The notes under the pieces were generated by a model. The model was not told the DNA's origin and did no database searches. It saw nothing but the letters and a program-made list of their open reading frames with translations. From Minisyncoccia bacterium (GTDB lineage: Bacteria; Patescibacteriota; Minisyncoccia; Phycocordibacterales; Phycocordibacteraceae), in NCBI GenBank assembly GCA_041485695.1, contig JBGPJZ010000001.1, forward strand, positions 129,316 through 193,315: a stretch of 64,000 nucleotides of DNA. The letters are read 5' to 3'. Positions 1-64,000 of the stretch are shown piece after piece (the first letter of the stretch is position 1; every line of letters begins with the position of its first letter). The position numbers and the translations under genes are program-made.

Positions 1-985
1 GCGCGTAGAGGATACCTTCGCCCGATGCGGTCTCTATGAATTGGCTTGCAAAGGTAATGGTTTTTGCTTCAGTATCCCGGATTAGAGGTTCGGGCGAGAC
101 CCAATCAATAACTCCCTTCCCGTAGTCGTAGATGAAAAGGCCAACTGAGAATGTGCGATAGCGGATATTCGCGCCCTCCATCACGCTTGCCTCGCGGCCG
201 TTCATTATGCCGAGCCGTTTATCTTTACCGATATCGATGAAGGAGGGTGGCAATAATGGGCCAGGGGATGCGTGTTCAGCAATCCAAGAAATCTTGTGGT
301 CAGCAGGGTGGAAGACGATATCGCCAAGCTCCCACGGCTGAGCCATATCTCTTACGATTGCCGTCCGCACAACAGAAAAGGACGTCTCGCCGGCATACCG
401 GCTGGTCTCGTAGAAGTCATCTTTGCGTCGATCGCCTGACTCGACGAGATTCAGCCGCACGCCGTCCCGATTTACGGGTGCGAGAGAAGCTTCTTTCGCT
501 TTATGACTCACATATTCGTGCTTACTAGCGGTAATCGCAGGTTCAGTCATCGTAAGAGAATCAAGGCCGGTACCTTGAGCGTGTCCAAGCGAGATGAGCG
601 AGTGAGCCTTAGAGCGGTCCTTACTGATGAGCGCAATTGTGAAGTAGAGGTGCGTCAAACCGGTTTTTTCGTCTATCCAGATATCGGGGTCTTCAAGCCC
701 GATGTAATCCCACAGTTCGCCCCCGAGCTTCTCTATCAGTCCACTTTCACCGTCGATCTTCAGTGGCTCGGTAATCCTGAACTTCTCGAGCGTATCACCT
801 GTGACTTTGTAGAGAACGCTCCGGTCGACATTCCCACGGATGCCTATCTCACCGTTGCGGCTCATGATACAGCGCAGCACGCCCTCGCGATTCTGTTTCG
901 CAGGGTTGAGAGTGAGCGCCATCATGTACGCGAATTTCTCGCTTGCCTCGATTACTTTGCCGGCGTGTTGAGTATAAGGACTCAT
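1..985 (-). CDS. GH130/DUF377-family glycosidase (beta-mannoside phosphorylase-like), N-terminal part; continues beyond window start
   Basis: My own minus-strand translation from the ATG at 985 (MSPYTQHAGKVIEASEKF...GEGILYA) reads open to position 1. It is paralogous in style to the adjacent GH130-like ORF. The plus-strand ORF 503..1531 is antisense with a low-complexity product. Confidence 0.55.
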   Translation of the reverse strand, partial: MSPYTQHAGKVIEASEKFAYMMALTLNPAKQNREGVLRCIMSRNGEIGIRGNVDRSVLYKVTGDTLEKFRITEPLKIDGESGLIEKLGGELWDYIGLEDPDIWIDEKTGLTHLYFTIALISKDRSKAHSLISLGHAQGTGLDSLTMTEPAITASKHEYVSHKAKEASLAPVNRDGVRLNLVESGDRRKDDFYETSRYAGETSFSVVRTAIVRDMAQPWELGDIVFHPADHKISWIAEHASPGPLLPPSFIDIGKDKRLGIMNGREASVMEGANIRYRTFSVGLFIYDYGKGVIDWVSPEPLIRDTEAKTITFASQFIETASGEGILYA

Positions 986-988
986 GCG

Positions 989-2143
989 TTACGGAGCGAC
1001 GAGCGGTTCGGGCTCGAGGTCGGCATCTTTGCCCTTGAGGAGGGAGTCGACGAGTCTCTCGAGGTGGGCGGTCGCGACGCAGATGACCTTATCAGCGCCC
1101 CCGTAGTAGAGGTAGAGGTGGTCGCCTTGGATAGTCGCGCCGCAGGCGTAGACGATGCCTGGCTTGCCGGTATTTTCATAGTGAAAATCAGGCTCAAGCA
1201 CGGGCGCGTGCGCCCGTGCGATGATTTTTGTCGGGTCATCAAGGTCAAGCAGCATCGCACCCACCTTATACTTTTGCCATTCTTTGGCGTCGTTCGCTTG
1301 GTAAAATACGAGCCAGCCGCGGCTCGTCTTCAAGGGCGGGGGGCCGGCGCTCCGCACATGGACGTGCCACGCGATAGGTTTGTCGGGCACCTTCTGCGGG
1401 TCGGGACTCACGAATTGCCGCTCGCGCATAGTGCTCAAGTCATCGACGTACTCGATGCGCACCCGATCGTCGGTGTCGCCGATGATGCTGTGGAGAACGG
1501 CAAATTTTCCCCGCATCTTTTCGGGGAATAAGACCCAGTTCTTATCGCGGCCGCTGTGCGAGAGGACGTACGGCCCTTCCCATTTATAAAAACGCTTGGC
1601 GAGGAAGTCTTCTTCAGATATCGAGATGACCGCGACCCTAAGCGCCCAATTCTCGAACATATTAAATGTCACGTAGACTCTCCCTTCGATGAGAACCATG
1701 CGCGGGTCCTCGCACCCGCCCCAGCTACCGCCCGAGCCATACATCACGGGGCTGTAGCGGCGCAAGTGGTTCGGCAGGGAGGAGGAAGTGACCGCTACGT
1801 AGACCGGGTAGGGCAAGCGTTCGTCAAAAGCGATACCGTCTGGCGAGGAAGCATACCCGAGCCGCGAAACACCGTCGTGGCCGATAGCACGGTAGATAAG
1901 ATGCGTGCGGCCGGCCACGATGGCCGCCGCAGGGTTGAAGACCGCCTCAGTCTGCCACAGATGCTTGTCCGGCCTGATAATGGGGTTACCGAGAGAGCGT
2001 GCGAGCTTAACGCCCGTAACGCGGCGGACTACCTCGACGACGGTTCGTCGAAATGGCCGTGAAAAAGCGGCGCCAAGGATGCAACCGACAACGAAGAGTG
2101 AAAGGAGGAGGGCGAGCCAGTTAACGATGAACAAGAAAGTCAT
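989..2143 (-). CDS. GH130/DUF377-family glycosidase with N-terminal transmembrane anchor
   Basis: 384-aa ORF with an N-terminal hydrophobic helix followed by a DUF377/GH130-like core (NPIIRPD...GCEDPRMVLIEGRVYVTF...YYGGAD). Confidence 0.6.
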   Translation of the reverse strand: MTFLFIVNWLALLLSLFVVGCILGAAFSRPFRRTVVEVVRRVTGVKLARSLGNPIIRPDKHLWQTEAVFNPAAAIVAGRTHLIYRAIGHDGVSRLGYASSPDGIAFDERLPYPVYVAVTSSSLPNHLRRYSPVMYGSGGSWGGCEDPRMVLIEGRVYVTFNMFENWALRVAVISISEEDFLAKRFYKWEGPYVLSHSGRDKNWVLFPEKMRGKFAVLHSIIGDTDDRVRIEYVDDLSTMRERQFVSPDPQKVPDKPIAWHVHVRSAGPPPLKTSRGWLVFYQANDAKEWQKYKVGAMLLDLDDPTKIIARAHAPVLEPDFHYENTGKPGIVYACGATIQGDHLYLYYGGADKVICVATAHLERLVDSLLKGKDADLEPEPLVAP

Positions 2144-2155
2144 GAATCAGCAGAT

Positions 2156-2533
2156 TCACCCTGAGCTTTGCGAAGTGGGTGCCGCACGGCCAAAGTCGTC
2201 TTCAACCCGTACGATGTCGTTCTCGTCAAAATCGCCCACGGCAATTTCGAGCACCCAGATGCCCTCGGGCCCGGAGGTCAAGCGATGGAGGGTCCCGGCC
2301 GGTATTTCGAATTCGCTCCCCGCCTTCGCCTCCTTCTCTTCATCGCCGACTTGCGCAGAGCCGCTCCCGGTGAGGACATGCCAGAATTCATTACGCTTCG
2401 CGTGCTTTTGCAGAGAAAGGCGCTGGCCCGGCTTGACGTAGACCATCTTCACCGTTGACGCCTCGTTCAGCGTGAAGCGAAGGAACGAACCCCACGGTCT
2501 GTCCTCATGGTCGCGATGAGTAAGGAGCGCCAT
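2156..2533 (-). CDS. cupin-domain protein (mannose-6-phosphate isomerase type II C-terminal cupin-like)
   Basis: 125 aa with RPWGSF...GQRLSLQKH..RNEFWHV..G motifs typical of the ManC-type cupin. Confidence 0.6.
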   Translation of the reverse strand: MALLTHRDHEDRPWGSFLRFTLNEASTVKMVYVKPGQRLSLQKHAKRNEFWHVLTGSGSAQVGDEEKEAKAGSEFEIPAGTLHRLTSGPEGIWVLEIAVGDFDENDIVRVEDDFGRAAPTSQSSG

Positions 2534-2550
2534 TACTCATAAGATAACAT

Positions 2551-3360
2551 CTACCGGATAAAAAAGAAGAAGAAGACCACAGCCAAGAGGATGCGGTAGA
2601 TGCCGAAGTTCGTGAGCGCACGATTTTCATTAATATAGCGGAGTAAGAAGCGCATTGCGAATATCGCGATGATGAAAGCCGTGATAAAGCCGATGGCGAG
2701 AAGCCCGAACTCCGTGCCCGTTATCTGCGAACTCGTTTTAAGGAGGTCGTAGCCCGATGCTGCGAGCAAGGTCGGCACCGCAAGCAAGAACGAGAATTTG
2801 ACGATGGTCTGTCGTGGCACCCCGAGGTAGAGGCCGCCGAGAATCGTAGCAGCGCTCCGCGAGATGCCCGGGACAAGGGCGAGCGCCTGCATAAGGCCGA
2901 TGAGAGCCGCCTGAAAGTAGGAAATGTCATCAACTGGCTCCTCGGGAGCCGGTGCGAAATCGAGCACCTCGAAAAGGATAAGGAAGAGACCGCCTAGGAA
3001 AAGCGCAACGAGTACCACCCAGACGTTGCCGATGAGGTAAGCCTTCACGAAGTGGTAGAGCGTAAGCCCGATGATGCCGGTGGGGATAAAGGCCACGGCA
3101 AGCTTTTTCAACAATACCCAGTCGAAGAAGGAGCGAAAGTAAAGCGCAACCACAGCCGAGATGGAGCCCAATTGGATGACGATCTCGAATGTCTTTATGA
3201 AGTCAGTCTGCGTGATGTTAAGCAAGGAGCTCGCAAGGATAAGGTGCCCGGTCGAAGAGATGGGCAAGAATTCGGTCGCGCCCTCGACGATGCCGAGGAT
3301 AATCGCGTCAAACGGGGTCATGCGGACAGCGTAGCACAAGCCGATTAGACCTATTGACAA
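2551..3360 (-). CDS. uppP: undecaprenyl-diphosphate phosphatase
   Basis: 269-aa polytopic membrane protein; GATEFLPISSTGHL motif characteristic of UppP/BacA. Confidence 0.9.
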   Translation of the reverse strand: MSIGLIGLCYAVRMTPFDAIILGIVEGATEFLPISSTGHLILASSLLNITQTDFIKTFEIVIQLGSISAVVALYFRSFFDWVLLKKLAVAFIPTGIIGLTLYHFVKAYLIGNVWVVLVALFLGGLFLILFEVLDFAPAPEEPVDDISYFQAALIGLMQALALVPGISRSAATILGGLYLGVPRQTIVKFSFLLAVPTLLAASGYDLLKTSSQITGTEFGLLAIGFITAFIIAIFAMRFLLRYINENRALTNFGIYRILLAVVFFFFFIR

Positions 3361-3382
3361 AGAAATGTCAATGTGTTAGTAT
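3354..3382 (+). promoter_or_regulatory. sigma70-like promoter (TTGACA-17-TAGTAT) upstream of the 3D-domain gene
   Basis: ttgacaaagaaatgtcaatgtgttagtat; 17-nt spacer. Confidence 0.4.
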
Positions 3383-3442
3383 GTGAATTAACGAGGTATT
3401 TACTGGCTGTTTTAAAGAGCTGGTAGATGCCCGTTTTCATTA

Positions 3443-3988
3443 ATGTCTACATTCATATTAGGCGGCCTCATGGCTTTTTTCATCTTGACCGGCTCGGCCG
3501 GCCACGCCTCTGCACCCGAATTCCCGACCTACACCACGTCGGTGACGGGCTATAACGCCGTAGCCGCCCAGACTGACGGCGATCCTTCGACGACTGCGAG
3601 CGGCGCTCTCTCCAACACGGCTGTCGTCGCTGCGCGTTCGCGCGACCTCGCCGATGAGCTCCCCTTCGGTACGGTCATCGCAATCGAGCCCTCGACCGAG
3701 CGCTCCGATACCTGCGGCCTCGATTTTGTCGGCCCCAAGGTCGGCTACCGCGTCATCGCCGACACCATGAATGCCCGTATCACGAACACGGTTGACGTGC
3801 TTTTCGCCACCGATAACACGTTCACGGTGGGTGGCAAAGCGGTCAACGCCGCTCGCGCCTTGGGCTCCTGTAAAGACGTGACGATTCGCGTCGTGGGCCA
3901 CATCGACATCTCGAAGCCCTCGAACCTCCCGAAATCGCAGACGGCGCTCGCCGCCATGGTCGGCGCCTCGGGCCTTGCAGTTAAATAA
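3443..3988 (+). CDS. secreted 3D-domain protein (MltA/YabE-type cell-wall-associated domain)
   Basis: Signal-peptide-like N-terminus; TGYN..QTDGDPSTTASG motif of the 3D domain. Confidence 0.55.
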   Translation: MSTFILGGLMAFFILTGSAGHASAPEFPTYTTSVTGYNAVAAQTDGDPSTTASGALSNTAVVAARSRDLADELPFGTVIAIEPSTERSDTCGLDFVGPKVGYRVIADTMNARITNTVDVLFATDNTFTVGGKAVNAARALGSCKDVTIRVVGHIDISKPSNLPKSQTALAAMVGASGLAVK

Positions 3989-3997
3989 TCTTTGAAA

Positions 3998-4037
3998 ACA
4001 AACCGCCCCGGCTCTACGCCGGGGCGGTTTGTTTTAT
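3998..4037 (+). terminator. rho-independent terminator
   Basis: aaaccgccccggc-tctacg-ccggggcggttt hairpin followed by gtttt. Confidence 0.7.
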
Positions 4038-4057
4038 GCTATCGTGCATGAACTCCT

Positions 4058-5188
4058 ATGAAAGTCGCGCTCTTTACGGACACATTCGTCCCCCAAGTAA
4101 ATGGGGTTGCAAATGCCGTAGAGCAAACGGCCATCTCACTTTCACAGTTCGGCCATACAGTGCGTGTTTACGCTGTCTCAAAGGATGCTCAAGCGTTGAA
4201 CAAACGTGCGCAAGGGCACTATAGTGTTTTTACTTTCCCTTCAATCCCCGCCATGGTCTACCGTGGCCTGCGTGCGACTCTCCCGCTAGGGATGGCTCTG
4301 CGTGATGTACGGACCTTTGCTCCTGACATTATTCATACGCATACGCCCTTTGGTGCCGGCTGGGAGGCTGTCCGCGCTGCACGCAAACTCGGTATACCGC
4401 TCGTAGGTACGCACCATACTTTTTTTGACCACTACTTGAAGCACGTCGGCCTTGATTTTAGTTTGATGCGTAAGGCAACGTGGAGACTTACGGTCGGATA
4501 CTATAACCGTACCCTTGCAGTCATAAGCCCGACCCGCTCACTTATGGAGGAGATGGTCAAGCACGGTCTTGCTACACCGACCTACCTTATCCCAAACACC
4601 GTTGATACTGCCTGGTTCAACCCACCTATCGAAGCGGCAGAAACTCAAAAACCAGTGATTCTCTACCTTGGCCGCTTAAGCTATGAGAAAAGCGTTGACG
4701 ACGTTCTTCGCGCTTTCGCGCTTATCCGCACGCAGGTTCCCGCGACGCTCTTAATCGTGGGTGACGGCCCAGAACGGGCGTCGCTTGAACACCTTGCGAG
4801 CGAGCTCGGCATCAAGGAGGCAGTACGCTTTACTGGGTTCCTCCATGGCGAAGAACTCGTGCGCGCTCTCCAGAGCGCGTTGCTCTTCATGAGCGCAAGC
4901 AAGAGCGAGAATATGCCGCTTTCAGTACTCGAAGCTATGGCGGTTGGACTCCCGATCGTCGTCGTCGATTCGCTTGGTATGAGCGAATTACTGCGCCCAG
5001 GAGAGAACGCGACCTTGACCCTCCCAGGCAAGCCGGGAGAGCTTGCCGAGGCCGCGCTCGCGCTTATCGCTGATGAGCCGCGACGTGTGCGCTACGCGCA
5101 CGCGTCGCGCGAACACGCTCTGTCATTTAGCCCCGAGGCTGTTATCGAACGCCTCCTTGAAGTGTACGAACGTGCGCGCCGCGCTTAG
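4058..5188 (+). CDS. glycosyltransferase family 4
   Basis: 376 aa; N-terminal MKVALFTDTFVPQVNGVA and C-terminal E-x7-E region typical of GT4 (PimA/MshA-like). Confidence 0.8.
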   Translation: MKVALFTDTFVPQVNGVANAVEQTAISLSQFGHTVRVYAVSKDAQALNKRAQGHYSVFTFPSIPAMVYRGLRATLPLGMALRDVRTFAPDIIHTHTPFGAGWEAVRAARKLGIPLVGTHHTFFDHYLKHVGLDFSLMRKATWRLTVGYYNRTLAVISPTRSLMEEMVKHGLATPTYLIPNTVDTAWFNPPIEAAETQKPVILYLGRLSYEKSVDDVLRAFALIRTQVPATLLIVGDGPERASLEHLASELGIKEAVRFTGFLHGEELVRALQSALLFMSASKSENMPLSVLEAMAVGLPIVVVDSLGMSELLRPGENATLTLPGKPGELAEAALALIADEPRRVRYAHASREHALSFSPEAVIERLLEVYERARRA

Positions 5189-5916
5189 CGGATTACCTTC
5201 CACTCCTTGCTCATCGAGCGGCCGCGTAGCTTGACCGAGATCCCATTGCCGATCCATGTAGCGAGCAAGCGCGGCCAGCCTATCGCGTGGGCGCGCCGTC
5301 CGGTCTGGAGGACGGCGAGAGAGGCCTCGAAACGCGTCCTGCCTACTCGCGAGAGGCGGATGAACATGTCCATATCTTCAGACGCCACGATGCGTTCGTC
5401 ATATCCCCCGAGCTTTTCAAACACCGGTGCAGGTATCATCTGGAATTCTCCCGGGGCATTGGGGCTTCGGAACACGTTATTCGTGACTCGGTTGTACGTA
5501 TTGAATAAAGCCGAGAAAAACCAATCAGCAAAGGTCCGGTACTCAGGGAGCACGTTCAAGGTTACGATAAGGCCGACGAGCCGCGGATTTTCCGTAAAGC
5601 GCGCTACAGCCCGTGTGAAGAAAGCGTCTGTCTCTGGGATGAAGATGTCGCCGTCAATGAATACGAGATACATGCCATGCGCTGCTTTTGCGCCAGCATT
5701 CTTGCCGGCGGCGATAGTCCCGCGCACAGGGCTCGCATGCTCGACTACGACGTCAGCGTAACGGCGGGCGATAGCGACGGTTTGGTCGGTGGAGCCGCCG
5801 TCAGAGACAACGATTTCGTGCGGCAAGGTGAGAGCACCTTTCAGAGCCGAGAGCGTACGGTCGAGGATCTTTTCTTCATTTAACGTCGGTATGACGATAG
5901 AGATAAGAGGCTTCAT
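5185..5916 (-). CDS. glycosyltransferase family 2
   Basis: ISIVIPTLNEE...SDGGSTD...DGD GT2 signature; 4-nt overlap with the upstream DedA gene. Confidence 0.8.
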   Translation of the reverse strand: MKPLISIVIPTLNEEKILDRTLSALKGALTLPHEIVVSDGGSTDQTVAIARRYADVVVEHASPVRGTIAAGKNAGAKAAHGMYLVFIDGDIFIPETDAFFTRAVARFTENPRLVGLIVTLNVLPEYRTFADWFFSALFNTYNRVTNNVFRSPNAPGEFQMIPAPVFEKLGGYDERIVASEDMDMFIRLSRVGRTRFEASLAVLQTGRRAHAIGWPRLLATWIGNGISVKLRGRSMSKEWKVIR

Positions 5917-6497
5917 AAAGAGGAGAAGCGCTTCCGCAGATAGCGATTTACACCGCGGAGCGCGAAGAAAGCGCTGATGAGTAGCGCCACAAGGAGGACA
6001 TCACGAAGACCTGTGTTTATCGCAAGGTACGCATTGCCGAAGAAGTAGCCGACGGCCATAAGGAGCCCCGTCCAGATAAAACCGCCAAGAATATTGATGA
6101 GCGCATATTTGCGAAAGGGGGTATGTGCAGCGCCTGCTGCCATCAGGGTCGCGAGCGCGAAGCCGAAGCCCATGGTGATTTTCGAGATAAAGAGAATCTT
6201 TATGCTGTACTTGCGAAACAACCTCTCGAACCGATCGATGTCAGCGAGGCTTACTGATAAGAAGTAGCCGAACCGCTCGAGAAGGGAGCGGGCGCCATAG
6301 CGGCCGATACCGTACCAAAGGATGTCCCCGACAAAGTCCCCCGCCATAAGGAGAAAGTAGGTGGGGATAAGTTCGAGGCCGCCCAGCCGTACGATAAAGC
6401 CGCAAAAGAGCATGACCACAGGCCCTTCGATAATGGTGAGGGGGAGGAGTACCCAGTAGCGGTACGCGAGTATCCACATGAGGGACGCTTCGAGCAT
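5913..6497 (-). CDS. DedA/SNARE-associated family membrane protein
   Basis: 194-aa membrane protein with DedA-like core (GPVVMLFCGF...GDFVGDILWYGIGRYG). Confidence 0.75.
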   Translation of the reverse strand: MLEASLMWILAYRYWVLLPLTIIEGPVVMLFCGFIVRLGGLELIPTYFLLMAGDFVGDILWYGIGRYGARSLLERFGYFLSVSLADIDRFERLFRKYSIKILFISKITMGFGFALATLMAAGAAHTPFRKYALINILGGFIWTGLLMAVGYFFGNAYLAINTGLRDVLLVALLISAFFALRGVNRYLRKRFSSL

Positions 6498-6574
6498 TAG
6501 GGCAAAGTATACTATGAGGTACGGCCGGTCGAGCCGGTATTCATCTCTAACGTCTCATCTACTTTCTCTCAACT

Positions 6575-6841
6575 ATGAAAGGAATGCACATGGTCGCCTT
6601 CGCCCTTACGATTATCGGCGGCTTGAACTGGGGTCTCGTCGGCCTCGGATGGCTCGTAGGCGGCGGCGCGAACTGGAATGTCGTGAGCGGGATCGCAAGC
6701 TACATCGGCGGCATGCCGGTCGAGGGCATTATCTATATCCTCGTCGGCCTCTCTGCGCTTTGGCTCGCTATCATGCACAAGAAGGACTGCAAGTGGTGCT
6801 CTGGAGCGATGGGCGGTTCAGGCGCGAGCCCGATGATGTAA
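6575..6841 (+). CDS. DUF378-family small membrane protein
   Basis: 88 aa; ALTIIGGLNWGLVGL motif of DUF378. Confidence 0.7.
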   Translation: MKGMHMVAFALTIIGGLNWGLVGLGWLVGGGANWNVVSGIASYIGGMPVEGIIYILVGLSALWLAIMHKKDCKWCSGAMGGSGASPMM

Positions 6842-6860
6842 TCGGTTCGACGTTTTTTGT

Positions 6861-6897
6861 GAAGCGAAGCGCCCCCCTCGGGGGCGCTTCGCGCTTG
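6861..6897. other. GC-rich hairpin (possible terminator, no clear U-tract)
   Basis: gaagcgaagcgcccccc-tcg-gggggcgcttcgcgcttg inverted repeat after the DUF378 gene. Confidence 0.3.
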
Positions 6898-6937
6898 CCC
6901 GTGCGATAACCCGCGGGCGCCCAGGTATACTGGCCGT

Positions 6938-7600
6938 ATGCGCGAGACCTTCGGGCTTACGAAACGGGAGCTTTTCGTATTGAAGCGCCTCACGACCCCT
7001 ATCAAGATTCAGGACTTTCTCGACTCATTGCCGTTCAATTTCGAGGAGAAAGGCGAGACGCACATGTCGCCCCGGCGCGCGCTCCGCGCGCGCCGGGCCA
7101 ACTGCATCGAAGGCGCCCTCCTCGCGGCGCTTGCGCTCGCGCGTAACGGCGAGAAGCCCCTCCTCATGGACTTTCGCGCACGGCCGCACGACGACGACCA
7201 CGTCGTCGCGCTCTACCGGCGCAACGGCTACTGGGGTCTCCTGAGCAAGACCAACCACGCGACCATCCGTTTCCGCGACCCAGTCTATAAGACCTTGCGC
7301 GAACTCGCGCGCTCGTACTTTCACGAGTGGTTCTTGAATACGACGGGGGAGAAGACTTTAGAAAGCTATTCCGATCCGCTCGACCTCTCAAAAGTAAAGA
7401 AAAACTGGATTACAGACGAAGCCGACCTCTGGTGGCTTGATGCAAAGCTGGACGCCCTCCCGCACCATAAACTTGTCCCGAAAGGGAATCGGCGGTACCT
7501 ACGCAAGGCCGACCCGATGGAGCTTAAGGCAGGTCGCTTAACAGAGTGGGCCCCTTCGAAGGGACTCAGGGCGGGCAAGGGCGGCAAACGGGCGAGGTAA
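6938..7600 (+). CDS. hypothetical protein; possible papain/transglutaminase-like fold (Cys...His)
   Basis: 220-aa ORF; RRANCIEGALLAALAL then DDDHVVALYRRNGYWG resembles Cys/His catalytic arrangement of transglutaminase-like enzymes. Weak assignment. Confidence 0.4.
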   Translation: MRETFGLTKRELFVLKRLTTPIKIQDFLDSLPFNFEEKGETHMSPRRALRARRANCIEGALLAALALARNGEKPLLMDFRARPHDDDHVVALYRRNGYWGLLSKTNHATIRFRDPVYKTLRELARSYFHEWFLNTTGEKTLESYSDPLDLSKVKKNWITDEADLWWLDAKLDALPHHKLVPKGNRRYLRKADPMELKAGRLTEWAPSKGLRAGKGGKRAR

Positions 7601-7627
7601 GAGGTGCGTGATACATTATAGATACGC

Positions 7628-8164
7628 ATGTATCAGTTGCCTCTATCGGTCACCATCGCCATTGCGGTGCTTACCATTTTTCTATCTCTCACGGTAGGAC
7701 TCAAGTACGCGATTCATAGTAACTTTGTCCGAACACGTCTCACCATGACGCTTTTCTTCGTCTTCATCGTGTTTACCCTGACCATCTCGTTCTGGAATCA
7801 CGCGCTTGCGACGTTGCCCTATACGATTCCCTCGGGAGTCGTCGGCGTGGTCATAGGCTACGTGCTTGGCGTGCAGACTGAAAGGCGAAAGCTCTCGATG
7901 CAAGGCATGGCGCATTACATGGAACACTTCGCGCATATACATATTCATGACATTCGCTCCCTTACCTGGTGGAGTTTTATCAACTTCTACTCTGTAATGG
8001 GTGCGCTCTTGCTTATTAATCTCGTCGGCCTATCAAACGTCATCTTCGAGGGTACCGAGCTTTGGGCAGTCACAACGAGCGTCTTTGGAGCATTCCTCAT
8101 CGGCACCATCGTCCCGTACCTCTTCCACCTCTGGAGCATCCGCGCGACTTCCCAAGCGGCTTAG
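7628..8164 (+). CDS. hypothetical polytopic membrane protein
   Basis: 178 aa with 4-5 hydrophobic segments; convergent with cyoE. Confidence 0.4.
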   Translation: MYQLPLSVTIAIAVLTIFLSLTVGLKYAIHSNFVRTRLTMTLFFVFIVFTLTISFWNHALATLPYTIPSGVVGVVIGYVLGVQTERRKLSMQGMAHYMEHFAHIHIHDIRSLTWWSFINFYSVMGALLLINLVGLSNVIFEGTELWAVTTSVFGAFLIGTIVPYLFHLWSIRATSQAA

Positions 8165-9027
8165 GAGATAGAGAGTGCGATAGAAAGAGCGAGGATGACA
8201 AGGAGGGAGCAGAGAAAAGTCTGTCTGGCCCATTTTGCATCGTCGTGGGTCCAAAAGGCCGCGAGGGCGTAGCGAAGCCAAATAATCGAAAAAAGGCTCA
8301 CAATAAGTACGTACAGGTGATTTATGGTATGCACGACAGGGAGGGCGAGGCACGCGAGCGCGAAGACGACTATGTACGCGATAATCGCCAGCTTCGTCAC
8401 TCGAAGGCCTTTTACGAGCGGCATCACGGGGATGTGCGCGTTGGCGTATTCGTCTTTGCGGTAGATGGCGATAGAGAAGAAATGCGCCATCTGCCAGCAA
8501 CAGAGGATGAGAAAAAGTACGAGTGCCGTTGCATCAAGAGAATTGGTTACTGCGACGTAACCAACAACGGGCGGCACAGCTCCTGCAAGAGCGCCAAGAT
8601 GGCTCGCGTACATCGTCTTGCGCTTCAAGGGACTATAAACGAGCACGTATACAGCGAATCCAAAAAGTGCAACCTCGAGCGTTAAGAGACTGGTATACAG
8701 GAGAAGTATTTTAACGCCCACGATGCCAAGAAAGGTCCCAAAGATAAGGGCATTTCGCGGCGCTATCTGCCCGGTGGGGAGCGCTCGATTTTTTGTGCGC
8801 TCCATCAGAGCGTCAATGTCGCGGTCGATATAATTGTTAAACACTGCAGCGCTCCCGACGATAAAAGAGAGGCCGATGAGCATCGCTACGAAGATCCACC
8901 AGTTCACAGTGCCTTCGGAGGCAAGGAAGAAGCCCGCGGCAGCGGTGAGCGCGTTGCCGTAGATGATGCCCGGCTTCGTGAGCTGGTAGTAGAGCTTACT
9001 CAAGTTGGTTTTGCGGGGCAGGGACAT
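8161..9027 (-). CDS. cyoE: protoheme IX farnesyltransferase (heme O synthase)
   Basis: 288 aa; NNYIDRDIDALMERTKNRALP UbiA-family motif; last gene of the cyo operon. Confidence 0.9.
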   Translation of the reverse strand: MSLPRKTNLSKLYYQLTKPGIIYGNALTAAAGFFLASEGTVNWWIFVAMLIGLSFIVGSAAVFNNYIDRDIDALMERTKNRALPTGQIAPRNALIFGTFLGIVGVKILLLYTSLLTLEVALFGFAVYVLVYSPLKRKTMYASHLGALAGAVPPVVGYVAVTNSLDATALVLFLILCCWQMAHFFSIAIYRKDEYANAHIPVMPLVKGLRVTKLAIIAYIVVFALACLALPVVHTINHLYVLIVSLFSIIWLRYALAAFWTHDDAKWARQTFLCSLLVILALSIALSIS

Positions 9028-9331
9028 CGTTCAAGAATTCTTGCGGCATCGCGTGCTGCGATTGCAAATTGTTCATAATCCAGAGCGTACCGCCGACGAC
9101 GATACCCACGACGATGAGCGCGAATGCAAAGAGGGTGAGATTGCTACTAGGGCTCTTTCCTTGACCGAGGTGTAAGAAAAAGACCAATTGAACAATGAGT
9201 TGGCACAGCGCGAGCACCACAAACGCTACGGAGATAAGGGGATATGCGGGTATGACCCATAGAAGCCCGGCAGCTGCGAGCGTGAGCAGCGCCGAGAGCA
9301 CGTATCCGACGATGTAGTTCAGGGTGGTCAT
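8996..9331 (-). CDS. cyoD: cytochrome bo3 quinol oxidase subunit IV
   Basis: 111 aa, three TM helices, CyoD-like; sits between subunit III and cyoE. Confidence 0.75.
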   Translation of the reverse strand: MTTLNYIVGYVLSALLTLAAAGLLWVIPAYPLISVAFVVLALCQLIVQLVFFLHLGQGKSPSSNLTLFAFALIVVGIVVGGTLWIMNNLQSQHAMPQEFLNDVPAPQNQLE

Positions 9332-9900
9332 AGCGAGATGAAGCCGAAAAGGTAGACGAACGTGAAGATGAAGATCCAGATGATGTCAAGAAAGTGCCAG
9401 AAGAGAGCCAAGCACATAAGCTTTCGCGTGGTGCCCGGCGTGATGCCTTTGCGAGCGATGTGCGCCATGAGGACGAGCATCCAGAGCGCGCCAAGCGCGA
9501 TATGAGCTCCGTGCGTACCGACCAAGGTAAAGAAGGATGAGAGGAAGGCGCTCCCGCCGGGGCCATGACCCTCAAGAATGAGTTGCCGAAACTCGCTAAG
9601 TTCCATTATGAGGAAGGAGAGGCCTAAGAGGAGTGTGGCCACGAGTGCCGTAAGAGTAAGATTTTTCTTGTGATGACGCGCAGCGAGGAGAGCGAGCCCG
9701 CACGTAAAACTCGAGGTCAAAAGAAGGAGCGTTTCGGTAAGCACGAAGGGGAGAGAAAAAAGGTCTTCAGCCCTTGGCCCGTCAAAGGTCGCGATGTGCA
9801 AGACGGCATACGTAGCGAAGAGGCTGGCGAACAAGACGCAGTCGCTCATCAGGTAGACCCAGAAGCCAAACGTTACTTTTTCTTGAGTGTGTTCGGTCAT
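9328..9900 (-). CDS. cyoC: cytochrome bo3 quinol oxidase subunit III
   Basis: 190 aa; CyoC-like helices ([23 protein letters not shown]...). Confidence 0.85.
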
Positions 9901-11822
9901 GTTAGTTGTTCTTTCGGCACTACGTACTCGATATCGTCATCAAACGAACGAATGATGATGCCAAGAGCAACACCAATGAGCCCCACGATCGCGAGCCACC
10001 ACAGTTGCCAGATCATCCCGAAACCAAAGAGGAAGCTCGCGCCGGCTATGATAAGACCCATGGCGGTATTTTTCGGCATCACGATGTCTTCGACCTCATG
10101 CGCCGCTGTGTGGGGAGCCTGTTTTTGCATCCAAAAAGCGTCCCGCCCGTGTACCTGCGGTATAGTCCTGAAGTTGTAAAAAGGCACGGGGGTCGCGGTC
10201 GACCACTCAAGCGTGCGGCCGCCCCAGGGGTCGCCACCCGCAACGTGCTTTTTCCTCTGCCAGACGCTCACGATAATCTGTAGCGCTTGCAAGCATACGG
10301 CGAGCGCAATGATGCAGGCGCCAACTGCAGCGACGACCAAGAGAGAGTGCCACCCGCTCGCGATGTCGACATAGTCAAGACGCCTCGTCATGCCCATAAG
10401 GCCGAGCGCATAGAGCGGGATAAATGCCGTCACGAACCCGACGATCCAGCACCAAAACGCGTAGGCGCCGATTTTCTCGTTTAGCGTGAAGCCCATGAAC
10501 TTGGGGAACCAGTAGGTAAGCCCGGCAAAAAAGCCGAAGAGGACGCCGCCGATAATCATATTGTGAAAGTGTGCGACCAAAAACAGGCTGTTATGGAGCT
10601 GGAAGTCTACGCCAGGCACTGACATGAGGACTCCCGTCATGCCGCCGATGGTGAACGTGACTAAAAACCCCATGAACCACAGCATCGGGGTTGCAAAGAT
10701 GATGCGCCCGCGAAACATGGTGAAGAGCCAATTGAATATCTTGACGCCAGTGGGGATGGATATGAGCATCGTCATGATGCCGAAAAAGGCGTTGACGTCC
10801 GCCCCCGCGCCCATGGTAAAGAAGTGGTGCAGCCACACGACGAATGAAAGAAGGACGATGAGCATGGTCGCCACGACCATGGAGGTGTAGCCGAACAATC
10901 TCTTTTGCGCGAACACCGGTACGATTTCAGAAAAGACGCCGAACGCGGGCAAGATAAGGATGTACACCTCGGGGTGGCCCCATGCCCAGATAAGGTTGAC
11001 ATAAAGCATTGCGCTGCCGCCGAGGTCGGTAGTGAAAAAGTGCATGTCGAGGAGGCGGTCCAAGGAGAGCATTGCGAGGGTAGCCGTGAGGATGGGGAAG
11101 GCAAAGATAACGAGGAGCATAGAGCCGAGCGCGGTCCAGACGAAAATCGGCATGCGCATCAAGGTCATGCCGGGCGCCCGCATCTTGATGATTGTCGCAA
11201 TAAAATTAACGCCCGAGAGCAAGGTGCCGACCCCCGCTATTTGCAGCGCCCAGATGTAGTAATCGACTCCCACTCCGGGACTGTATGCGAGCTCGGAGAG
11301 GGGAGGGTAGGCGAGCCAGCCGGTCGCTGCGAATTCGCCGAGGACCAGCGAGAGGTTCACGAGAGTAGCCCCGGCAATCGTAAGCCAAAAACTTAGCGAG
11401 TTGAGAAAGGGGTAGGCCACATCCCTGGCTCCGATCTGGAGCGGGACGACGAGGTTCACGAGGCCGAACATAAAGGGCATCGCCACGAAAAAGATCATAA
11501 TCACACCATGGGCGCTAAAGATCTGCGCGAAATGGTCTGGCGTCAAGAAGCCGACCTGGTCTCCGACCGCAAGCGCTTGCTGGCCGCGCATCATCAAGGC
11601 GTCGATGCCTCCGCGCAGAAGCATGACAAACGAGAGGATGATGTACATCGCTCCGATCTTCTTGTGGTCTACCGAGGTAAGCCACTCGCTCCAAAGCCAC
11701 TTCCAGCGTTTAAAGTAAAAGAGCAAACCGACGGCGGCGAGGCCTCCCATGACGACGCTTAATTGACCGAAGGTTTCGATCGGCCCGTGTATAAGCGCGT
11801 CCAGTGTTAGTTTTCCAAACAT
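9897..11822 (-). CDS. cyoB: heme-copper oxidase subunit I (cytochrome bo3 quinol oxidase subunit I)
   Basis: 641 aa; [17 protein letters not shown] and HH..MIIGG ligand motifs of subunit I. Confidence 0.95.
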
Positions 11823-11824
11823 AG

Positions 11825-12766
11825 TTACATTCCGGGCATGCCCATAGAGGGCCCGCCCGAACGATCGCCCGCCTGAATGACAGAGTCGGGCAGGGAGTCG
11901 TCCGGTCGGGCGGGCGCCATGAATTTCATCAGAATTGTATCGTAGAGGGTATCTGCTACGTTCCCATAGTATGCCGGTGGGTTCGCCTGGCTCGGCTTTG
12001 CGAGTGCGTCATAGGCATGTAGAGTGAGCGATTCCGATGATTGCCGCACCGACTCGACCCAGGCATCAAAATCACTCCCTGAAACAGCTTCTGCAGTGAA
12101 GTTCATCTGCGCGAACCCGTCCCCGCTATAATTTGCCGATCGCCCAGCGAAGGTACCCGTATGGTCGGCGACGAGATTGAGTTCAGTCGACATGCCGGTC
12201 ATTGCGTAAATCTGGCCACCGAGTTCCGGGATCCAGAACGAGTTCATAGGGGCGTCAGCGGTGATAAGAAACTGTATGGGCCGGTTAACGGGGAAGCGCA
12301 CGCTCTGTACGGCGGCTATATGCTGCTCGGGGTAGATGAACAGCCACTTCCACGAGAGAGCCACCACCTCTATCGTAAGCGGCGGCGCCGCTATGGCAAG
12401 CGCTTTGTGCGGATCAAGGGCGTGGGTGCTGCTCCAGGTAATCGCGCTTAGCACGAGCACGATTTCAATCGGGATCGCCCACCACACGAGTTCGCTCATA
12501 GCACCATGCTCCCAGTTGGGGCTATAGACCGCGCGCGTATTGCTTCTCCGATACCACCACGCAAAGAAGAAGGCCAAGCCGAATACGGCGATGGCGACAA
12601 TTAGCATGAGGGAGACGACGTTTGTAATAAGCGTCAGCTCCTCCTTTGCCAGGAGCCCTTTCGGGGCAAGGATGGCAATAGTATGGCCCTGCATTAAAAA
12701 TACGATGAGGCCCAAAATACACGCGCACGCACTAAGGGAAATCGCTAAAACATGGACGGGCTTCAT
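11825..12766 (-). CDS. cyoA: quinol oxidase subunit II (no CuA site)
   Basis: 313 aa; [50 protein letters not shown] aligns with E. coli CyoA and lacks the CuA Cys/His ligands, so quinol oxidase rather than cytochrome c oxidase. Confidence 0.85.
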
Positions 12767-12813
12767 AGCGATAGAGGTACCTGTAGTATAGCGCGTGATA
12801 GTATGGGAGGCAT

Positions 12814-13287
12814 ATGGATCAACCGATGGGTGAGCAGATTAGGAGAGATGCGATTGCGTTTTTACAAAAGAATACCGCAGGAGCGCTCGCCACCGTCGGG
12901 AGCGACGGGAGCCCGCACGTACGGCTGGTGTATTACTCGTGCAATGACTCGTTCGAGATTTATTTCATGACCAAGCGGGATAGCCGCAAGGTCGAGGATA
13001 TCGCCGGTAACCCGCGGGCGGCCTTCACGATCTCTTCGCAAGAGGTGCCGCAGACGCTCCAGATAGAAGGCACGGCCTCTCTTGTAGACATACCTGCGGA
13101 GCCCGATGCCGTCTTAAACGCGCTCTTCGAACGCCTCGCTTCGAACAAGCACTTTACCGCGCCCATCACCAAGATGGGCGACAGCGAGCTTCTCCTGTAC
13201 AAGATAGCTCCCCTGTGGATACGCTGGGGCGACTTCGCCTTTGCGCAAAAAGGCCCGACCGGCATCTTTATCGAGATTGCCGGATAG
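12814..13287 (+). CDS. pyridoxamine 5'-phosphate oxidase-like FMN-binding protein (general stress protein 26 family)
   Basis: 157 aa; GALATVGSDGSPHVRLVYY split-barrel PNPOx signature; GGGAGG RBS. Confidence 0.7.
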   Translation: MDQPMGEQIRRDAIAFLQKNTAGALATVGSDGSPHVRLVYYSCNDSFEIYFMTKRDSRKVEDIAGNPRAAFTISSQEVPQTLQIEGTASLVDIPAEPDAVLNALFERLASNKHFTAPITKMGDSELLLYKIAPLWIRWGDFAFAQKGPTGIFIEIAG

Positions 13288-13300
13288 CCTGCGAAGAAGA

Positions 13301-15217
13301 ATGGAGCATCCTCCCACCGATAAGCCCCTCGAAAGTTCTCAGGACAGGCACGCGGGACACCATACGGAGGATTTTTTGAAGAAGTTCTGGGTGGTGTTTG
13401 TCCTCACCATCCCGATTGTCCTCTACTCCGATTTGCCGCAGGCGTTTTTCTCGTGGGTCGCGCCTGCATTCCCGGGGTCAGGGTACCTTGAGCTCGTACT
13501 AGGGAGCGTCGTCTTTTTCTATGGTGGATTAGTTTTCCTTACAGGCGCGGTGCGTGAGCTGCGGGCACGCCTGCCCGGCATGATGACCTTGATTGCGCTT
13601 GCGATTACTGTCGCATATCTCTACAGCGTCGGGTCACTCTTGTTTGGGAACGGGATGACGCTCTTTTGGGAGCTTTCGACCCTGATTGCAGTGATGCTTA
13701 TCGGCCACTGGGTTGAAATGCGGGCGGTTCAAAGTGCGAAGGGTGCTTTGCAAGAACTAGCAAAACTATTGCCAGACACAGCGGAAGTAATACGAGATGG
13801 AAAAATCATAGCCACGCCACTAAGCGGACTGCAAAACGGCGACATCGTTTTGGTACGTCCGGGCGGGAAGATCCCGGCTGACGGTACCGTGGTCGAAGGA
13901 GACTCCGAAGCAGATGAATCGCTTATTACGGGCGAATCTCGGCCTGTTGCTAAAGCCGTCGGCGCTCTCGTCATCGCAGGATCAATCGATGGCGATGGCA
14001 GCTTACAAATTAGAGTAGAAAAAATCGGCAAAGACACCTTTCTTGCGGGCGTCATGCGGCTCGTAGCTGAAGCTGAAGCCTCGAAGTCGCGCTTGCAGCT
14101 CCTCTCTGATCGCGCCGCATTCTATTTGACCATTCTTGCGGTGGGTGCGGGCGGCATCACCTTTATTGCGTGGCTCTTTGTCGGACAGAGTTTTGGTTTT
14201 GCCATCGAACGGCTTGTCGCAGTCCTCGTTATCGCATGCCCGCACGCGCTTGGGCTTGCGATACCGCTCGTTGCGTCTATTTCGACTACGATGGCAGCCA
14301 CAAACGGCTTCTTCGTGAAGCGCCGCCTCGCCCTCGAGGCGGCGCGCAGTATCAGCACCGTTTTGTTTGATAAAACAGGGACGCTTACGCAGGGCGCTTT
14401 TTCTGTAACGTCATTTACCTCGCCCGAAACTCTCGGATTTGCCGCTGCCGTCGAGCGTCATTCAGAGCACCCTATCGGTAAAGCGATCGTAGAAGAGGCA
14501 CATAAACGAGGTCTTGCGATACCCGAAGCGACACATTTCAAACGCCTCCCCGGGGTCGGCGCGGAGGCACTCGTGAATGGGAAAAAAGTATTCGTCGGGC
14601 ACCGCGGTGGGGTAGACACCCGCGTGGAGCTCGATGGTACTCTTGTGGGCCACGTCTCACTTGCTGACACTCCTCGACCGGAAGCAAAAGAGGCAGTCGA
14701 TATGCTCAAACGCATGGGACTCACCGTGGTCATGATTACGGGTGATTCCGACGAAGTAGCTTCGCAGGTAGCAAAAGAGCTGGGGATAGGGGAGTACTTT
14801 GCGCGCGTACGGCCAGAGGAGAAATCCCAAAAGGTGAAACTCCTCCAAAGCAAGGGAGAAAAGGTCGCAATGGTGGGGGACGGGGTTAATGACGCGCCCG
14901 CACTTAGCCAGGCCGACCTCGGTATCGCGATAGGGGCGGGTACGAATGTCGCCATCGAATCGGCGGGCATCATCCTTGTTAAAAATGACCCGCGCGACAT
15001 TCCAAAAATAATAAAGCTCTCGCGTTTGACGTATTCAAAAATGCTACAGAACCTTTTTTGGGCTACAGGGTACAACATTGTGGCGCTCCCGGTAGCCGCC
15101 GGCGCGCTTGCGGCCTACGGCATCGTGCTTCAACCGGCGTTTGCCGCGATCTTCATGTCGCTCTCAACCGTTATCGTCGCCGTGAACGCCTCCTTGTTGC
15201 GAGGCGCTAGGTTATAA
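13301..15217 (+). CDS. P1B-type heavy-metal (copper) transporting ATPase, CPH motif
   Basis: CPHALG, DKTGTLT, GDGVNDAP motifs; His-rich N-terminus (HAGHHTED). Start moved to ATG 13301 (the ORF from 13241 overlaps the upstream gene). Confidence 0.9.
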   Translation: MEHPPTDKPLESSQDRHAGHHTEDFLKKFWVVFVLTIPIVLYSDLPQAFFSWVAPAFPGSGYLELVLGSVVFFYGGLVFLTGAVRELRARLPGMMTLIALAITVAYLYSVGSLLFGNGMTLFWELSTLIAVMLIGHWVEMRAVQSAKGALQELAKLLPDTAEVIRDGKIIATPLSGLQNGDIVLVRPGGKIPADGTVVEGDSEADESLITGESRPVAKAVGALVIAGSIDGDGSLQIRVEKIGKDTFLAGVMRLVAEAEASKSRLQLLSDRAAFYLTILAVGAGGITFIAWLFVGQSFGFAIERLVAVLVIACPHALGLAIPLVASISTTMAATNGFFVKRRLALEAARSISTVLFDKTGTLTQGAFSVTSFTSPETLGFAAAVERHSEHPIGKAIVEEAHKRGLAIPEATHFKRLPGVGAEALVNGKKVFVGHRGGVDTRVELDGTLVGHVSLADTPRPEAKEAVDMLKRMGLTVVMITGDSDEVASQVAKELGIGEYFARVRPEEKSQKVKLLQSKGEKVAMVGDGVNDAPALSQADLGIAIGAGTNVAIESAGIILVKNDPRDIPKIIKLSRLTYSKMLQNLFWATGYNIVALPVAAGALAAYGIVLQPAFAAIFMSLSTVIVAVNASLLRGARL

Positions 15218-15227
15218 AAACGTCGAA

Positions 15228-15455
15228 CTATGCTGGGCGGGCGCGGAGCCAATCCATCACCTTTTTGCGGTGGACGTCGAGTGACCATGCGCCGGTCGCT
15301 TTAAAGAGGTTCGTATGAGCGGTCTCAAACTCTTCTAGGAGCGCGGCCGATGCGCGGGGGAAGGTAAGCGGAAGATTCTCGTTGTAGAGCTTTAAAAACT
15401 CTATGAGCGAGCGTGACATCTCGCTTCGCGCCCTATCAAGATCCGGCGTTCTCAT
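15228..15455 (-). CDS. hypothetical small protein (75 aa), probably leaderless transcript
   Basis: ORF begins 8 nt downstream of a TATACT -10 box. Confidence 0.35.
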   Translation of the reverse strand: MRTPDLDRARSEMSRSLIEFLKLYNENLPLTFPRASAALLEEFETAHTNLFKATGAWSLDVHRKKVMDWLRARPA

Positions 15456-15463
15456 TGCTTTCT

Positions 15464-15492
15464 AGTATACCATAAACCCCCAAAATTGTCAG
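15464..15492 (-). promoter_or_regulatory. sigma70-like promoter (CTGACA-17-TATACT) for the 15228..15455 gene
   Basis: Minus-strand reading gctgacaattttgggggtttatggtatact. Confidence 0.45.
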
Positions 15493-15511
15493 CTCCTCCG
15501 AATAGACTGCG

Positions 15512-15799
15512 CTAGTTCGTCATCGCTCCCGTTTCCTCCTTCAGTTTGTTTTCAGTCATTTGCTTAACATTTTGTGCCGCTTTAATAGCGTTCAAATCCC
15601 GTTGAACCGTAGCGGGCGTGTCCATGGGGAATGCGCCCGTACCTCCGGTGCCGACACTTTTATTGTTAGTTGAAAATAGGTCCATCCGCCAGGTAAGAAA
15701 CGCGATAAGGAGACAGGTAATCAACAGTGCCAAGAGCCCGACGTATCCGCCCGACGTACTCCGGTTCATAGGTGCATAAAGTGTACCCCGACGGGTCAA
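15512..15799 (-). CDS. hypothetical small membrane-anchored protein
   Basis: 95-aa ORF with one hydrophobic helix. Confidence 0.3.
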   Translation of the reverse strand: MTRRGTLYAPMNRSTSGGYVGLLALLITCLLIAFLTWRMDLFSTNNKSVGTGGTGAFPMDTPATVQRDLNAIKAAQNVKQMTENKLKEETGAMTN

Positions 15800-15875
15800 G
15801 GGACGTTCTCTTAGCCATAGCCCGCCCTACGGGCGAGGCGGATCTGGGCAGTATGAAATTTGATAGGATAATCGC

Positions 15876-16127
15876 ATGGCTCACAAAGAACTCGCCGGCG
15901 GCGTGGTACACAAGATGCCAGCAGATTTGCGAAAGGCCCTGATTTCGACTCCGGCGGCGCGAGCGGCCTGGGAGGATATCACCCCGCTCGCACGCAACGA
16001 GTGGCTTTGCTGGATTACCTCCGGCAAAAAAGTAGAGACGCGGAGCGTCCGCATCAAGAAGGCGCTCTCAAAGCTTCGGGGCGGAATGCGCCGGCCTTGC
16101 TGTTGGGCCGGCTGCCCTCATCGTTGA
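15876..16127 (+). CDS. YdeI/OmpD-associated (OmdA) domain protein
   Basis: 83 aa; AARAAWEDITPLARNEWLCWITSGKKVETRSVRIKKAL matches the OmdA C-terminal consensus. Confidence 0.5.
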   Translation: MAHKELAGGVVHKMPADLRKALISTPAARAAWEDITPLARNEWLCWITSGKKVETRSVRIKKALSKLRGGMRRPCCWAGCPHR

Positions 16128-16140
16128 TTCGAACCCATGT

Positions 16141-16186
16141 ATAAAAAAGAAAAGCCGCCTCCAACGACTTTTCGTTAGGGGCGGCG
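16141..16186 (-). terminator. rho-independent terminator for the 16197..16514 gene
   Basis: Minus strand: cgccgcccctaacgaaaagtcgttggaggcggc hairpin then ttttcttttttat. Confidence 0.6.
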
Positions 16187-16196
16187 AGGGTTGAGC

Positions 16197-16514
16197 TCAG
16201 GCCTTCTTTTTGGGCAGACGGCGGCAGATTCCATCCCAAATTTGCTTCCGTTCTTCCGCTGTAAAAGGCCTATGCAGCTCCAGACCGTATCCCGCCTGTT
16301 CATCATCGGTTCGGTCGTAGTGGACGTAAGTCTGCTCACTAAAGACGACCTGTGTTTTCTTCATATCCCCCATCTCTTCGACGAGAGCCGTCAGTGCCCA
16401 TTCAAGTTGCGAATGGGCCGAAGCTCCCTTGCCACGCCCAACAAGATAGATGCACTCAACAACATTCCTTGGATTCCGCCTCTCATAGACGGACAAAGAA
16501 AAGGTGACAGTCAT
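16197..16514 (-). CDS. hypothetical small protein (105 aa)
   Basis: Start moved to internal ATG 16514 (MTVTFSLSV...), which has a GGGAGG RBS and lies downstream of the mapped promoter. The ORF-track start at 16607 would be upstream of the promoter. Confidence 0.45.
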   Translation of the reverse strand: MTVTFSLSVYERRNPRNVVECIYLVGRGKGASAHSQLEWALTALVEEMGDMKKTQVVFSEQTYVHYDRTDDEQAGYGLELHRPFTAEERKQIWDGICRRLPKKKA

Positions 16515-16550
16515 GGTGGCCTCCCGTGGCGCTAGAATGAACGTGTTTAA

Positions 16551-16625
16551 CGAGCTCGAAGACTCGTTGCTGTTTCTATATATAGCACACCATATAAATA
16601 CTGTCAACCTCTGCTCCGCCGGATA
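16551..16625 (-). repeat. promoter/leader cassette copy A (~75 bp): tRNA-3'-end-like segment + TTGACA-17-TATATA + conserved leader start
   Basis: ~75% identical to 17101..17176. Shared blocks are gctccgc, ctgtcaa, tatata and gactcg..gctg..tttc. Confidence 0.55.
16577..16607 (-). promoter_or_regulatory. sigma70-like promoter TTGACA-17-TATATA (copy A)
   Basis: Minus strand: ttgacagtatttatatggtgtgctatata. Confidence 0.5.
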
Positions 16626-16701
16626 GAAAACGTTCGAACCTGTTTGGTATAGAAATCAAAAGCCCCGCACCAAATTGTGCGGGGCTCGTGGCTCAACTCG
16701 T

Positions 16702-17055
16702 CTACCATCCCTTCATCCAGAAACCCTGCTGCTGACCGAAGGGCGTGATGTAACACATCACTTTTGCCGTCGGGAAATGCCTGCTCACCGCTTCGCCGAG
16801 CTGCTTTGCAAGCGTCGCGCGAACCTCGTCGGTTCGTTCGGGCATTTCCCAGAGTTCGGCGACCTCGATAGCAATTTCGGTTCCGAGACCGTAGTTCATC
16901 ATATCTTTTGGGAAAAGAGTAAGGATGTCCCCCTCATCTTTCAAACCAAGTTCCTTGACACTTACTGCGGCTCTAACGATTTCTTGATGAACCTCGCGAA
17001 GTTTTTCCTCAGTGAGATTGTTGGGGAGGCACCAAACCTTGATCATCGGCATCAT
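16702..17055 (-). CDS. tautomerase-superfamily-like small protein (tandem beta-alpha-beta halves), hypothetical
   Basis: 117 aa starting MMPMIKVW; two ~55-aa halves resemble fused 4-oxalocrotonate-tautomerase-like units. GAAGGA RBS. Weak assignment. Confidence 0.4.
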   Translation of the reverse strand: MMPMIKVWCLPNNLTEEKLREVHQEIVRAAVSVKELGLKDEGDILTLFPKDMMNYGLGTEIAIEVAELWEMPERTDEVRATLAKQLGEAVSRHFPTAKVMCYITPFGQQQGFWMKGW

Positions 17056-17100
17056 CCAAGCGTCCTTCGGCGCGATAGCGATAGATTGAAAGGGAACAAT

Positions 17101-17176
17101 TGAGCTTAATGACTCGGTACTGCTTTCTTATATATCACGATACAGTATAACTGTCAAATCTAGCTCCGCGGGTAAG
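17101..17176 (-). repeat. promoter/leader cassette copy B; begins with a 14-nt near-exact copy of the tRNA 3' end (gctccgcgggta[a/g]g)
   Basis: 17163..17176 gctccgcgggtaag versus tRNA 3' end 17246..17259 gctccgcgggtagg (13/14). Remainder ~75% identical to copy A. Confidence 0.55.
17129..17157 (-). promoter_or_regulatory. sigma70-like promoter TTGACA-17-TATATA (copy B)
   Basis: Minus strand: ttgacagttatactgtatcgtgatatata. Confidence 0.5.
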
Positions 17177-17202
17177 TAAGCTTGCCCGCGTTCTCCTCGT
17201 TC

Positions 17203-17236
17203 AAAAACAAAAAGCCCTTTCAAGGCTTTTTGTTTT
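17203..17236. terminator. bidirectional rho-independent terminator (downstream of the intron-containing tRNA)
   Basis: aaaaagcc-ctttcaa-ggcttttt flanked by A/T runs on both sides. Confidence 0.6.
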
Positions 17237-17244
17237 ACTCACTC

Positions 17245-17539
17245 GGCTCCGCGGGTAGGAGTCGAACCTACAACCAACTCCTTACATCGATCCTTACGTT
17301 TCCGAAAGGGATGGACTATATCATCACCGGATCTCGGTGCGAGGAGCTTCCAATCTCGACAGTACGTCGGAACTGTACTCCCGTTAGGGATAGTCTCTGA
17401 ACCTTTCCTGTTTTTACAGGACTTGGCTGCTGATTACCCGACAAGGGCTTCCAGCAATTCACCTCGTTATTCGACTCGGATTCCTCCGAGAAGCTGCGTT
17501 AAGCCACAGGGAGCTGCTCTACCATTGAGCTACCGCGGA
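17245..17539 (-). tRNA. tRNA gene interrupted by a group I intron; mature tRNA most parsimoniously tRNA-Asn(GUU)
   Basis: Hand-folded. 5' exon 17506..17539 gives acceptor stem, D-arm GCUC-AAUGGUA-GAGC, anticodon stem GCUCC and loop start CUGU. 3' exon 17245..17284 gives UAA, GGAGU, variable UGGUU, T-arm GUAGG-UUCGACU-CCUAC, acceptor CCGCGGA, discriminator G and CC. Joined anticodon loop is CU-GUU-AA. 5' exon ends in U that can pair with G of the intron GCAG (P1); intron ends in omega-G. Confidence 0.75.
17285..17505 (-). mobile_element. group I self-splicing intron (~221 nt, no internal ORF) in the tRNA anticodon loop
   Basis: Contains recognisable group I core elements: P (GAAUUGCUGGAAG), Q (AAUCAGCAGC), R (GGUUCAGAGACUA) and S (AUGAUAUAGUCC), with P7 GACUA/UAGUC pairing and terminal G. 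Confidence 0.75.
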
Positions 17540-17617
17540 ATGTCTCGAACGTATCGATTATACACATAGCTTTCTTATTGAAACAAGTGCATTAACACAC
17601 AGTGTTATGCTGTATGT

Positions 17618-17971
17618 ATGATGCGATCATGTAAGAGGCATGGGGTCACGAAATATTTCATGCGCACCGAAGGGTGGTATCGATGCGGGAAATGCGCGTC
17701 GGAAGCTGTCATTGAAAATCGGCGGCGGAAAAAGACAAAACTTGTGGAGAAGTTCGGTGGCAAGTGTACTATATGCGGATACAATAAATACGTTGGAGCT
17801 CTTGATTTTCATCACACGAGTCCTAAGACAAAGAAGTTTGCTCTAAGTGTTAAAGGACTGTCGTATTCATGGAGCTCAATTCTCGAGGAAGCAAAAAAAG
17901 TGCACATTAGTATGCAAGAATTGTCATGCCGAGATTGAAGCGGGTATTACTAATCTCTCCGTCAAAAATTA
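17618..17971 (+). pseudogene. free-standing HNH homing-endonuclease-like gene, interrupted by a frameshift in an A7 run (17893..17899)
   Basis: Frame 1 (17618..17938) encodes the zinc-ribbon plus CTICGY...ALDFHHTSP HNH core and then stops. Removing one A joins ...CTLVCKNCHAEIEAGITNLSVKN (the N..LC..CH HNH tail) ending at the TAA at 17969..17971. GC ~45%, clearly below the window average. Confidence 0.6.
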
Positions 17972-17975
17972 AAAT

Positions 17976-18353
17976 ATGATTGAACACATCTCTGTGCCGG
18001 TGAAGAATGCGAAGAAGGCGAAGAAGTTCTACGCCGCGGCCCTGAAGCCGCTTGGCTACAAGCTCAAGTATGAGTGGGGTCCCTCCGCCGCGGGCTTCAT
18101 GGAGGGCGGGCATACGAGCTTCATCATCATGGGCAGGAAGCGCCCGCAAAAGACGCACGTCGCTTTCCACGCGAAAAGCAAGAAGGCCGTGCAGGGTTTT
18201 TACAAAGCGGCGATGAAGGCCGGTGCGAAGGACAACGGCGCGCCCGGTTTCCGCACGGACTACGGGCCGACCTACTACGCGGCCTTCGTCTATGACCCCG
18301 ACGGCCACAACGTCGAGGCGTGTTATTTCGGCGCTCGCGCTCCAGGGATGTAG
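17976..18353 (+). CDS. glyoxalase/bleomycin-resistance/VOC-family protein
   Basis: 125 aa; VOC fold motifs (HISVPVKN..., FVYDPDGHNVE). Confidence 0.7.
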   Translation: MIEHISVPVKNAKKAKKFYAAALKPLGYKLKYEWGPSAAGFMEGGHTSFIIMGRKRPQKTHVAFHAKSKKAVQGFYKAAMKAGAKDNGAPGFRTDYGPTYYAAFVYDPDGHNVEACYFGARAPGM

Positions 18354-19171
18354 TCAGTCTCGCTCTTGCCTTCAGGCACGACGCGTTCGATGACGAACAC
18401 GCCGTGCTCGTATCGCGCTTTCGTCACTTTGATGCGTCCGCCAGCTGGCGGAGCCGTAAAAAAATAGACACCAGGCCACTCGGCATACGCTCGATATTTA
18501 TTCCAATTCTCTCGCGCCGGGGCGCCAAGCTCGAGGAGGCCGTCTTCTTTTTTGATTTTGCCTGCTCGCGTGGCGGCCGTATGGTCTTGAGGTATTGGGG
18601 TAATTTCGCCTTGCTCAAAAGAATGGAGGAGATTCACGAGGAGAGACGCCCCAGTCGCGATAAGTCTGGGCTTTAACTCTTTAGAGGTTTCGTTACTGCC
18701 TATCGGTACCTCTTCTTGCGCAAGGATATCGCCGGCATCCATCTCAAATGCCATCTGCTGGATAGTGACACCGGTAACCTTCTCGCCCTTTAAGAGCGCG
18801 GTCTCGACAGGGGAGGCACCGCGATACTTCGGGAGGAGGGAATAGTGCACGTTCACCGCGCCCAGGGGGAAGGCGTCAATTAAGGCTTGGGGGAAGATTT
18901 TGCCGTAAGCGACCACGATTGCGTACGCGCATCCGTATTGTTGGATGCTCGCGATAGCGGCCGCATCGAGCTTCTCCGGCGTCAGCACCGGGATGCCTTT
19001 TTCAAGCGCGAGCGCCTTTGTCTCTGATGACGTCATGACGTGGCCGCGCCCGCGAGGTGCATCTGGGTTCGTGATGACAAGCGAGGGCACGAAGCCGTGC
19101 TCGATCAATTTCGCGAGCGTGTCGCGCGCGACGTACGGCGTGCCGAAAAAAGCGAACTTACGCGGGTTCAT
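18323..19171 (-). CDS. fmt: methionyl-tRNA formyltransferase
   Basis: 282 aa; formyltransferase N-domain (FFGTP...LVITNPDAPRGRG); downstream of def. Confidence 0.9.
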   Translation of the reverse strand: MNPRKFAFFGTPYVARDTLAKLIEHGFVPSLVITNPDAPRGRGHVMTSSETKALALEKGIPVLTPEKLDAAAIASIQQYGCAYAIVVAYGKIFPQALIDAFPLGAVNVHYSLLPKYRGASPVETALLKGEKVTGVTIQQMAFEMDAGDILAQEEVPIGSNETSKELKPRLIATGASLLVNLLHSFEQGEITPIPQDHTAATRAGKIKKEDGLLELGAPARENWNKYRAYAEWPGVYFFTAPPAGGRIKVTKARYEHGVFVIERVVPEGKSETDYIPGARAPK

Positions 19172-19694
19172 TTTTGTGCGAAAGTTCTAACAGGTTCGTC
19201 GCGTGGTCGGTAAACAAAATGCCGTTTAAGTGGTCGACTTCATGCTGGAAGATTTGCGCCAAGAGGCCGCTCGCGCCGCGCTCGAACTTTGAGCCGTCGG
19301 GGCGCCGAGCGCGCACGGTCGCGCGTTCTGCCCGCTTCGTAGTGCCGTACATCCCGCGCACCGAAAGGCACCCCTCATCTGATTCTTGCTTCTTGCGGGA
19401 GCGGCGGATGATTTCGGGATTAATATACACGTCAACCTGAGCCGGCCGCTCGGGCGGCTTCTCACCCTCTTTCACGTGCGGCGGCGGGAGGGTGCGGTCG
19501 ATACGCACGATGAAGAGGCGCCACGAGACGTCGACTTGGGGCGCAGCGAGCGCAACCCCGTCTGGCTCTGCATCCAGGGCTTCGGCCATATCGGCGACCA
19601 AACGAAAAAGCTCGGCAGAGCCGAAGAGCTTTTCAGGGACGGCCTTCGCCTCCTTGCGGAGTACGGGGTCGCCATCTTGGACGATTGTTTTCAT
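19158..19694 (-). CDS. def: peptide deformylase
   Basis: 178 aa; GCLS and QHEVDHLNG motifs. Confidence 0.9.
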   Translation of the reverse strand: MKTIVQDGDPVLRKEAKAVPEKLFGSAELFRLVADMAEALDAEPDGVALAAPQVDVSWRLFIVRIDRTLPPPHVKEGEKPPERPAQVDVYINPEIIRRSRKKQESDEGCLSVRGMYGTTKRAERATVRARRPDGSKFERGASGLLAQIFQHEVDHLNGILFTDHATNLLELSHKNEPA

Positions 19695-19713
19695 GCGAAT
19701 GTAGGAAGACTAT

Positions 19714-19745
19714 AACAAAAAAACGCCCCATCAGAGATGGAGCGC
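19714..19745 (-). terminator. strong rho-independent terminator
   Basis: Minus strand: cgctccatc-tct-gatggggcg (9-bp stem) followed by ttttttt. Confidence 0.7.
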
Positions 19746-19878
19746 GCTTACTGGAAAAACCAATGAAAGAGCGGGGAGCGAGCCGCATTGAACCGACCGT
19801 CACGAGGGGGGCCGAAAGTTGGTCAGAACCGCGGCTCGCTCATACCCATAGCAACAGTAAGCCAAGCCGGCTTTTTTG

Positions 19879-20154
19879 TCAAGACCTGTCTAGGTGCTTC
19901 TTCGGGTCGACCTCCCACCAGAATTTCTTGCTGAAGTTCTTCGCCCTGCTGCAGATGCTCTGGAGATAGTAGAGGTCAGCGGTCGGTACACCCTCTAAGA
20001 TACGCCCCATGCGGCCCATGGTGACGGGCACGAGGCCGTCACGCTTTCGGGAGTAATTCAGATGCCGTACGAAAAAGCGCATCAGCTCGCCCCGCTCGGT
20101 CTTGCGGGTCTTGACTCGCTTGATTTCTGGGAGGATCTCACCGATGCGCTTCAT
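19879..20154 (-). CDS. hypothetical small basic protein (91 aa), co-transcribed downstream of murA
   Basis: Its start codon overlaps the murA stop (ATGA). Confidence 0.4.
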   Translation of the reverse strand: MKRIGEILPEIKRVKTRKTERGELMRFFVRHLNYSRKRDGLVPVTMGRMGRILEGVPTADLYYLQSICSRAKNFSKKFWWEVDPKKHLDRS

Positions 20155-21467
20155 GAAGCTCCTGTTTCTCGTATCGAGGCGCCGAGCGCGGTCAAGCGTT
20201 CAGTCAACCCTTCGTAGCCGCGGTTGATTGTATAGACATTGTGCAAGGTCGAGGTGCCTTCGGCGGCAAGCATCGCGGCGACCAGCATCGCGCCGATGCG
20301 CAACACTGGCGGGCAGGTCACTTCAGCCGCTTTGAAACGCGTGGGGCCCGTAATCGAGATGCGGTGCGGGTCATGGAGGAGCACTGTGGCGCCGAGGCGC
20401 TCAAGTTCAGTGTAGTAAATCACGCGTTTGTCGTAGACCCAGTCGTGGAGCATGGTCGTCCCAGCGGCCTGCGTTGCAATGACCGCGAAAAAGGGGATGT
20501 TATCCATATTAAGGCCAGGATAGGGGCGCGGATGTATGCTCTCGGGGAAGGCAACGAGTTTCGAGGCGTGTATGACAAGGTCGGCAAGCCGGGTTATGCC
20601 ATTTTCAGAAAACCCGATATCGGTGCGCTCAAACACTAAACCCATCTTTTCGAGAATCGTGAGTTCGATCTCGAGAAAGGCGATAGGTACTCGACGTATC
20701 GTTATCGCCGACTGCGTCGTAATGGCGCTTGCGATGAAAAACATGCTGTCAATCGGATCTTCAGCAACACTGTAGGAGACATCGGTATTGATAGCAGTAT
20801 TGCCCGTCACCGTGAGTGTCGTAGAGCCAATGCCTTCAATCGACACTCCGAGTTTTTGTAAAAAGCCGCAGAGCTCTTGCACCTGATAATTTGCAGAGGC
20901 GTATTTAATAACACTGGTGCCCGCTATGCCTGCAGCAGCTAAGAGCGCGTTTTCAGTCCCGGTATCGCTTGATTCAAAAAGTATGACTTCGGCAGGTTTG
21001 AGCGTCTCGTGCGTCACGTGGTAGTGGTCGGTTAACGCCTCGATAGAAACACCAAAACGCTCGAGTGCGAAAAGATGCGGGCGCACCGTGCGTGTGCCCA
21101 AACTACAACCGCCTGACTGCGGGATATCAAACGTGCGTGCATGATGGAGCAAGGGACCAATGAAAAGGAGGATGCTGCGAGTTTTTTCAGCCGCGGCGCG
21201 GTCAATTGCGTCGAGCTTTAATTCTTTTGGTGGCGTGATTACGACCCTGTGATCTTCGCGCTCTACCGTTACGCCCATTGAGCGCAGTACTTCTATCAGC
21301 CGGTTCACCTCCTCGATCTTTGGCACATGCTCGAGGGTGGTCGTACCTCGGTTGACGAGGGCGGCCGCAAGGAGGGCGACCGCGCCGTTTTTAGAGCGGG
21401 AGGTCGTAACCGTGCCCGAGAGAGGCTTCCCCCCTTCGACCACGAAGCTCAAGCCTTCTTGCTTCAT
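20151..21467 (-). CDS. murA: UDP-N-acetylglucosamine 1-carboxyvinyltransferase
   Basis: MurA homology starts at MKQEGLSFVVEGGKPLSGTVTTSRSKNGAVALLAAAL (ATG 21467). The ORF extends to 21707 but that 80-aa extension overlaps the mreB start and is not MurA-like. Confidence 0.85.
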   Translation of the reverse strand: MKQEGLSFVVEGGKPLSGTVTTSRSKNGAVALLAAALVNRGTTTLEHVPKIEEVNRLIEVLRSMGVTVEREDHRVVITPPKELKLDAIDRAAAEKTRSILLFIGPLLHHARTFDIPQSGGCSLGTRTVRPHLFALERFGVSIEALTDHYHVTHETLKPAEVILFESSDTGTENALLAAAGIAGTSVIKYASANYQVQELCGFLQKLGVSIEGIGSTTLTVTGNTAINTDVSYSVAEDPIDSMFFIASAITTQSAITIRRVPIAFLEIELTILEKMGLVFERTDIGFSENGITRLADLVIHASKLVAFPESIHPRPYPGLNMDNIPFFAVIATQAAGTTMLHDWVYDKRVIYYTELERLGATVLLHDPHRISITGPTRFKAAEVTCPPVLRIGAMLVAAMLAAEGTSTLHNVYTINRGYEGLTERLTALGASIRETGAS

Positions 21468-21492
21468 GCTCTGTAGGGTATCATGTTCGACG

Positions 21493-22503
21493 ATGGCATT
21501 CTTTTCTCCAAAACTCGGGATCGATTTAGGGACGACCAACGTGCTTGTGTTCGTACCCGGGAAGGGTGTGGTGCTGAACGAGCCTTCGGTGGTCGCCGTT
21601 TCCGCGAGCAATAATAAGGTACTCGCGATAGGAGAGGAGGCAAAGAAGATGATTGGCCGTACGCCAGACGACATCATCGCGTATCGGCCGATGAAAGACG
21701 GCGTCATCGCCGACTACCGCGTGACCGAGGCTATGCTCCGTTACTTTATGCGTAAGGCCCTCGGGTGGAGCCCCTTCAAGCCGACCGTGCTCGTCTCGGT
21801 GCCCGCAGGCGTAACTTCGACCGAGAAGCGCGCAGTGATTGAAGCAGCGATGAAAGCGGGGGCAAAAAACGCGTACGTCGTGAAGGAGCCGATCTTGGCC
21901 GCTATCGGCGCTGGCATCCCGATTCACGAGCCGATGGGGCGCATGGTCGCCGATATCGGCGGCGGCACCATCGACGTTGCGGTGATTTCCTTAGGCGGCA
22001 TCGTCGCCTCCACTTCAGTCAAGTGCGCGGGCAACCGACTTGATAGGGCGATTATCGATTATATAAAAAAACAGCATAACCTCGCGATAGGCGACAAGAC
22101 CGCTGAAGAGGTCAAAATTAAAGTGGGCGCCGCAGTACCCATTACCCAAGAGCTCACGATGCCGGTCAAAGGCCGCGACCTCCTCTCGGGCCTCCCACGC
22201 ACGGTTGACTTGGCGACCAATGAAATCGTACAGGCGATGGGGCGCGAGCTCCGCGAGATGACGCAGGCGATACGCAAAGTCCTCCAAGAAACGCCGCCGG
22301 AACTCGCAAGCGACATCATCGACAACGGCATCATCCTCACCGGCGGCTCCTCACAGCTCCGGCAGATGCCCGAGCTCGTGTTTCGCCGTACCGGCGTCGT
22401 GGCGAAGCTCGCAACCGACCCGTACTACTGCGTCGCGCGCGGCACCGGCGTCGCCCTCAAACATTTGAGCACATACCAACGAAGCATCCTCGCCAAGCGT
22501 TAA
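21493..22503 (+). CDS. mreB: rod shape-determining protein MreB (paralog 1)
   Basis: MAFFSPKLGIDLGTTN actin-fold N-terminus. Start placed at ATG 21493, not the ORF-track 21337. Confidence 0.9.
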   Translation: MAFFSPKLGIDLGTTNVLVFVPGKGVVLNEPSVVAVSASNNKVLAIGEEAKKMIGRTPDDIIAYRPMKDGVIADYRVTEAMLRYFMRKALGWSPFKPTVLVSVPAGVTSTEKRAVIEAAMKAGAKNAYVVKEPILAAIGAGIPIHEPMGRMVADIGGGTIDVAVISLGGIVASTSVKCAGNRLDRAIIDYIKKQHNLAIGDKTAEEVKIKVGAAVPITQELTMPVKGRDLLSGLPRTVDLATNEIVQAMGRELREMTQAIRKVLQETPPELASDIIDNGIILTGGSSQLRQMPELVFRRTGVVAKLATDPYYCVARGTGVALKHLSTYQRSILAKR

Positions 22504-22506
22504 TTG

Positions 22507-22544
22507 AAAAGGGCTCCGCGCGAAAGCGACGGAGCCCTTTTAAA
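22507..22544. terminator. bidirectional rho-independent terminator
   Basis: aagggctccg-cgcgaaagcgac-ggagccctt followed by ttaaat. Confidence 0.6.
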
Positions 22545-22554
22545 TGGCGGAATG

Positions 22555-22998
22555 CTAGGAACCGAACCAATTGAACAAACGAAGTACATCGAGAGGGTTG
22601 GAGGTTCGATATTCGAGCCCGAACCCGCTACGGCCATGCGGCGACGGGTCCTTCCCGAGGTAGAAGTTGAAGTTGCGGCCGAAGGGCGTACCGACGACGA
22701 TTGCGGAGTGCTCGACGCCAAGACCCATTGTGTTGGTGATACCGAGACCTCGTGCGAGCGATTGTCCGAAATTGCTTACGGATGCGGGCGGGCGACTTGC
22801 CGGCTGGTACAACTCTGTAATCCACACGTCATTCGGTCGGATGGTGAGCGACCATCCGAGCGTGAGTGGAGGCATTGGGACGTAGATGTCTTCGGCAAAT
22901 GCCTGTGCGGGAATGAGGGCAAAAAGGAACAAAAAGGGCAGCTGCGCATATTTTCCTCCCAATATGGGCAAATCATCAATTGACTGGCCTCGCGGCAT
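22555..22998 (-). CDS. hypothetical secreted protein with signal peptide
   Basis: 147 aa; LPFLFLFALIPAQAFA signal-like N-terminus. Preferred over the overlapping plus-strand ORF 22504..22983, which is Arg/Cys-rich. Confidence 0.4.
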   Translation of the reverse strand: MPRGQSIDDLPILGGKYAQLPFLFLFALIPAQAFAEDIYVPMPPLTLGWSLTIRPNDVWITELYQPASRPPASVSNFGQSLARGLGITNTMGLGVEHSAIVVGTPFGRNFNFYLGKDPSPHGRSGFGLEYRTSNPLDVLRLFNWFGS

Positions 22999-23053
22999 CT
23001 TCGCTCTTTTTGACCCGCTGTCAACCTCCTCTGGTGCGTATTACACTGTAGGC

Positions 23054-23731
23054 ATGACGCACCACGCGTATGTGATAGCGGGGGAGAGCGACGCGGGTAT
23101 CCAGACTGCGCTTAAGACTATTAAGAAAGAGCTTGGAATGACCGCGCTCGCGAACCCGGATGTCATCGTGCAGCGCTATGGACTCCTTGCGGTTGAGGAT
23201 GTACGGAGGATCATCGCGCTTGCACAACAGAGCCCGATTGGAGGTGACCATAAAGCGCTCATCATCGCTGCTTCGCGCATCTACCACGAAGCGCAGAACG
23301 CACTCCTGAAGCTTTTTGAGGAACCGCCTCAAGGGACCGTGCTTTTTTTAATAATCCCCGAGCTTGGCCAGCTGTTACCGACGCTTCGCTCCCGGGTCGC
23401 GGTACTCCAATCTAGTGAAGTTGGGGGGAGCGGACTCACGGAATCCGTCGCTGATTTTCTGCATGCGAGCCGAGAAGGGCGGAGCGCGATAATCAAGAAA
23501 CTCACGAGCGGCACTGACGAAGAAGAGCGTCGCGCGCTCCGCGAGGAGGCTCTTGCTCTCGTAAACGGCATCGAGCAAGCAGCGTACCGACAGTGGGGCA
23601 GGGAGCCATCGACTACGGCGCTCCTGGCCGACATCTCAATCCTACGAGGCTACCTCTACGACCGTTCAGCACCGGTGAAGATGATTCTTGAACACCTCGC
23701 TTTGACAATCTCGAAAGGGCTTGCTAAATGA
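23054..23731 (+). CDS. holB: DNA polymerase III delta-prime-like clamp-loader subunit (short form)
   Basis: ALLKLFEEPPQGTVLFLII...LPTLRSRV motif. Start at internal ATG 23054. Confidence 0.65.
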   Translation: MTHHAYVIAGESDAGIQTALKTIKKELGMTALANPDVIVQRYGLLAVEDVRRIIALAQQSPIGGDHKALIIAASRIYHEAQNALLKLFEEPPQGTVLFLIIPELGQLLPTLRSRVAVLQSSEVGGSGLTESVADFLHASREGRSAIIKKLTSGTDEEERRALREEALALVNGIEQAAYRQWGREPSTTALLADISILRGYLYDRSAPVKMILEHLALTISKGLAK

Positions 23732-23803
23732 TTTTTACGGTAGTATAGTCGCCCCAGGTGAGGGTGCAGCCCTCTAACTTGAACATCCAACAGGGAGGGC
23801 CAC

Positions 23804-24394
23804 ATGGCCTTACGAAAGTGTTCGGTGGGGATCGCTCTCGCATTCCTCGCTACCACGCTTGCCGGGTGCGCGGCGTTTGACCCGTATGAGGGGGTGCCTT
23901 ACGGTTCCTACAAGTTTGGCAACTCTCCGTTTACGTTGGCAGACCTTAGGGCGCAAGACGCCGCCGAGAAAGGTTGCTATCGGTGGGCCGATGAAACGAA
24001 CCCATCGGATGCGAGAATGATGCGCGCCTTCTTCGCGAACGGCTTCGCAAGCGGCGGTATCGGCGGCGGAGCAGGCACGGCGGCGGCTGAAGTGATCGTC
24101 GGCGTTTCTCTTACTGCTACGAGCGTTGCTGCGGGAGCTGCTTCATACGCCCTCGCCGCAGGATTCGTCAACGCGGGAAGCGGCCACATTTACCGGACGG
24201 TTCTCGTCCATGAAGACATACGGTATTGCAAAATGGCCGCGGCGTATGGCTTTCACTTCTTTGCTCCAAGCGACGTCGAAAAGCTGCGGCGCGGCGAAAT
24301 TAAGGAGATTCCCGTCGCAGAGCTCCCCGACAGCGTCCTCAAAGAGGCGCAGGCTGTGATTGGCGCTTTAGTTCCGCATCCGCCGGCACCCTGA
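23804..24394 (+). CDS. hypothetical lipoprotein with Gly/Ala-rich region
   Basis: Lipobox LAGCAAF after a signal peptide. Confidence 0.5.
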   Translation: MALRKCSVGIALAFLATTLAGCAAFDPYEGVPYGSYKFGNSPFTLADLRAQDAAEKGCYRWADETNPSDARMMRAFFANGFASGGIGGGAGTAAAEVIVGVSLTATSVAAGAASYALAAGFVNAGSGHIYRTVLVHEDIRYCKMAAAYGFHFFAPSDVEKLRRGEIKEIPVAELPDSVLKEAQAVIGALVPHPPAP

Positions 24395-24418
24395 TCCTTC
24401 GCACATACGAAACGAAGA

Positions 24419-24458
24419 ACCGGGCGAATCGCAACTGCGATTCGCCCGGTGTTTTGTT
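24419..24458 (+). terminator. rho-independent terminator (or attenuator) immediately upstream of frr
   Basis: accgggcgaatcgc-aact-gcgattcgcccggt followed by gttttgtt. The frr ATG follows 12 nt later with no SD. Confidence 0.6.
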
Positions 24459-24469
24459 ATACTGCCCTC

Positions 24470-25021
24470 ATGTCCTACGATTTTTCAAAACTGAAGCAAA
24501 AGATTAAAGATAGCGAGGAGTGGCTTGCAAGCGAATTTACCGGAGTGCGTACCGGCCGTGCGACTCCGACCTTGCTCGATAGCGTAAAGCCCGAGGCCTA
24601 CGGTGTCCGAACCCCGCTTACCCAGCTCGCATCGGTGTCGGTTGAAGACGCCCGCACGCTCCGCGTCATCCCCTGGGACAAGTCCTTGGTAAAGGCGGTC
24701 GAGAAGGGGATCGTCGAGGCAGACCTCGGGGTCGGCACTTCGGTAGACGATATGGGGCTCCGGATAAGCTTCCCTGAACTCACCGCCGAACGGCGCACCG
24801 CACTCAAGAAAATCGCAGGCGAGAAGCTCGAACACACCAAGGTAACCCTCCGCTCGCATCGCACCGACGCCATCCATGAAATCGAAGCGGCAGAGAAAGC
24901 CGGCGGGATGGGTAAGGATGAGGTGGCACGTCTCAAAAGCGAAGTACAAAAACTCATCGACACCGGGAACGAGGCGCTCGAGAAACTCGGCGAAAAGAAA
25001 GACCTTGAAATAGCGTCATGA
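24470..25021 (+). CDS. frr: ribosome recycling factor
   Basis: RRF homology from MSYDFSKLKQKIKDSEEW...VRTGRA. Confidence 0.9.
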   Translation: MSYDFSKLKQKIKDSEEWLASEFTGVRTGRATPTLLDSVKPEAYGVRTPLTQLASVSVEDARTLRVIPWDKSLVKAVEKGIVEADLGVGTSVDDMGLRISFPELTAERRTALKKIAGEKLEHTKVTLRSHRTDAIHEIEAAEKAGGMGKDEVARLKSEVQKLIDTGNEALEKLGEKKDLEIAS

Positions 25022-25821
25022 CGATTTTGGTTTTTATACTTGTTCTCGTGGTGCTCATCATTGTGCATGAGTTCGGGCATTTTGTGGTGGCAAAGCTCTC
25101 TGGCATGCGTGTTGATGAATTTGGCCTTGGCTACCCGCCGCGTGCAGCAACGATTGCGCAGGTGGGAGAGACCCGCTACACGCTCAACTGGATACCGTTC
25201 GGCGGCTTCGTAAAGATTTTTGGCGAAAACCCGCCTCCTCACGGAATCGGGCAAGCGGCAGATCCGCGCGCATTTAGCGCCCGGCCTCGCATACTGCAAG
25301 CCCTCGTGCTTCTCGCAGGCATCGCGATGAATCTCGTTCTCGCGTGGCTTATTTTCACGAGCATCCTCATGACGCCGCACTGGATTTCTGATCACGAATT
25401 CATAGGCGCCTTGCCGCTCGGCACGGCTCTCGTGCAAGGCGTCGAAGTGACCGCTCGTGTGACTGGCGCGATAGCGCTTGGGCTTGCGCACTTTTTCGTC
25501 GGGCTTTTTACCTTTTCAGCCGATCTCTCGCAGGTGACTGGGCCAATAGGCATTGCGGGCGCGGTCGGCACGGCGTCAGCACTCGGGTGGCAATCCCTCC
25601 TGTCACTCGTGGCTCTCATTTCAATCAATCTCGCGCTCATCAACCTCATCCCCATCCCGGCTCTCGACGGCGGGCGGCTTCTCTTTGTGCTTATCGAGAC
25701 AATCATTCGCCGCCCAATCAAGCCGAGCGTCGCTCAAACCGTCAATACGGCAGGCTTCGCCTTCCTCATCCTCCTCATGCTCGTCGTGACCTTCCATGAC
25801 GTTTACCGCCTTATGGCCTAG
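25018..25821 (+). CDS. M50-family site-2 protease (RseP-like, no PDZ domain)
   Basis: HEFGHF zinc motif in the first TM helix; 267 aa. Confidence 0.8.
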   Translation: MTILVFILVLVVLIIVHEFGHFVVAKLSGMRVDEFGLGYPPRAATIAQVGETRYTLNWIPFGGFVKIFGENPPPHGIGQAADPRAFSARPRILQALVLLAGIAMNLVLAWLIFTSILMTPHWISDHEFIGALPLGTALVQGVEVTARVTGAIALGLAHFFVGLFTFSADLSQVTGPIGIAGAVGTASALGWQSLLSLVALISINLALINLIPIPALDGGRLLFVLIETIIRRPIKPSVAQTVNTAGFAFLILLMLVVTFHDVYRLMA

Positions 25822-25838
25822 AGGTATACTCTAGGCCT

Positions 25839-27083
25839 ATGCGGCAGACACAGCTCTTCACGAAAACGAGACGCGAGGCGCCTGCGGATGAAGTCGCCAC
25901 AAACGCGCGACTCCTTATCCGCGCCGGATACGTACATAAAGAGATGGCAGGCGTCTACGATTTCCTCCCGCTCGGGTTATTAGTGCTTGAAAAGATAAAA
26001 GCGATTGTTCGGGAAGAAATGAACGCGATCGGCGGGCAAGAGATGATCATGTCGACGCTTCAGCGCAAAGAGTTGTGGGAGGTGACGGATCGTTGGGATG
26101 ATGACAAGGTCGACGTGTGGTTCAAATCGAAGCTCAAAAATAGCGTTGACGTGGGTTTCGGGTGGTCGCATGAGGAGCCGATTACCGACATGATGAAGCA
26201 GTTCATCGGCAGCTATCGAGACGTGCCGGTCTACGTCTACCAGTTCCAGACCAAACTTCGGAATGAGCTCCGAGCCAAGTCCGGCATCATGCGCGGCCGC
26301 GAATTCGTGATGAAGGATATGTACTCCTACAGCAGGGACGAGGCGAGCCACAAGGCCTTTTACGACTCGGCGATATCAGCGTACTTGCGGGTTTTTGAGC
26401 GCACTGGGCTCGGCGAGCGCACCTTCTTGACCTTCGCCTCTGGCGGCGCATTCACCGAGTTCAGCCATGAATTCCAAACAGTGTCTGACGTAGGCGAGGA
26501 CGTCATCTACCTCCATCGCGAAAAGAAGATCGCGATAAACAAAGAGGTGCTCACCACAAAGGTCGTCGAGGAGCTCGGGGTGAAGCGTAGCGATTTAGAA
26601 GAGGTGAAAGCGGTCGAAGTCGGAAACATCTTTAATTTTGGCGATGTGAAATCAAAGCAGCTCGGGCTCTCCTATAAAGATGAGCATGGGGTGGAGCAGC
26701 CGGTCATTCTCGGTTCCTATGGCATTGGCATCACGCGTCTCATGGGCACCATCGTCGAGGTTATGGCCGACGAGAAGGGGATTGTCTGGCCAGAGAGCAT
26801 TGCGCCCTTTACGTACCATCTTGTTTCTCTCGGGCAAAAGGGCGACGGAGCAGGCAGGATGGCTGATGAGCTTTATGATGCAATGACGAAGGAGGGGATG
26901 AGTGTCTTGTATGACGACCGCGACCTTCGGGCCGGAGAGAAATTTGCCGATAGCGATTTGATCGGCATCCCGTGGCGAATCGTTGTAGGTAAAGAAGCTG
27001 TAGCAAGCGGGCGGTTCGAGGTCGTGAACCGGGCAACGGGCGGGGTACAGCATCTCGGCGAGCGCGAAATACTCGCGCTCTAG
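25839..27083 (+). CDS. proS: prolyl-tRNA synthetase (short form without editing insertion)
   Basis: 414 aa; class II core and C-terminal anticodon-binding domain. Confidence 0.85.
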   Translation: MRQTQLFTKTRREAPADEVATNARLLIRAGYVHKEMAGVYDFLPLGLLVLEKIKAIVREEMNAIGGQEMIMSTLQRKELWEVTDRWDDDKVDVWFKSKLKNSVDVGFGWSHEEPITDMMKQFIGSYRDVPVYVYQFQTKLRNELRAKSGIMRGREFVMKDMYSYSRDEASHKAFYDSAISAYLRVFERTGLGERTFLTFASGGAFTEFSHEFQTVSDVGEDVIYLHREKKIAINKEVLTTKVVEELGVKRSDLEEVKAVEVGNIFNFGDVKSKQLGLSYKDEHGVEQPVILGSYGIGITRLMGTIVEVMADEKGIVWPESIAPFTYHLVSLGQKGDGAGRMADELYDAMTKEGMSVLYDDRDLRAGEKFADSDLIGIPWRIVVGKEAVASGRFEVVNRATGGVQHLGEREILAL

Positions 27084-27086
27084 CCT

Positions 27087-28139
27087 ATGGCTCGGTTCTC
27101 GAAAAATTCGTTTTTCTCTTCAGACATCGGCATCGACCTGGGGACGTCTAACTCCCTTGTCTATGTTCGCGGCAAGGGCATTATCATCAATGAGCCCTCG
27201 GTGGTTGCCGTGAACGATAAAACGGGGCAGGTAGTGGCAATCGGCAAAGAAGCTAAAGTCATGCTTGGTAAGACACCTCCGCATATTCGTACCGTACAGC
27301 CCTTGTCTCATGGCGTTATCTCAGACTTCGAGGTGACCGAGGAACTCCTTACGTATCTTATAAACAAGGCTCATGGCGGCCGAGCGCGGCTCTTCGGCCC
27401 GAGGGTCGTCGTCGGCGTGCCTACGGGCGTCACGAACGTGCAGAGCCGGGCAGTACGCGATGCCGTACGGAATGCCGGTGCGCGAGAGGTGTATATACTT
27501 GAAGAACCGATTGCCGGGGCTATCGGTGCGAAGCTCCCGGTGCATGAGGCAGTGGGGACCATGGTGCTTGATATCGGCGCGGGCACCACCGACATCGCCG
27601 TCATCGCGCTCTCCGGCGCTGTCGCCTCAAAAAGCTCGCAGGTTGCCGGCGACCGGTTTAACGAGAATATCGTTGAGTTCGTGCGTAGCGAATTCAAGCT
27701 CGGTATCGGGGATCGCACCGCTGAAGATGTGAAAATTGCAATCGGCGCTGTCGTCTCCTTGCCGGAACCGCTCTCAAAAAGCGTGCGCGGTCGCGACCTC
27801 GCAACGGGCTTGCCACGCGAGGTCATGCTGACGGACACCCACATTCGCGAGGCCTTAGCGCCCTCACTCGACGCTTTGATGGACGCCATGAAAGACGTGA
27901 TCGAACGCACACCGCCCGAACTCCTCTCTGACGTCCTGGAGCGCGGGGTAACGGTGTTCGGCGGCGGCGCTTTGCTTCGCGGCCTGCCCCAGCTCCTTTC
28001 CAAGATGCTCGGCGTCCCGGTACGGGTCGCGCCCGATCCTTTGACCGCGGTCGTTCGCGGCGCAGGAGTCGCTACTGAAGACCCCGAGACGTATTCGGAT
28101 TTTTTCCTCGATGAAGAAGATATTGTTTCAGAGACGTAG
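27087..28139 (+). CDS. mreB: rod shape-determining protein MreB (paralog 2, in the mreBCD-mrdA operon)
   Basis: GIDLGTSNSLVYV...; followed by mreC and mreD. Confidence 0.9.
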   Translation: MARFSKNSFFSSDIGIDLGTSNSLVYVRGKGIIINEPSVVAVNDKTGQVVAIGKEAKVMLGKTPPHIRTVQPLSHGVISDFEVTEELLTYLINKAHGGRARLFGPRVVVGVPTGVTNVQSRAVRDAVRNAGAREVYILEEPIAGAIGAKLPVHEAVGTMVLDIGAGTTDIAVIALSGAVASKSSQVAGDRFNENIVEFVRSEFKLGIGDRTAEDVKIAIGAVVSLPEPLSKSVRGRDLATGLPREVMLTDTHIREALAPSLDALMDAMKDVIERTPPELLSDVLERGVTVFGGGALLRGLPQLLSKMLGVPVRVAPDPLTAVVRGAGVATEDPETYSDFFLDEEDIVSET

Positions 28140-28896
28140 TAACGCGATCCTCTCCCCCTCGGGCGTTTCTTTGGGAGCTTTTTTGATTCTCCTCGCCCTC
28201 CTGGTCGCGGGTCTCCGGTTCATATTCCCGGGCATGTTCATCGCCATCACCGCACCCGTATTTCACGCCGGCTCCGCCGTTACCGCTTTTGCAACAGATG
28301 TGCGCGCCTCGTTTGCTAATGCCGCCGCCCTCATGAGCGAGCGCGATAATCTCCGCTCTCAAAATGAGGCCTTGATGAACGAGAATCTCGCTCTTACGGC
28401 CAGGGTGAGTGACCTCGCAGTGCTCCTTGGTGAAGCACCCGTTGCCCCGCAAGGCATCGTTGCCGGCATCTTGTCACGGCCGCCCGAAACGGCCTATGAC
28501 ACGCTTATCCTCGGGGCCGGGAGTACCTCTGGCGTCTCTTCGGGTATGCGCGTGCTTGCGCAAGGCGGAGTACCGATCGGGACCGTTGACAGCGTTACCG
28601 CTTCATCCGCCCGCGTAACGCTGTACTCATCTCCTGGCCGCGCCCTCGCTGCGTGGGTAGGGAAGACGCGTATCCCTCTAACGCTCTCAGGGGCAGGCGG
28701 CGGCGTGTTCCTAGCCGCGGCTCCCAAAGCTGCCGGCATTGTCGCGGGCGATATCGTCTATGTCGCAGGCGGCGGCGCCGAACCGATTGGTCGCGTACGT
28801 GCCGTCCGCACGAACGCCTCTTCTCCTTCCGCAACGCTTCTCATCGCGCCTACCGTAAATCTCTTTTCCGTAGTATGGGTCACTCTCGTCCCGTAG
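28111..28896 (+). CDS. mreC: rod shape-determining protein MreC
   Basis: N-terminal TM helix, coiled-coil (RDNLRSQNEALMNENLAL) then beta-rich domain. Confidence 0.75.
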   Translation: MKKILFQRRSNAILSPSGVSLGAFLILLALLVAGLRFIFPGMFIAITAPVFHAGSAVTAFATDVRASFANAAALMSERDNLRSQNEALMNENLALTARVSDLAVLLGEAPVAPQGIVAGILSRPPETAYDTLILGAGSTSGVSSGMRVLAQGGVPIGTVDSVTASSARVTLYSSPGRALAAWVGKTRIPLTLSGAGGGVFLAAAPKAAGIVAGDIVYVAGGGAEPIGRVRAVRTNASSPSATLLIAPTVNLFSVVWVTLVP

Positions 28897-29147
28897 CTCG
28901 CGCGATGCTCGTCATAGCGGCGCTTCTTTCGCCATTCCTTTTCCCGCTCCCGTTTACAGCTCTGCTCGCACTTCTCGGCGCCGTCGTTTCGGCATGGGTA
29001 CCGCTTGTCGTCGGCGTCATAATCGACGCTCTCTATTGGAGCCGAGAGGCATACGCCTTCCCTTTGTGGACCTTATTCGGCGCCGCTGTGACGCTCACCG
29101 CATTTTTCGTGCATCGCTTCGTTGAAACGAGTATTATGCGCGGATGA
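28875..29147 (+). CDS. mreD: MreD-like small membrane protein (short)
   Basis: Position between mreC and PBP2; 2-3 TM helices. Start taken as ATG 28875 or 28905. Confidence 0.45.
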   Translation: MGHSRPVARAMLVIAALLSPFLFPLPFTALLALLGAVVSAWVPLVVGVIIDALYWSREAYAFPLWTLFGAAVTLTAFFVHRFVETSIMRG

Positions 29148-30817
29148 CGTGGTGGTGGCGGAAAGGGCGGCAGGATCCGGAGATTGCCCCGGACGAAATC
29201 TTTCTAGACGCAGCGAACTCTCCTTCGTTTGACCGCGCTCGTTTTGAAGGGAGGCTCGAACGTCCCCTGGGAAATGCTCCGTTCGCGCTGTTTTCGAGCG
29301 CGCTCGGGCTCGTGTTCCTTATCTTGATTGGCCAAGTATGGAATTTGCAGATTCGACTAGGGTCCGTATACGCCGCGCAGAGCGAACGCAACTCGCTCTC
29401 ATCCAAAGTGCTGTTTGCTAACCGCGGAATCATTACCGACGTACAAGGTACGGTGCTTGTGACTAATGAAGCGACTCCGGAGGGCGGTGTTACGCGTGTC
29501 TATGAGACGCCGGGCATGGGCTCGATTGTAGGGTATGTCTCGTATCCTAAAAAAGACTCGAGTGGCAACTATTACGATACTGACATTACGGGTTTAGCCG
29601 GCGTCGAGTCATACTTCAATACCGCTCTCGCCGGCAAAAATGGCACCGTGCTGGTTGAGAGAAATGCGCTCGGAGACGTGGAGTCGCAAGGAGTCGTCAC
29701 TCCGCCCGTCAATGGCACTGATCTCTCGCTCTCTGTCGATAGCCGCGCACAAAAGGCCTTTTATGAATCCGTTCGCGGTCTTGCCGACACCGTGCCCTTT
29801 CTGGGCGGCGCAGGGGTGCTGATGGACGTCGATACGGGCGCAATACGCGCCTTGGTGTCGTACCCTGAATACGACCCAAACGTGCTTTCAAGCGGCGGGC
29901 CCGCCGACGTCATCGCAGGATACGGCGCGAGCTCTCGTAAGCCGTATCTCGATCGCGCCGTCGCCGGCCTCTATACGCCCGGCTCGATCGTGAAGCCACT
30001 TGAAGCGACCGGAGCTCTCACTGACGGCGTCATCACTCCCGACCTCACCATCAACGACACCGGCTCGATTTCAGTGCCCAACCCGTATGACTTAGCTCAC
30101 CCCTCTGTCTTTCTCGATTGGAAGGCGCTTGGCGTAGAAGATCTTCGTCGCGCAATCGCTTTTTCATCCGACGTGTACTTTTACATGGTTGGCGGGGGCT
30201 ATGGGGGGCAAAAAGGGCTTGGCATCGAGCGGCTCGCATACTGGTACCGCGCCTTCGGTCTCACGAGCCCGACCGGCATCGAGCTCCCGAATGAGTCTTC
30301 GGGCTTCGTGCCGACTCCGAGCTGGAAACAAGAAACGTATGATGAAATCTGGCGCATCGGCGACACCTACCACACCGCGATCGGGCAGTACGCCATGCAG
30401 GTGACGCCTATCGAGATAGCGCGCGCGTTTGCGGCTATCGCAAATGGCGGCAAGTTTGTGCAGCCGAGCCTCAAAAAAGACGCTCCACTTATCGGCGAGT
30501 CGCTTGCCGTTTCAGGAGATGCGCTTCAAGTAGTGCGTGAAGGGATGCGTCGCGGAGTAGAGGAGGGTACCTCAATCGGCCTTTCTTCACTCGATTCGTT
30601 CGTGCATATCGCCGGCAAGACCGGTACGGCGCAAACCGGCGTTCATAATGAATATTACAACTCGTGGGCTGTCGGCTTCTTCCCCTACGAGCATCCGAAG
30701 TACGTCTATGTGGTCGTTATGGAGAAAGGCCCCGCAGGGAACCCGACTGGCGGTGTCTATGTCATCAATCAATTCTTAACCAAATTGCATCAAGTCGCAC
30801 CAGAATATTTTCAGTAG
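29144..30817 (+). CDS. mrdA: penicillin-binding protein 2 (elongasome transpeptidase)
   Basis: 557 aa; SxxK (TPGSIVKP), SxD and KTGTA motifs; follows mreBCD. Confidence 0.85.
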   Translation: MTWWWRKGRQDPEIAPDEIFLDAANSPSFDRARFEGRLERPLGNAPFALFSSALGLVFLILIGQVWNLQIRLGSVYAAQSERNSLSSKVLFANRGIITDVQGTVLVTNEATPEGGVTRVYETPGMGSIVGYVSYPKKDSSGNYYDTDITGLAGVESYFNTALAGKNGTVLVERNALGDVESQGVVTPPVNGTDLSLSVDSRAQKAFYESVRGLADTVPFLGGAGVLMDVDTGAIRALVSYPEYDPNVLSSGGPADVIAGYGASSRKPYLDRAVAGLYTPGSIVKPLEATGALTDGVITPDLTINDTGSISVPNPYDLAHPSVFLDWKALGVEDLRRAIAFSSDVYFYMVGGGYGGQKGLGIERLAYWYRAFGLTSPTGIELPNESSGFVPTPSWKQETYDEIWRIGDTYHTAIGQYAMQVTPIEIARAFAAIANGGKFVQPSLKKDAPLIGESLAVSGDALQVVREGMRRGVEEGTSIGLSSLDSFVHIAGKTGTAQTGVHNEYYNSWAVGFFPYEHPKYVYVVVMEKGPAGNPTGGVYVINQFLTKLHQVAPEYFQ

Positions 30818-30890
30818 CCAGCAAGTCGGACTTGCTGGCGGACTACGCTTCGAGTACAATGACGCCGACTAATAATCTCCAACTCGCACC

Positions 30891-31367
30891 ATGACCGATA
30901 TCGATAAAGAAACAATGCTTTCGCAGGAAAAGTTCGATGAGATGGCTAAAGAGCTGGAGCATTTGAAGACGGTCCGCCGCACCGAAATCGCGAAGAATCT
31001 CGAATACGCCCGATCTCTCGGCGACCTCTCTGAAAACGCAGAGTATCAAGAGGCGCGCGACCTCCAAGCGGCGACCGAGGAGCGCGTCCGCAAACTCGAG
31101 GAAATCTTGAAAACCGCGAAGATTGTCACGGACGGCAAAAAAAAGAATGAAGTCAGTTTCAGCTCGAAAGTAGCAATCAAAAAAGAGGGGAGTGATGATG
31201 CGCACGAATACACCATCGTCGGGAGCGAAGAGGCTGATATGCGAGAACATAAGCTTTCGCATGTCTCCCCGTTAGGCGCGGCACTTATGGGCAAGAAAAA
31301 GGGCGACACCTTCAGTTTTGATACGCCGAACGGCAAGCAGACCTACACTATAGAAAAAGTAGCGTGA
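30891..31367 (+). CDS. greA: transcription elongation factor GreA
   Basis: 158 aa; coiled-coil N-domain with SENAEY motif and FKBP-like C-domain. Confidence 0.9.
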   Translation: MTDIDKETMLSQEKFDEMAKELEHLKTVRRTEIAKNLEYARSLGDLSENAEYQEARDLQAATEERVRKLEEILKTAKIVTDGKKKNEVSFSSKVAIKKEGSDDAHEYTIVGSEEADMREHKLSHVSPLGAALMGKKKGDTFSFDTPNGKQTYTIEKVA

Positions 31368-31411
31368 CGTCGCACCAATCTATTGGTGTGACGTCGTGAT
31401 ACGATAGGTTC

Positions 31412-32977
31412 ATGTTTTGGGCAGATAGGATTGGAGAGGAGATACGCAGTACGAGGAAGCCGAAAGACGGCAAAGCGTTCGTCGTGCGCGATGAAAAGAC
31501 GATGTCTGGGCGCGTGCATATCGGCTCGATGCGCGGCGTTGCGATACACGGGCTCGTTTCAGAAGTGCTGAACGAATATGGATTGGCGAACGTTTACACA
31601 TATGAATTGAATGATTTCGACCCGTTCGACACGGTGCCGGCGTATCTCGACCAAGAAGAGTTCAAACCGCACCTGGGCAAGCCACTCTATCTCGTGCCGT
31701 CTCCCGAGCCCGGGTCGCACAACTATGCCGAATACTTCGGGGATGAGTTCAAACGAGTGCACCAGAAGGCAGGATTTACGCCCCAGTACTACCGCACCAC
31801 CGAGCTCTACAAGAGCGGCGCCATGGACCCGTTCATTAAGCTCGCGCTCGAGCGCGCTGCCGACATCCGGCGCATCTTGAAAGAGATTTCTGGCTCGGAA
31901 AAGGACGAATCGTGGCTCCCGGTTTCGGTTACCTGCGAGAATTGCGGCAGAATGATGACGACCCGTGCGCACGACTTTGACGGCAGTACCGTCGCTTATA
32001 CCTGCAACCACAGCCCCGACGGCATGCAGTCGTGCGGGCATCTCGGCCGCGTAAGCCCGTTTAAGGGCGGGAGTAAACTATTTTGGAAGGTGGATTGGGC
32101 GGCGAAGTGGGCTGCGGTGGGCGTCGACATCGAGGGCGGCGGCAAAGACCACTCGACCAAGGGCGGGGCGCGCGACGTGGCGAACCACATCGCGAAAGAG
32201 ATTTTTAATAGTACGCCACCCTACGATATCCCCTATGAATTCTTCTTGGTCGGCGGGGCGAAGATGTCTTCGTCGAAAGGGCGGGGGAGTAGCGCCAAAG
32301 AGATGGCAGAACTGTTTACACCGCAAGTACTGCGACTCATCTTGATAGGCAAAGATATCAAGGAGCAGATCAATGTCGACCCTGCGGGCGACTCGGTAGC
32401 GCGCACCTATGATTGGTATGACGACTTGGCCGATGGAGTCCGAGAGGGCAAGAGCGACGATTACGCACGGCTCTACGCGCTCTGCCAGTTGCCCGCGGAG
32501 CGGGCAGAGCTCGCCATACCCTGGCAGATGCGCTTTCGCGATGTCGCATTCATCGTGCAGATGCCGCACCTCGATTTGAAGACCGAGGCACAAAAAGCAA
32601 AGGGTGCCGATTTGACCGACGATGAAGCGGTCGCGCTCCTGGAGCGCGCGGGGTATGCCAAGTTTTGGCTCTCCACCTATGCTCCTGCAGATTTCCGCTA
32701 TGAACTCCAACAAACACTGCCAAGCAGCACTCTTTCAGACACGCAAAAGAAAGCGCTCGCTTCGCTCGCGCAGTATATGGAGCAAGAACGCACAGGCGAA
32801 GACATTCACGCGCGGCTCCACGAGCTCAAGAGCGAAGTTCCCATCGCTCCCGCAGAACTTTTCAAGGCAATCTACGGCATTTTCTTAAACCGCACCTCTG
32901 GCCCTAAAGCCGGCTGGTTCCTCCCCGTCCTCCCTCGCGACTTTGTCCTCCAGCGCCTCCGCGAAGCCTCACAATAA
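31412..32977 (+). CDS. lysK: class I lysyl-tRNA synthetase (archaeal/LysK type)
   Basis: 521 aa; HIGSMRG (HIGH-like) and KMSSSKG (KMSKS) motifs; no class II motifs. Confidence 0.85.
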   Translation: MFWADRIGEEIRSTRKPKDGKAFVVRDEKTMSGRVHIGSMRGVAIHGLVSEVLNEYGLANVYTYELNDFDPFDTVPAYLDQEEFKPHLGKPLYLVPSPEPGSHNYAEYFGDEFKRVHQKAGFTPQYYRTTELYKSGAMDPFIKLALERAADIRRILKEISGSEKDESWLPVSVTCENCGRMMTTRAHDFDGSTVAYTCNHSPDGMQSCGHLGRVSPFKGGSKLFWKVDWAAKWAAVGVDIEGGGKDHSTKGGARDVANHIAKEIFNSTPPYDIPYEFFLVGGAKMSSSKGRGSSAKEMAELFTPQVLRLILIGKDIKEQINVDPAGDSVARTYDWYDDLADGVREGKSDDYARLYALCQLPAERAELAIPWQMRFRDVAFIVQMPHLDLKTEAQKAKGADLTDDEAVALLERAGYAKFWLSTYAPADFRYELQQTLPSSTLSDTQKKALASLAQYMEQERTGEDIHARLHELKSEVPIAPAELFKAIYGIFLNRTSGPKAGWFLPVLPRDFVLQRLREASQ

Positions 32978-32998
32978 CAATAATTGAGAAGAGGATAG

Positions 32999-33031
32999 AA
33001 CGGCGGCACCCTGTGCCGCCGTTGCCTTTTA
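32999..33031 (+). terminator. rho-independent terminator after lysK
   Basis: aacggcggcac-cctgt-gtgccgccgtt followed by gcctttt. Confidence 0.65.
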
Positions 33032-33170
33032 AGCCTTAGCGGGCTTTCACCTTGGTTTCAGGGGGTGGGGATAACTATAGGGTGGTGGGAGAAAGTGGCA
33101 TATACTGCTTTACTAGGTAGTGAAGTGGGAAACAGAGTCATGGCCGTTTCACACGCACGCCTGTCGACCT

Positions 33171-33581
33171 ATGTTTTTAGGAGAATATATTCATACTTTT
33201 GATCCGAAGAATCGGATTTCGATTCCCTCCAAATTTCGGAAGGATCTCGGCCGCGTGGTAGTTATTACCCGCGGCCTTGATCATTGCTTATATGTCTACG
33301 CGCGAAAAGCGTGGGAAAAAGAGGCGGCTACCTACGCCCTTCGCGCGAGCGGGAGCGCCGGCGAGCGCCGTCTTGCGCGGCTTTTTCTGGCCGGTTCTTT
33401 TGAAGCAGAGGTTGACGGAGCCGGACGCATTCTCGTCCCGGACAATTTGAAAAAGTTCGCAGGGATTGGTGAAAAAGCAGTAATTGCGGGTGTTGCTGGC
33501 CGGGTCGAGATTTGGGATGAAGACGCCTGGAAGAAATACACGGAGTCGATTGAACGTGAGGCCGAAACCCTCGCCAATTAA
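33171..33581 (+). CDS. mraZ: transcriptional regulator MraZ
   Basis: MFLGEYIHTFDPKNRISIPSKFR; two SpoVT/AbrB-like repeats; first gene of the dcw cluster. Confidence 0.85.
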   Translation: MFLGEYIHTFDPKNRISIPSKFRKDLGRVVVITRGLDHCLYVYARKAWEKEAATYALRASGSAGERRLARLFLAGSFEAEVDGAGRILVPDNLKKFAGIGEKAVIAGVAGRVEIWDEDAWKKYTESIEREAETLAN

Positions 33582-33585
33582 CGCT

Positions 33586-34527
33586 ATGGAACAAGAATCA
33601 CTGCATGAAAGCGTCTTGGTGGAGGAGGTGATGGCCGAGCTTGCCGTCAAGCCGACTGATGTCGTCGTTGACGCGACCCTCGGCGGGGCGGGGCATTTTG
33701 CGCGGCTCCTTGGCTTGCTCGGCGCCGACGGCGTCTTGGTGGGGCTTGATGCTGACCCCGAAGCAGTCGAGCGAGCACGAGCGGTAGTGGCTGCTGATAG
33801 CCGTACCAATCGTCCCGTCATTCATTTGGTGAACGATAACTTCCGCAATTTAACCAGTGTTATTAATCGACTCGGCATCTCTCACATCAACAAAGCTCTT
33901 TTTGATTTGGGCTGGAGCGGGTACCAGCTCGCCACGCCAAGGGGATTTTCTTTTCAAAAAGACGAACCTTTGCTCATGACCTATGGGGAGGGAGGGAGAA
34001 GTGCGGCAGAGGTCGTAAACAGCGCCTCCGAGCCGGAGCTCGTCGACATGCTCTACTCGTACGGCGAGGAGCGCTTTGCACGCAGCATCGCACGCGCGAT
34101 CATCGCGAAGCGCACGAAGAACCGCATCCTGTCAACTAAAGACTTGGTCGAGGCTGTTCTTCGCGGTACGCCGGCGTGGTACCAGCACCGCAAGATTCAT
34201 GCCGCGACCAAAACGTTTCAAGCGCTCCGGATAGCAGCGAACGATGAGTTGAACGCCCTTCGCGAGGGGCTCGCAGCGGCGCTCGCGCGCCTAGCACCCG
34301 AAGGGAGGCTCGCCGTCATCACTTTTCATAGTATCGAAGATCGTATCGTGAAGAGCGCCTTTCGTGATGCCGCGTACGCAGGGCAAGGTCTTGCTTCGAA
34401 AAAGCCCTTGACGCCCTCTCCTGCAGAGCTCGCAAAGAACCGGCGCGCGCGAAGCGCGAAGCTCCGCATCTTTGAGAGTAACGCTTCTCGCCTTTCTGCC
34501 CCCGTCTCCACCCTTACCTATGCTTAA
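33586..34527 (+). CDS. rsmH: 16S rRNA (cytosine1402-N4)-methyltransferase
   Basis: VDATLGGAGH SAM motif. Start at ATG 33586, directly after the mraZ stop. Confidence 0.9.
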   Translation: MEQESLHESVLVEEVMAELAVKPTDVVVDATLGGAGHFARLLGLLGADGVLVGLDADPEAVERARAVVAADSRTNRPVIHLVNDNFRNLTSVINRLGISHINKALFDLGWSGYQLATPRGFSFQKDEPLLMTYGEGGRSAAEVVNSASEPELVDMLYSYGEERFARSIARAIIAKRTKNRILSTKDLVEAVLRGTPAWYQHRKIHAATKTFQALRIAANDELNALREGLAAALARLAPEGRLAVITFHSIEDRIVKSAFRDAAYAGQGLASKKPLTPSPAELAKNRRARSAKLRIFESNASRLSAPVSTLTYA

Positions 34528-34816
34528 AATCTCTAGCGGCCGAATCAAGGTACTCTCGCTCCTTCTCGGGGTGAATGCCTTGCTCGCGCTTAGCTATATC
34601 GCCGTGATTGCGGTCGTGATGAGCTACGCAGCGCTCCACGTCGAATTTGCCCAAGAGGTACGGAGCGACGAAGCAGCTGTGGCGGCCTTGGAGTCATCAT
34701 ATCTCGCCTCTCTTTCGACTATGACCGGCATGGATTACCGAGCTCTCGGGTACACGAGGCCTCTGGCAAAGGTTTTTGTTACGGGCAGCGCGCCAACGGC
34801 TCTTAATACCCGCTAA
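34520..34816 (+). CDS. FtsL-like small division membrane protein (by position)
   Basis: One TM helix plus short coiled-coil, located between rsmH and ftsI. Confidence 0.45.
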   Translation: MLKISSGRIKVLSLLLGVNALLALSYIAVIAVVMSYAALHVEFAQEVRSDEAAVAALESSYLASLSTMTGMDYRALGYTRPLAKVFVTGSAPTALNTR

Positions 34817-34819
34817 GCT

Positions 34820-36553
34820 ATGCGGGCGGCATTTCGATTCAGATTGCGCCTCGTCTTGGTCGGCGTGCTGCTTCTCGCCCTCCTCATCTTCGTCCGGCTT
34901 TATTTTGTCCAGATCGTGCATGGTAGCGACTATTCCCTCAAGGCCGATCGCCAGTATGTCTCAAGCGGGAGCGCTCTCTTTGACCGCGGCTCAATCTACT
35001 TTACGCGTAAGGATGGGGCGCTTGTTTCAGCTGCGACCTTGGCAACCGGCTTTGTCGTTGCGATAAACCCGAAGCTTATCCGAGACCCTGAGAGCACCTA
35101 CCAGGCGATTGCGAGAGTAGCCTCGAGCACCGACTACGACGCTTTCCTCAAAGCAACCCGCAATACCCAGGCGGTCTATGTCGAAGTTGCGCACCACTTG
35201 TCTCTCGCGGCCGGTAAAACGCTCGCGGGAGAGAAGGTCGCTGGCGTCACGGTGCTTCGCGAGCGGTGGCGCATCTACCCGGGCGGCGACCTTGCCCCGC
35301 AGACTATCGGGACAGTCGGCCTCTCATCTGACGATAACGTCCTCAAAGGGCGCACGGGCATTGAGGCGCGCTACGACGAGAGCCTCTCACGCGGCGGCGA
35401 CGGGCTCTACCGCAATTTCTTCGCTGAACTGTTTGCAAAAATTGGCAACGCACTTGTCGATGCGCGCGCCGCGAGAGAGGGCGATGTCGTTACCACCCTT
35501 GAGCCCGAGGTCGAGACGCGCCTTGTGAGCGACCTCGCAAAGGTGAATGCTACATACAGCAGCAAAGAAACGGCCGGCATCATCATGGATCCTCATACCG
35601 GCGCGATTATCGCCATTGCGAGTTATCCCACCTATGACGCGAATGATTACTCCGACCAGCCGATAGGCGTACTCACGAACCCTATGGTGAGCCATGTCTA
35701 TGAATTCGGCTCAATCATGAAGCCTCTCACTATGGCATCTGCGCTTGATGCGGGAGTCGTTACGCCCCAGACAACCTACAATGACACTGGCTGTATCACG
35801 CTCGATACCTCGAAAATCTGCAATTACGACCACAAGGCGCGTGGCGTGATACCCATCCAGCAGATCCTCTCGCAGTCGCTCAATATCGGCGCGGCCTATC
35901 TGGCCGGGCAGCTTGGCCCCGACCGTTTTCGCTCCTACTTCGAGAATCTCGGGTTCAGCGATAAGACGGGCATCGACCTGCCGGCTGAAACGTCCGGGCT
36001 CACGAACAACTTGAAGAGCCCGCGGCAAATCGAATACGCAACGGCAGCCTTTGGCCAAGGTATTGCCATAACACCGCTCGAGATGCTCAAGGCGCTCGGC
36101 GCGCTCGCAAACGGCGGAGCAACAGTACGGCCGCACATCGCGAGCGCCATCAAGCTTGACTCGGGTGTGACAAGGACAATCGACTGGAGCGGCGCGAACC
36201 AAGTCTTCTCTCCTGAATCGGCGCGAGAGGTGAGCGAGATGCTTACCTCCGTCGTCGACCACAACCTTTCGCACGGCACGCTTGCGATACCGAGCCTCTC
36301 GGTAGCGGCCAAAACGGGCACGGCACAGCTCACCGACATGAACGGGGGGTACTACCAAGACCGCTACTTCCACTCCTTTTTCGGGTACTTCCCCTCCTAC
36401 GCTCCCCGGTTTATCATCCTCCTCTACACGAACGACCCGCAGGGTGTAGAGTACGCCTCCGAGACCTTAACCTCGACCTTCATGGATTTAGTCCACTTTT
36501 TAGCCGACTACTATGACCTGCCCCCCGATCGGGCAGCCGTAACCGCACTATGA
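34820..36553 (+). CDS. ftsI: penicillin-binding protein (FtsI/PBP3-like division transpeptidase)
   Basis: 577 aa; SxxK (GSIMKPLT), SQSLN and KTGTAQ motifs. Confidence 0.85.
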   Translation: MRAAFRFRLRLVLVGVLLLALLIFVRLYFVQIVHGSDYSLKADRQYVSSGSALFDRGSIYFTRKDGALVSAATLATGFVVAINPKLIRDPESTYQAIARVASSTDYDAFLKATRNTQAVYVEVAHHLSLAAGKTLAGEKVAGVTVLRERWRIYPGGDLAPQTIGTVGLSSDDNVLKGRTGIEARYDESLSRGGDGLYRNFFAELFAKIGNALVDARAAREGDVVTTLEPEVETRLVSDLAKVNATYSSKETAGIIMDPHTGAIIAIASYPTYDANDYSDQPIGVLTNPMVSHVYEFGSIMKPLTMASALDAGVVTPQTTYNDTGCITLDTSKICNYDHKARGVIPIQQILSQSLNIGAAYLAGQLGPDRFRSYFENLGFSDKTGIDLPAETSGLTNNLKSPRQIEYATAAFGQGIAITPLEMLKALGALANGGATVRPHIASAIKLDSGVTRTIDWSGANQVFSPESAREVSEMLTSVVDHNLSHGTLAIPSLSVAAKTGTAQLTDMNGGYYQDRYFHSFFGYFPSYAPRFIILLYTNDPQGVEYASETLTSTFMDLVHFLADYYDLPPDRAAVTAL

Positions 36554-37827
36554 GGAATATCGCACGCGAACTCGTTGCTGGCATCGTGGCGATTTTCGCG
36601 CGCATCGTCGTCCGCAAATACCAGCCGAAAATCGTCATGGTGACCGGCTCGGTCGGCAAGACCTCGACCAAAGATGCGCTTGCGGCGGTGCTTCGGGCTC
36701 GCTATTACCTCCGTGCAAGCGAGAAGAGCTACAATACCGAGTTCGGCGTGCCGTTCACCATCTTCGGCGTCAAGAACCCATGGCACAACCCGCTACGGTG
36801 GCTCTCGGTATTTAAGGAGGCCTTTGCGCTCATCTTTTTACCTAATCATTACCCGAACTTATTAGTGCTTGAGGTCGGTGCCGACCGGCCGGGCGATTTG
36901 CATCGCATACTTGAAATAGCAACGCCCGACGCCGTTGTCGTGACCTGCCTCCCCGACATTCCCGTCCATGTCGAGGCCTACGCGTCTCCCGAAGCGGTAC
37001 GCGAAGAAGAGTTCTCGCCTGCATACGCGCTCGCGGCGGGCGCGCCTTTGGTCATCGCCGCAGACGATGAGCACGCGCTCATCATGGCCAAGCGTATCCC
37101 GGCAGAGCTGTATACGTTCGGTGTCGGAGAGGCGACGGTAGCTATACACCATGCTGATTTTTATAGTGAAGAAGGACGCGTTGCTGGCATGCAGGCTGAA
37201 ATTACAACGCCAAAGGGCAAGGGCGCGCTTGTCGTCAAGGGCTCAGTGGGGGAGCAGCAGCTACTCCCGGCCGCGGCCGCGCTTGCGGTCGCGCTTACGC
37301 TTGGCGTCGAGCTTGGCGAAGCGCTAGTAGCTCTTAAGGCCTACGAGCCGCCGCCAGGACGCGGATGTGTCTTTGCGGGCGTTAACGGGGCTGTCGTCAT
37401 AGATGACTCGTACAATTCGTCGCCTGCGGCAGTCGAGGAGGCCCTGAAAACGTTGAAAGCATTCCCGATTGCGAAGCCTGCCCGACCTGGTGAGGGCGGG
37501 CGTCGCATCGCAGTGCTTGGAGACATGCTTGAGCTCGGGCGTTACTCGGTGGTTGAGCATCGAAGAGTAGGGGAGCTCGCACGCGCAGTTGCGGACATCG
37601 TGGTAACGGTCGGGATACGCGCACGCGCATTTGGCGGCACGCACGCATATGACGATGCGCGTAGCGCGGCGGGAGCGCTCCCTGCTCTCCTAGAGCCAGG
37701 AGACGTCGTTTTAATAAAGGGCTCCCAATCAATCCGGACCGAACGCATCGTCGAGGCTCTGCTTGCCGACCACGCCGATATCTCAAGACTCGTTCGCCAA
37801 GAGAAGGAGTGGAAAAATCTTTCCTGA
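36550..37827 (+). CDS. murF: Mur ligase, probable UDP-MurNAc-tripeptide:D-Ala-D-Ala ligase
   Basis: 425 aa; VTGSVGKTSTKD P-loop; only Mur ligase in this dcw cluster. Confidence 0.75.
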   Translation: MRNIARELVAGIVAIFARIVVRKYQPKIVMVTGSVGKTSTKDALAAVLRARYYLRASEKSYNTEFGVPFTIFGVKNPWHNPLRWLSVFKEAFALIFLPNHYPNLLVLEVGADRPGDLHRILEIATPDAVVVTCLPDIPVHVEAYASPEAVREEEFSPAYALAAGAPLVIAADDEHALIMAKRIPAELYTFGVGEATVAIHHADFYSEEGRVAGMQAEITTPKGKGALVVKGSVGEQQLLPAAAALAVALTLGVELGEALVALKAYEPPPGRGCVFAGVNGAVVIDDSYNSSPAAVEEALKTLKAFPIAKPARPGEGGRRIAVLGDMLELGRYSVVEHRRVGELARAVADIVVTVGIRARAFGGTHAYDDARSAAGALPALLEPGDVVLIKGSQSIRTERIVEALLADHADISRLVRQEKEWKNLS

Positions 37828-37894
37828 TGGTGTAGATTCGTACAGGAAACACAGTCCTGTGTTTCAGTATCATTCCTGTTAGGGGAGGCATGTC

Positions 37895-38209
37895 GTGTCA
37901 TCGCGTTCAAATCTAAAGAGGAAGCTCAAGCATCAAAAAGCGAACGGCTTTATCGGACTCGGTCTTCATTTGGCATCAAAACCGGGGTATCAACTAAAAG
38001 TATTGCCACAGCTCGTGCATGACGAGGAAGATCGGCAACGCAAAATCGAGGAAATGGACATCGCCATCAATCGCTGGGTTGTCCTCAAGGGAGAAGCAAT
38101 CCGACGTAAAGTAATCGGTATAAGGGCGGATTACCGCCTTGAACTTCAGGGGTTTTCAACGTTAACGTGTCCATATGACGTACGTGCGGTCTACGAGACC
38201 GCACGGTGA
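37895..38209 (+). CDS. hypothetical protein (104 aa)
   Basis: ORF only; no recognisable motif. Confidence 0.3.
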   Translation: MSSRSNLKRKLKHQKANGFIGLGLHLASKPGYQLKVLPQLVHDEEDRQRKIEEMDIAINRWVVLKGEAIRRKVIGIRADYRLELQGFSTLTCPYDVRAVYETAR

Positions 38210-38262
38210 GTTGAGGGGGGCGGGCGCTTGCTTGGCAGGCGCGCCGCTTCTTTTTATTTATG

Positions 38263-38334
38263 TGACCCTACCGGGAATCGAACCCGGATTTAAGCCTTGA
38301 GAAGGCTCCGTCCTAACCGTTAGACGATAGGGCC
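38263..38334 (-). tRNA. tRNA-Glu (anticodon CUC)
   Basis: Hand-folded cloverleaf: acceptor GGCCCUA/UAGGGUC, D-arm GUCU-AACGGUUA-GGAC, anticodon arm GAGCC-UUCUCAA-GGCUU, T-arm CCGGG-UUCGAUU-CCCGG, discriminator A. CCA not encoded. Confidence 0.8.
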
Positions 38335-38420
38335 TGAGTAGTTTTTATAACAGAGATACGTGAAAAGTTGAAGCCGCCGGCGCGCAGAGCGCCAGCGGCT
38401 TACAGGTGCACAATCGGTTG

Positions 38421-38681
38421 CTAATCTTTCGGTTTGGGCGGTCTCCCCGGCCCGCGCCTCGCGACCATCTTCGCCTTCCTCGCCTTCGCCTTTTTGCGCC
38501 CTTTTCGACGGCGTCTTTTGGGCTGGCTACTCGGCGGGCCGAAAGTCTCGCGTGCCGCTAGATTCAAAAGAACCGATACATTCTTTCGCATGAATTGGAG
38601 GCCGATCCTGGTGGCCATTTCTTCGATGTCTTTCACCGTAGCGGCCAGATTTTGGGGTGCAGGTGCTTTCGATCTTGCCAT
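38421..38681 (-). CDS. hypothetical small basic protein with AT-hook-like C-terminal tail
   Basis: 86 aa; C-terminus KRRRRKGRKKAKARKAKMVARRGPGRPPKPKD. Coding status uncertain. Confidence 0.3.
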   Translation of the reverse strand: MARSKAPAPQNLAATVKDIEEMATRIGLQFMRKNVSVLLNLAARETFGPPSSQPKRRRRKGRKKAKARKAKMVARRGPGRPPKPKD

Positions 38682-38870
38682 TCATTCCTCACTTTCGGTT
38701 GTTCGGGAAGGGCTCTCAAAGAGCGCCATCGATATTTATACTCTCTATATTCAGAATGTCAAACAGCGTGACCCCGACTCGATTTCTATCCCCATATTTT
38801 GACAGGAAGCCTTGCGCGATTCGCGAGAGGCCGTATAGTTGCCCCCATTGTCTATAAAATATCTTGAGAG

Positions 38871-39263
38871 ATGAACGACGATACGAAATTACGAGAAGAG
38901 TACGAGGCGCGGGATGCATGGGGCCTCGTCTCCTCAATCGACTTGCATAATTGCAACCCCGAGACCATACGCGATGCTGAAAAGATAAAGCAGTTCGTGT
39001 ACGAACTATGCGAGAAAATCGGCATGAAGCGCTTCGGCGAGTGCGTCGTCGTCAACTTCGGCGAGGACGAGCGCGTGGCGGGCTACTCGATGACCCAACT
39101 TATCGAGACCTCGCTTATTTCTGCGCACTTCGCCAACGCGACGAATGTCACCTACCTCGACGTCTTCTCCTGCAAGTTCTATAGCCCTACGGTAGCGGCC
39201 GACTTCGCGAAGGAGTTCTTCGGCGCCTCCGACTACGCTCTCGCGGTAGCGCTCCGCAAATAG
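38871..39263 (+). CDS. speH: S-adenosylmethionine decarboxylase proenzyme-family protein (small pyruvoyl-dependent type)
   Basis: 130 aa with the AdoMetDC-like fold pattern and the ETSLISAHF region at the expected self-processing site. Confidence 0.7.
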   Translation: MNDDTKLREEYEARDAWGLVSSIDLHNCNPETIRDAEKIKQFVYELCEKIGMKRFGECVVVNFGEDERVAGYSMTQLIETSLISAHFANATNVTYLDVFSCKFYSPTVAADFAKEFFGASDYALAVALRK

Positions 39264-39304
39264 AGAAGGGCGGGACGCGTGTGTTACGCATCCCGCCCGT
39301 TAGA

Positions 39305-39583
39305 TTAGAATTGAAGCTCGAATTGGCGTTTCTTTCTCACTTCTTTGTCCTTGCGTGCCTTTCGTTTTGCTCGTGTCGCGACACTTTTGTCTGACCATGC
39401 TTTACGAGTGTAGCTTACGAGCTCGTCAGGCAGAGTAATCAAGTTGGTTGAGGCAAGAAATTCTGTTGCGAGGCCGAGTAGCTCCTTGTTCGTATACCGA
39501 GGAGGGTCTCGAGAGTAACGCCGATTATTTTTCAACCAGCGCGTGAAGAGATCGGCCTGGTCCTTTTCTGTAAGACTGGTCAA
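39305..39583 (-). CDS. hypothetical protein with Lys/Arg-rich C-terminal tail
   Basis: Second gene of a contiguous two-gene unit; no gap to the upstream ORF. Confidence 0.4.
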   Translation of the reverse strand: MTSLTEKDQADLFTRWLKNNRRYSRDPPRYTNKELLGLATEFLASTNLITLPDELVSYTRKAWSDKSVATRAKRKARKDKEVRKKRQFELQF

Positions 39584-39859
39584 CTACGCCTCCGCCGGTT
39601 GCGGGTTGAGGATTTCGGTCGCGCGTTCGAGCGCCCTGTTGACGCCGGAGCCTCCGATGCGTCGCCGAATATACATCTCAGGGTCGCCTCCTCTGCTCAT
39701 CGGCGCCTCCCACGCTGAAACCCTGGTTTTGCCCTCTCGGGTCTTTGCGTAGGTGATGGCGCAACCGTGGCCCACGTCAAGTACGACACTGTTACGGGAC
39801 TGTTCAAGAACTGGAAACATCTGCTTTGCTCCCTCTGCTGGATTCCGTTCTAAACTCAT
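39584..39859 (-). CDS. hypothetical protein (91 aa)
   Basis: First gene of the two-gene unit; no recognisable family. Confidence 0.4.
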   Translation of the reverse strand: MSLERNPAEGAKQMFPVLEQSRNSVVLDVGHGCAITYAKTREGKTRVSAWEAPMSRGGDPEMYIRRRIGGSGVNRALERATEILNPQPAEA

Positions 39860-39873
39860 AATACCACAAAAGG

Positions 39874-40329
39874 TTAGACAAGCAAGCTATCCACAACGGC
39901 CTTCACGTCGCCCCCGTCGGCCTTGCCCTTGAGCTCCTTCATTAGGGTGCCGGTAAACTTTCCCGCATCGGCTTTGCTTGAGACACCCATCTCGGCCATC
40001 TTGGCTTTCGCAATCGCCATAATCTCATCGCGGCTCATCATTGAGGGCATCAAGGCCTCGATAATCGCGAGCTCAAGCTTCTCGGGCTCTACCAAATCAT
40101 TCCTGCTCGCTTTCTCAAATTGCTCGATAGAATCCTTGCGCTGGTTCGCCGCACGCTTTAAAACCGCCCCCGCCTCTTCATCAGTCAAAAATTCATCCGG
40201 TTTGCGCTTCTTCGCCACCACTTCGTTCGTCATTGCGGTCACCAGTGAGCGTAGGGTGCGTAATTTCACCTCGTCATGCGCCCGGAGCGCGTCCGGTATC
40301 GCGGCTTTTAAAGATTCGTGTATAGACAT
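39874..40329 (-). CDS. yqeY: GatB/YqeY-domain protein
   Basis: 151 aa; helical YqeY pattern. Confidence 0.75.
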   Translation of the reverse strand: MSIHESLKAAIPDALRAHDEVKLRTLRSLVTAMTNEVVAKKRKPDEFLTDEEAGAVLKRAANQRKDSIEQFEKASRNDLVEPEKLELAIIEALMPSMMSRDEIMAIAKAKMAEMGVSSKADAGKFTGTLMKELKGKADGGDVKAVVDSLLV

Positions 40330-40573
40330 TTCTTGAGCTTACCATACCCCTTGCATATGGGACGGATGAGGAGTATATTTCCATCAGAACTTGCATCTCA
40401 GGTAGTCCCGGGATTTTTTACGAGACACTAGCTGTTAAAGTCCGCACCCCGTAAGAGGTGACAATGGACGACGACACGACCTCTGTGAAATACTCTCGGG
40501 CTAACTCTTCTCCACATCCCGATGTGAGGGTTTTTGAGTTACCGGAGACAAGTTCTAATAACTTTATACGGTT

Positions 40574-41638
40574 ATGACTATAACCATTTTGGGCGTGTCA
40601 ATAATAGTTCTTCTTATTCTTAATGGGATAGGACTATGGTTCCTTTTCGGCCGACAGAAGGAAGGGTCTGGTGGTGAGAATGGCCAGCTTCTTCTCTTGC
40701 AACAGCAGATGCAGGAGCTCACGCGTACCCTTGACGCACGCGTGTCTGAGTCGACGCGCACAATGCAGGAGAGTGCACATCGCCAAGCAGCTGAGTCTAA
40801 TCGGATCGTGAAAGATGTAACCGAACGTCTTACCAAGCTTGATGAAACCAATCGTCAGGTGGTCTCGTTCGCGGACCAATTGCAGCATCTTCAGGATGTT
40901 CTACAGAACCCTAAACAGCGCGGTATCTTGGGTGAGTATTTCCTCGAGACTGTGCTTCAGAACGTATTGCCGCCAGGTTCTTATCAAATGCAGTACCCGT
41001 TCAAGAATGGGGAAATCGTTGTAGATGCAGTCGTGTTTGTGAAAGATCGAGTCATCCCCATCGATTCGAAATTTTCTCTTGAAAACTATAATCGAGCTGT
41101 TGAAGCACGCGAGCCTGCCGAACGTGAACGATACGAAAAGGCGTTCAAACAAGACCTTAAGAATCGTATCGATGAAACGGCGAAATACGTCTTGCCGGAA
41201 GAAAACACAATGGAATTTGCATTCATGTTCATTCCGTCGGAAGGTATTTACTACGATCTCCTTATCAACCAGGTTGGCGCTATGAAAACCAACACTCGCG
41301 ACCTTATTGAGTATGCCTTCAGTAAGAAGGTGATTATCGTCTCGCCGACCTCATTTCTTGCTTACCTCCAAACGGTGATGCAGGGACTCAAAGCACTTCA
41401 GATAGAGGAGCAAGCACAAGAGATTAGAAAACAGGTTGGTGATTTGTCCCGCCATATAGCGAGCACCAACGAGTATTATCGAAAGATGGGAATAGCATTA
41501 GGTACCGTCACCTCTCACTACAATGCTGGCTATAAAGAGCTTGCCAAGATAGATAAGGACGTTTATCGCATTGCTGATGTTAAAGTCGGCGTTGAGCCAA
41601 ATCTTCTGGATAAGCCATCTGCAGGGGAGTTGGAATAA
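40574..41638 (+). CDS. rmuC: DNA recombination protein RmuC
   Basis: N-terminal TM helix, long coiled-coil and RmuC nuclease-like C-domain. GC ~47-48%, well below neighbouring genes. Confidence 0.85.
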   Translation: MTITILGVSIIVLLILNGIGLWFLFGRQKEGSGGENGQLLLLQQQMQELTRTLDARVSESTRTMQESAHRQAAESNRIVKDVTERLTKLDETNRQVVSFADQLQHLQDVLQNPKQRGILGEYFLETVLQNVLPPGSYQMQYPFKNGEIVVDAVVFVKDRVIPIDSKFSLENYNRAVEAREPAERERYEKAFKQDLKNRIDETAKYVLPEENTMEFAFMFIPSEGIYYDLLINQVGAMKTNTRDLIEYAFSKKVIIVSPTSFLAYLQTVMQGLKALQIEEQAQEIRKQVGDLSRHIASTNEYYRKMGIALGTVTSHYNAGYKELAKIDKDVYRIADVKVGVEPNLLDKPSAGELE

Positions 41639-41654
41639 TAGATTCCATAAAACC

Positions 41655-41691
41655 AAACAAGGCTGTGGAGAAACCCCGCGGCCTTGTTTTT
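41655..41691 (+). terminator. rho-independent terminator after rmuC
   Basis: aaacaaggc-(loop)-gccttgttt followed by tt. Confidence 0.55.
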
Positions 41692-41718
41692 GACCATTGA
41701 AAAATTTCTGGTAGAGTG
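41690..41718 (+). promoter_or_regulatory. sigma70-like promoter (TTGACC-16/17-TAGAGT)
   Basis: ttgaccattgaaaaatttctggtagagtg; GAGGT RBS before ATG 41746. Confidence 0.4.
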
Positions 41719-41745
41719 CAGGCAGAGATCTTGTGAGGTAAGCAG

Positions 41746-42309
41746 ATGGCAGAAGAAACACCGACTGAAGTCGAGCGCGAGGCGCTCGAGGCACTCTACG
41801 ATGCCGCCCGAAAGGAGCTCGCCCTTGGGCATAGCATCGACCCCTTAGACCCGCTTGATAAGCGCAAGACCCTCAATCACTTCTATCACCTCGTCTGCAA
41901 GAAGAAGCTCCCAGTAGACCGAGTGATTGCAGAGCTACAAAGGGTTCAGGCCGAACACAAGCACGAGGGCCACTATGTTATGACCTACAAGGTCGAGAAG
42001 GCCTCCGTGAATGTCTTCGTCGGCCTCGGTATTGTGGTGACGGTCTTCGTGCTCTATCTCGCCGTCGCAACCCACCACGTGAAGCCGCCCCTCGGCCCAC
42101 GTGACTGGTTGCCGGGCGAGCGCCAAGCGTGTATTCGTTATAGGGGCCAGGATGCCTATGCGTATCTCCCATCGAGCCCCCTGTCTCAAATACAAAACGA
42201 ACTTCGGGACAAATTCTTTCAACTTGATCGGGGGAACGAGGACCCCCAATTCACCCCCCTGATCATTAAGGACAGCGACCGAGAATGGTCGAAATGCCCG
42301 AAGGCCTAA
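41746..42309 (+). CDS. hypothetical membrane-anchored protein
   Basis: 187 aa with one central TM helix. Confidence 0.4.
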   Translation: MAEETPTEVEREALEALYDAARKELALGHSIDPLDPLDKRKTLNHFYHLVCKKKLPVDRVIAELQRVQAEHKHEGHYVMTYKVEKASVNVFVGLGIVVTVFVLYLAVATHHVKPPLGPRDWLPGERQACIRYRGQDAYAYLPSSPLSQIQNELRDKFFQLDRGNEDPQFTPLIIKDSDREWSKCPKA

Positions 42310-42312
42310 CTC

Positions 42313-42348
42313 CACCGTCCGACCTGCTCGGACGGTGGTTTGCTTTTT
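42313..42348 (+). terminator. rho-independent terminator
   Basis: ccaccgtccga-cctgc-tcggacggtgg followed by tttgcttttt. Confidence 0.7.
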
Positions 42349-42376
42349 AGCCCGTAGATGCTAGAGTATAGACATT

Positions 42377-42715
42377 ATGGAAATGGCGGTTATCAAGACC
42401 GGAGGCAAGCAATACGTCGTCCAGAAGGGCGACTCTATTTTCATTGAAAAGCTATCCAATATTTCGCCTGCTGGCAAAGTAGATCTCAAAGCGGGAGACA
42501 AGGTAGTTTTCACCGAGGTACTGTTGGTCGACAACGGCTCGGATACGACGATCGGCGCCCCCACTATCAAAGGCGCCGAGGTGAAGGGGACGGTAGAAGA
42601 ACTCGGCAAAGCTAAGAAGATTGATGTAGTGAAGTACAAGGCCAAGAGCCGTTACTACAAGCGCCGCGGACATCGCCAGCCATTCCTTAAAGTCAAAATC
42701 GATAGTATTTCATAA
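42377..42715 (+). CDS. rplU: 50S ribosomal protein L21
   Basis: MEMAVIKTGGKQYVVQKGD... Confidence 0.95.
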   Translation: MEMAVIKTGGKQYVVQKGDSIFIEKLSNISPAGKVDLKAGDKVVFTEVLLVDNGSDTTIGAPTIKGAEVKGTVEELGKAKKIDVVKYKAKSRYYKRRGHRQPFLKVKIDSIS

Positions 42716-44040
42716 TGCAAATCGGGCGTTGGAATCATCAATCAGGCGGGGGCTCTTCAAGCGGGCACCCACGGAACGGGGGTAAGCCTTCGCAGTTTTC
42801 GCGTGGCAGAGGACATGCTCACCCGGGGCCCACGCGCTTCGGTGGCGCTGGCGGGTATCGTGGTGGCTATCGCGGTGGTGGTGGAAGTCGTGGGGGAGGG
42901 AATCGTGGCGGATTCGGTGGCTCTTTTGGCAAGACCGAGGCGGACCTTACCAAGCTCATCAATAAGGCGGAGATAACCGAAAAGGTGGAGCATTTCGTAC
43001 CCGAGCACCAGTTCATCGATTTTCAGATCGATGAACGGCTTAAGAAGAATATCGTCGCGAAGGGCTACAGCCTACCGACGCCGATTCAAGACCGCGCGAT
43101 TCCGCATATTCTCCGAGGTGAAGATGTCGTTGGCCTTGCAGAGACGGGCACCGGTAAGACGGCAGCCTTCCTCGTTCCGCTTATCGACAAGATTCTTAAC
43201 AATCTTGATGAGCGAGTACTCGTGATGGCGCCGACCCGCGAGCTCGCGGTGCAAATCGAGCGCGAGCTCGCGGGCTTTGCGAAGGGCCTCGGCTTTCGCG
43301 GCATGGTCGCGGTTGGCGGTGCCTCTATCAGCCCGCAGATCGTACAGCTGCGCCACAACCCTTCGTTTGTCATTGGCACGCCGGGCCGACTCAAAGACCT
43401 TATGGAGCGACGCGCGCTTGACCTCTCTGGCTTCGGCACCGTCGTCCTTGATGAAGCCGACCGCATGCTCGATATGGGCTTTATCGATGATATGCGGTTT
43501 ATCTTGAGCAAGATGCGCGCTGAGCGCCACACGCTCTTTTTCTCAGCCACCCTCTCGAGGGATATCGAGAAGCTTATCGGCGACTTTTTAAAGAGCCCTG
43601 CACGCATTTCAGTGAAGACTCGTGACACGCCGAAGAATGTTGACCAGGATGTCGTCCGCATCCCGCGCGGCAAAGACAAATTCGACGTACTCGTTGAACT
43701 GCTCAAGACTCCTGACTTTACCCGCGTGCTCATCTTCGGGCGCACCAAGCACGGGGTGGAGAAGCTCGCGAAGTTGCTCTCGCGCTCGCATATCCACGCG
43801 GAGTCTATCCACGGCAATAAAAGCCACAATGCCCGCCAACGCGCGCTCCAAGACTTTAAAGCAGGAAAGGTGCAGGCTCTTGTCGCAACCGACGTCGCGG
43901 CGCGCGGCCTTGATATCCCGGCTGTCTCGCACGTCATCAACTACGACCTTCCCTCGACCTACGAAGACTATATTCACCGCATCGGCCGCACCGGCAGGGC
44001 GGACATGAAAGGGAAGGCGCTTACCTTCGTACAGGCTTAA
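42715..44040 (+). CDS. DEAD-box ATP-dependent RNA helicase with N-terminal Gly/Arg-rich (RGG) extension
   Basis: Q-motif, AETGTGKT, DEAD, SAT and HRIGRTGR motifs. Residues 1-80 are GGYRGGYRGGGGSRGGGNRGGFGG-type low complexity. Its ATG overlaps the rplU stop (TAATG). Confidence 0.9.
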   Translation: MQIGRWNHQSGGGSSSGHPRNGGKPSQFSRGRGHAHPGPTRFGGAGGYRGGYRGGGGSRGGGNRGGFGGSFGKTEADLTKLINKAEITEKVEHFVPEHQFIDFQIDERLKKNIVAKGYSLPTPIQDRAIPHILRGEDVVGLAETGTGKTAAFLVPLIDKILNNLDERVLVMAPTRELAVQIERELAGFAKGLGFRGMVAVGGASISPQIVQLRHNPSFVIGTPGRLKDLMERRALDLSGFGTVVLDEADRMLDMGFIDDMRFILSKMRAERHTLFFSATLSRDIEKLIGDFLKSPARISVKTRDTPKNVDQDVVRIPRGKDKFDVLVELLKTPDFTRVLIFGRTKHGVEKLAKLLSRSHIHAESIHGNKSHNARQRALQDFKAGKVQALVATDVAARGLDIPAVSHVINYDLPSTYEDYIHRIGRTGRADMKGKALTFVQA

Positions 44041-44060
44041 CTAGGCCATATTTTGCCCTA

Positions 44061-44089
44061 TTGACAATATCAGCGCTTGGGAGTATAAT
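44061..44089 (+). promoter_or_regulatory. consensus sigma70 promoter TTGACA-17-TATAAT
   Basis: ttgacaatatcagcgcttgggagtataat; AGGAGG RBS then ATG 44151. Confidence 0.6.
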
Positions 44090-44150
44090 TTTAAGCAGGT
44101 AGAACATACCGCTGCTTTAGGTTGGTTCATCTCACAGATAGGAGGCTCGC

Positions 44151-44483
44151 ATGACGTTCAATCTTCTTGCAGCAATCTGGTGTTTCGGGAGCATGTTTTT
44201 TTCTCTCGTTGCCGGAATCGTCTTCGCATGGCGTCCTCGTCGCCCAAGCCGCGACCGTCGCCAACGCCAGCTTGGATTATTGATAGGACTCGTCCCGCTC
44301 GTGCTCGGCTTCAGCTTCGCTCTGGCGTTACGTCTCGTCATGGGATTCGACTGGCTGCTTGACTTCGCCATCGGCTCAATGCCTCTCATACTTGCCCTGC
44401 CGGCTGCTATGATTACCGACTGGTGCTTTGGGGGCCACTTGTTCAGCGAAAAGCCGACTCTCGGAGTAACCGGCAAACACTAA
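44151..44483 (+). CDS. hypothetical small membrane protein (110 aa)
   Basis: Three hydrophobic helices; driven by the consensus promoter. Confidence 0.5.
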   Translation: MTFNLLAAIWCFGSMFFSLVAGIVFAWRPRRPSRDRRQRQLGLLIGLVPLVLGFSFALALRLVMGFDWLLDFAIGSMPLILALPAAMITDWCFGGHLFSEKPTLGVTGKH

Positions 44484-44501
44484 GGGCTTGGGGAGGGACA
44501 T

Positions 44502-44600
44502 ATGTTCAGTATGATTCATGCATACTTGACACCGGTCGTCGAAGCAGTGCTTGCGATTGGGTGCCTTGGTGCCTTGGTATTCGTAAGGCGCTTTCGATAA
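44502..44600 (+). CDS. putative 32-aa hydrophobic peptide (MFSMIHAYLTPVVEAVLAIGCLGALVFVRRFR)
   Basis: GGGGAGGG RBS 5 nt upstream; single TM helix plus basic C-terminus. Below the ORF-track cutoff, found by manual translation. Confidence 0.35.
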   Translation: MFSMIHAYLTPVVEAVLAIGCLGALVFVRRFR

Positions 44601-44620
44601 TTCGCACCCACGACACAACA

Positions 44621-44655
44621 AGGACCGCTTCAGGAAACTGAAGCGGTCCTTTTCA
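44621..44655 (+). terminator. rho-independent terminator (12-bp stem)
   Basis: aggaccgcttcag-gaaa-ctgaagcggtcct followed by tttt. Confidence 0.7.
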
Positions 44656-45255
44656 CGTCTCCTTGCGGTTCGTGAGCGCGGCGCGCAAGGTCTCGGCGTC
44701 GGAGTACTCAAGCTCGCTGCCGGTAGCAAGGCCGCGGCCAAGCGCGGAGACCCGTACCTTTTCACGATAAGGCCGAATGAGTTCGCGCACACGGTCTGCT
44801 GTATGCTCGCCCTCGGAGGTCGCCGAGCAGGCCAGCACGATCTCTTTGAGCCCGTTCTTGAATCGTTTTTCAACGACACGTATCAAATCTTTCTCGCGTA
44901 TCGCCCCCTTGCCTGAAAGGGTCAGGACGCCTCCCAAAACGAAGTAGCGGCCTTTATACGTACCCGCACGCTCGATTGCCGCCAAGTCCTGGTCTTTTTC
45001 AACGATCATGAGGAGTCCGTCGTCTCGCGAGGTGTCGGCGCACTGTTTACATACGGGGCCGCTGCCGTTCGCATAGCGCATGCACTCCGGGCATTGGCGC
45101 ACGTCTTTACCGAGCGCGGTTAAGAGCTCGGCAAGCGCCATGCGCTCGGAGGCTGGAGCCGATAACAGGTAATACACGAAGCGCTTTCCCTGACGCGGCC
45201 CTATCCCGGGTAGCCGAGCGAATGCTTGCGAGAGATCTTCGATGCGGTCAGCCAT
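44653..45255 (-). CDS. recR: recombination protein RecR
   Basis: HhH N-terminus (RLPGIGPRQGKR), C4 zinc finger and Toprim domain. Confidence 0.95.
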   Translation of the reverse strand: MADRIEDLSQAFARLPGIGPRQGKRFVYYLLSAPASERMALAELLTALGKDVRQCPECMRYANGSGPVCKQCADTSRDDGLLMIVEKDQDLAAIERAGTYKGRYFVLGGVLTLSGKGAIREKDLIRVVEKRFKNGLKEIVLACSATSEGEHTADRVRELIRPYREKVRVSALGRGLATGSELEYSDAETLRAALTNRKET

Positions 45256-45258
45256 GTC

Positions 45259-46614
45259 TTAAAACGCTCGCTCGAAGTCGCCGTACCCGGCTTTATCGAC
45301 CGGCATGAAGGTCGCCCGCTTCTCATCAAAATAAAGCTCAACATGGCCGGTGGGACCGTTGCGATGCTTCTCGATGAGAATCTCGGCAATGTTCGGCTTA
45401 GCACTCTCAGGGTTGCGCTTGTCATCGCGGTGGATGAACATGACCACGTCCGCATCTTGCTCGATAGAGCCCGAATCACGGAGGTCGGAGAGGCGAGGCT
45501 TGCCGCCGCGCTGCTCGACGGCGCGCGAGAGCTGCGAGAGTGCTAACACGGGGACCTCGAGTTCGCGAGCTAGTGATTTAAGCGACCGCGAGATCTCGGT
45601 TACTTGCTGCACGAGGGAGTCAGAGGCCTTGGTCGAGGTGGGTGCCATGAGCTGGAGGTAGTCGACCACGATGAGCCCTATGCCCTTTTCGCGCTTCAAA
45701 CGCCGCGCCACGGCCCTCATCGAGAGGATGTTGTTGCCTGGCTTGTCGTCGATGTAGATGGGCGCCTTGGAAAGGGTCTCCAAGGCATCCCGAATCTTCG
45801 CGAAGTCCTCTTCAGCACGGATAGCTCCGGTACGGATATTCCAGGCATTTACGTATGACTCCGCGGCAAGCATGCGGTCGACGAGCTGCTCCGAGCTCAT
45901 TTCAAGGGAAAAGATGCCGACTGGCACGTTGTAGCGCACGGCTGCGTTCCGTGCGATATCAAGCGCAAGAGAGGTCTTACCCATCGAAGGCCGTGCGGCG
46001 AGTATGACGAGGTCAGACTTATGGAGGCCGGAGAGCAGGGTATCGAGATCATGAAAACCGGTCGGTACTCCGCGAATGCCGCCCTCTTTTTTTGAAAGCG
46101 TCTCGAGGCGGTCCCACGCGTCATGAAGCTTGTCGGCGATAGCGACAAATTTATGCGCCGCAATCGCATTCCCGATGGCATAGATTTTCTTTTCGGCCTC
46201 GTCGAGGACCTCGTGCGTGTCGCGCGCCTCATCGTAGGCCGTTTCAGTGATTTCATACGAAGTGTCTATCAAAGAGCGCAAGATGTGTTTTTTCGAGACG
46301 AGATCCGCATATGAAGTGAAATTACCGGGGGAGGGGGCAGAGCCTGCAAGCTCTGCAAGGTAGCTCCGCCCGCCGGCGCGCTCCAACGTCCCTTGATTCT
46401 GCAGTCGTTCAGAGAGTGTCAGCTGGTCAATCGGTTCGCCGCGTGTCGAAAGCTCGCGCATCGCTTCATAAATGATGCGATGCTTCTCGGCATAGAACGA
46501 GTCCGGCTGGATGAGGTCGCCGACATCGTGGATAGCATCTGGCTTAAGGAGGAGCGCGCCGAGGAGCGCCCGTTCGGAATCAAGACTTTGAGGAGGAACT
46601 CGATCGGCAGCCAT
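45259..46614 (-). CDS. dnaB: replicative DNA helicase DnaB
   Basis: 451 aa; N-terminal DnaB domain plus RecA-like core with Walker A GxxxGKT. Confidence 0.95.
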   Translation of the reverse strand: MAADRVPPQSLDSERALLGALLLKPDAIHDVGDLIQPDSFYAEKHRIIYEAMRELSTRGEPIDQLTLSERLQNQGTLERAGGRSYLAELAGSAPSPGNFTSYADLVSKKHILRSLIDTSYEITETAYDEARDTHEVLDEAEKKIYAIGNAIAAHKFVAIADKLHDAWDRLETLSKKEGGIRGVPTGFHDLDTLLSGLHKSDLVILAARPSMGKTSLALDIARNAAVRYNVPVGIFSLEMSSEQLVDRMLAAESYVNAWNIRTGAIRAEEDFAKIRDALETLSKAPIYIDDKPGNNILSMRAVARRLKREKGIGLIVVDYLQLMAPTSTKASDSLVQQVTEISRSLKSLARELEVPVLALSQLSRAVEQRGGKPRLSDLRDSGSIEQDADVVMFIHRDDKRNPESAKPNIAEILIEKHRNGPTGHVELYFDEKRATFMPVDKAGYGDFERAF

Positions 46615-46629
46615 GAGGCTGATTTTCCC

Positions 46630-48093
46630 TTAATCGGCGCGCCGGGTCAATACGGGGCCCTTGGCCCCGTCGTCCACATGATATCCACTCTTCGCAATAT
46701 CCTCGCGTAGGCGGTCAGCCGTCTTAAAATCTCGCGCTTTGCGCGCAGCCTCTCTCTCTTTCACCAATCCCCGAACTGCATCGGACACGTCATCTGTCTC
46801 GAGCGGAGCTATCGCTGCCGGAGGGTCAACAAGAGAGAGGCCGAGCTGCCTGTCTGCGCTTTCAAACAGGCCCCATTTCTGCTCTACAGTAAGGTCTTCG
46901 TTCTTTATAGCCTCCCAGAGTATGCCTATCGCCTGGGGCGTGGAGAGGTCATCGCGCATGGCAGCGATGAATCGATCGAGCTCGGCAGAACGCTGCGTTT
47001 TCCCCTCTGATTCCTCTTTCAACCCACGTGCATGACGCCACAAGCGGAGAAGAGCCTCGCTTGCCGCAGCAATTGCGTTGTCGGAGTAGGAGAGTTGGGT
47101 GCGATAGTGTGCCTGGAGGAAGAAATAGCGGAGTACGAGCGGGTGATAGCCCTTCGCCACGATGTCCGGGAGATAGACCACGTTCCCGGTCGACTTTGAA
47201 ACCTTCTCTCCCTGCATAGTGAGAAAGGCGTTATGCATCCAGTAACGCACGAAGGTGCGGCCGTTCGCTGCCTCTGATTGGGCGATCTCGTCATTGTGGT
47301 GGATGGAGGCCAAGTCCTCGCCTCCAGTGTGGATGTCGATCTCAATCCCGAGGAGCGCGCGCGACATTGCTGAACATTCGAGGTGCCAGCCCGGGTTACC
47401 ACGCCCCCAAGGCGAGTCCCATTGTTGGAGATCGTGCGGTTTTGCTGTGCGCCAGAGAGCGAAGTCGCTCGGGTGCCGCTTGCCAGCTACAGGCGCTACG
47501 CGCGCGATGGCGCTCTCTTTAATGTCAGCGCCGTGCCGATTGCCGAGCGCTCCGTACGTAGGGAATTTGCTCGTGTCAAAGTAAAGCCCCTCGGGGGTGC
47601 GGTAGGCGAACCCCTTTTCTTCAAGCGTCTTCGCTAGCGCTATCTGTTCTTTGATGTATTCGGTCGCACGGGGGAAGAGGATGTGCTCGATATCGACGTT
47701 GAGGTCGTCAAGGTCTTCGATGAACAGTTTCGCATATCGTGACGCAATCTCGCCCGGTGATTTTTTCTCATGACCGGCGCCAACGTTCATTTTGTCTTCA
47801 CCCTCATCGCCATCTCCGACCAGGTGGCCGACGTCGGTAATGTTGATGACCCGGCGCACGCGATAGCCAGCACTAAGCAATACGCGCGCAATAGTATCTG
47901 AAAAGACTGCCGGGCGCAGATTCCCGATATGCTGCTGGCTGTAGACGGTCGGCCCGCAGGAGTACATCGAGACTTCGCCGGGCTTCAGCGGTACGAAAAG
48001 CTCCTTATTGCTGCTTAAGGTGTTGTGAAAGAAGATGCGCGCCACCGCTCCAGCGCCGGGCTTGTTACTGAAAAGACTCGTGAACCATCCCAT
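46630..48093 (-). CDS. cysS: cysteinyl-tRNA synthetase
   Basis: HIGN and KMSKS (VSKSTGN) motifs. ORF track extends to 48126; start uncertain by ~10 codons. Confidence 0.9.
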   Translation of the reverse strand: MGWFTSLFSNKPGAGAVARIFFHNTLSSNKELFVPLKPGEVSMYSCGPTVYSQQHIGNLRPAVFSDTIARVLLSAGYRVRRVINITDVGHLVGDGDEGEDKMNVGAGHEKKSPGEIASRYAKLFIEDLDDLNVDIEHILFPRATEYIKEQIALAKTLEEKGFAYRTPEGLYFDTSKFPTYGALGNRHGADIKESAIARVAPVAGKRHPSDFALWRTAKPHDLQQWDSPWGRGNPGWHLECSAMSRALLGIEIDIHTGGEDLASIHHNDEIAQSEAANGRTFVRYWMHNAFLTMQGEKVSKSTGNVVYLPDIVAKGYHPLVLRYFFLQAHYRTQLSYSDNAIAAASEALLRLWRHARGLKEESEGKTQRSAELDRFIAAMRDDLSTPQAIGILWEAIKNEDLTVEQKWGLFESADRQLGLSLVDPPAAIAPLETDDVSDAVRGLVKEREAARKARDFKTADRLREDIAKSGYHVDDGAKGPVLTRRAD

Positions 48094-48100
48094 ACCAGGC

Positions 48101-49018
48101 CTAGAGCCAACGTTTGCGGGCGACAAAGAGCGCGACGATGCCCGAGACGCACAGCATGATACCGACGACTATCCAGAAAGCGTGGGGATTCCGCATAAAC
48201 GGCACGTCGGCGACGTTCATTTCGAAAACATTGGCGATAAGCCCGAGCGGCAAGACGATGAAGCTGATGACCGTCAAGGTCTTCATGATCTCGTTCTGGC
48301 TCGCGGTCAACAGCGACATGTTGCTCTCACGAAGTTCGGTAGCAATCGATCGCAAGGTCGCGATTGTGTGCCCCGTCTGCGCATGCTGGCCGAGAATCCG
48401 TTCCACCCTCGTCTTGAACGAGGAGCCGAATACGCCCTTGCGCATAAGCTCATCGAGGAAGAGCTTAAGAGGGTCCTCCTCGGCAGCAATCGAAGCCTCG
48501 AGATGGAGGAACTCGCGGCTGATTTCAGAGATTGCGCGTATCGCTTCGCGCTCATTGCCTGCGAACATGTCGTGCTCGACCCGCTCTAAGCGCTTACCTG
48601 CATGCGACCCCTCAAGGCGGATGTTCCCAAAGAGGTGGTTGAGGATGAGTTCCAATAAAGCGTCCGCTCCGACTCTTGCATGGCCGTCAATAAGCGCCCC
48701 GGCTTCGAGAAGCTTGCGAAGCTCGTGAACCGGAACGACCACTTCATAGCGTACGGTAAGCACGAAGTGCGCCCCGACGACGAAATCAACCTCCTGTTCG
48801 GCCGGCCGGCCGTCAAGTACCGCCGCAGAAGGGAAGTGGAGCACCAAGAGCGCCGCTGACTCTTCGTAAAGTACGACCGGGAGCGGGGAAGGGGAGATGA
48901 GCTCATCAAGGATGCGTCCGCCAAACCCGAGCTCGCGAGCCACATCGCGCACCTCATCGGCCGTAGGGTTCTCAAGGTCTATCCACTGGCCGTTACTCTC
49001 GCCAAAACGAAATACCAT
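48101..49018 (-). CDS. corA: CorA-family Mg2+/Co2+ transporter with variant loop motif (EMN instead of GMN)
   Basis: Two C-terminal TM helices; loop ANVFEMNVADVPFM aligns to AGIYGMNFEYMPEL. Confidence 0.8.
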   Translation of the reverse strand: MVFRFGESNGQWIDLENPTADEVRDVARELGFGGRILDELISPSPLPVVLYEESAALLVLHFPSAAVLDGRPAEQEVDFVVGAHFVLTVRYEVVVPVHELRKLLEAGALIDGHARVGADALLELILNHLFGNIRLEGSHAGKRLERVEHDMFAGNEREAIRAISEISREFLHLEASIAAEEDPLKLFLDELMRKGVFGSSFKTRVERILGQHAQTGHTIATLRSIATELRESNMSLLTASQNEIMKTLTVISFIVLPLGLIANVFEMNVADVPFMRNPHAFWIVVGIMLCVSGIVALFVARKRWL

Positions 49019-49074
49019 GTGAAAAGCATACCACGCGTGGTGCAGGTACCTATCGTGATGCTATACTGCCCGCA

Positions 49075-50301
49075 ATGGATTCAGGCCTCACTAGGCGGGC
49101 TGCGGTAGCGGCGCTCATCGCCGTTGTTTCATTTGGGGGAGGGTTCCTTGCGGGCGGCAGCGGGAGTAGCGCAAGCATTGTCTCGCACTTGCCGCTCCTC
49201 GGAGACGGCCTTGATGCGACTCCATCCTCTACCGATCTCGGCGATTTTTGGAAGGCATGGAACGCACTCTCAAGCGACTTCGTGGAAACGCATGCCTCGA
49301 CGACATTGCCGGGAGAGAAAGACAAGCTGTGGGGGGCGATTAGCGGCCTCGCGGCGTCCTACAAAGACCCGTACACCGTCTTCTTCCCGCCTGTGGAATC
49401 GAAAAAATTTCAAGAGAACATCCAAGGTAATTTCGGCGGTATCGGCATTGAAATCGATACCAAGGACGGGATTTTGACCGTCATTGCTCCCTTAAAGGGG
49501 ACTCCCGCCGAAGCTGCTGGTATCAAAGCAGGAGACGCTATCGTGGCGATTGACGGCAAGCCGACCGATAGCATCACGGTTGAGGCGGCGGTGAATCAGA
49601 TTCGCGGCCCTGTGGGTACGTCAGTCACGCTCACCCTGTCTCGCGCGAAGAAAGCTTTCGACGTCAAGGTTGAGCGGGCCACCATACAGGTGCCGGAGAT
49701 TGATGACGGATTGGATGTAGCAAGCAGCGTGTATCATATCGCCCTGTTTGAGTTCACCTCGACCTCGGCGGACCTCTTTACTCAAGCCTTTGAACGTTTT
49801 AAGAAGTCGGGCTCCCACCTCCTTGTCATTGATGTGCGTGGCAACCCGGGCGGGTACCTCGAATCCGCGGTCGAGATTGCGAGCCACTTCCTCCCCAAGG
49901 GTACGACCATCGTGACTGAAGACCATCGCGGCAAGGCTGAGAATGAGGTCCATCGGAGCCTCGGAGACAACGATGTCCCAAGTGGGACGAAAGTCGTCGT
50001 GCTTATCGACCAAGGTTCAGCCTCTGCCTCTGAGATTCTTGCGGGCGCCCTCCAAGATAACGGGGTTGCAAAGCTCATTGGCATGCGTTCATTCGGCAAA
50101 GGCTCGGTGCAGCAGTTAATCCAGATCGGCGAAGGGTCTTTGAAAGTTACGGTCGCACGCTGGCTTACGCCATCGGGCACATCTATAGCAGACGGCGGAT
50201 TGACTCCGGATATCAAAGTCGACCGCACCATCGACGATTTCAACGCAAAGAAAGACCCTCAAATGGACCGCGCTAAAGAGTTTTTGACGACGGGTAAATA
50301 A
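49075..50301 (+). CDS. ctpA: S41-family C-terminal processing peptidase
   Basis: PDZ domain (GIKAGDAIVAIDGKP) plus S41 core (IDVRGNPGGYL, catalytic Ser/Lys). Confidence 0.85.
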   Translation: MDSGLTRRAAVAALIAVVSFGGGFLAGGSGSSASIVSHLPLLGDGLDATPSSTDLGDFWKAWNALSSDFVETHASTTLPGEKDKLWGAISGLAASYKDPYTVFFPPVESKKFQENIQGNFGGIGIEIDTKDGILTVIAPLKGTPAEAAGIKAGDAIVAIDGKPTDSITVEAAVNQIRGPVGTSVTLTLSRAKKAFDVKVERATIQVPEIDDGLDVASSVYHIALFEFTSTSADLFTQAFERFKKSGSHLLVIDVRGNPGGYLESAVEIASHFLPKGTTIVTEDHRGKAENEVHRSLGDNDVPSGTKVVVLIDQGSASASEILAGALQDNGVAKLIGMRSFGKGSVQQLIQIGEGSLKVTVARWLTPSGTSIADGGLTPDIKVDRTIDDFNAKKDPQMDRAKEFLTTGK

Positions 50302-50320
50302 GCGTGTATGATAGGTTCAC

Positions 50321-50764
50321 ATGAAAGTTGTAATGCTGAAAGATGTGAAGGGCGTGGGGCGCGCCCATGACACCATCGACGCCTCTGATGGGTACGCGCT
50401 TAACTTCTTGATACCACGCAAATATGCCGTCTCAGCGACTCCAGCCGCGCTCAAATCTGCCGATGAGCGCAAGAAAAAAGTGAATCTTGACCACGAGCTA
50501 CAACTCAAACTAGTTGCTCAAAATATCGCCACCTTGGCTGATGCGCGCATCGTCATTAAGATGAAGGTCAATGAAAAGGGCCATTTGTACGACGCAGTCG
50601 GTGCACCCGAAATAAGTCTAGCGGCTAAGAGGGAAGCGGGCGTCGATTTGCCGGAAGAGGCCATCAAGCTCGAGAAGCCGATCAAAGAACTCGGCACCTT
50701 TGAGGTTCCCGTCTCTGCCGGAGAGAATTTCGGCAAATTCTCCATCATCATCGAAGCCGAGTGA
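50321..50764 (+). CDS. rplI: 50S ribosomal protein L9
   Basis: MKVVMLKDVKGVGRAHDTIDASDGYALNFLIPRKYA... Confidence 0.9.
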   Translation: MKVVMLKDVKGVGRAHDTIDASDGYALNFLIPRKYAVSATPAALKSADERKKKVNLDHELQLKLVAQNIATLADARIVIKMKVNEKGHLYDAVGAPEISLAAKREAGVDLPEEAIKLEKPIKELGTFEVPVSAGENFGKFSIIIEAE

Positions 50765-50807
50765 CTTTTTGACTCTCTTCTCTAATTCGCGCGAATAGGC
50801 GAATAGT

Positions 50808-50836
50808 TTGACAGTTGGATTTTCTTGGAGTTTAAT
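50808..50836 (+). promoter_or_regulatory. sigma70-like promoter TTGACA-17-TTTAAT
   Basis: ttgacagttggattttcttggagtttaat; followed at 50873..50880 by a strong SD (AAGGAGGT) and GTG at 50887. Confidence 0.5.
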
Positions 50837-51027
50837 GGTGCTGGACGCATCTATCGCGTAAAAATATCAACGAAGGAGGTGACATCGTGAACATCAAAAC
50901 AGGGACAAGTGCCGGTCTCTTTTTTTTGTGATGATTGCCTTTGGGTTGGCGGCGGCTACTCCATGGGCTTTTGTTGCGAGATGGAGCAAGGTGCGCAAGC
51001 TTCCGAACGTAGTTTAAAAAATCAAAC

Positions 51028-51066
51028 AGCCCGCGCGGGAAACCGCGCGGGCTGAATCTTTTTTAA
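51028..51066. terminator. bidirectional rho-independent terminator (serves rpmA on the minus strand)
   Basis: cagcccgcgcgg-gaaa-ccgcgcgggctg with T-runs on both strands. Confidence 0.7.
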
Positions 51067-51335
51067 ACAACGCTTGCGATTTTTTTGGAGACAATGCGGC
51101 CATCGTAGCGCGTAAAGCGTTTGGAGCGGAAGGAGACTTTACCGGTAGCGATGGAGAAAAGCGTGTGGTCTTTGCCGACCTTCACGTTCTTGCCGGCCTC
51201 GATCTTGGTGCCGCGCTGACGGGCGATAATCATGCCGGGGCGGGCAGAGGCGCCGTCAGCGAGCTTAACCCCGAGATATTTCGGGTTTGAGTCGTTGAGG
51301 TTCTTTGCTGATCCGCCAGCTTTGGTTGATGCCAT
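51063..51335 (-). CDS. rpmA: 50S ribosomal protein L27
   Basis: [24 protein letters not shown]...RQRGT; not adjacent to rplU. Confidence 0.9.
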
Positions 51336-51354
51336 AGTGGTATAGTTTTACCCA

Positions 51355-51741
51355 ATGACTATAGCAGGGCTCATTGCTCGAGGCAAGACGTTCATAGAGG
51401 GCGCTCCGAGAGATCTTTTCGTCGTTTTGATACTGATTTTGTCGTGTTCCGCGAGCTTCGGCCTTGGCGTCTTGGCCGGCCGAGATTCGGGGGTAGGAGA
51501 GGGGAGCAGCTTCTCCATTTCTCAAATCCCCCTCGCTGCCGCTACGAACCCCGCAAGCATCGCTACGACGAGTATGCCGACGGGCGGCCAGGTCGTCGCT
51601 TCAAAAAACGGCACGAAATATTTTCTTCCCTGGTGCGGCGGTGCGAAACAGATTAGCGATGCAAACAAAATATGGTTTGCATCTAAAGAAGAGGCCGAAG
51701 CCAAGGGATATCAACCCGCTCTCAACTGCAAAGGGTTATAA
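51355..51741 (+). CDS. hypothetical membrane-anchored protein with small Cys-containing C-terminal domain
   Basis: N-terminal TM helix; C-terminal KYFLPWCGGAKQISDANKIWFASKEEAEAKGYQPALNC resembles a small Cys-bearing domain, family not identified. Confidence 0.4.
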   Translation: MTIAGLIARGKTFIEGAPRDLFVVLILILSCSASFGLGVLAGRDSGVGEGSSFSISQIPLAAATNPASIATTSMPTGGQVVASKNGTKYFLPWCGGAKQISDANKIWFASKEEAEAKGYQPALNCKGL

Positions 51742-51755
51742 TAGAGTGAACGGCT

Positions 51756-52472
51756 ATGAACGAATCATTACCTGAAGACCTTTCGCACGTCATTATCGAG
51801 GGTAGCAAGACCGTGCCGAACGAACGGCCGCTCTTGGTGTGCAAGCCGCACAAGATCGAATCGTGGCGTGTGTTCAAGATCATGTCGGAGTTCGTTGAAG
51901 GGTTCGACCTTATCCGCCGGTATGGCCTTGCCGCAAGCTTCTTCGGCACGGCACGCGCTTCGTTCGAGGACGTCGTCTATCAGCACGCGGCTGAGCTTGC
52001 CGGCCGGCTCTCGAAAAAAGGCTTCGCTATCATCACGGGCGGTGCCTCCGGCGTGATGCAAGCCGCGAACAAAGGGGCTTTTGAAGCAGGAGGAGCCTCG
52101 GTCGGCCTCAATATCGACCTCTCTAAAAGCCAAGGTTACAACCAGTACCTTACCGACAAGATCCAGTTTGAGCACTTCTTCGTCCGCAAGACCATGCTTA
52201 CGTATGCCTCCGAGGTCTACATCTATTTCCCGGGCGGATTCGGCACCCTGGACGAGTTTTTTGAAATCATCACCCTTATCCAGACTGAAAAGATCCGCAA
52301 GGTGCCGATTGTCCTCTTTGGTAGAGCCTACTGGACGCCTTTACTCGACTTTATAGAAAAAACGCTCTATGAGAAGCATAAGGCCATTGATAAGCAGGAC
52401 ATGAGCCTCTACGTGCTTGTAGACTCGGTAGACGAGGCCTATGACTACATCATCAAGAACGTGGAGTGTTAA
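51756..52472 (+). CDS. LOG-family protein (cytokinin riboside 5'-monophosphate phosphoribohydrolase / TIGR00730)
   Basis: GGASGVMQAANKGA and PGGFGTLDEFFE motifs. Confidence 0.85.
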   Translation: MNESLPEDLSHVIIEGSKTVPNERPLLVCKPHKIESWRVFKIMSEFVEGFDLIRRYGLAASFFGTARASFEDVVYQHAAELAGRLSKKGFAIITGGASGVMQAANKGAFEAGGASVGLNIDLSKSQGYNQYLTDKIQFEHFFVRKTMLTYASEVYIYFPGGFGTLDEFFEIITLIQTEKIRKVPIVLFGRAYWTPLLDFIEKTLYEKHKAIDKQDMSLYVLVDSVDEAYDYIIKNVEC

Positions 52473-52771
52473 GGGTTAAAGAATTAGTTTAGTGTATAGC
52501 GTCGTAAAAGATATATTGTGCGACTCTATTATAACCAGGGAGCTCGGCTGGCCAAGGCTGGTGTCACCTACCCTCTTTTTTATTTATGCGGGATGAAACT
52601 CGTGAGCCAATTCCAAAGCGATACGAGCACATGCCACAGATACGCGAAATTCTCCTGCCCTGCTGGGGAATTGACGATGGACTGAAGGGAAATGCCGAAA
52701 AAGGAGAGCGCTAGGACCCCTACCAGTATCCAAAAAATGAGTTTGAACATGGGGAAGACCTCCCTACTCTA

Positions 52772-54106
52772 TCATAGGTAGGAGAGCGGATTCAGGTACG
52801 CGTCCTTAGTCGCGACCGGCATCGTTGCATTCGCGCATGGGCTTAGAGCGGTACCGCGAAAGCCGCTTAAGACCATAATCTTGGTGCCCTCGCTTGCGTA
52901 CACGCCAAAGTGGAGGTGGGGCCCGGTCGCATAGCCAGTCATGCCCGAGAGGCCAATCACCTGCCCCGTCCCGACGCTTTCGCCTGCTGAGACATCGATT
53001 TCAGAGAGGTGCGCGTAGAGCGTCGCAAGGCCATCATGGTGGTCAATCATTACCCATTTGCCGAAGGAGTAGCATCCGCGCACGGCGTCCGTGTTGCCAG
53101 TACCGAGTACGGTGCCAGTAAGAGATGCCTCCACAGGCGTGCCGATCGGTGCCCCGATATCGATACCGTTGTGCCCTCCCCCGTTGTAGACCTGCGCATT
53201 GGCGGTGGCAAAAGGCGTATTGCCAAAGTATTGCGTAATACAAAAGACATTGCCGATAACTGATTTTCGCGCCGCGCAATTTTGCATGAAGCCGAGAGAA
53301 AAAGGCCAGGAGAGGAGCCCCGTACCGACCTTGGGCAAGGAGCCGGGATGCACGATAAGGTTCAACTGGCTCTGGAGGTTGAGGAGCTCTTGCTCGAATG
53401 AACGCTCGGCGGCCTGTTTTTGGGCAATGAGTTTTTGATAGGAGCCCTCTTGGTTCTTGGTGTCTGCAAGTAACTGCTGCTGCGCGGCCTTACTCGCGTC
53501 GACCGACTTTTTTTGGAGTGTCAAATCCTTTTGGAGAGAAACGAGTTTGTCTTTAGCCGCTGCCACCTCGTCGCGATTTACGGCGAGCTCCTCGCGAGCA
53601 GTGCGCAACTCGTCGATATCTTTCCCTAACGCGCGGTTGAATTGCTGCACTTCTTCAGTCGCCTGCCACGCCTCCGCTAATGTGCCCGCGGTAAGCATCC
53701 GGGCAACGAGAGGTTGGTCCTCGCTCTCTATAGCGCTGCGTAGGGCTTTAGCTATGGCCGCCTGGTTATCTGCAATCGTCGACTCTTTGTCGCCAATCGC
53801 AACTCCGAGCTGCTCTAGCTGCTGGTTCTGGAATGCGATGTTGTTTTGCGTAATCGCTATCTGCGCGGCAAGCTGCTTTTGCGAGAGGGCGAGAGCGTTG
53901 ATGGTCGACTGAAGCGTATTTTTCTGCTTGCCCAAGGTGTCAAGCTGCTTTTGATAGGCCGTTATTTCATCCTGGAGAGCCTTGATCTGGTCGTTGTGCT
54001 GGGTAATCTGGTTTTGGAGGTCTGAAGTGGACTGCGCGGATGCCGTAAGCGCACCGGCTCCAACGCTTATGAAAAACAACAAAGCAAAAGCCTGTACGCG
54101 AATCAT
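52772..54106 (-). CDS. M23-family peptidase with N-terminal coiled-coil (EnvC-like)
   Basis: Signal peptide, ~280-aa Q/L-rich coiled-coil, C-terminal LytM domain (HNGIDIGAPIGTPV...GPHLHFGVY). Confidence 0.85.
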   Translation of the reverse strand: MIRVQAFALLFFISVGAGALTASAQSTSDLQNQITQHNDQIKALQDEITAYQKQLDTLGKQKNTLQSTINALALSQKQLAAQIAITQNNIAFQNQQLEQLGVAIGDKESTIADNQAAIAKALRSAIESEDQPLVARMLTAGTLAEAWQATEEVQQFNRALGKDIDELRTAREELAVNRDEVAAAKDKLVSLQKDLTLQKKSVDASKAAQQQLLADTKNQEGSYQKLIAQKQAAERSFEQELLNLQSQLNLIVHPGSLPKVGTGLLSWPFSLGFMQNCAARKSVIGNVFCITQYFGNTPFATANAQVYNGGGHNGIDIGAPIGTPVEASLTGTVLGTGNTDAVRGCYSFGKWVMIDHHDGLATLYAHLSEIDVSAGESVGTGQVIGLSGMTGYATGPHLHFGVYASEGTKIMVLSGFRGTALSPCANATMPVATKDAYLNPLSYL

Positions 54107-55395
54107 CTATTCAGTATATCAAGGGCGCTGCGTATCCTCGCATTTGATTCGCTCTCACCGAGGATCGAGACGAGCGTAAAAGGGTCGGGTGAGCGCTCCT
54201 GGCCTGACAGGGCGTAGCGCAGAGGCCATAAAACGGCTGCCCTGCCCTCTTGGTCGGCGTAGGGCATAAGTCGTGCCTTCACCTCTTCCGGCGAGGCGTG
54301 ATCAGGTAGAAGGCCGATTAAATCAAGCGAATGCGTAAGATGCGTGGCGGTCTTTCCCGCTTCAGGCTCTTTTCGGAGCAGTGATTCCTTCTCCGGCACC
54401 GGCGTCTCAAAAAGGCAGCGGAGCTCGGTTGCGAGGAGTTCACGAGCCTCTTCAAACGTCTGTGCGCGTTCTTTAAGGAGCGGCACTGCGAGGAGCGCAC
54501 TCGGGTCAAGATCGCCGCGAGCAACAAACTCTTGGTCAGAAAGCTTGCGCATCCAATGCTGGTTCACCGAACGCAGTTTTACTTCGTCAAAAATCGCGCT
54601 GCCCTTGTGCACACGAGCGAGATCGAAGGCGGCAATCAGTTCTTCTTTACTCATGTACTCGCGCTCGTCGCCCGGGTTCCATCCTAGGAAGGCAAGGTAG
54701 TTGAGCATCGCTTCGGGGAGAACGCCCACGTCACGATACTCCGTAAGAGCCTTCGCTCCGCGACGCTTTGACAATTTTGTGCGGTCTGTGCCGAGGATGA
54801 GCGGGAGGTGCGCGTACGCGGGCGTCGAGAAGCCGAGCGCGCGCTGGATCAGGATTTGGCGCGGAGTGTTAGAGATATGGTCTTCACCGCGAATCACATG
54901 CGTCACGCCTTCGTCAGCGTCGTCTACGACGACCGCAAAGTGAAAGACGGGCTCATCAAGCGAGCGCGCGATGACAAAGTCATGAAGCTCGTCGACATCG
55001 ATTGAAATATTGCCGCGTATCACGTCGGCAAAGGTAACGACGCCGCCCGGGTTCTTAAAACGGATGACCTCTTCCCTTCCCCCCGGCTCTTTCGGAGCCT
55101 CCTTTGAGACATACGCGGTGCCTTCGCTGATAAGTTTCTCCAAAAGCTCGCGGTGCCTGCCTGCCTGCTCACTCTGCCTGAATTGTTTATCGGCAGGAAG
55201 CTCGAGCCACGAAAGCGCCTCGAGGATATTGTGCTCGTACTCGGGCTTAGAACGTTCGCGGTCGGTATCTTCAATACGCACAATGAACTCGCCGCCGTGA
55301 TGTTTCGCATACAGATACGCGAACACTGCGGTCCGGTAGTTACCAGCGTGCAAGAAGCCGGTTGGTGACGGGGCAAATCGGGTGACGACGCTCAT
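54103..55395 (-). CDS. gltX: glutamyl-tRNA synthetase (short form)
   Basis: PSPTGFLHAGNYRTA class I motif; KMSKS-like LSKR; 430 aa. Confidence 0.9.
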   Translation of the reverse strand: MSVVTRFAPSPTGFLHAGNYRTAVFAYLYAKHHGGEFIVRIEDTDRERSKPEYEHNILEALSWLELPADKQFRQSEQAGRHRELLEKLISEGTAYVSKEAPKEPGGREEVIRFKNPGGVVTFADVIRGNISIDVDELHDFVIARSLDEPVFHFAVVVDDADEGVTHVIRGEDHISNTPRQILIQRALGFSTPAYAHLPLILGTDRTKLSKRRGAKALTEYRDVGVLPEAMLNYLAFLGWNPGDEREYMSKEELIAAFDLARVHKGSAIFDEVKLRSVNQHWMRKLSDQEFVARGDLDPSALLAVPLLKERAQTFEEARELLATELRCLFETPVPEKESLLRKEPEAGKTATHLTHSLDLIGLLPDHASPEEVKARLMPYADQEGRAAVLWPLRYALSGQERSPDPFTLVSILGESESNARIRSALDILNR

Positions 55396-56531
55396 GATTC
55401 GTGAGAAAGCGCGATATCAAGCACCGCAGTCGCTAAAAGTTTCGCCGCGTCCGGGTCGGCAAACGTGGCGCCTCGCGCGCCCATGCTTTTTGCAAGCTCG
55501 GGATTGCCTGCGATACGCTTCGCTTCAGAGGCAAGCAGGTGCGGCGTGAGGTTGGCCTCCTCAAGCACCACTGCACCGCCCGTGCGCGCGAAGGCGTACG
55601 CATTGGTGCGCTGGTCATGGCTTACGGCTTCGGGTATCGGAATCAGTATCGCCGGCTTCTTCCATATCGAAATCTCCGTAATAGTGCCGCTCCCAGCGCG
55701 CGAGATTACGAGCGTAGCTACTCCGGCTGCCCTTCGGAGCGAAAGCGCTGAAAGGTAGGGGAACGGGTGATACCGCTCTTTGTAGGGGCTCTTTTCAAGG
55801 GCAACCTTAGCTAAGCCCGTTACTTCGGTATAGTTCCCCGTGCCAGTCTGGTGAATAATATTTCCCCACGCCACCATATCGGGGAGTGCGGATACCAAGG
55901 CTTCATTGATGCGTCGTGCTCCAAGGGAGCCCCCGAGAACGAGGATGGTCGGGATACCCGCCTCAAGCTTAAGCTCCTCGCGCGCACCCTCGGTCTCGGG
56001 GTGAAGCAACTCTTTGCGGACAGGGATGCCGGTGCGCGCGATCTTTCCCTGCACTTTCTTAGGGAAATAGTGCGCCGCCTCAGCGTATGAGATAGCGATG
56101 CGCTTCGCGAACCTCCCCGCAAGAAGGTTCGCGCGCCCGGGTTTCGCATCCGATTCATGAATCACCACCGGTATGCGAAAAATGCGTGCTGCGAACGTCA
56201 CTGGCACGCTGGCGTATCCTCCCTTTGAGACGATGACGTCAGGATAGAGGCGAAAGAGCGTTATCAAGGCGGCACAGAACCCCGTGAACGTCGCAAAAAG
56301 GTCAGTGACATTCGAGATGGAAAAGTACCGGCGCCACTTCCCTGCCGGGATGCGGACAAAGACAATCCCGTTTTCAAAAAGCGCTTCCGCATCGAACGGA
56401 TTAGGGCTAAAGAAATAAAGACGCGGGGCGACAAGGCGCTTCTCGCGCACGATATCTTGTATCGCTTCAGCAATCGCGATAAGCGGATAGAAATGCCCCC
56501 CGGTACCTCCTCCCGTAAACACGATGGTCAT
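55392..56531 (-). CDS. murG: undecaprenyldiphospho-muramoylpentapeptide beta-N-acetylglucosaminyltransferase
   Basis: GGTGGHFYP N-terminal motif; GT28 fold. Confidence 0.95.
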   Translation of the reverse strand: MTIVFTGGGTGGHFYPLIAIAEAIQDIVREKRLVAPRLYFFSPNPFDAEALFENGIVFVRIPAGKWRRYFSISNVTDLFATFTGFCAALITLFRLYPDVIVSKGGYASVPVTFAARIFRIPVVIHESDAKPGRANLLAGRFAKRIAISYAEAAHYFPKKVQGKIARTGIPVRKELLHPETEGAREELKLEAGIPTILVLGGSLGARRINEALVSALPDMVAWGNIIHQTGTGNYTEVTGLAKVALEKSPYKERYHPFPYLSALSLRRAAGVATLVISRAGSGTITEISIWKKPAILIPIPEAVSHDQRTNAYAFARTGGAVVLEEANLTPHLLASEAKRIAGNPELAKSMGARGATFADPDAAKLLATAVLDIALSHES

Positions 56532-56544
56532 ACGAAGAAGTATA

Positions 56545-57651
56545 TCAAGCAGGAGAGCTCTTGCGTTGCGATGCGACGTTTAAGATGAGGCCGCACTCCG
56601 CAAGGACAGCGAGGAGCGCCGTGCCCCCGTGCGAAACGAATGGCAAAGGGAGGCCGGTAAGCGGGATGACGCCAAGCATGGCGCCCATGTTTATGAACGC
56701 CTGCAAGACGAGCATGAAAGAGAATCCGAGCGCAACGAGGCCTCCGAACATCTCGCGCGACTCCCCTGCTATCACGATGCCGCGCGCAGCAAGTCCTACA
56801 AAAAGGCCGAGCAAGAGAAGTGAGCCGATAAAGCCAGTTTCCTCGGCAAAGACCGCGAAAACCGAGTCGCCGTCAGGCTCGGGGAGATAGTTGAACTTCT
56901 CGACGCTTTGCCCGAGCCCGCGGCCGAAAAGCCCGCCAGACCCCACTGCGATAAGTGACTGTTGTATTTGATAGCTCGAGTTAAGTGGGTCGGCGGCCGG
57001 GTTGATAAATGTCAGGACGCGTGAGAGCGCATAGGGCCGCACGATGATGACTGCGCCAAGAGCCACAAGGGCGAGCACGCCGACGATGGCGAGGTCGCGC
57101 CAGGGAGCGCCTGCGGCAAAGTACATGATGATCCCCGTGGCGCCGATGAGGAGCGTCGTTGAGGTATTGGGCTGCGCAAGGAGTATCGCCGCAGGCGCCC
57201 CAACAATCGCAAGAAAGGGCCCCAGACCTCGCTTGAAATCCTTCAGCTGGCGCGCTGCTATCGAAAGCCACCACGCGAGCATCAGGACGACGCCGATCTT
57301 GAGGAACTCTGCCGGCTGCACGGTGGTAAAGCCGAGGTCAATCCAGCGCGTTGCGCCATTGGCATGCTGTCCTATTCCGGGGATGAACACGATTGCGGTA
57401 AAAAAGATGGTAGCGCCGTAGATCCAGGGAGCATATTTCTTGATAACCGTGAGCGGGACGCTACGCATGGCAATCAAGGCGATGAATCCGAGGCCTAAGC
57501 CAAGGCCAGCCTGCACCAGGATATCGCGCGAGACAGAGACGTTGTCGCGTGCCAAAAGGCCAAGGGCGGCTGAAGAGAATATCGCAAAACCGCCGAGCGC
57601 AAGCGCAAGCGCTATCGTGAGAAAGAGGCGATCGCCGGAGAATATGCGCAT
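56545..57651 (-). CDS. ftsW: SEDS-family peptidoglycan glycosyltransferase (FtsW/RodA)
   Basis: 368 aa, 10 TM; sits in the murG-ftsW-mraY arrangement. Confidence 0.9.
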   Translation of the reverse strand: MRIFSGDRLFLTIALALALGGFAIFSSAALGLLARDNVSVSRDILVQAGLGLGLGFIALIAMRSVPLTVIKKYAPWIYGATIFFTAIVFIPGIGQHANGATRWIDLGFTTVQPAEFLKIGVVLMLAWWLSIAARQLKDFKRGLGPFLAIVGAPAAILLAQPNTSTTLLIGATGIIMYFAAGAPWRDLAIVGVLALVALGAVIIVRPYALSRVLTFINPAADPLNSSYQIQQSLIAVGSGGLFGRGLGQSVEKFNYLPEPDGDSVFAVFAEETGFIGSLLLLGLFVGLAARGIVIAGESREMFGGLVALGFSFMLVLQAFINMGAMLGVIPLTGLPLPFVSHGGTALLAVLAECGLILNVASQRKSSPA

Positions 57652-57652
57652 A

Positions 57653-58729
57653 TCATTTCAAGAGAGCGACCGTCATGCCGGCAATCGCACATACTGCGGA
57701 GAGGACCCAGTACCGCATCGTGACCTTGTAGGGCGGCCAACCGAGAGCCTCGAAATGGTGATGCAGGGGAGCGATACGAAAAAGCTTCTTTCCCCAGATC
57801 TTTTTTGACGCGATTTGCAAGATATTCGATGCAACCGTTGCAAAAAGGGGCAGCGCAATGATGGGAAGCGCTACAAGACCGTACCCTTCCCCCAAAGTGT
57901 CGGTCATGAAGGCCACGACAGCGAGGGTAAGCGTCAGCCCCATGGTGCCTGTCTCCGTCATCCAGAACCTGGCGGGCGGGATGTTAAACCAAAGGAAAGC
58001 GAGAATCGCCCCGACAAGCGTCGTGCAAAATGCTGCCAGGTTCAACTGCTGCTGAAAAAAAGCGATGCCCGCATATGACGCAAACATCGAGGCGAAGACG
58101 CCGCCAGCCAAGCCATCAATGCCGTCGATAACGCCGCCTGCATAGAGCCCGAGAGAAACGAGGATGAAGAGCGGAATGACGAACCACCCAAGCGTGAGGA
58201 CACCGTCGAGCGGGATGCCGATACCGGTGACTTCAAGCTTGTCGTAAAACCACCAGCCGATAAAGAGCGATAGTATGAAGATGATAAGGAGTCGCACCGA
58301 AAGCCGGATGCCCCGCTCACCCAAGGGCTGAAGGTCAAGGAGGTCATTAACGAAGCCGACCAGTCCTCCGACGAGCAGGGTCACAAGCGGTATCCAGGTC
58401 TGGCTTCGAGAAAGGAAGTCGAGCCTCTCCGCTCCCGCAAAAAGATTGAAAGAGTGCAGGAGCCAAAGGCTGATGGTGACGATCGTCGTCGTCACCCAGA
58501 TTAAAAGTCCGCCCATGCGCGGCGTTGATGTCTCGGTACCGGCGTGAACGGTCGTACGAAGTTTCTCGAATTCAACCGCAGGAGTGCCATCAAATGCTGT
58601 TTTGCCGGAGCTCTTTTTCCATGCTTTATATGTGTAGAGGTAATGCGTTAATAAGGGCGCGAGGAGTATCCCGACGATAAACGAAAGCGTCGCAGGGATG
58701 AATATCTTGACGATGTCCGCGATGATCAT
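57653..58729 (-). CDS. mraY: phospho-N-acetylmuramoyl-pentapeptide transferase
   Basis: 358 aa polytopic; conserved D-D and NxxNxxDGIDGL-type motif (GVIDGIDGLAGG). Confidence 0.95.
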   Translation of the reverse strand: MIIADIVKIFIPATLSFIVGILLAPLLTHYLYTYKAWKKSSGKTAFDGTPAVEFEKLRTTVHAGTETSTPRMGGLLIWVTTTIVTISLWLLHSFNLFAGAERLDFLSRSQTWIPLVTLLVGGLVGFVNDLLDLQPLGERGIRLSVRLLIIFILSLFIGWWFYDKLEVTGIGIPLDGVLTLGWFVIPLFILVSLGLYAGGVIDGIDGLAGGVFASMFASYAGIAFFQQQLNLAAFCTTLVGAILAFLWFNIPPARFWMTETGTMGLTLTLAVVAFMTDTLGEGYGLVALPIIALPLFATVASNILQIASKKIWGKKLFRIAPLHHHFEALGWPPYKVTMRYWVLSAVCAIAGMTVALLK

Positions 58730-59670
58730 AGCGAGGCGATCCCCGCAAAGTGTGCCAGTGTTGCGGCGATGAGCACGGTCGCATCAGTAAAACGCGCCTC
58801 TTCAGTCGAGCCGAGCACGACAACGGCAATGGGGTGGTTGATACTTGCGTCAAATACGAGTGCCAGGTTGCCGCCGGCAAGGTCAGTGAAGCCCGTCTTT
58901 GAGAGGAGGAGTCTCGGGGCGTTTGCTACCGTCGGGTTGGTGTTAAGGATTTCGTAGTGCTTGCCGGCGGCTGTCGTAGCGCTCGCTTTTGGGAGCGTCG
59001 TGGCGAGCGCGATGTCGGGCGCGTCGTGAACGAGGGCTCCGGCCAAAAGCGCCATGTCGCGCGCCGAGCCGTACCCGCCGGAAATAAGGGCGGAGACGTC
59101 AAGACCGTTACCGTTGACCGCGTAGGTAGACGAGAGGCCGAGCTCAGCGGCTACGCCCGCGAGGACTGCGGGCGTCGAGGTCGCTTCCCGCTCCTCAATC
59201 GCCGAAATAATCGCGGAGGCTCCGTCATTAAGAGAGGCAGTGAGGGTGAGTCGCGCAAGATCATTGAATGCAAGCGTATCGCCAGCTTTGAACCGGTGCG
59301 GTGAGTCGACCGTCTCATCGACGGGAGTTATGATAATAGCCATGCCAGGCGCGAGCTCGCGTACGGCAGCCTCGATCGTAAGGAGCTTAGTAAGCGAAGC
59401 TAGAGGCAGTTGCGCGTCAGAGTTTTTTGCGTACAGGGTCTCACCAGTGACGAGGTCATAGACGATTGCCGCCCCAGCCGCGACGCTGACATCATGATAG
59501 GCGTCAGGCGCAGGAACCGCGGTTACGACGGCCGAAGCGCCTCCCGAGGGTGAACGAAGCGGGACAAAGAGAAGAAGCATCAAGACCGCAGAGCCGATGA
59601 GGAGCGCGATGCCCGCCTCGCGCATGAAGCGGGTGCGAGTTGCGAGCTGCCCGAGGTTTTCAGTATCCAT
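58726..59670 (-). CDS. D-alanyl-D-alanine carboxypeptidase (S11, PBP5/6-like)
   Basis: SxxK (ASLTKL), SxN (SLNDG) and KTG (KTGFTD) motifs. Start moved to internal ATG 59670 (MDTENLG), which abuts scpB. Confidence 0.75.
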   Translation of the reverse strand: MDTENLGQLATRTRFMREAGIALLIGSAVLMLLLFVPLRSPSGGASAVVTAVPAPDAYHDVSVAAGAAIVYDLVTGETLYAKNSDAQLPLASLTKLLTIEAAVRELAPGMAIIITPVDETVDSPHRFKAGDTLAFNDLARLTLTASLNDGASAIISAIEEREATSTPAVLAGVAAELGLSSTYAVNGNGLDVSALISGGYGSARDMALLAGALVHDAPDIALATTLPKASATTAAGKHYEILNTNPTVANAPRLLLSKTGFTDLAGGNLALVFDASINHPIAVVVLGSTEEARFTDATVLIAATLAHFAGIASL

Positions 59671-59672
59671 AA

Positions 59673-60218
59673 CTATGCTTCGGCATCGGTCTCTGACGTA
59701 GCGACAGCATCGGCCTCTCTCGAGAGTTCGGCATAGCGCGGCAGCTCTCTCGCAGCGCTCGCGCCAAGGTGCGCGAGCGCTTTGGTTGTCACGCGGTAGC
59801 GGATCTTGCGCCGGTCGCGTGCATCCTCCTCCCCTTCTATGAGCCCGCGCACGAGGAGCGTGCGCACCGAGGTTGATGAGTTGACGCCGCGTACCCAATC
59901 GATCTCGCTCCGGGTCGAGCCCTCGCGGTACGCAATGACCGCTAGGGCCTCGAGCCCTGCCTTGCCGAGGTCGCGGGAGAGCTCGCTCTCGCGGAGTTTT
60001 GTGACGATGTCTGCCGCCTCGGGTGAGGTCCGGAGTTCTACTTCCTTGCCATCATCGACAAGAGCTGTGCCGCGGCCTTGCAGCGCCTTCTCGAGAGCGG
60101 CAAGAGCAGTTGAAAGGTCCCTTTCGCCGATACCGAGGAGTTTCGCAAGCTCTTTCTTCTCCATTGGTTCTCCAGAGGCGAACAAGAGCGCCTCGAGGGC
60201 GGCGGGTGGGGTGAGCAT
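59673..60218 (-). CDS. scpB: segregation and condensation protein B
   Basis: Two winged-helix repeats (ALLFASGEPM..., AVIAYREGSTRSEI). Confidence 0.85.
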   Translation of the reverse strand: MLTPPAALEALLFASGEPMEKKELAKLLGIGERDLSTALAALEKALQGRGTALVDDGKEVELRTSPEAADIVTKLRESELSRDLGKAGLEALAVIAYREGSTRSEIDWVRGVNSSTSVRTLLVRGLIEGEEDARDRRKIRYRVTTKALAHLGASAARELPRYAELSREADAVATSETDAEA

Positions 60219-60299
60219 TACCTAAGAGTTTAGCTGTCCTTCCCCTCCTCTGCAACGCTCATGGCTGGGGATGCTGGCCGTAGCGCGGTATTTCGCCCG

Positions 60300-60722
60300 T
60301 TAGGAAAGGTGGGGGCGTAACAGGACGCCGCGAACGGTTTTGGTGGTGAAATAGACTGCAATCAGGAAAATAAGCGCGAGCGTTTCAGCATAGAGATAGG
60401 TCGTATCGAACACGTAACGAGTCAGGCGGTATTGCTCAATCGCATAGAGGCCGAAGATAATCGCCCCATAAATCGCTATGCCAGCGTTTACGAAATGTAT
60501 CCACTTTTGCGCTGGGTTCGCGATGCCGGCTGCTACCACCAAGATAACCGCGAATGTCACGATGCCGAGCATTGGGAGCGGGAGCAATGCCCCTGTCGTC
60601 TCGGCGATAAGCATGACGACCGCCGCAACGACAAAAAGGATGCGGACGGTGTCGCCGTGATAGTGCGCGACTTGCCGATGGCGCATCGGCCCGGCGGGGA
60701 GTTCACCGTTTTCGATAGGCAT
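60300..60722 (-). CDS. hypothetical membrane protein
   Basis: 140 aa with 3-4 hydrophobic helices. Confidence 0.4.
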   Translation of the reverse strand: MPIENGELPAGPMRHRQVAHYHGDTVRILFVVAAVVMLIAETTGALLPLPMLGIVTFAVILVVAAGIANPAQKWIHFVNAGIAIYGAIIFGLYAIEQYRLTRYVFDTTYLYAETLALIFLIAVYFTTKTVRGVLLRPHLS

Positions 60723-60739
60723 AGCAAAAGTATATCATC

Positions 60740-63271
<2,532 letters not shown>

Positions 63272-63273
63272 GG

Positions 63274-64000
63274 TTACTTCACGCGTTCGGTGAAGGCGTC
63301 GAGAGCCGCACGGAGCTTCTTTTCTCCTCCCTCCCCTATTTCACGGGTCGTACGAATGGCCTCGAGCGCATCCTTGCCCTCACGTAGCAAGAAGTCCTGC
63401 AATTTCTTTTCAGCGGCACTCGTTTGTTCAGGAGCAAATCGGTCGAAGTAGCCGTTCGTTGCGGCAAAGATGATGGCCGCCTCCATCTCAAACGGCAGCG
63501 GCTCCCCGCGGTTCTGCTTCAAGACCTCGGTCATACGGCGGCCGGCATCGATGCGCTTCTTGGTTTCGGCATCGAGGTCGCTCGAAAATTGCATGAAGGC
63601 CTCGAGCTCGCGAAATTGCGCGAGCTCGAGCTTGATCTTGCCCGAGACTTTTTTCATGGCCTTCGTCTGTGCAGAGGAGCCCACGCGAGAGACCGAGATG
63701 CCGACGTTAATCGCCGGTCGCTGGCCTTTGTTGAAGAGGTCGCTTTCGAGGAATATCTGTCCGTCGGTAATCGAGATGACGTTCGTAGGGATATAGGCGG
63801 AGACGTCGTTCTCTTGCGTCTCGATGATGGGGAGCGCGGTCAGCGAGCCCCCACCTTTCTCTTTAGAGAGCTTCGCTGCCCGCTCGAGGAGGCGTGAATG
63901 GAGATAAAAGATGTCGCCCGGGTATGCCTCGCGACCCGGCGGGCGGCGGAGCAAGAGGGACATCTGCCGATACGCGACAGCTTGTTTTGAAAGGTCATCG
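63274..64000 (-). CDS. atpA: F-type ATP synthase alpha subunit, C-terminal part (gene continues beyond window end)
   Basis: Matches the alpha C-terminal domain (...[24 protein letters not shown]...). Confidence 0.9.

Follow-up and report, generated by a model that had tools for sequence, protein, structure and literature searches.

In bacteria, RNA remodelling during ribosome assembly and RNA decay falls mainly to DEAD-box helicases with basic disordered tails. The locus described here lies in a 64,000-nucleotide stretch of a Minisyncoccia genome (contig JBGPJZ010000001.1, positions 129,316 to 193,315; hereafter the window) of a Kaiserbacteria-like Parcubacterium and raises the question of why the gene for such a helicase directly follows rplU, the gene for ribosomal protein L21, and what the helicase might do there. 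A sequence-only reading of the window had proposed that the two genes are translationally coupled, that the helicase carries an RGG tail at its N-terminus in place of the usual C-terminus, that rpmA, the usual partner of rplU, is displaced, and that the pair encodes a dedicated helper of 50S assembly. Literature searches returned nothing relevant, either for DEAD-box proteins of CPR/Patescibacteria or for operons of rplU and a helicase gene.

The identities of the three genes as L21, a DEAD-box helicase and L27 were borne out by Pfam and NCBIfam matches (Table 1). The rplU product scored 99.5 bits against NCBIfam TIGR00061 (cut-off 43.7), which places it in the L21 family; it starts with MEMAVIKTGG, where relatives have MEVAVIKTGG, and has a 7-aa insertion relative to orthologues of 105 aa. 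The helicase belongs to the DEAD-box family, as both RecA-like domains scored above the gathering cut-off (PF00270 at residues 122-286, E 2.8e-47, 161 bits against 26; PF00271 at residues 321-429, E 3.8e-34, 117.7 bits against 23.5). The full motif set was present (Q, GYSLPTPIQ; I, AETGTGKT; Ia, PTRELA; Ib, TPGR; II, DEAD in VLDEADRM; III, SAT in FSAT; V, TDVAARGLD; VI, HRIGRTGR), with most motif residues invariant in an alignment of 42 sequences. As read from its motifs, this is a complete canonical DEAD-box ATPase core, and its mean pairwise identity in the Kaiser clade of close relatives was 84%. With only 13 residues after motif VI, the protein lacks a C-terminal extension, and its only accessory region is a basic, Gly/Arg/Ser-rich N-terminal tail of about 75-98 aa.

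Among named helicases, the best NCBIfam match was CshA (NF053631, 390.8 bits against an equivalog cut-off of 646, with model positions 1-342 of 434 aligned), followed by RhlE (NF007882, 355.7 bits over residues 109-439; cut-off 743). The CsdA/DeaD, SrmB, DbpA and RhlB equivalogs gave 288-324 bits against cut-offs of 507-989, and the helicase falls outside all of these families by score. It also lacks the basic C-terminal extension of RhlE and the C-terminal RNA-binding domain expected of DbpA and CsdA; a 100%-identical database protein (P0001) carries the JGI name RhlE. The best match in the PDB was CshA (5ivl_B, E 2.7e-82, query residues 102-439). The 64-kb window holds one DEAD-box helicase; if this is the sole one of the genome, it must be multifunctional.

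Table 1 Features of the rplU-helicase locus and of rpmA in the window.
Feature	Position	Strand	Details
Intrinsic terminator of the gene upstream of rplU	42312..42348	+	11-bp stem, 8 GC pairs, then TTTGCTTTTT; terminator scan
Predicted rplU promoter	42340..42367	+	-35-like TTGCTT (42340-42345), 16-nt spacer, extended -10 TGcTAGAGT (TG 42359-42360, hexamer 42362-42367)
rplU, ribosomal protein L21	42377..42715	+	112 aa; Pfam PF00829, E 2.9e-31
-10-like hexamer TAGTAT	42703..42708	+	In last rplU codons (GAT AGT ATT), 6 nt before helicase ATG
TAATG junction	42713..42717	+	Last A of rplU stop TAA (42713-42715) is first base of helicase ATG (42715-42717)
DEAD-box RNA helicase gene	42715..44040	+	441 aa plus stop
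N-terminal nonapeptide cap MQIGRWNHQ	42715..42741	+	91% mean pairwise identity, 37 genomes
Gly/Arg/Ser-rich low-complexity tail	42742..42930	+	Residues 10-72; RGG/YRGG repeats; 25% mean pairwise identity
Conserved anchor/linker RGGFGGSFGKTEADLTKLINKA	42904..42969	+	Residues 64-85; joins tail to core; 71% mean identity
GTG codon 91	42985..42987	+	Only alternative in-frame start before core; GGAG 12 nt upstream
Helicase core, two RecA-like domains	43009..44037	+	Residues 99-441; Pfam, motifs read in translation
Perfect sigma-70 promoter of next gene (44151..44483)	44061..44089	+	TTGACA-17-TATAAT, 12/12 matches
rpmA, ribosomal protein L27	51063..51335	-	PF01016, E 9.7e-29

The Kaiser clade was sampled as 37 species-level loci plus 4 extra contigs from other samples, and the order rplU-helicase was kept in 37/37 of the loci and 4/4 of the contigs. 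An assembly artefact as the source of the pair was rejected because the order recurs in all these loci and in contigs of other samples. The pair is thus a real, lineage-wide arrangement, a variant of a familiar theme and no new system. Conserved adjacency alone is no proof of functional linkage, let alone of a dedicated 50S helper, since the entire block YqeY-RmuC-L21-helicase-RecR-DnaB-CysS is syntenic in relatives; the adjacency may reflect the general synteny of compact genomes, without selection. In the window, the terminator upstream of rplU and the sigma-70 promoter of the next gene form the 5' and 3' boundaries, respectively, of the rplU-helicase unit. The predicted rplU promoter recurs, in the layout TTGyCT, TGCTAnAnT and 9 nt to the start codon, in essentially all relatives with sequence to compare, a few of them having TGTTA or a weaker -35. 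Since the -10 hexamer ends 9 nt before the ATG, the rplU mRNA is predicted to be leaderless or near-leaderless. The junction, the region upstream of rplU and the spacer of one relative were compared with Rfam, and no known RNA element (L21 leader, riboswitch or sRNA) matched at gathering threshold or E <= 1, apart from one hit at chance level.

The tail has the properties of an RGG/RG-type disordered region, being of low complexity, rich in Arg and Gly, net-basic and predicted to be disordered. Of the first 85 residues of the protein, 28 are Gly and 9 are Arg; measured as far as the LINK motif, the tail has four RGG triplets, 35% Gly, 11% Arg and a net charge of +10. In an AlphaFold model, which we used for the disorder call alone, residues 1-98 had pLDDT values below 50 and no secondary structure. 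The mean pLDDT of this model was only 63 because the underlying alignment was shallow and of low diversity. The low-complexity segment evolves fast and varies in length, the tails of the Kaiser clade ranging from 60 to 104 aa with net charges of +7 to +13, and it is followed by an anchor with the consensus RRGGFGxFGETEAEISKFMNK, whose F/L-[IVM]-NKA element also occurs in distant Parcubacteria. At its tip, the cap MQ[IV]GRWNHQ has M1, Q2, G4, R5, W6, H8 and Q9 invariant in the 37 genomes; a search for the GRWxHQ motif in 82 loci and the window found it at the helicase N-terminus and nowhere else.

The N-terminal placement of the tail stood up to comparison, and so did the lack of a C-terminal one, but this layout is not special to the organism. 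All 80 of the 80 Parcubacteria loci encode a basic N-terminal tail, of 43-167 aa, which makes it a trait of the family. Among the best 150 clusters at 50% identity, 77 had an N-terminal tail only, 68 of them within the top 85, and 51 had a C-terminal tail only, 47 of them at ranks 86-150. The nearest C-tailed homologues are of the canonical bacterial type. Helicases with only an N-terminal tail also occur in large non-CPR genomes, as judged from the contig context of two distant clusters. To our knowledge, all bacterial tailed DEAD-box helicases studied so far carry the tail at the C-terminus. The N-tailed lineage, whose tail bears a conserved cap, is large and uncharacterised, extends across the Parcubacteria and into some bacteria with large genomes, and fits none of the curated ortholog models; it amounts to a natural experiment on whether the position of the tail matters.

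A link of the helicase to the ribosome or the 50S subunit gained independent support from its neighbours outside the Kaiser clade. The gene bipA/typA encodes a 50S-assembly GTPase. It lies within 2 kb of the orthologous helicase gene in 19/44 non-Kaiser Parcubacteria loci, in 18 of them on the same strand and in two orientations (bipA upstream or downstream of the helicase gene), and the S16 gene lies upstream of the helicase gene in 2/44. The bipA linkage may go back to just two or three ancestral events. Other neighbours outside the Kaiser clade include genes for thioredoxin/DsbA, ABC transporters and oxidoreductases. In the literature, DeaD/CsdA and SrmB have roles in 50S assembly (PMC8313970; PMC6736130), ΔbipA and ΔdeaD mutants each accumulate pre-50S particles, with an additive effect in the double mutant (PMC8313970; PMC6736130), and DeaD is functionally tied to BipA (PMC8313970). 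The RGG tail of CsdA drives rDNA-associated condensates (bioRxiv 10.64898/2026.09.17.752289).

The TAATG overlap between rplU and the helicase gene was read in the window as the sequence-only reading had described it. A search of positions -20 to -4 upstream of the helicase ATG found no GGAG, GAGG or AGGA as a Shine-Dalgarno motif, and the overlapping stop and start codons, together with a start lacking its own Shine-Dalgarno sequence, give the structure of a translationally coupled pair. Coupling in the window is plausible from these features, and the helicase would then be started by termination-reinitiation at TAATG. As a general claim, coupling did not hold, since the 1-nt overlap is shared by only 4 relatives (L026, L084/L085 and L086). 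In 30 of 36 related genome loci and in L083, the two genes are separated by a spacer of about 50-254 nt containing a hairpin and a T-run, which suggests that in most relatives they are uncoupled at least partially at the level of transcription. The overlap alone is not unusual either, because neighbouring genes often overlap by a few nucleotides in this compact genome; seven same-strand neighbours do so by 4 nt.

Two alternatives concern the borders of the locus, namely whether the tail is made at all and how rplU and rpmA came apart. The RGG region would be missing from the mature protein if translation started after it, e.g. at GTG codon 91, and if the long open reading frame were an artefact of a GC-rich, stop-poor stretch. 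The GGAG ahead of this GTG would suit such a start, and the G-rich stretch is indeed open in other frames as well (minus-strand ORF 42757..43008 and plus-strand ORF 42803..42976), so that the open frame alone is weak evidence for the tail. We consider a late start exceedingly improbable, as the nonapeptide is conserved as protein in 37/37 genomes with synonymous codon changes (Arg5 CGT in 19, AGA in 15, CGC in 2 and CGA in 1; Gly4 GGG, GGA or GGC; Gln9 CAA or CAG), the anchor is conserved as well, and the tail keeps its frame and its basic character across all 80 loci despite changes in length. The GTG itself is not conserved; relatives have the Met of KFMNK, which is missing in the window. 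We therefore rejected this alternative start, and the RGG tail is, from the pattern of codon changes, a translated part of the helicase, as had been proposed. The displacement of rpmA was likewise confirmed: the gene was located on the opposite strand, about 8.3 kb downstream of rplU, so that the rplU-rpmA operon, with rpmA right after rplU on the same strand and with or without ysxB, is not present here. A solitary gene, it converges with rplI (50321..50764) on one side and diverges from a small membrane ORF (51355..51741) on the other. In 21 related loci, too, it is found on the opposite strand, some 6-9.5 kb beyond the helicase gene, and a search for L27 near the rplU-helicase pair of related loci gave no match closer than about 6 kb. 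A single inversion between rplU and rpmA could have broken an ancestral operon and accidentally set the helicase start at the rplU stop; rpmA does point back to rplU, and inverting 42716..51335 recreates rplU-rpmA. This origin is weakened, and in our view very unlikely, since the far-side junction, in which rpmA diverges from the small ORF, is also present in L079, a distant Parcubacterium with no rplU nearby. Because L079 has the pair of rpmA and the small ORF, the solitary rpmA predates the rplU-helicase junction of the Kaiser clade, and the split of rplU and rpmA is, judging from these loci, older than the juxtaposition of the helicase gene and unrelated to it. In the 44 non-Kaiser Parcubacteria loci, an HMM built from 34 L21 sequences detected no L21.

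The other two alternatives bear on how the helicase is expressed and what it is for. Instead of being coupled to rplU, it could be translated from its own leaderless transcript started by the TAGTAT hexamer inside rplU, the overlap being a by-product of the loss of the spacer. We rate this account as possible, although we lean against it. Shine-Dalgarno-like motifs precede only 10/71 ORFs, which makes the genome largely devoid of them, and across the genome TAnnnT hexamers peak 6-9 nt ahead of start codons, with a modal gap of 6 nt (11/52 genes). Because TAGTAT sits at exactly this modal spacing of apparently leaderless promoters, the helicase may be expressed independently, and the hexamer is a candidate internal promoter. 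The Ser codon at this site is AGY, creating TAG(Y)AT, in the overlap genomes (the window, L026, L084 and L086) and TCN in 27 spacer genomes (naive Fisher p about 5e-4, uncorrected for phylogeny), and the terminator-like hairpin between the genes of most relatives implies an independent start of the helicase there. Yet TAGTAT has neither a TG extension nor a recognisable -35, the overlap genome L086 reads GAGAGTATT, with no TAnnnT at that spacing, and AGY occurs in 3 non-overlap genomes as well, while the overlap genomes may all belong to one clade. No convincing canonical -35/-10 promoter was found in the rplU-helicase spacers of relatives either, TATATT often lying just 4 nt from the ATG. Reinitiation and an internal promoter can, moreover, coexist. 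As to function, the protein could be a general-purpose RNA helicase, possibly the only one of a minimal genome, acting in mRNA decay, translation and RNA folding like CshA or RhlE, with its place after rplU owed to neutral compaction and inherited synteny. The best named matches, CshA and RhlE, are both generalists, the gene block as a whole keeps its synteny in relatives, neighbours differ outside the Kaiser clade and short overlaps are frequent in this genome. We nevertheless hold it unlikely as the full explanation, as links to ribosome-related genes recur in different arrangements (rplU, bipA upstream, bipA downstream and S16); nor are the two functions exclusive, since 50S assembly can still be the chief load of a generalist.

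Taken as a whole, the locus is explained best, with a confidence only slightly better than even, by a unit of rplU and an N-tailed DEAD-box helicase that is expressed from leaderless mRNA, is held on RNA by its tail and acts on 23S rRNA or pre-50S particles. The rplU gene would be transcribed from its extended -10 promoter into a leaderless mRNA. The helicase would follow by reinitiation or, by an alternative route, from a second leaderless mRNA started at the internal -10 TAGTAT, and both routes may operate. Within the tail, three parts could be distinguished, namely the conserved cap as a candidate docking motif, the fast-evolving RGG/YG spacer and the conserved anchor (..GFGxFGxTEAE..F/L-x-NK). 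The tail may be an arm that tethers, anneals or condenses RNA without specificity and keeps the non-processive core on a large structured RNA. Nascent 23S rRNA or pre-50S particles are probably the main substrate; the helicase family is genomically linked to rplU here and to bipA/typA in sister clades. A bolder version, which we put forward as speculation with little expectation that it holds in full, is that the Patescibacteria have a ribosome-biogenesis DEAD-box lineage of their own, in which the RGG arm moved to the N-terminus and short clade-specific tip motifs (such as MQ[IV]GRWNHQ in the rplU-linked and AYEAGMRFALEGGFKRP in the bipA-linked clade) dock to a nascent 50S site or to a partner such as BipA or L21; in the overlap genomes, 70S reinitiation on leaderless mRNA would fix the ratio of L21 to helicase. 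If this is true, ultra-small cells with very few ribosomes would have a minimal, hard-wired module for assembly. The current understanding is not overturned by our findings, which extend known themes. The repeated linkage to rplU and bipA points to large-subunit biogenesis in organisms that are not yet genetically manipulable, and the apparently widespread leaderless promoters of this genome matter for how gene starts are called and operons predicted in Patescibacteria.

Several known systems share parts of this arrangement. RhlE (E. coli; RhlE1/RhlE2 of P. aeruginosa; Caulobacter), the name given by JGI also to many relatives of the window helicase, likewise has no folded RNA-binding domain, its DEAD-box core being joined to a disordered extension that is basic and rich in Arg/Gly. 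In the window helicase, however, the tail is N-terminal, nothing follows the core and the score is far below the RhlE cut-off, and RhlE has no counterpart of the conserved cap. CshA, the degradosome helicase of Bacillus, Geobacillus and Staphylococcus and the top match in both NCBIfam and the PDB, is a generalist that also affects ribosome biogenesis; since the window helicase ends so soon after motif VI, it lacks the C-terminal dimerisation and RNase Y-binding region of CshA. CsdA/DeaD and SrmB of E. coli share the proposed job, i.e. remodelling of 23S rRNA in large-subunit assembly, and CsdA has an RGG-type tail, but the tails of both are C-terminal and their models gave the window helicase 288-312 bits, under cut-offs of 507-989. 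We know of no linkage of E. coli csdA/deaD or srmB to rplU or bipA. With respect to rplU, the canonical operons (rplU-rpmA in E. coli, rplU-ysxB-rpmA in B. subtilis) also have rplU as the first gene of a short unit led by a ribosomal protein gene and with its own promoter, whereas the second cistron in the window is the helicase gene and rpmA stands alone on the other strand; for the regulation of the E. coli operon, PMC6736130 cites the review of Aseev et al. 2016. In layout, a disordered RG/RGG N-terminus followed by the core, the window helicase resembles the eukaryotic Vasa/DDX4, LAF-1 and Ded1/DDX3, and Vasa (2db3) was its second-best PDB match, aligned from query residue 88. These eukaryotic helicases usually have C-terminal extensions too, in contrast to the window helicase, and a common origin of the two kinds of N-terminal tail is not expected.

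The sequence-only reading had described an rplU gene overlapping a DEAD-box helicase gene at TAATG, an N-terminal RGG tail on the helicase and a displaced rpmA; every one of these factual elements proved correct against the ORF list, the sequence and the Pfam/NCBIfam matches. The helicase carries the full set of DEAD-box motifs (GYSLPTPIQ, AETGTGKT, PTRELA, TPGR, DEAD, SAT, TDVAARGLD and HRIGRTGR) and is the single DEAD-box gene within the 64-kb window. Its N-terminal 85 residues include 28 Gly and 9 Arg; RGG occurs four times in the tail, whose net charge is +10. As the protein ends 13 residues past motif VI, it has no C-terminal extension. The L21 of the window has 112 aa owing to a 7-aa insertion (..LSNISPAGKVDLKAGDK..), whereas almost every relative has 105 aa, the closest ones (L084 and L086, contigs from other samples) among them.

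Features of the rplU-helicase region, with mean pairwise identities of the helicase segments in an alignment of 37 helicases
Feature	Position	Strand	Remark
Intrinsic terminator	42312-42348		strong
Promoter-like elements 5' of rplU	-35-like TTGCTT 42340-42345; TGcTAGAGT 42359-42367		16 nt between elements; ends 9 nt before rplU ATG
rplU (L21)	42377..42715	+	112 aa; PF00829 E 2.9e-31; TIGR00061 99.5 bits (cut-off 43.7)
TAGTAT	42703-42708		exactly modal 6-nt spacing before helicase ATG
TAATG junction	rplU stop TAA 42713-42715; helicase ATG from 42715	+	one base common to both
DEAD-box helicase	42715..44040	+	441 aa; Pfam DEAD residues 122-286, Helicase_C residues 321-429
Cap MQ[IV]GRWNHQ	residues 1-9		91% identity
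Variable Gly/Arg/Ser-rich stretch	residues 10-62		25% identity
Anchor RRGGFGxFGETEAEISKFMNK	residues 63-84		71% identity
Core	residues 99-441		84% identity
TTGACA-17-TATAAT	44061-44089	+	perfect sigma-70 consensus; ahead of next gene (44151..44483)
rpmA (L27)	51063..51335	-	profile match

The window helicase is 100% identical to one database entry, and its nearest named relatives are MAG proteins of Kaiserbacteria, Paceibacterota and Parcubacteria. For comparison, 80 species-representative genome loci with 10-kb flanks were used. In the 36 loci nearest to the window (L001-L035 and L047; helicase identity 64-83%), the gene directly preceding the helicase, in the same orientation, is that of L21. 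The 44 more distant Parcubacteria loci all lack an L21 within 10 kb of the helicase, as confirmed by an HMM built from 34 L21 sequences. The order also recurs in four additional contigs from other samples (L083-L086), all of which share the block YqeY-RmuC-(x)-L21-helicase-RecR-DnaB-CysS. Since it is shared by the 36 closest loci and by these contigs, the rplU-helicase arrangement is real and old within the Kaiserbacteria-like clade; adjacency alone is no proof of a functional linkage, because the whole neighbourhood is syntenic.

The distance between the two genes varies. Among the window and the 36 closest loci, the L21 stop overlaps the helicase ATG by 1 nt only in the window and L026; the gap is 7-15 nt in L001, L009 and L015 and 54-254 nt in 31 other loci. 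The overlap is also present in the closest database relatives (L084/L085 and L086), the gap in L083 being about 50 nt, and represents a derived condition within a sub-group. The spacers of most relatives contain a conserved motif, TTCGAGAGCAGACyT (L003, L006, L010, L011, L019, L020, L022 and others; e.g. L003 9945..10000), after which come a small GC hairpin, its T-run and an AT-rich leader lacking a Shine-Dalgarno (SD) sequence (TTTATTTAnCTAGCnA..). The relatives' spacer matched no Rfam family, and it is entirely lost from the window. Hairpin and T-run suggest an at least partial transcriptional separation of rplU and the helicase gene in the relatives with a spacer. The 254-nt spacer of L005, a complete Kaiserbacteria chromosome, folds in prediction into one very long near-perfect hairpin (9747..10000; -93.8 kcal/mol) and resembles a palindromic or MITE-like insertion.

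No related locus has the gene for L27 adjacent to rplU. In 21 of these loci it is encoded on the other strand, about 6-9.5 kb downstream of the helicase, and in 6 with complete 10-kb flanks the distance is larger. The window's rpmA is transcribed divergently from an ORF for a small membrane protein (51355..51741, +), the two start codons being only 19 nt (51336..51354) apart; this protein has Cys in its C-terminal domain and gives a weak match to the NCBIfam 'sunset' family (E 5e-4). Since a matching pair is already found in the distant Parcubacterium L079 (small ORF at 5163..5603; BLASTP E 4e-9 between the small ORFs), the solo rpmA is older than the rplU-helicase junction, and a single inversion giving rise to both is unlikely.

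Across the 37 aligned helicases, the tail measures 60-104 aa in total with a net charge of +7 to +13. The cap is encoded by varying codons: Arg5 is CGT in 19 genomes, AGA in 15, CGC in 2 and CGA in 1, Gly4 is GGG, GGA or GGC, and Gln9 is CAA or CAG. Judged from these codons, the cap is conserved as protein, not as DNA. Ahead of the core, the window offers a single alternative candidate for an in-frame start, a GTG at codon 91, which is non-conserved. Retention of the cap at the protein level despite synonymous codon changes, together with the non-conserved GTG, thus places the RGG region within the protein. A search of the window and the 82 fetched loci brought up the cap motif at no other site. 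An AlphaFold2 model based on a 42-sequence alignment left residues 1-98 without secondary structure, at pLDDT values below 50, and showed an ordinary alternating α/β core after them; as its overall pLDDT is only 63, the model was used for the disorder call alone.

With regard to expression, the promoter-like layout 5' of rplU (TTGyCT / TGCTAnAnT / 9 nt) recurs in essentially all relatives with sequence available. The rplU-helicase unit is bounded on its 5' side by the terminator at 42312-42348 and on its 3' side by the perfect sigma-70 consensus promoter at 44061-44089. The gene served by this promoter encodes a small membrane protein (44151..44483) and shows a clear AGGAGG SD, unlike the SD-less, -35-poor majority in the window. 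The genome appears largely SD-less: SD-like tetramers precede only 10 of the 71 ORFs in the window. TAnnnT peaks 6 nt before the start codon (11/52 genes; background about 0.6 per position), occurring 5-11 nt before the start in 22 of the 52 genes, often TG-extended (e.g. at 6938, 25839, 31412, 49075, 50321, 51355, 52772-54106(-) and 55392-56531(-)). Such a positional pattern is typical of leaderless transcription and suggests that leaderless mRNAs are widespread in this genome; a full-text literature search yielded no paper linking leaderless mRNAs to CPR. A tRNA-Asn(GUU) gene (17245..17539, -), found by ARAGORN only with the intron option on, contains a group I intron (about 221 nt; RF00028, 77.7 bits) within its anticodon loop; nearby are an extended -10 (TGTGTATAAT) at 17566-17557 and an adjoining Cys-rich, possibly HNH-like ORF (17618..17938).

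For the helicase of the window, synthesis could rely on termination-reinitiation at TAATG, on an internal leaderless promoter, or on both routes. Coupling of the two genes at translation is plausible. It is credible, on the other hand, that the helicase is expressed from its own promoter within rplU and not by coupling: its start has no SD and is preceded at the modal spacing by TAGTAT, which is formed by the L21 codons GAT-AGT-ATT. The Ser in question is encoded by AGY in the genomes with the overlap and by TCN (27) or AGY (3) in those with a spacer (naive Fisher p ~5e-4, uncorrected for shared ancestry). Coupling, where it occurs, is not the ancestral state and is restricted to a sub-clade. 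The earlier interpretation is partly supported: helicase, N-terminal RGG tail and linkage to rplU are real and lineage-wide, and the coupling would apply to that sub-clade only.

Outside the Kaiserbacteria-like clade, flanking genes of the 44 more distant loci were called and scanned against Pfam in bulk, which brought up TypA/BipA, thioredoxin/DsbA-like proteins and S16 as recurrent neighbours; bipA was then located by targeted tblastn. BipA, a GTPase that binds the ribosome, is required at low temperature for the maturation of 50S. Its gene lies at most 2 kb from the helicase in 19 of the 44 loci (within the set L037-L046, L049, L055, L060, L064-L066 and L069-L072), namely upstream on the same strand in 15, immediately downstream on the same strand in 3 and on the opposite strand in 1; in L070 and L071 it starts only 8-15 nt past the helicase stop. 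S16 is encoded directly upstream of the helicase in L036 and L042. Pre-50S particles accumulate in both ΔbipA and ΔdeaD mutants, with an additive effect when the two deletions are combined, and loss of bipA induces DeaD (PMC8313970). This linkage to rplU, bipA (in two orientations) and rpsP in different lineages is the best support for the proposed 50S-assembly helper. A role in ribosome biogenesis is the best-supported function of the helicase and appears slightly more probable than not, albeit the linkage is guilt by association and may stem from few independent events. If this is the sole DEAD-box gene of the genome, the helicase must also serve other RNA processes.

The tail is not peculiar to this organism but a family property. 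A basic N-terminal extension of 43-167 aa is present in 80 of 80 Parcubacteria loci, with clade-specific conserved islands such as AYEAGMRFALEGGFKRP and MATTYIVRKNSRNDLxDRPGYERFA, which may be short docking motifs. The latter is found at the N-terminus in one clade (L049, L052, L065, L066, L072), and AYEAGMRFALE(G/N)GFKRP lies mid-tail in another, bipA-linked clade (L037-L046, L050, L055, L064). The best 150 clusters of an exhaustive phmmer search against 1.84 billion 50%-identity representatives were re-analysed locally. Of these, 77 carry an N-tail of 30 aa or more but lack a C-tail (median N-tail 108 aa; 68 of them in the top 85), and 51 belong to the canonical class with a C-tail and no N-tail (median C-tail 169 aa; 47 at ranks 86-150). 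N-tail proteins also occur in non-CPR contexts, one being encoded beside TPR/CHAT, MacB and PadR genes on an 8.1-Mb contig and a second falling in a cluster of which one member is encoded on a 1.9-Mb contig.

None of the curated NCBIfam ortholog models tried fits the helicase: it scores 390.8 bits with CshA (cut-off 646) and 355.7 bits with RhlE (cut-off 743), and stays below every cut-off of DbpA, SrmB, CsdA and RhlB, all matches covering the core only. A literature search on DEAD-box proteins of CPR bacteria returned no paper. Among solved structures, Geobacillus CshA (5ivl, E 2.7e-82) gave the best match and Vasa the second best. The classical DEAD-box proteins of 50S assembly are SrmB and CsdA (PMC6736130), and the RGG tail of CsdA drives rDNA-associated condensates (bioRxiv 10.64898/2026.09.17.752289). 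The present helicase joins a DEAD-box core to an accessory tail that is basic and disordered, has a conserved cap, and sits in an uncharacterised, N-terminal position.
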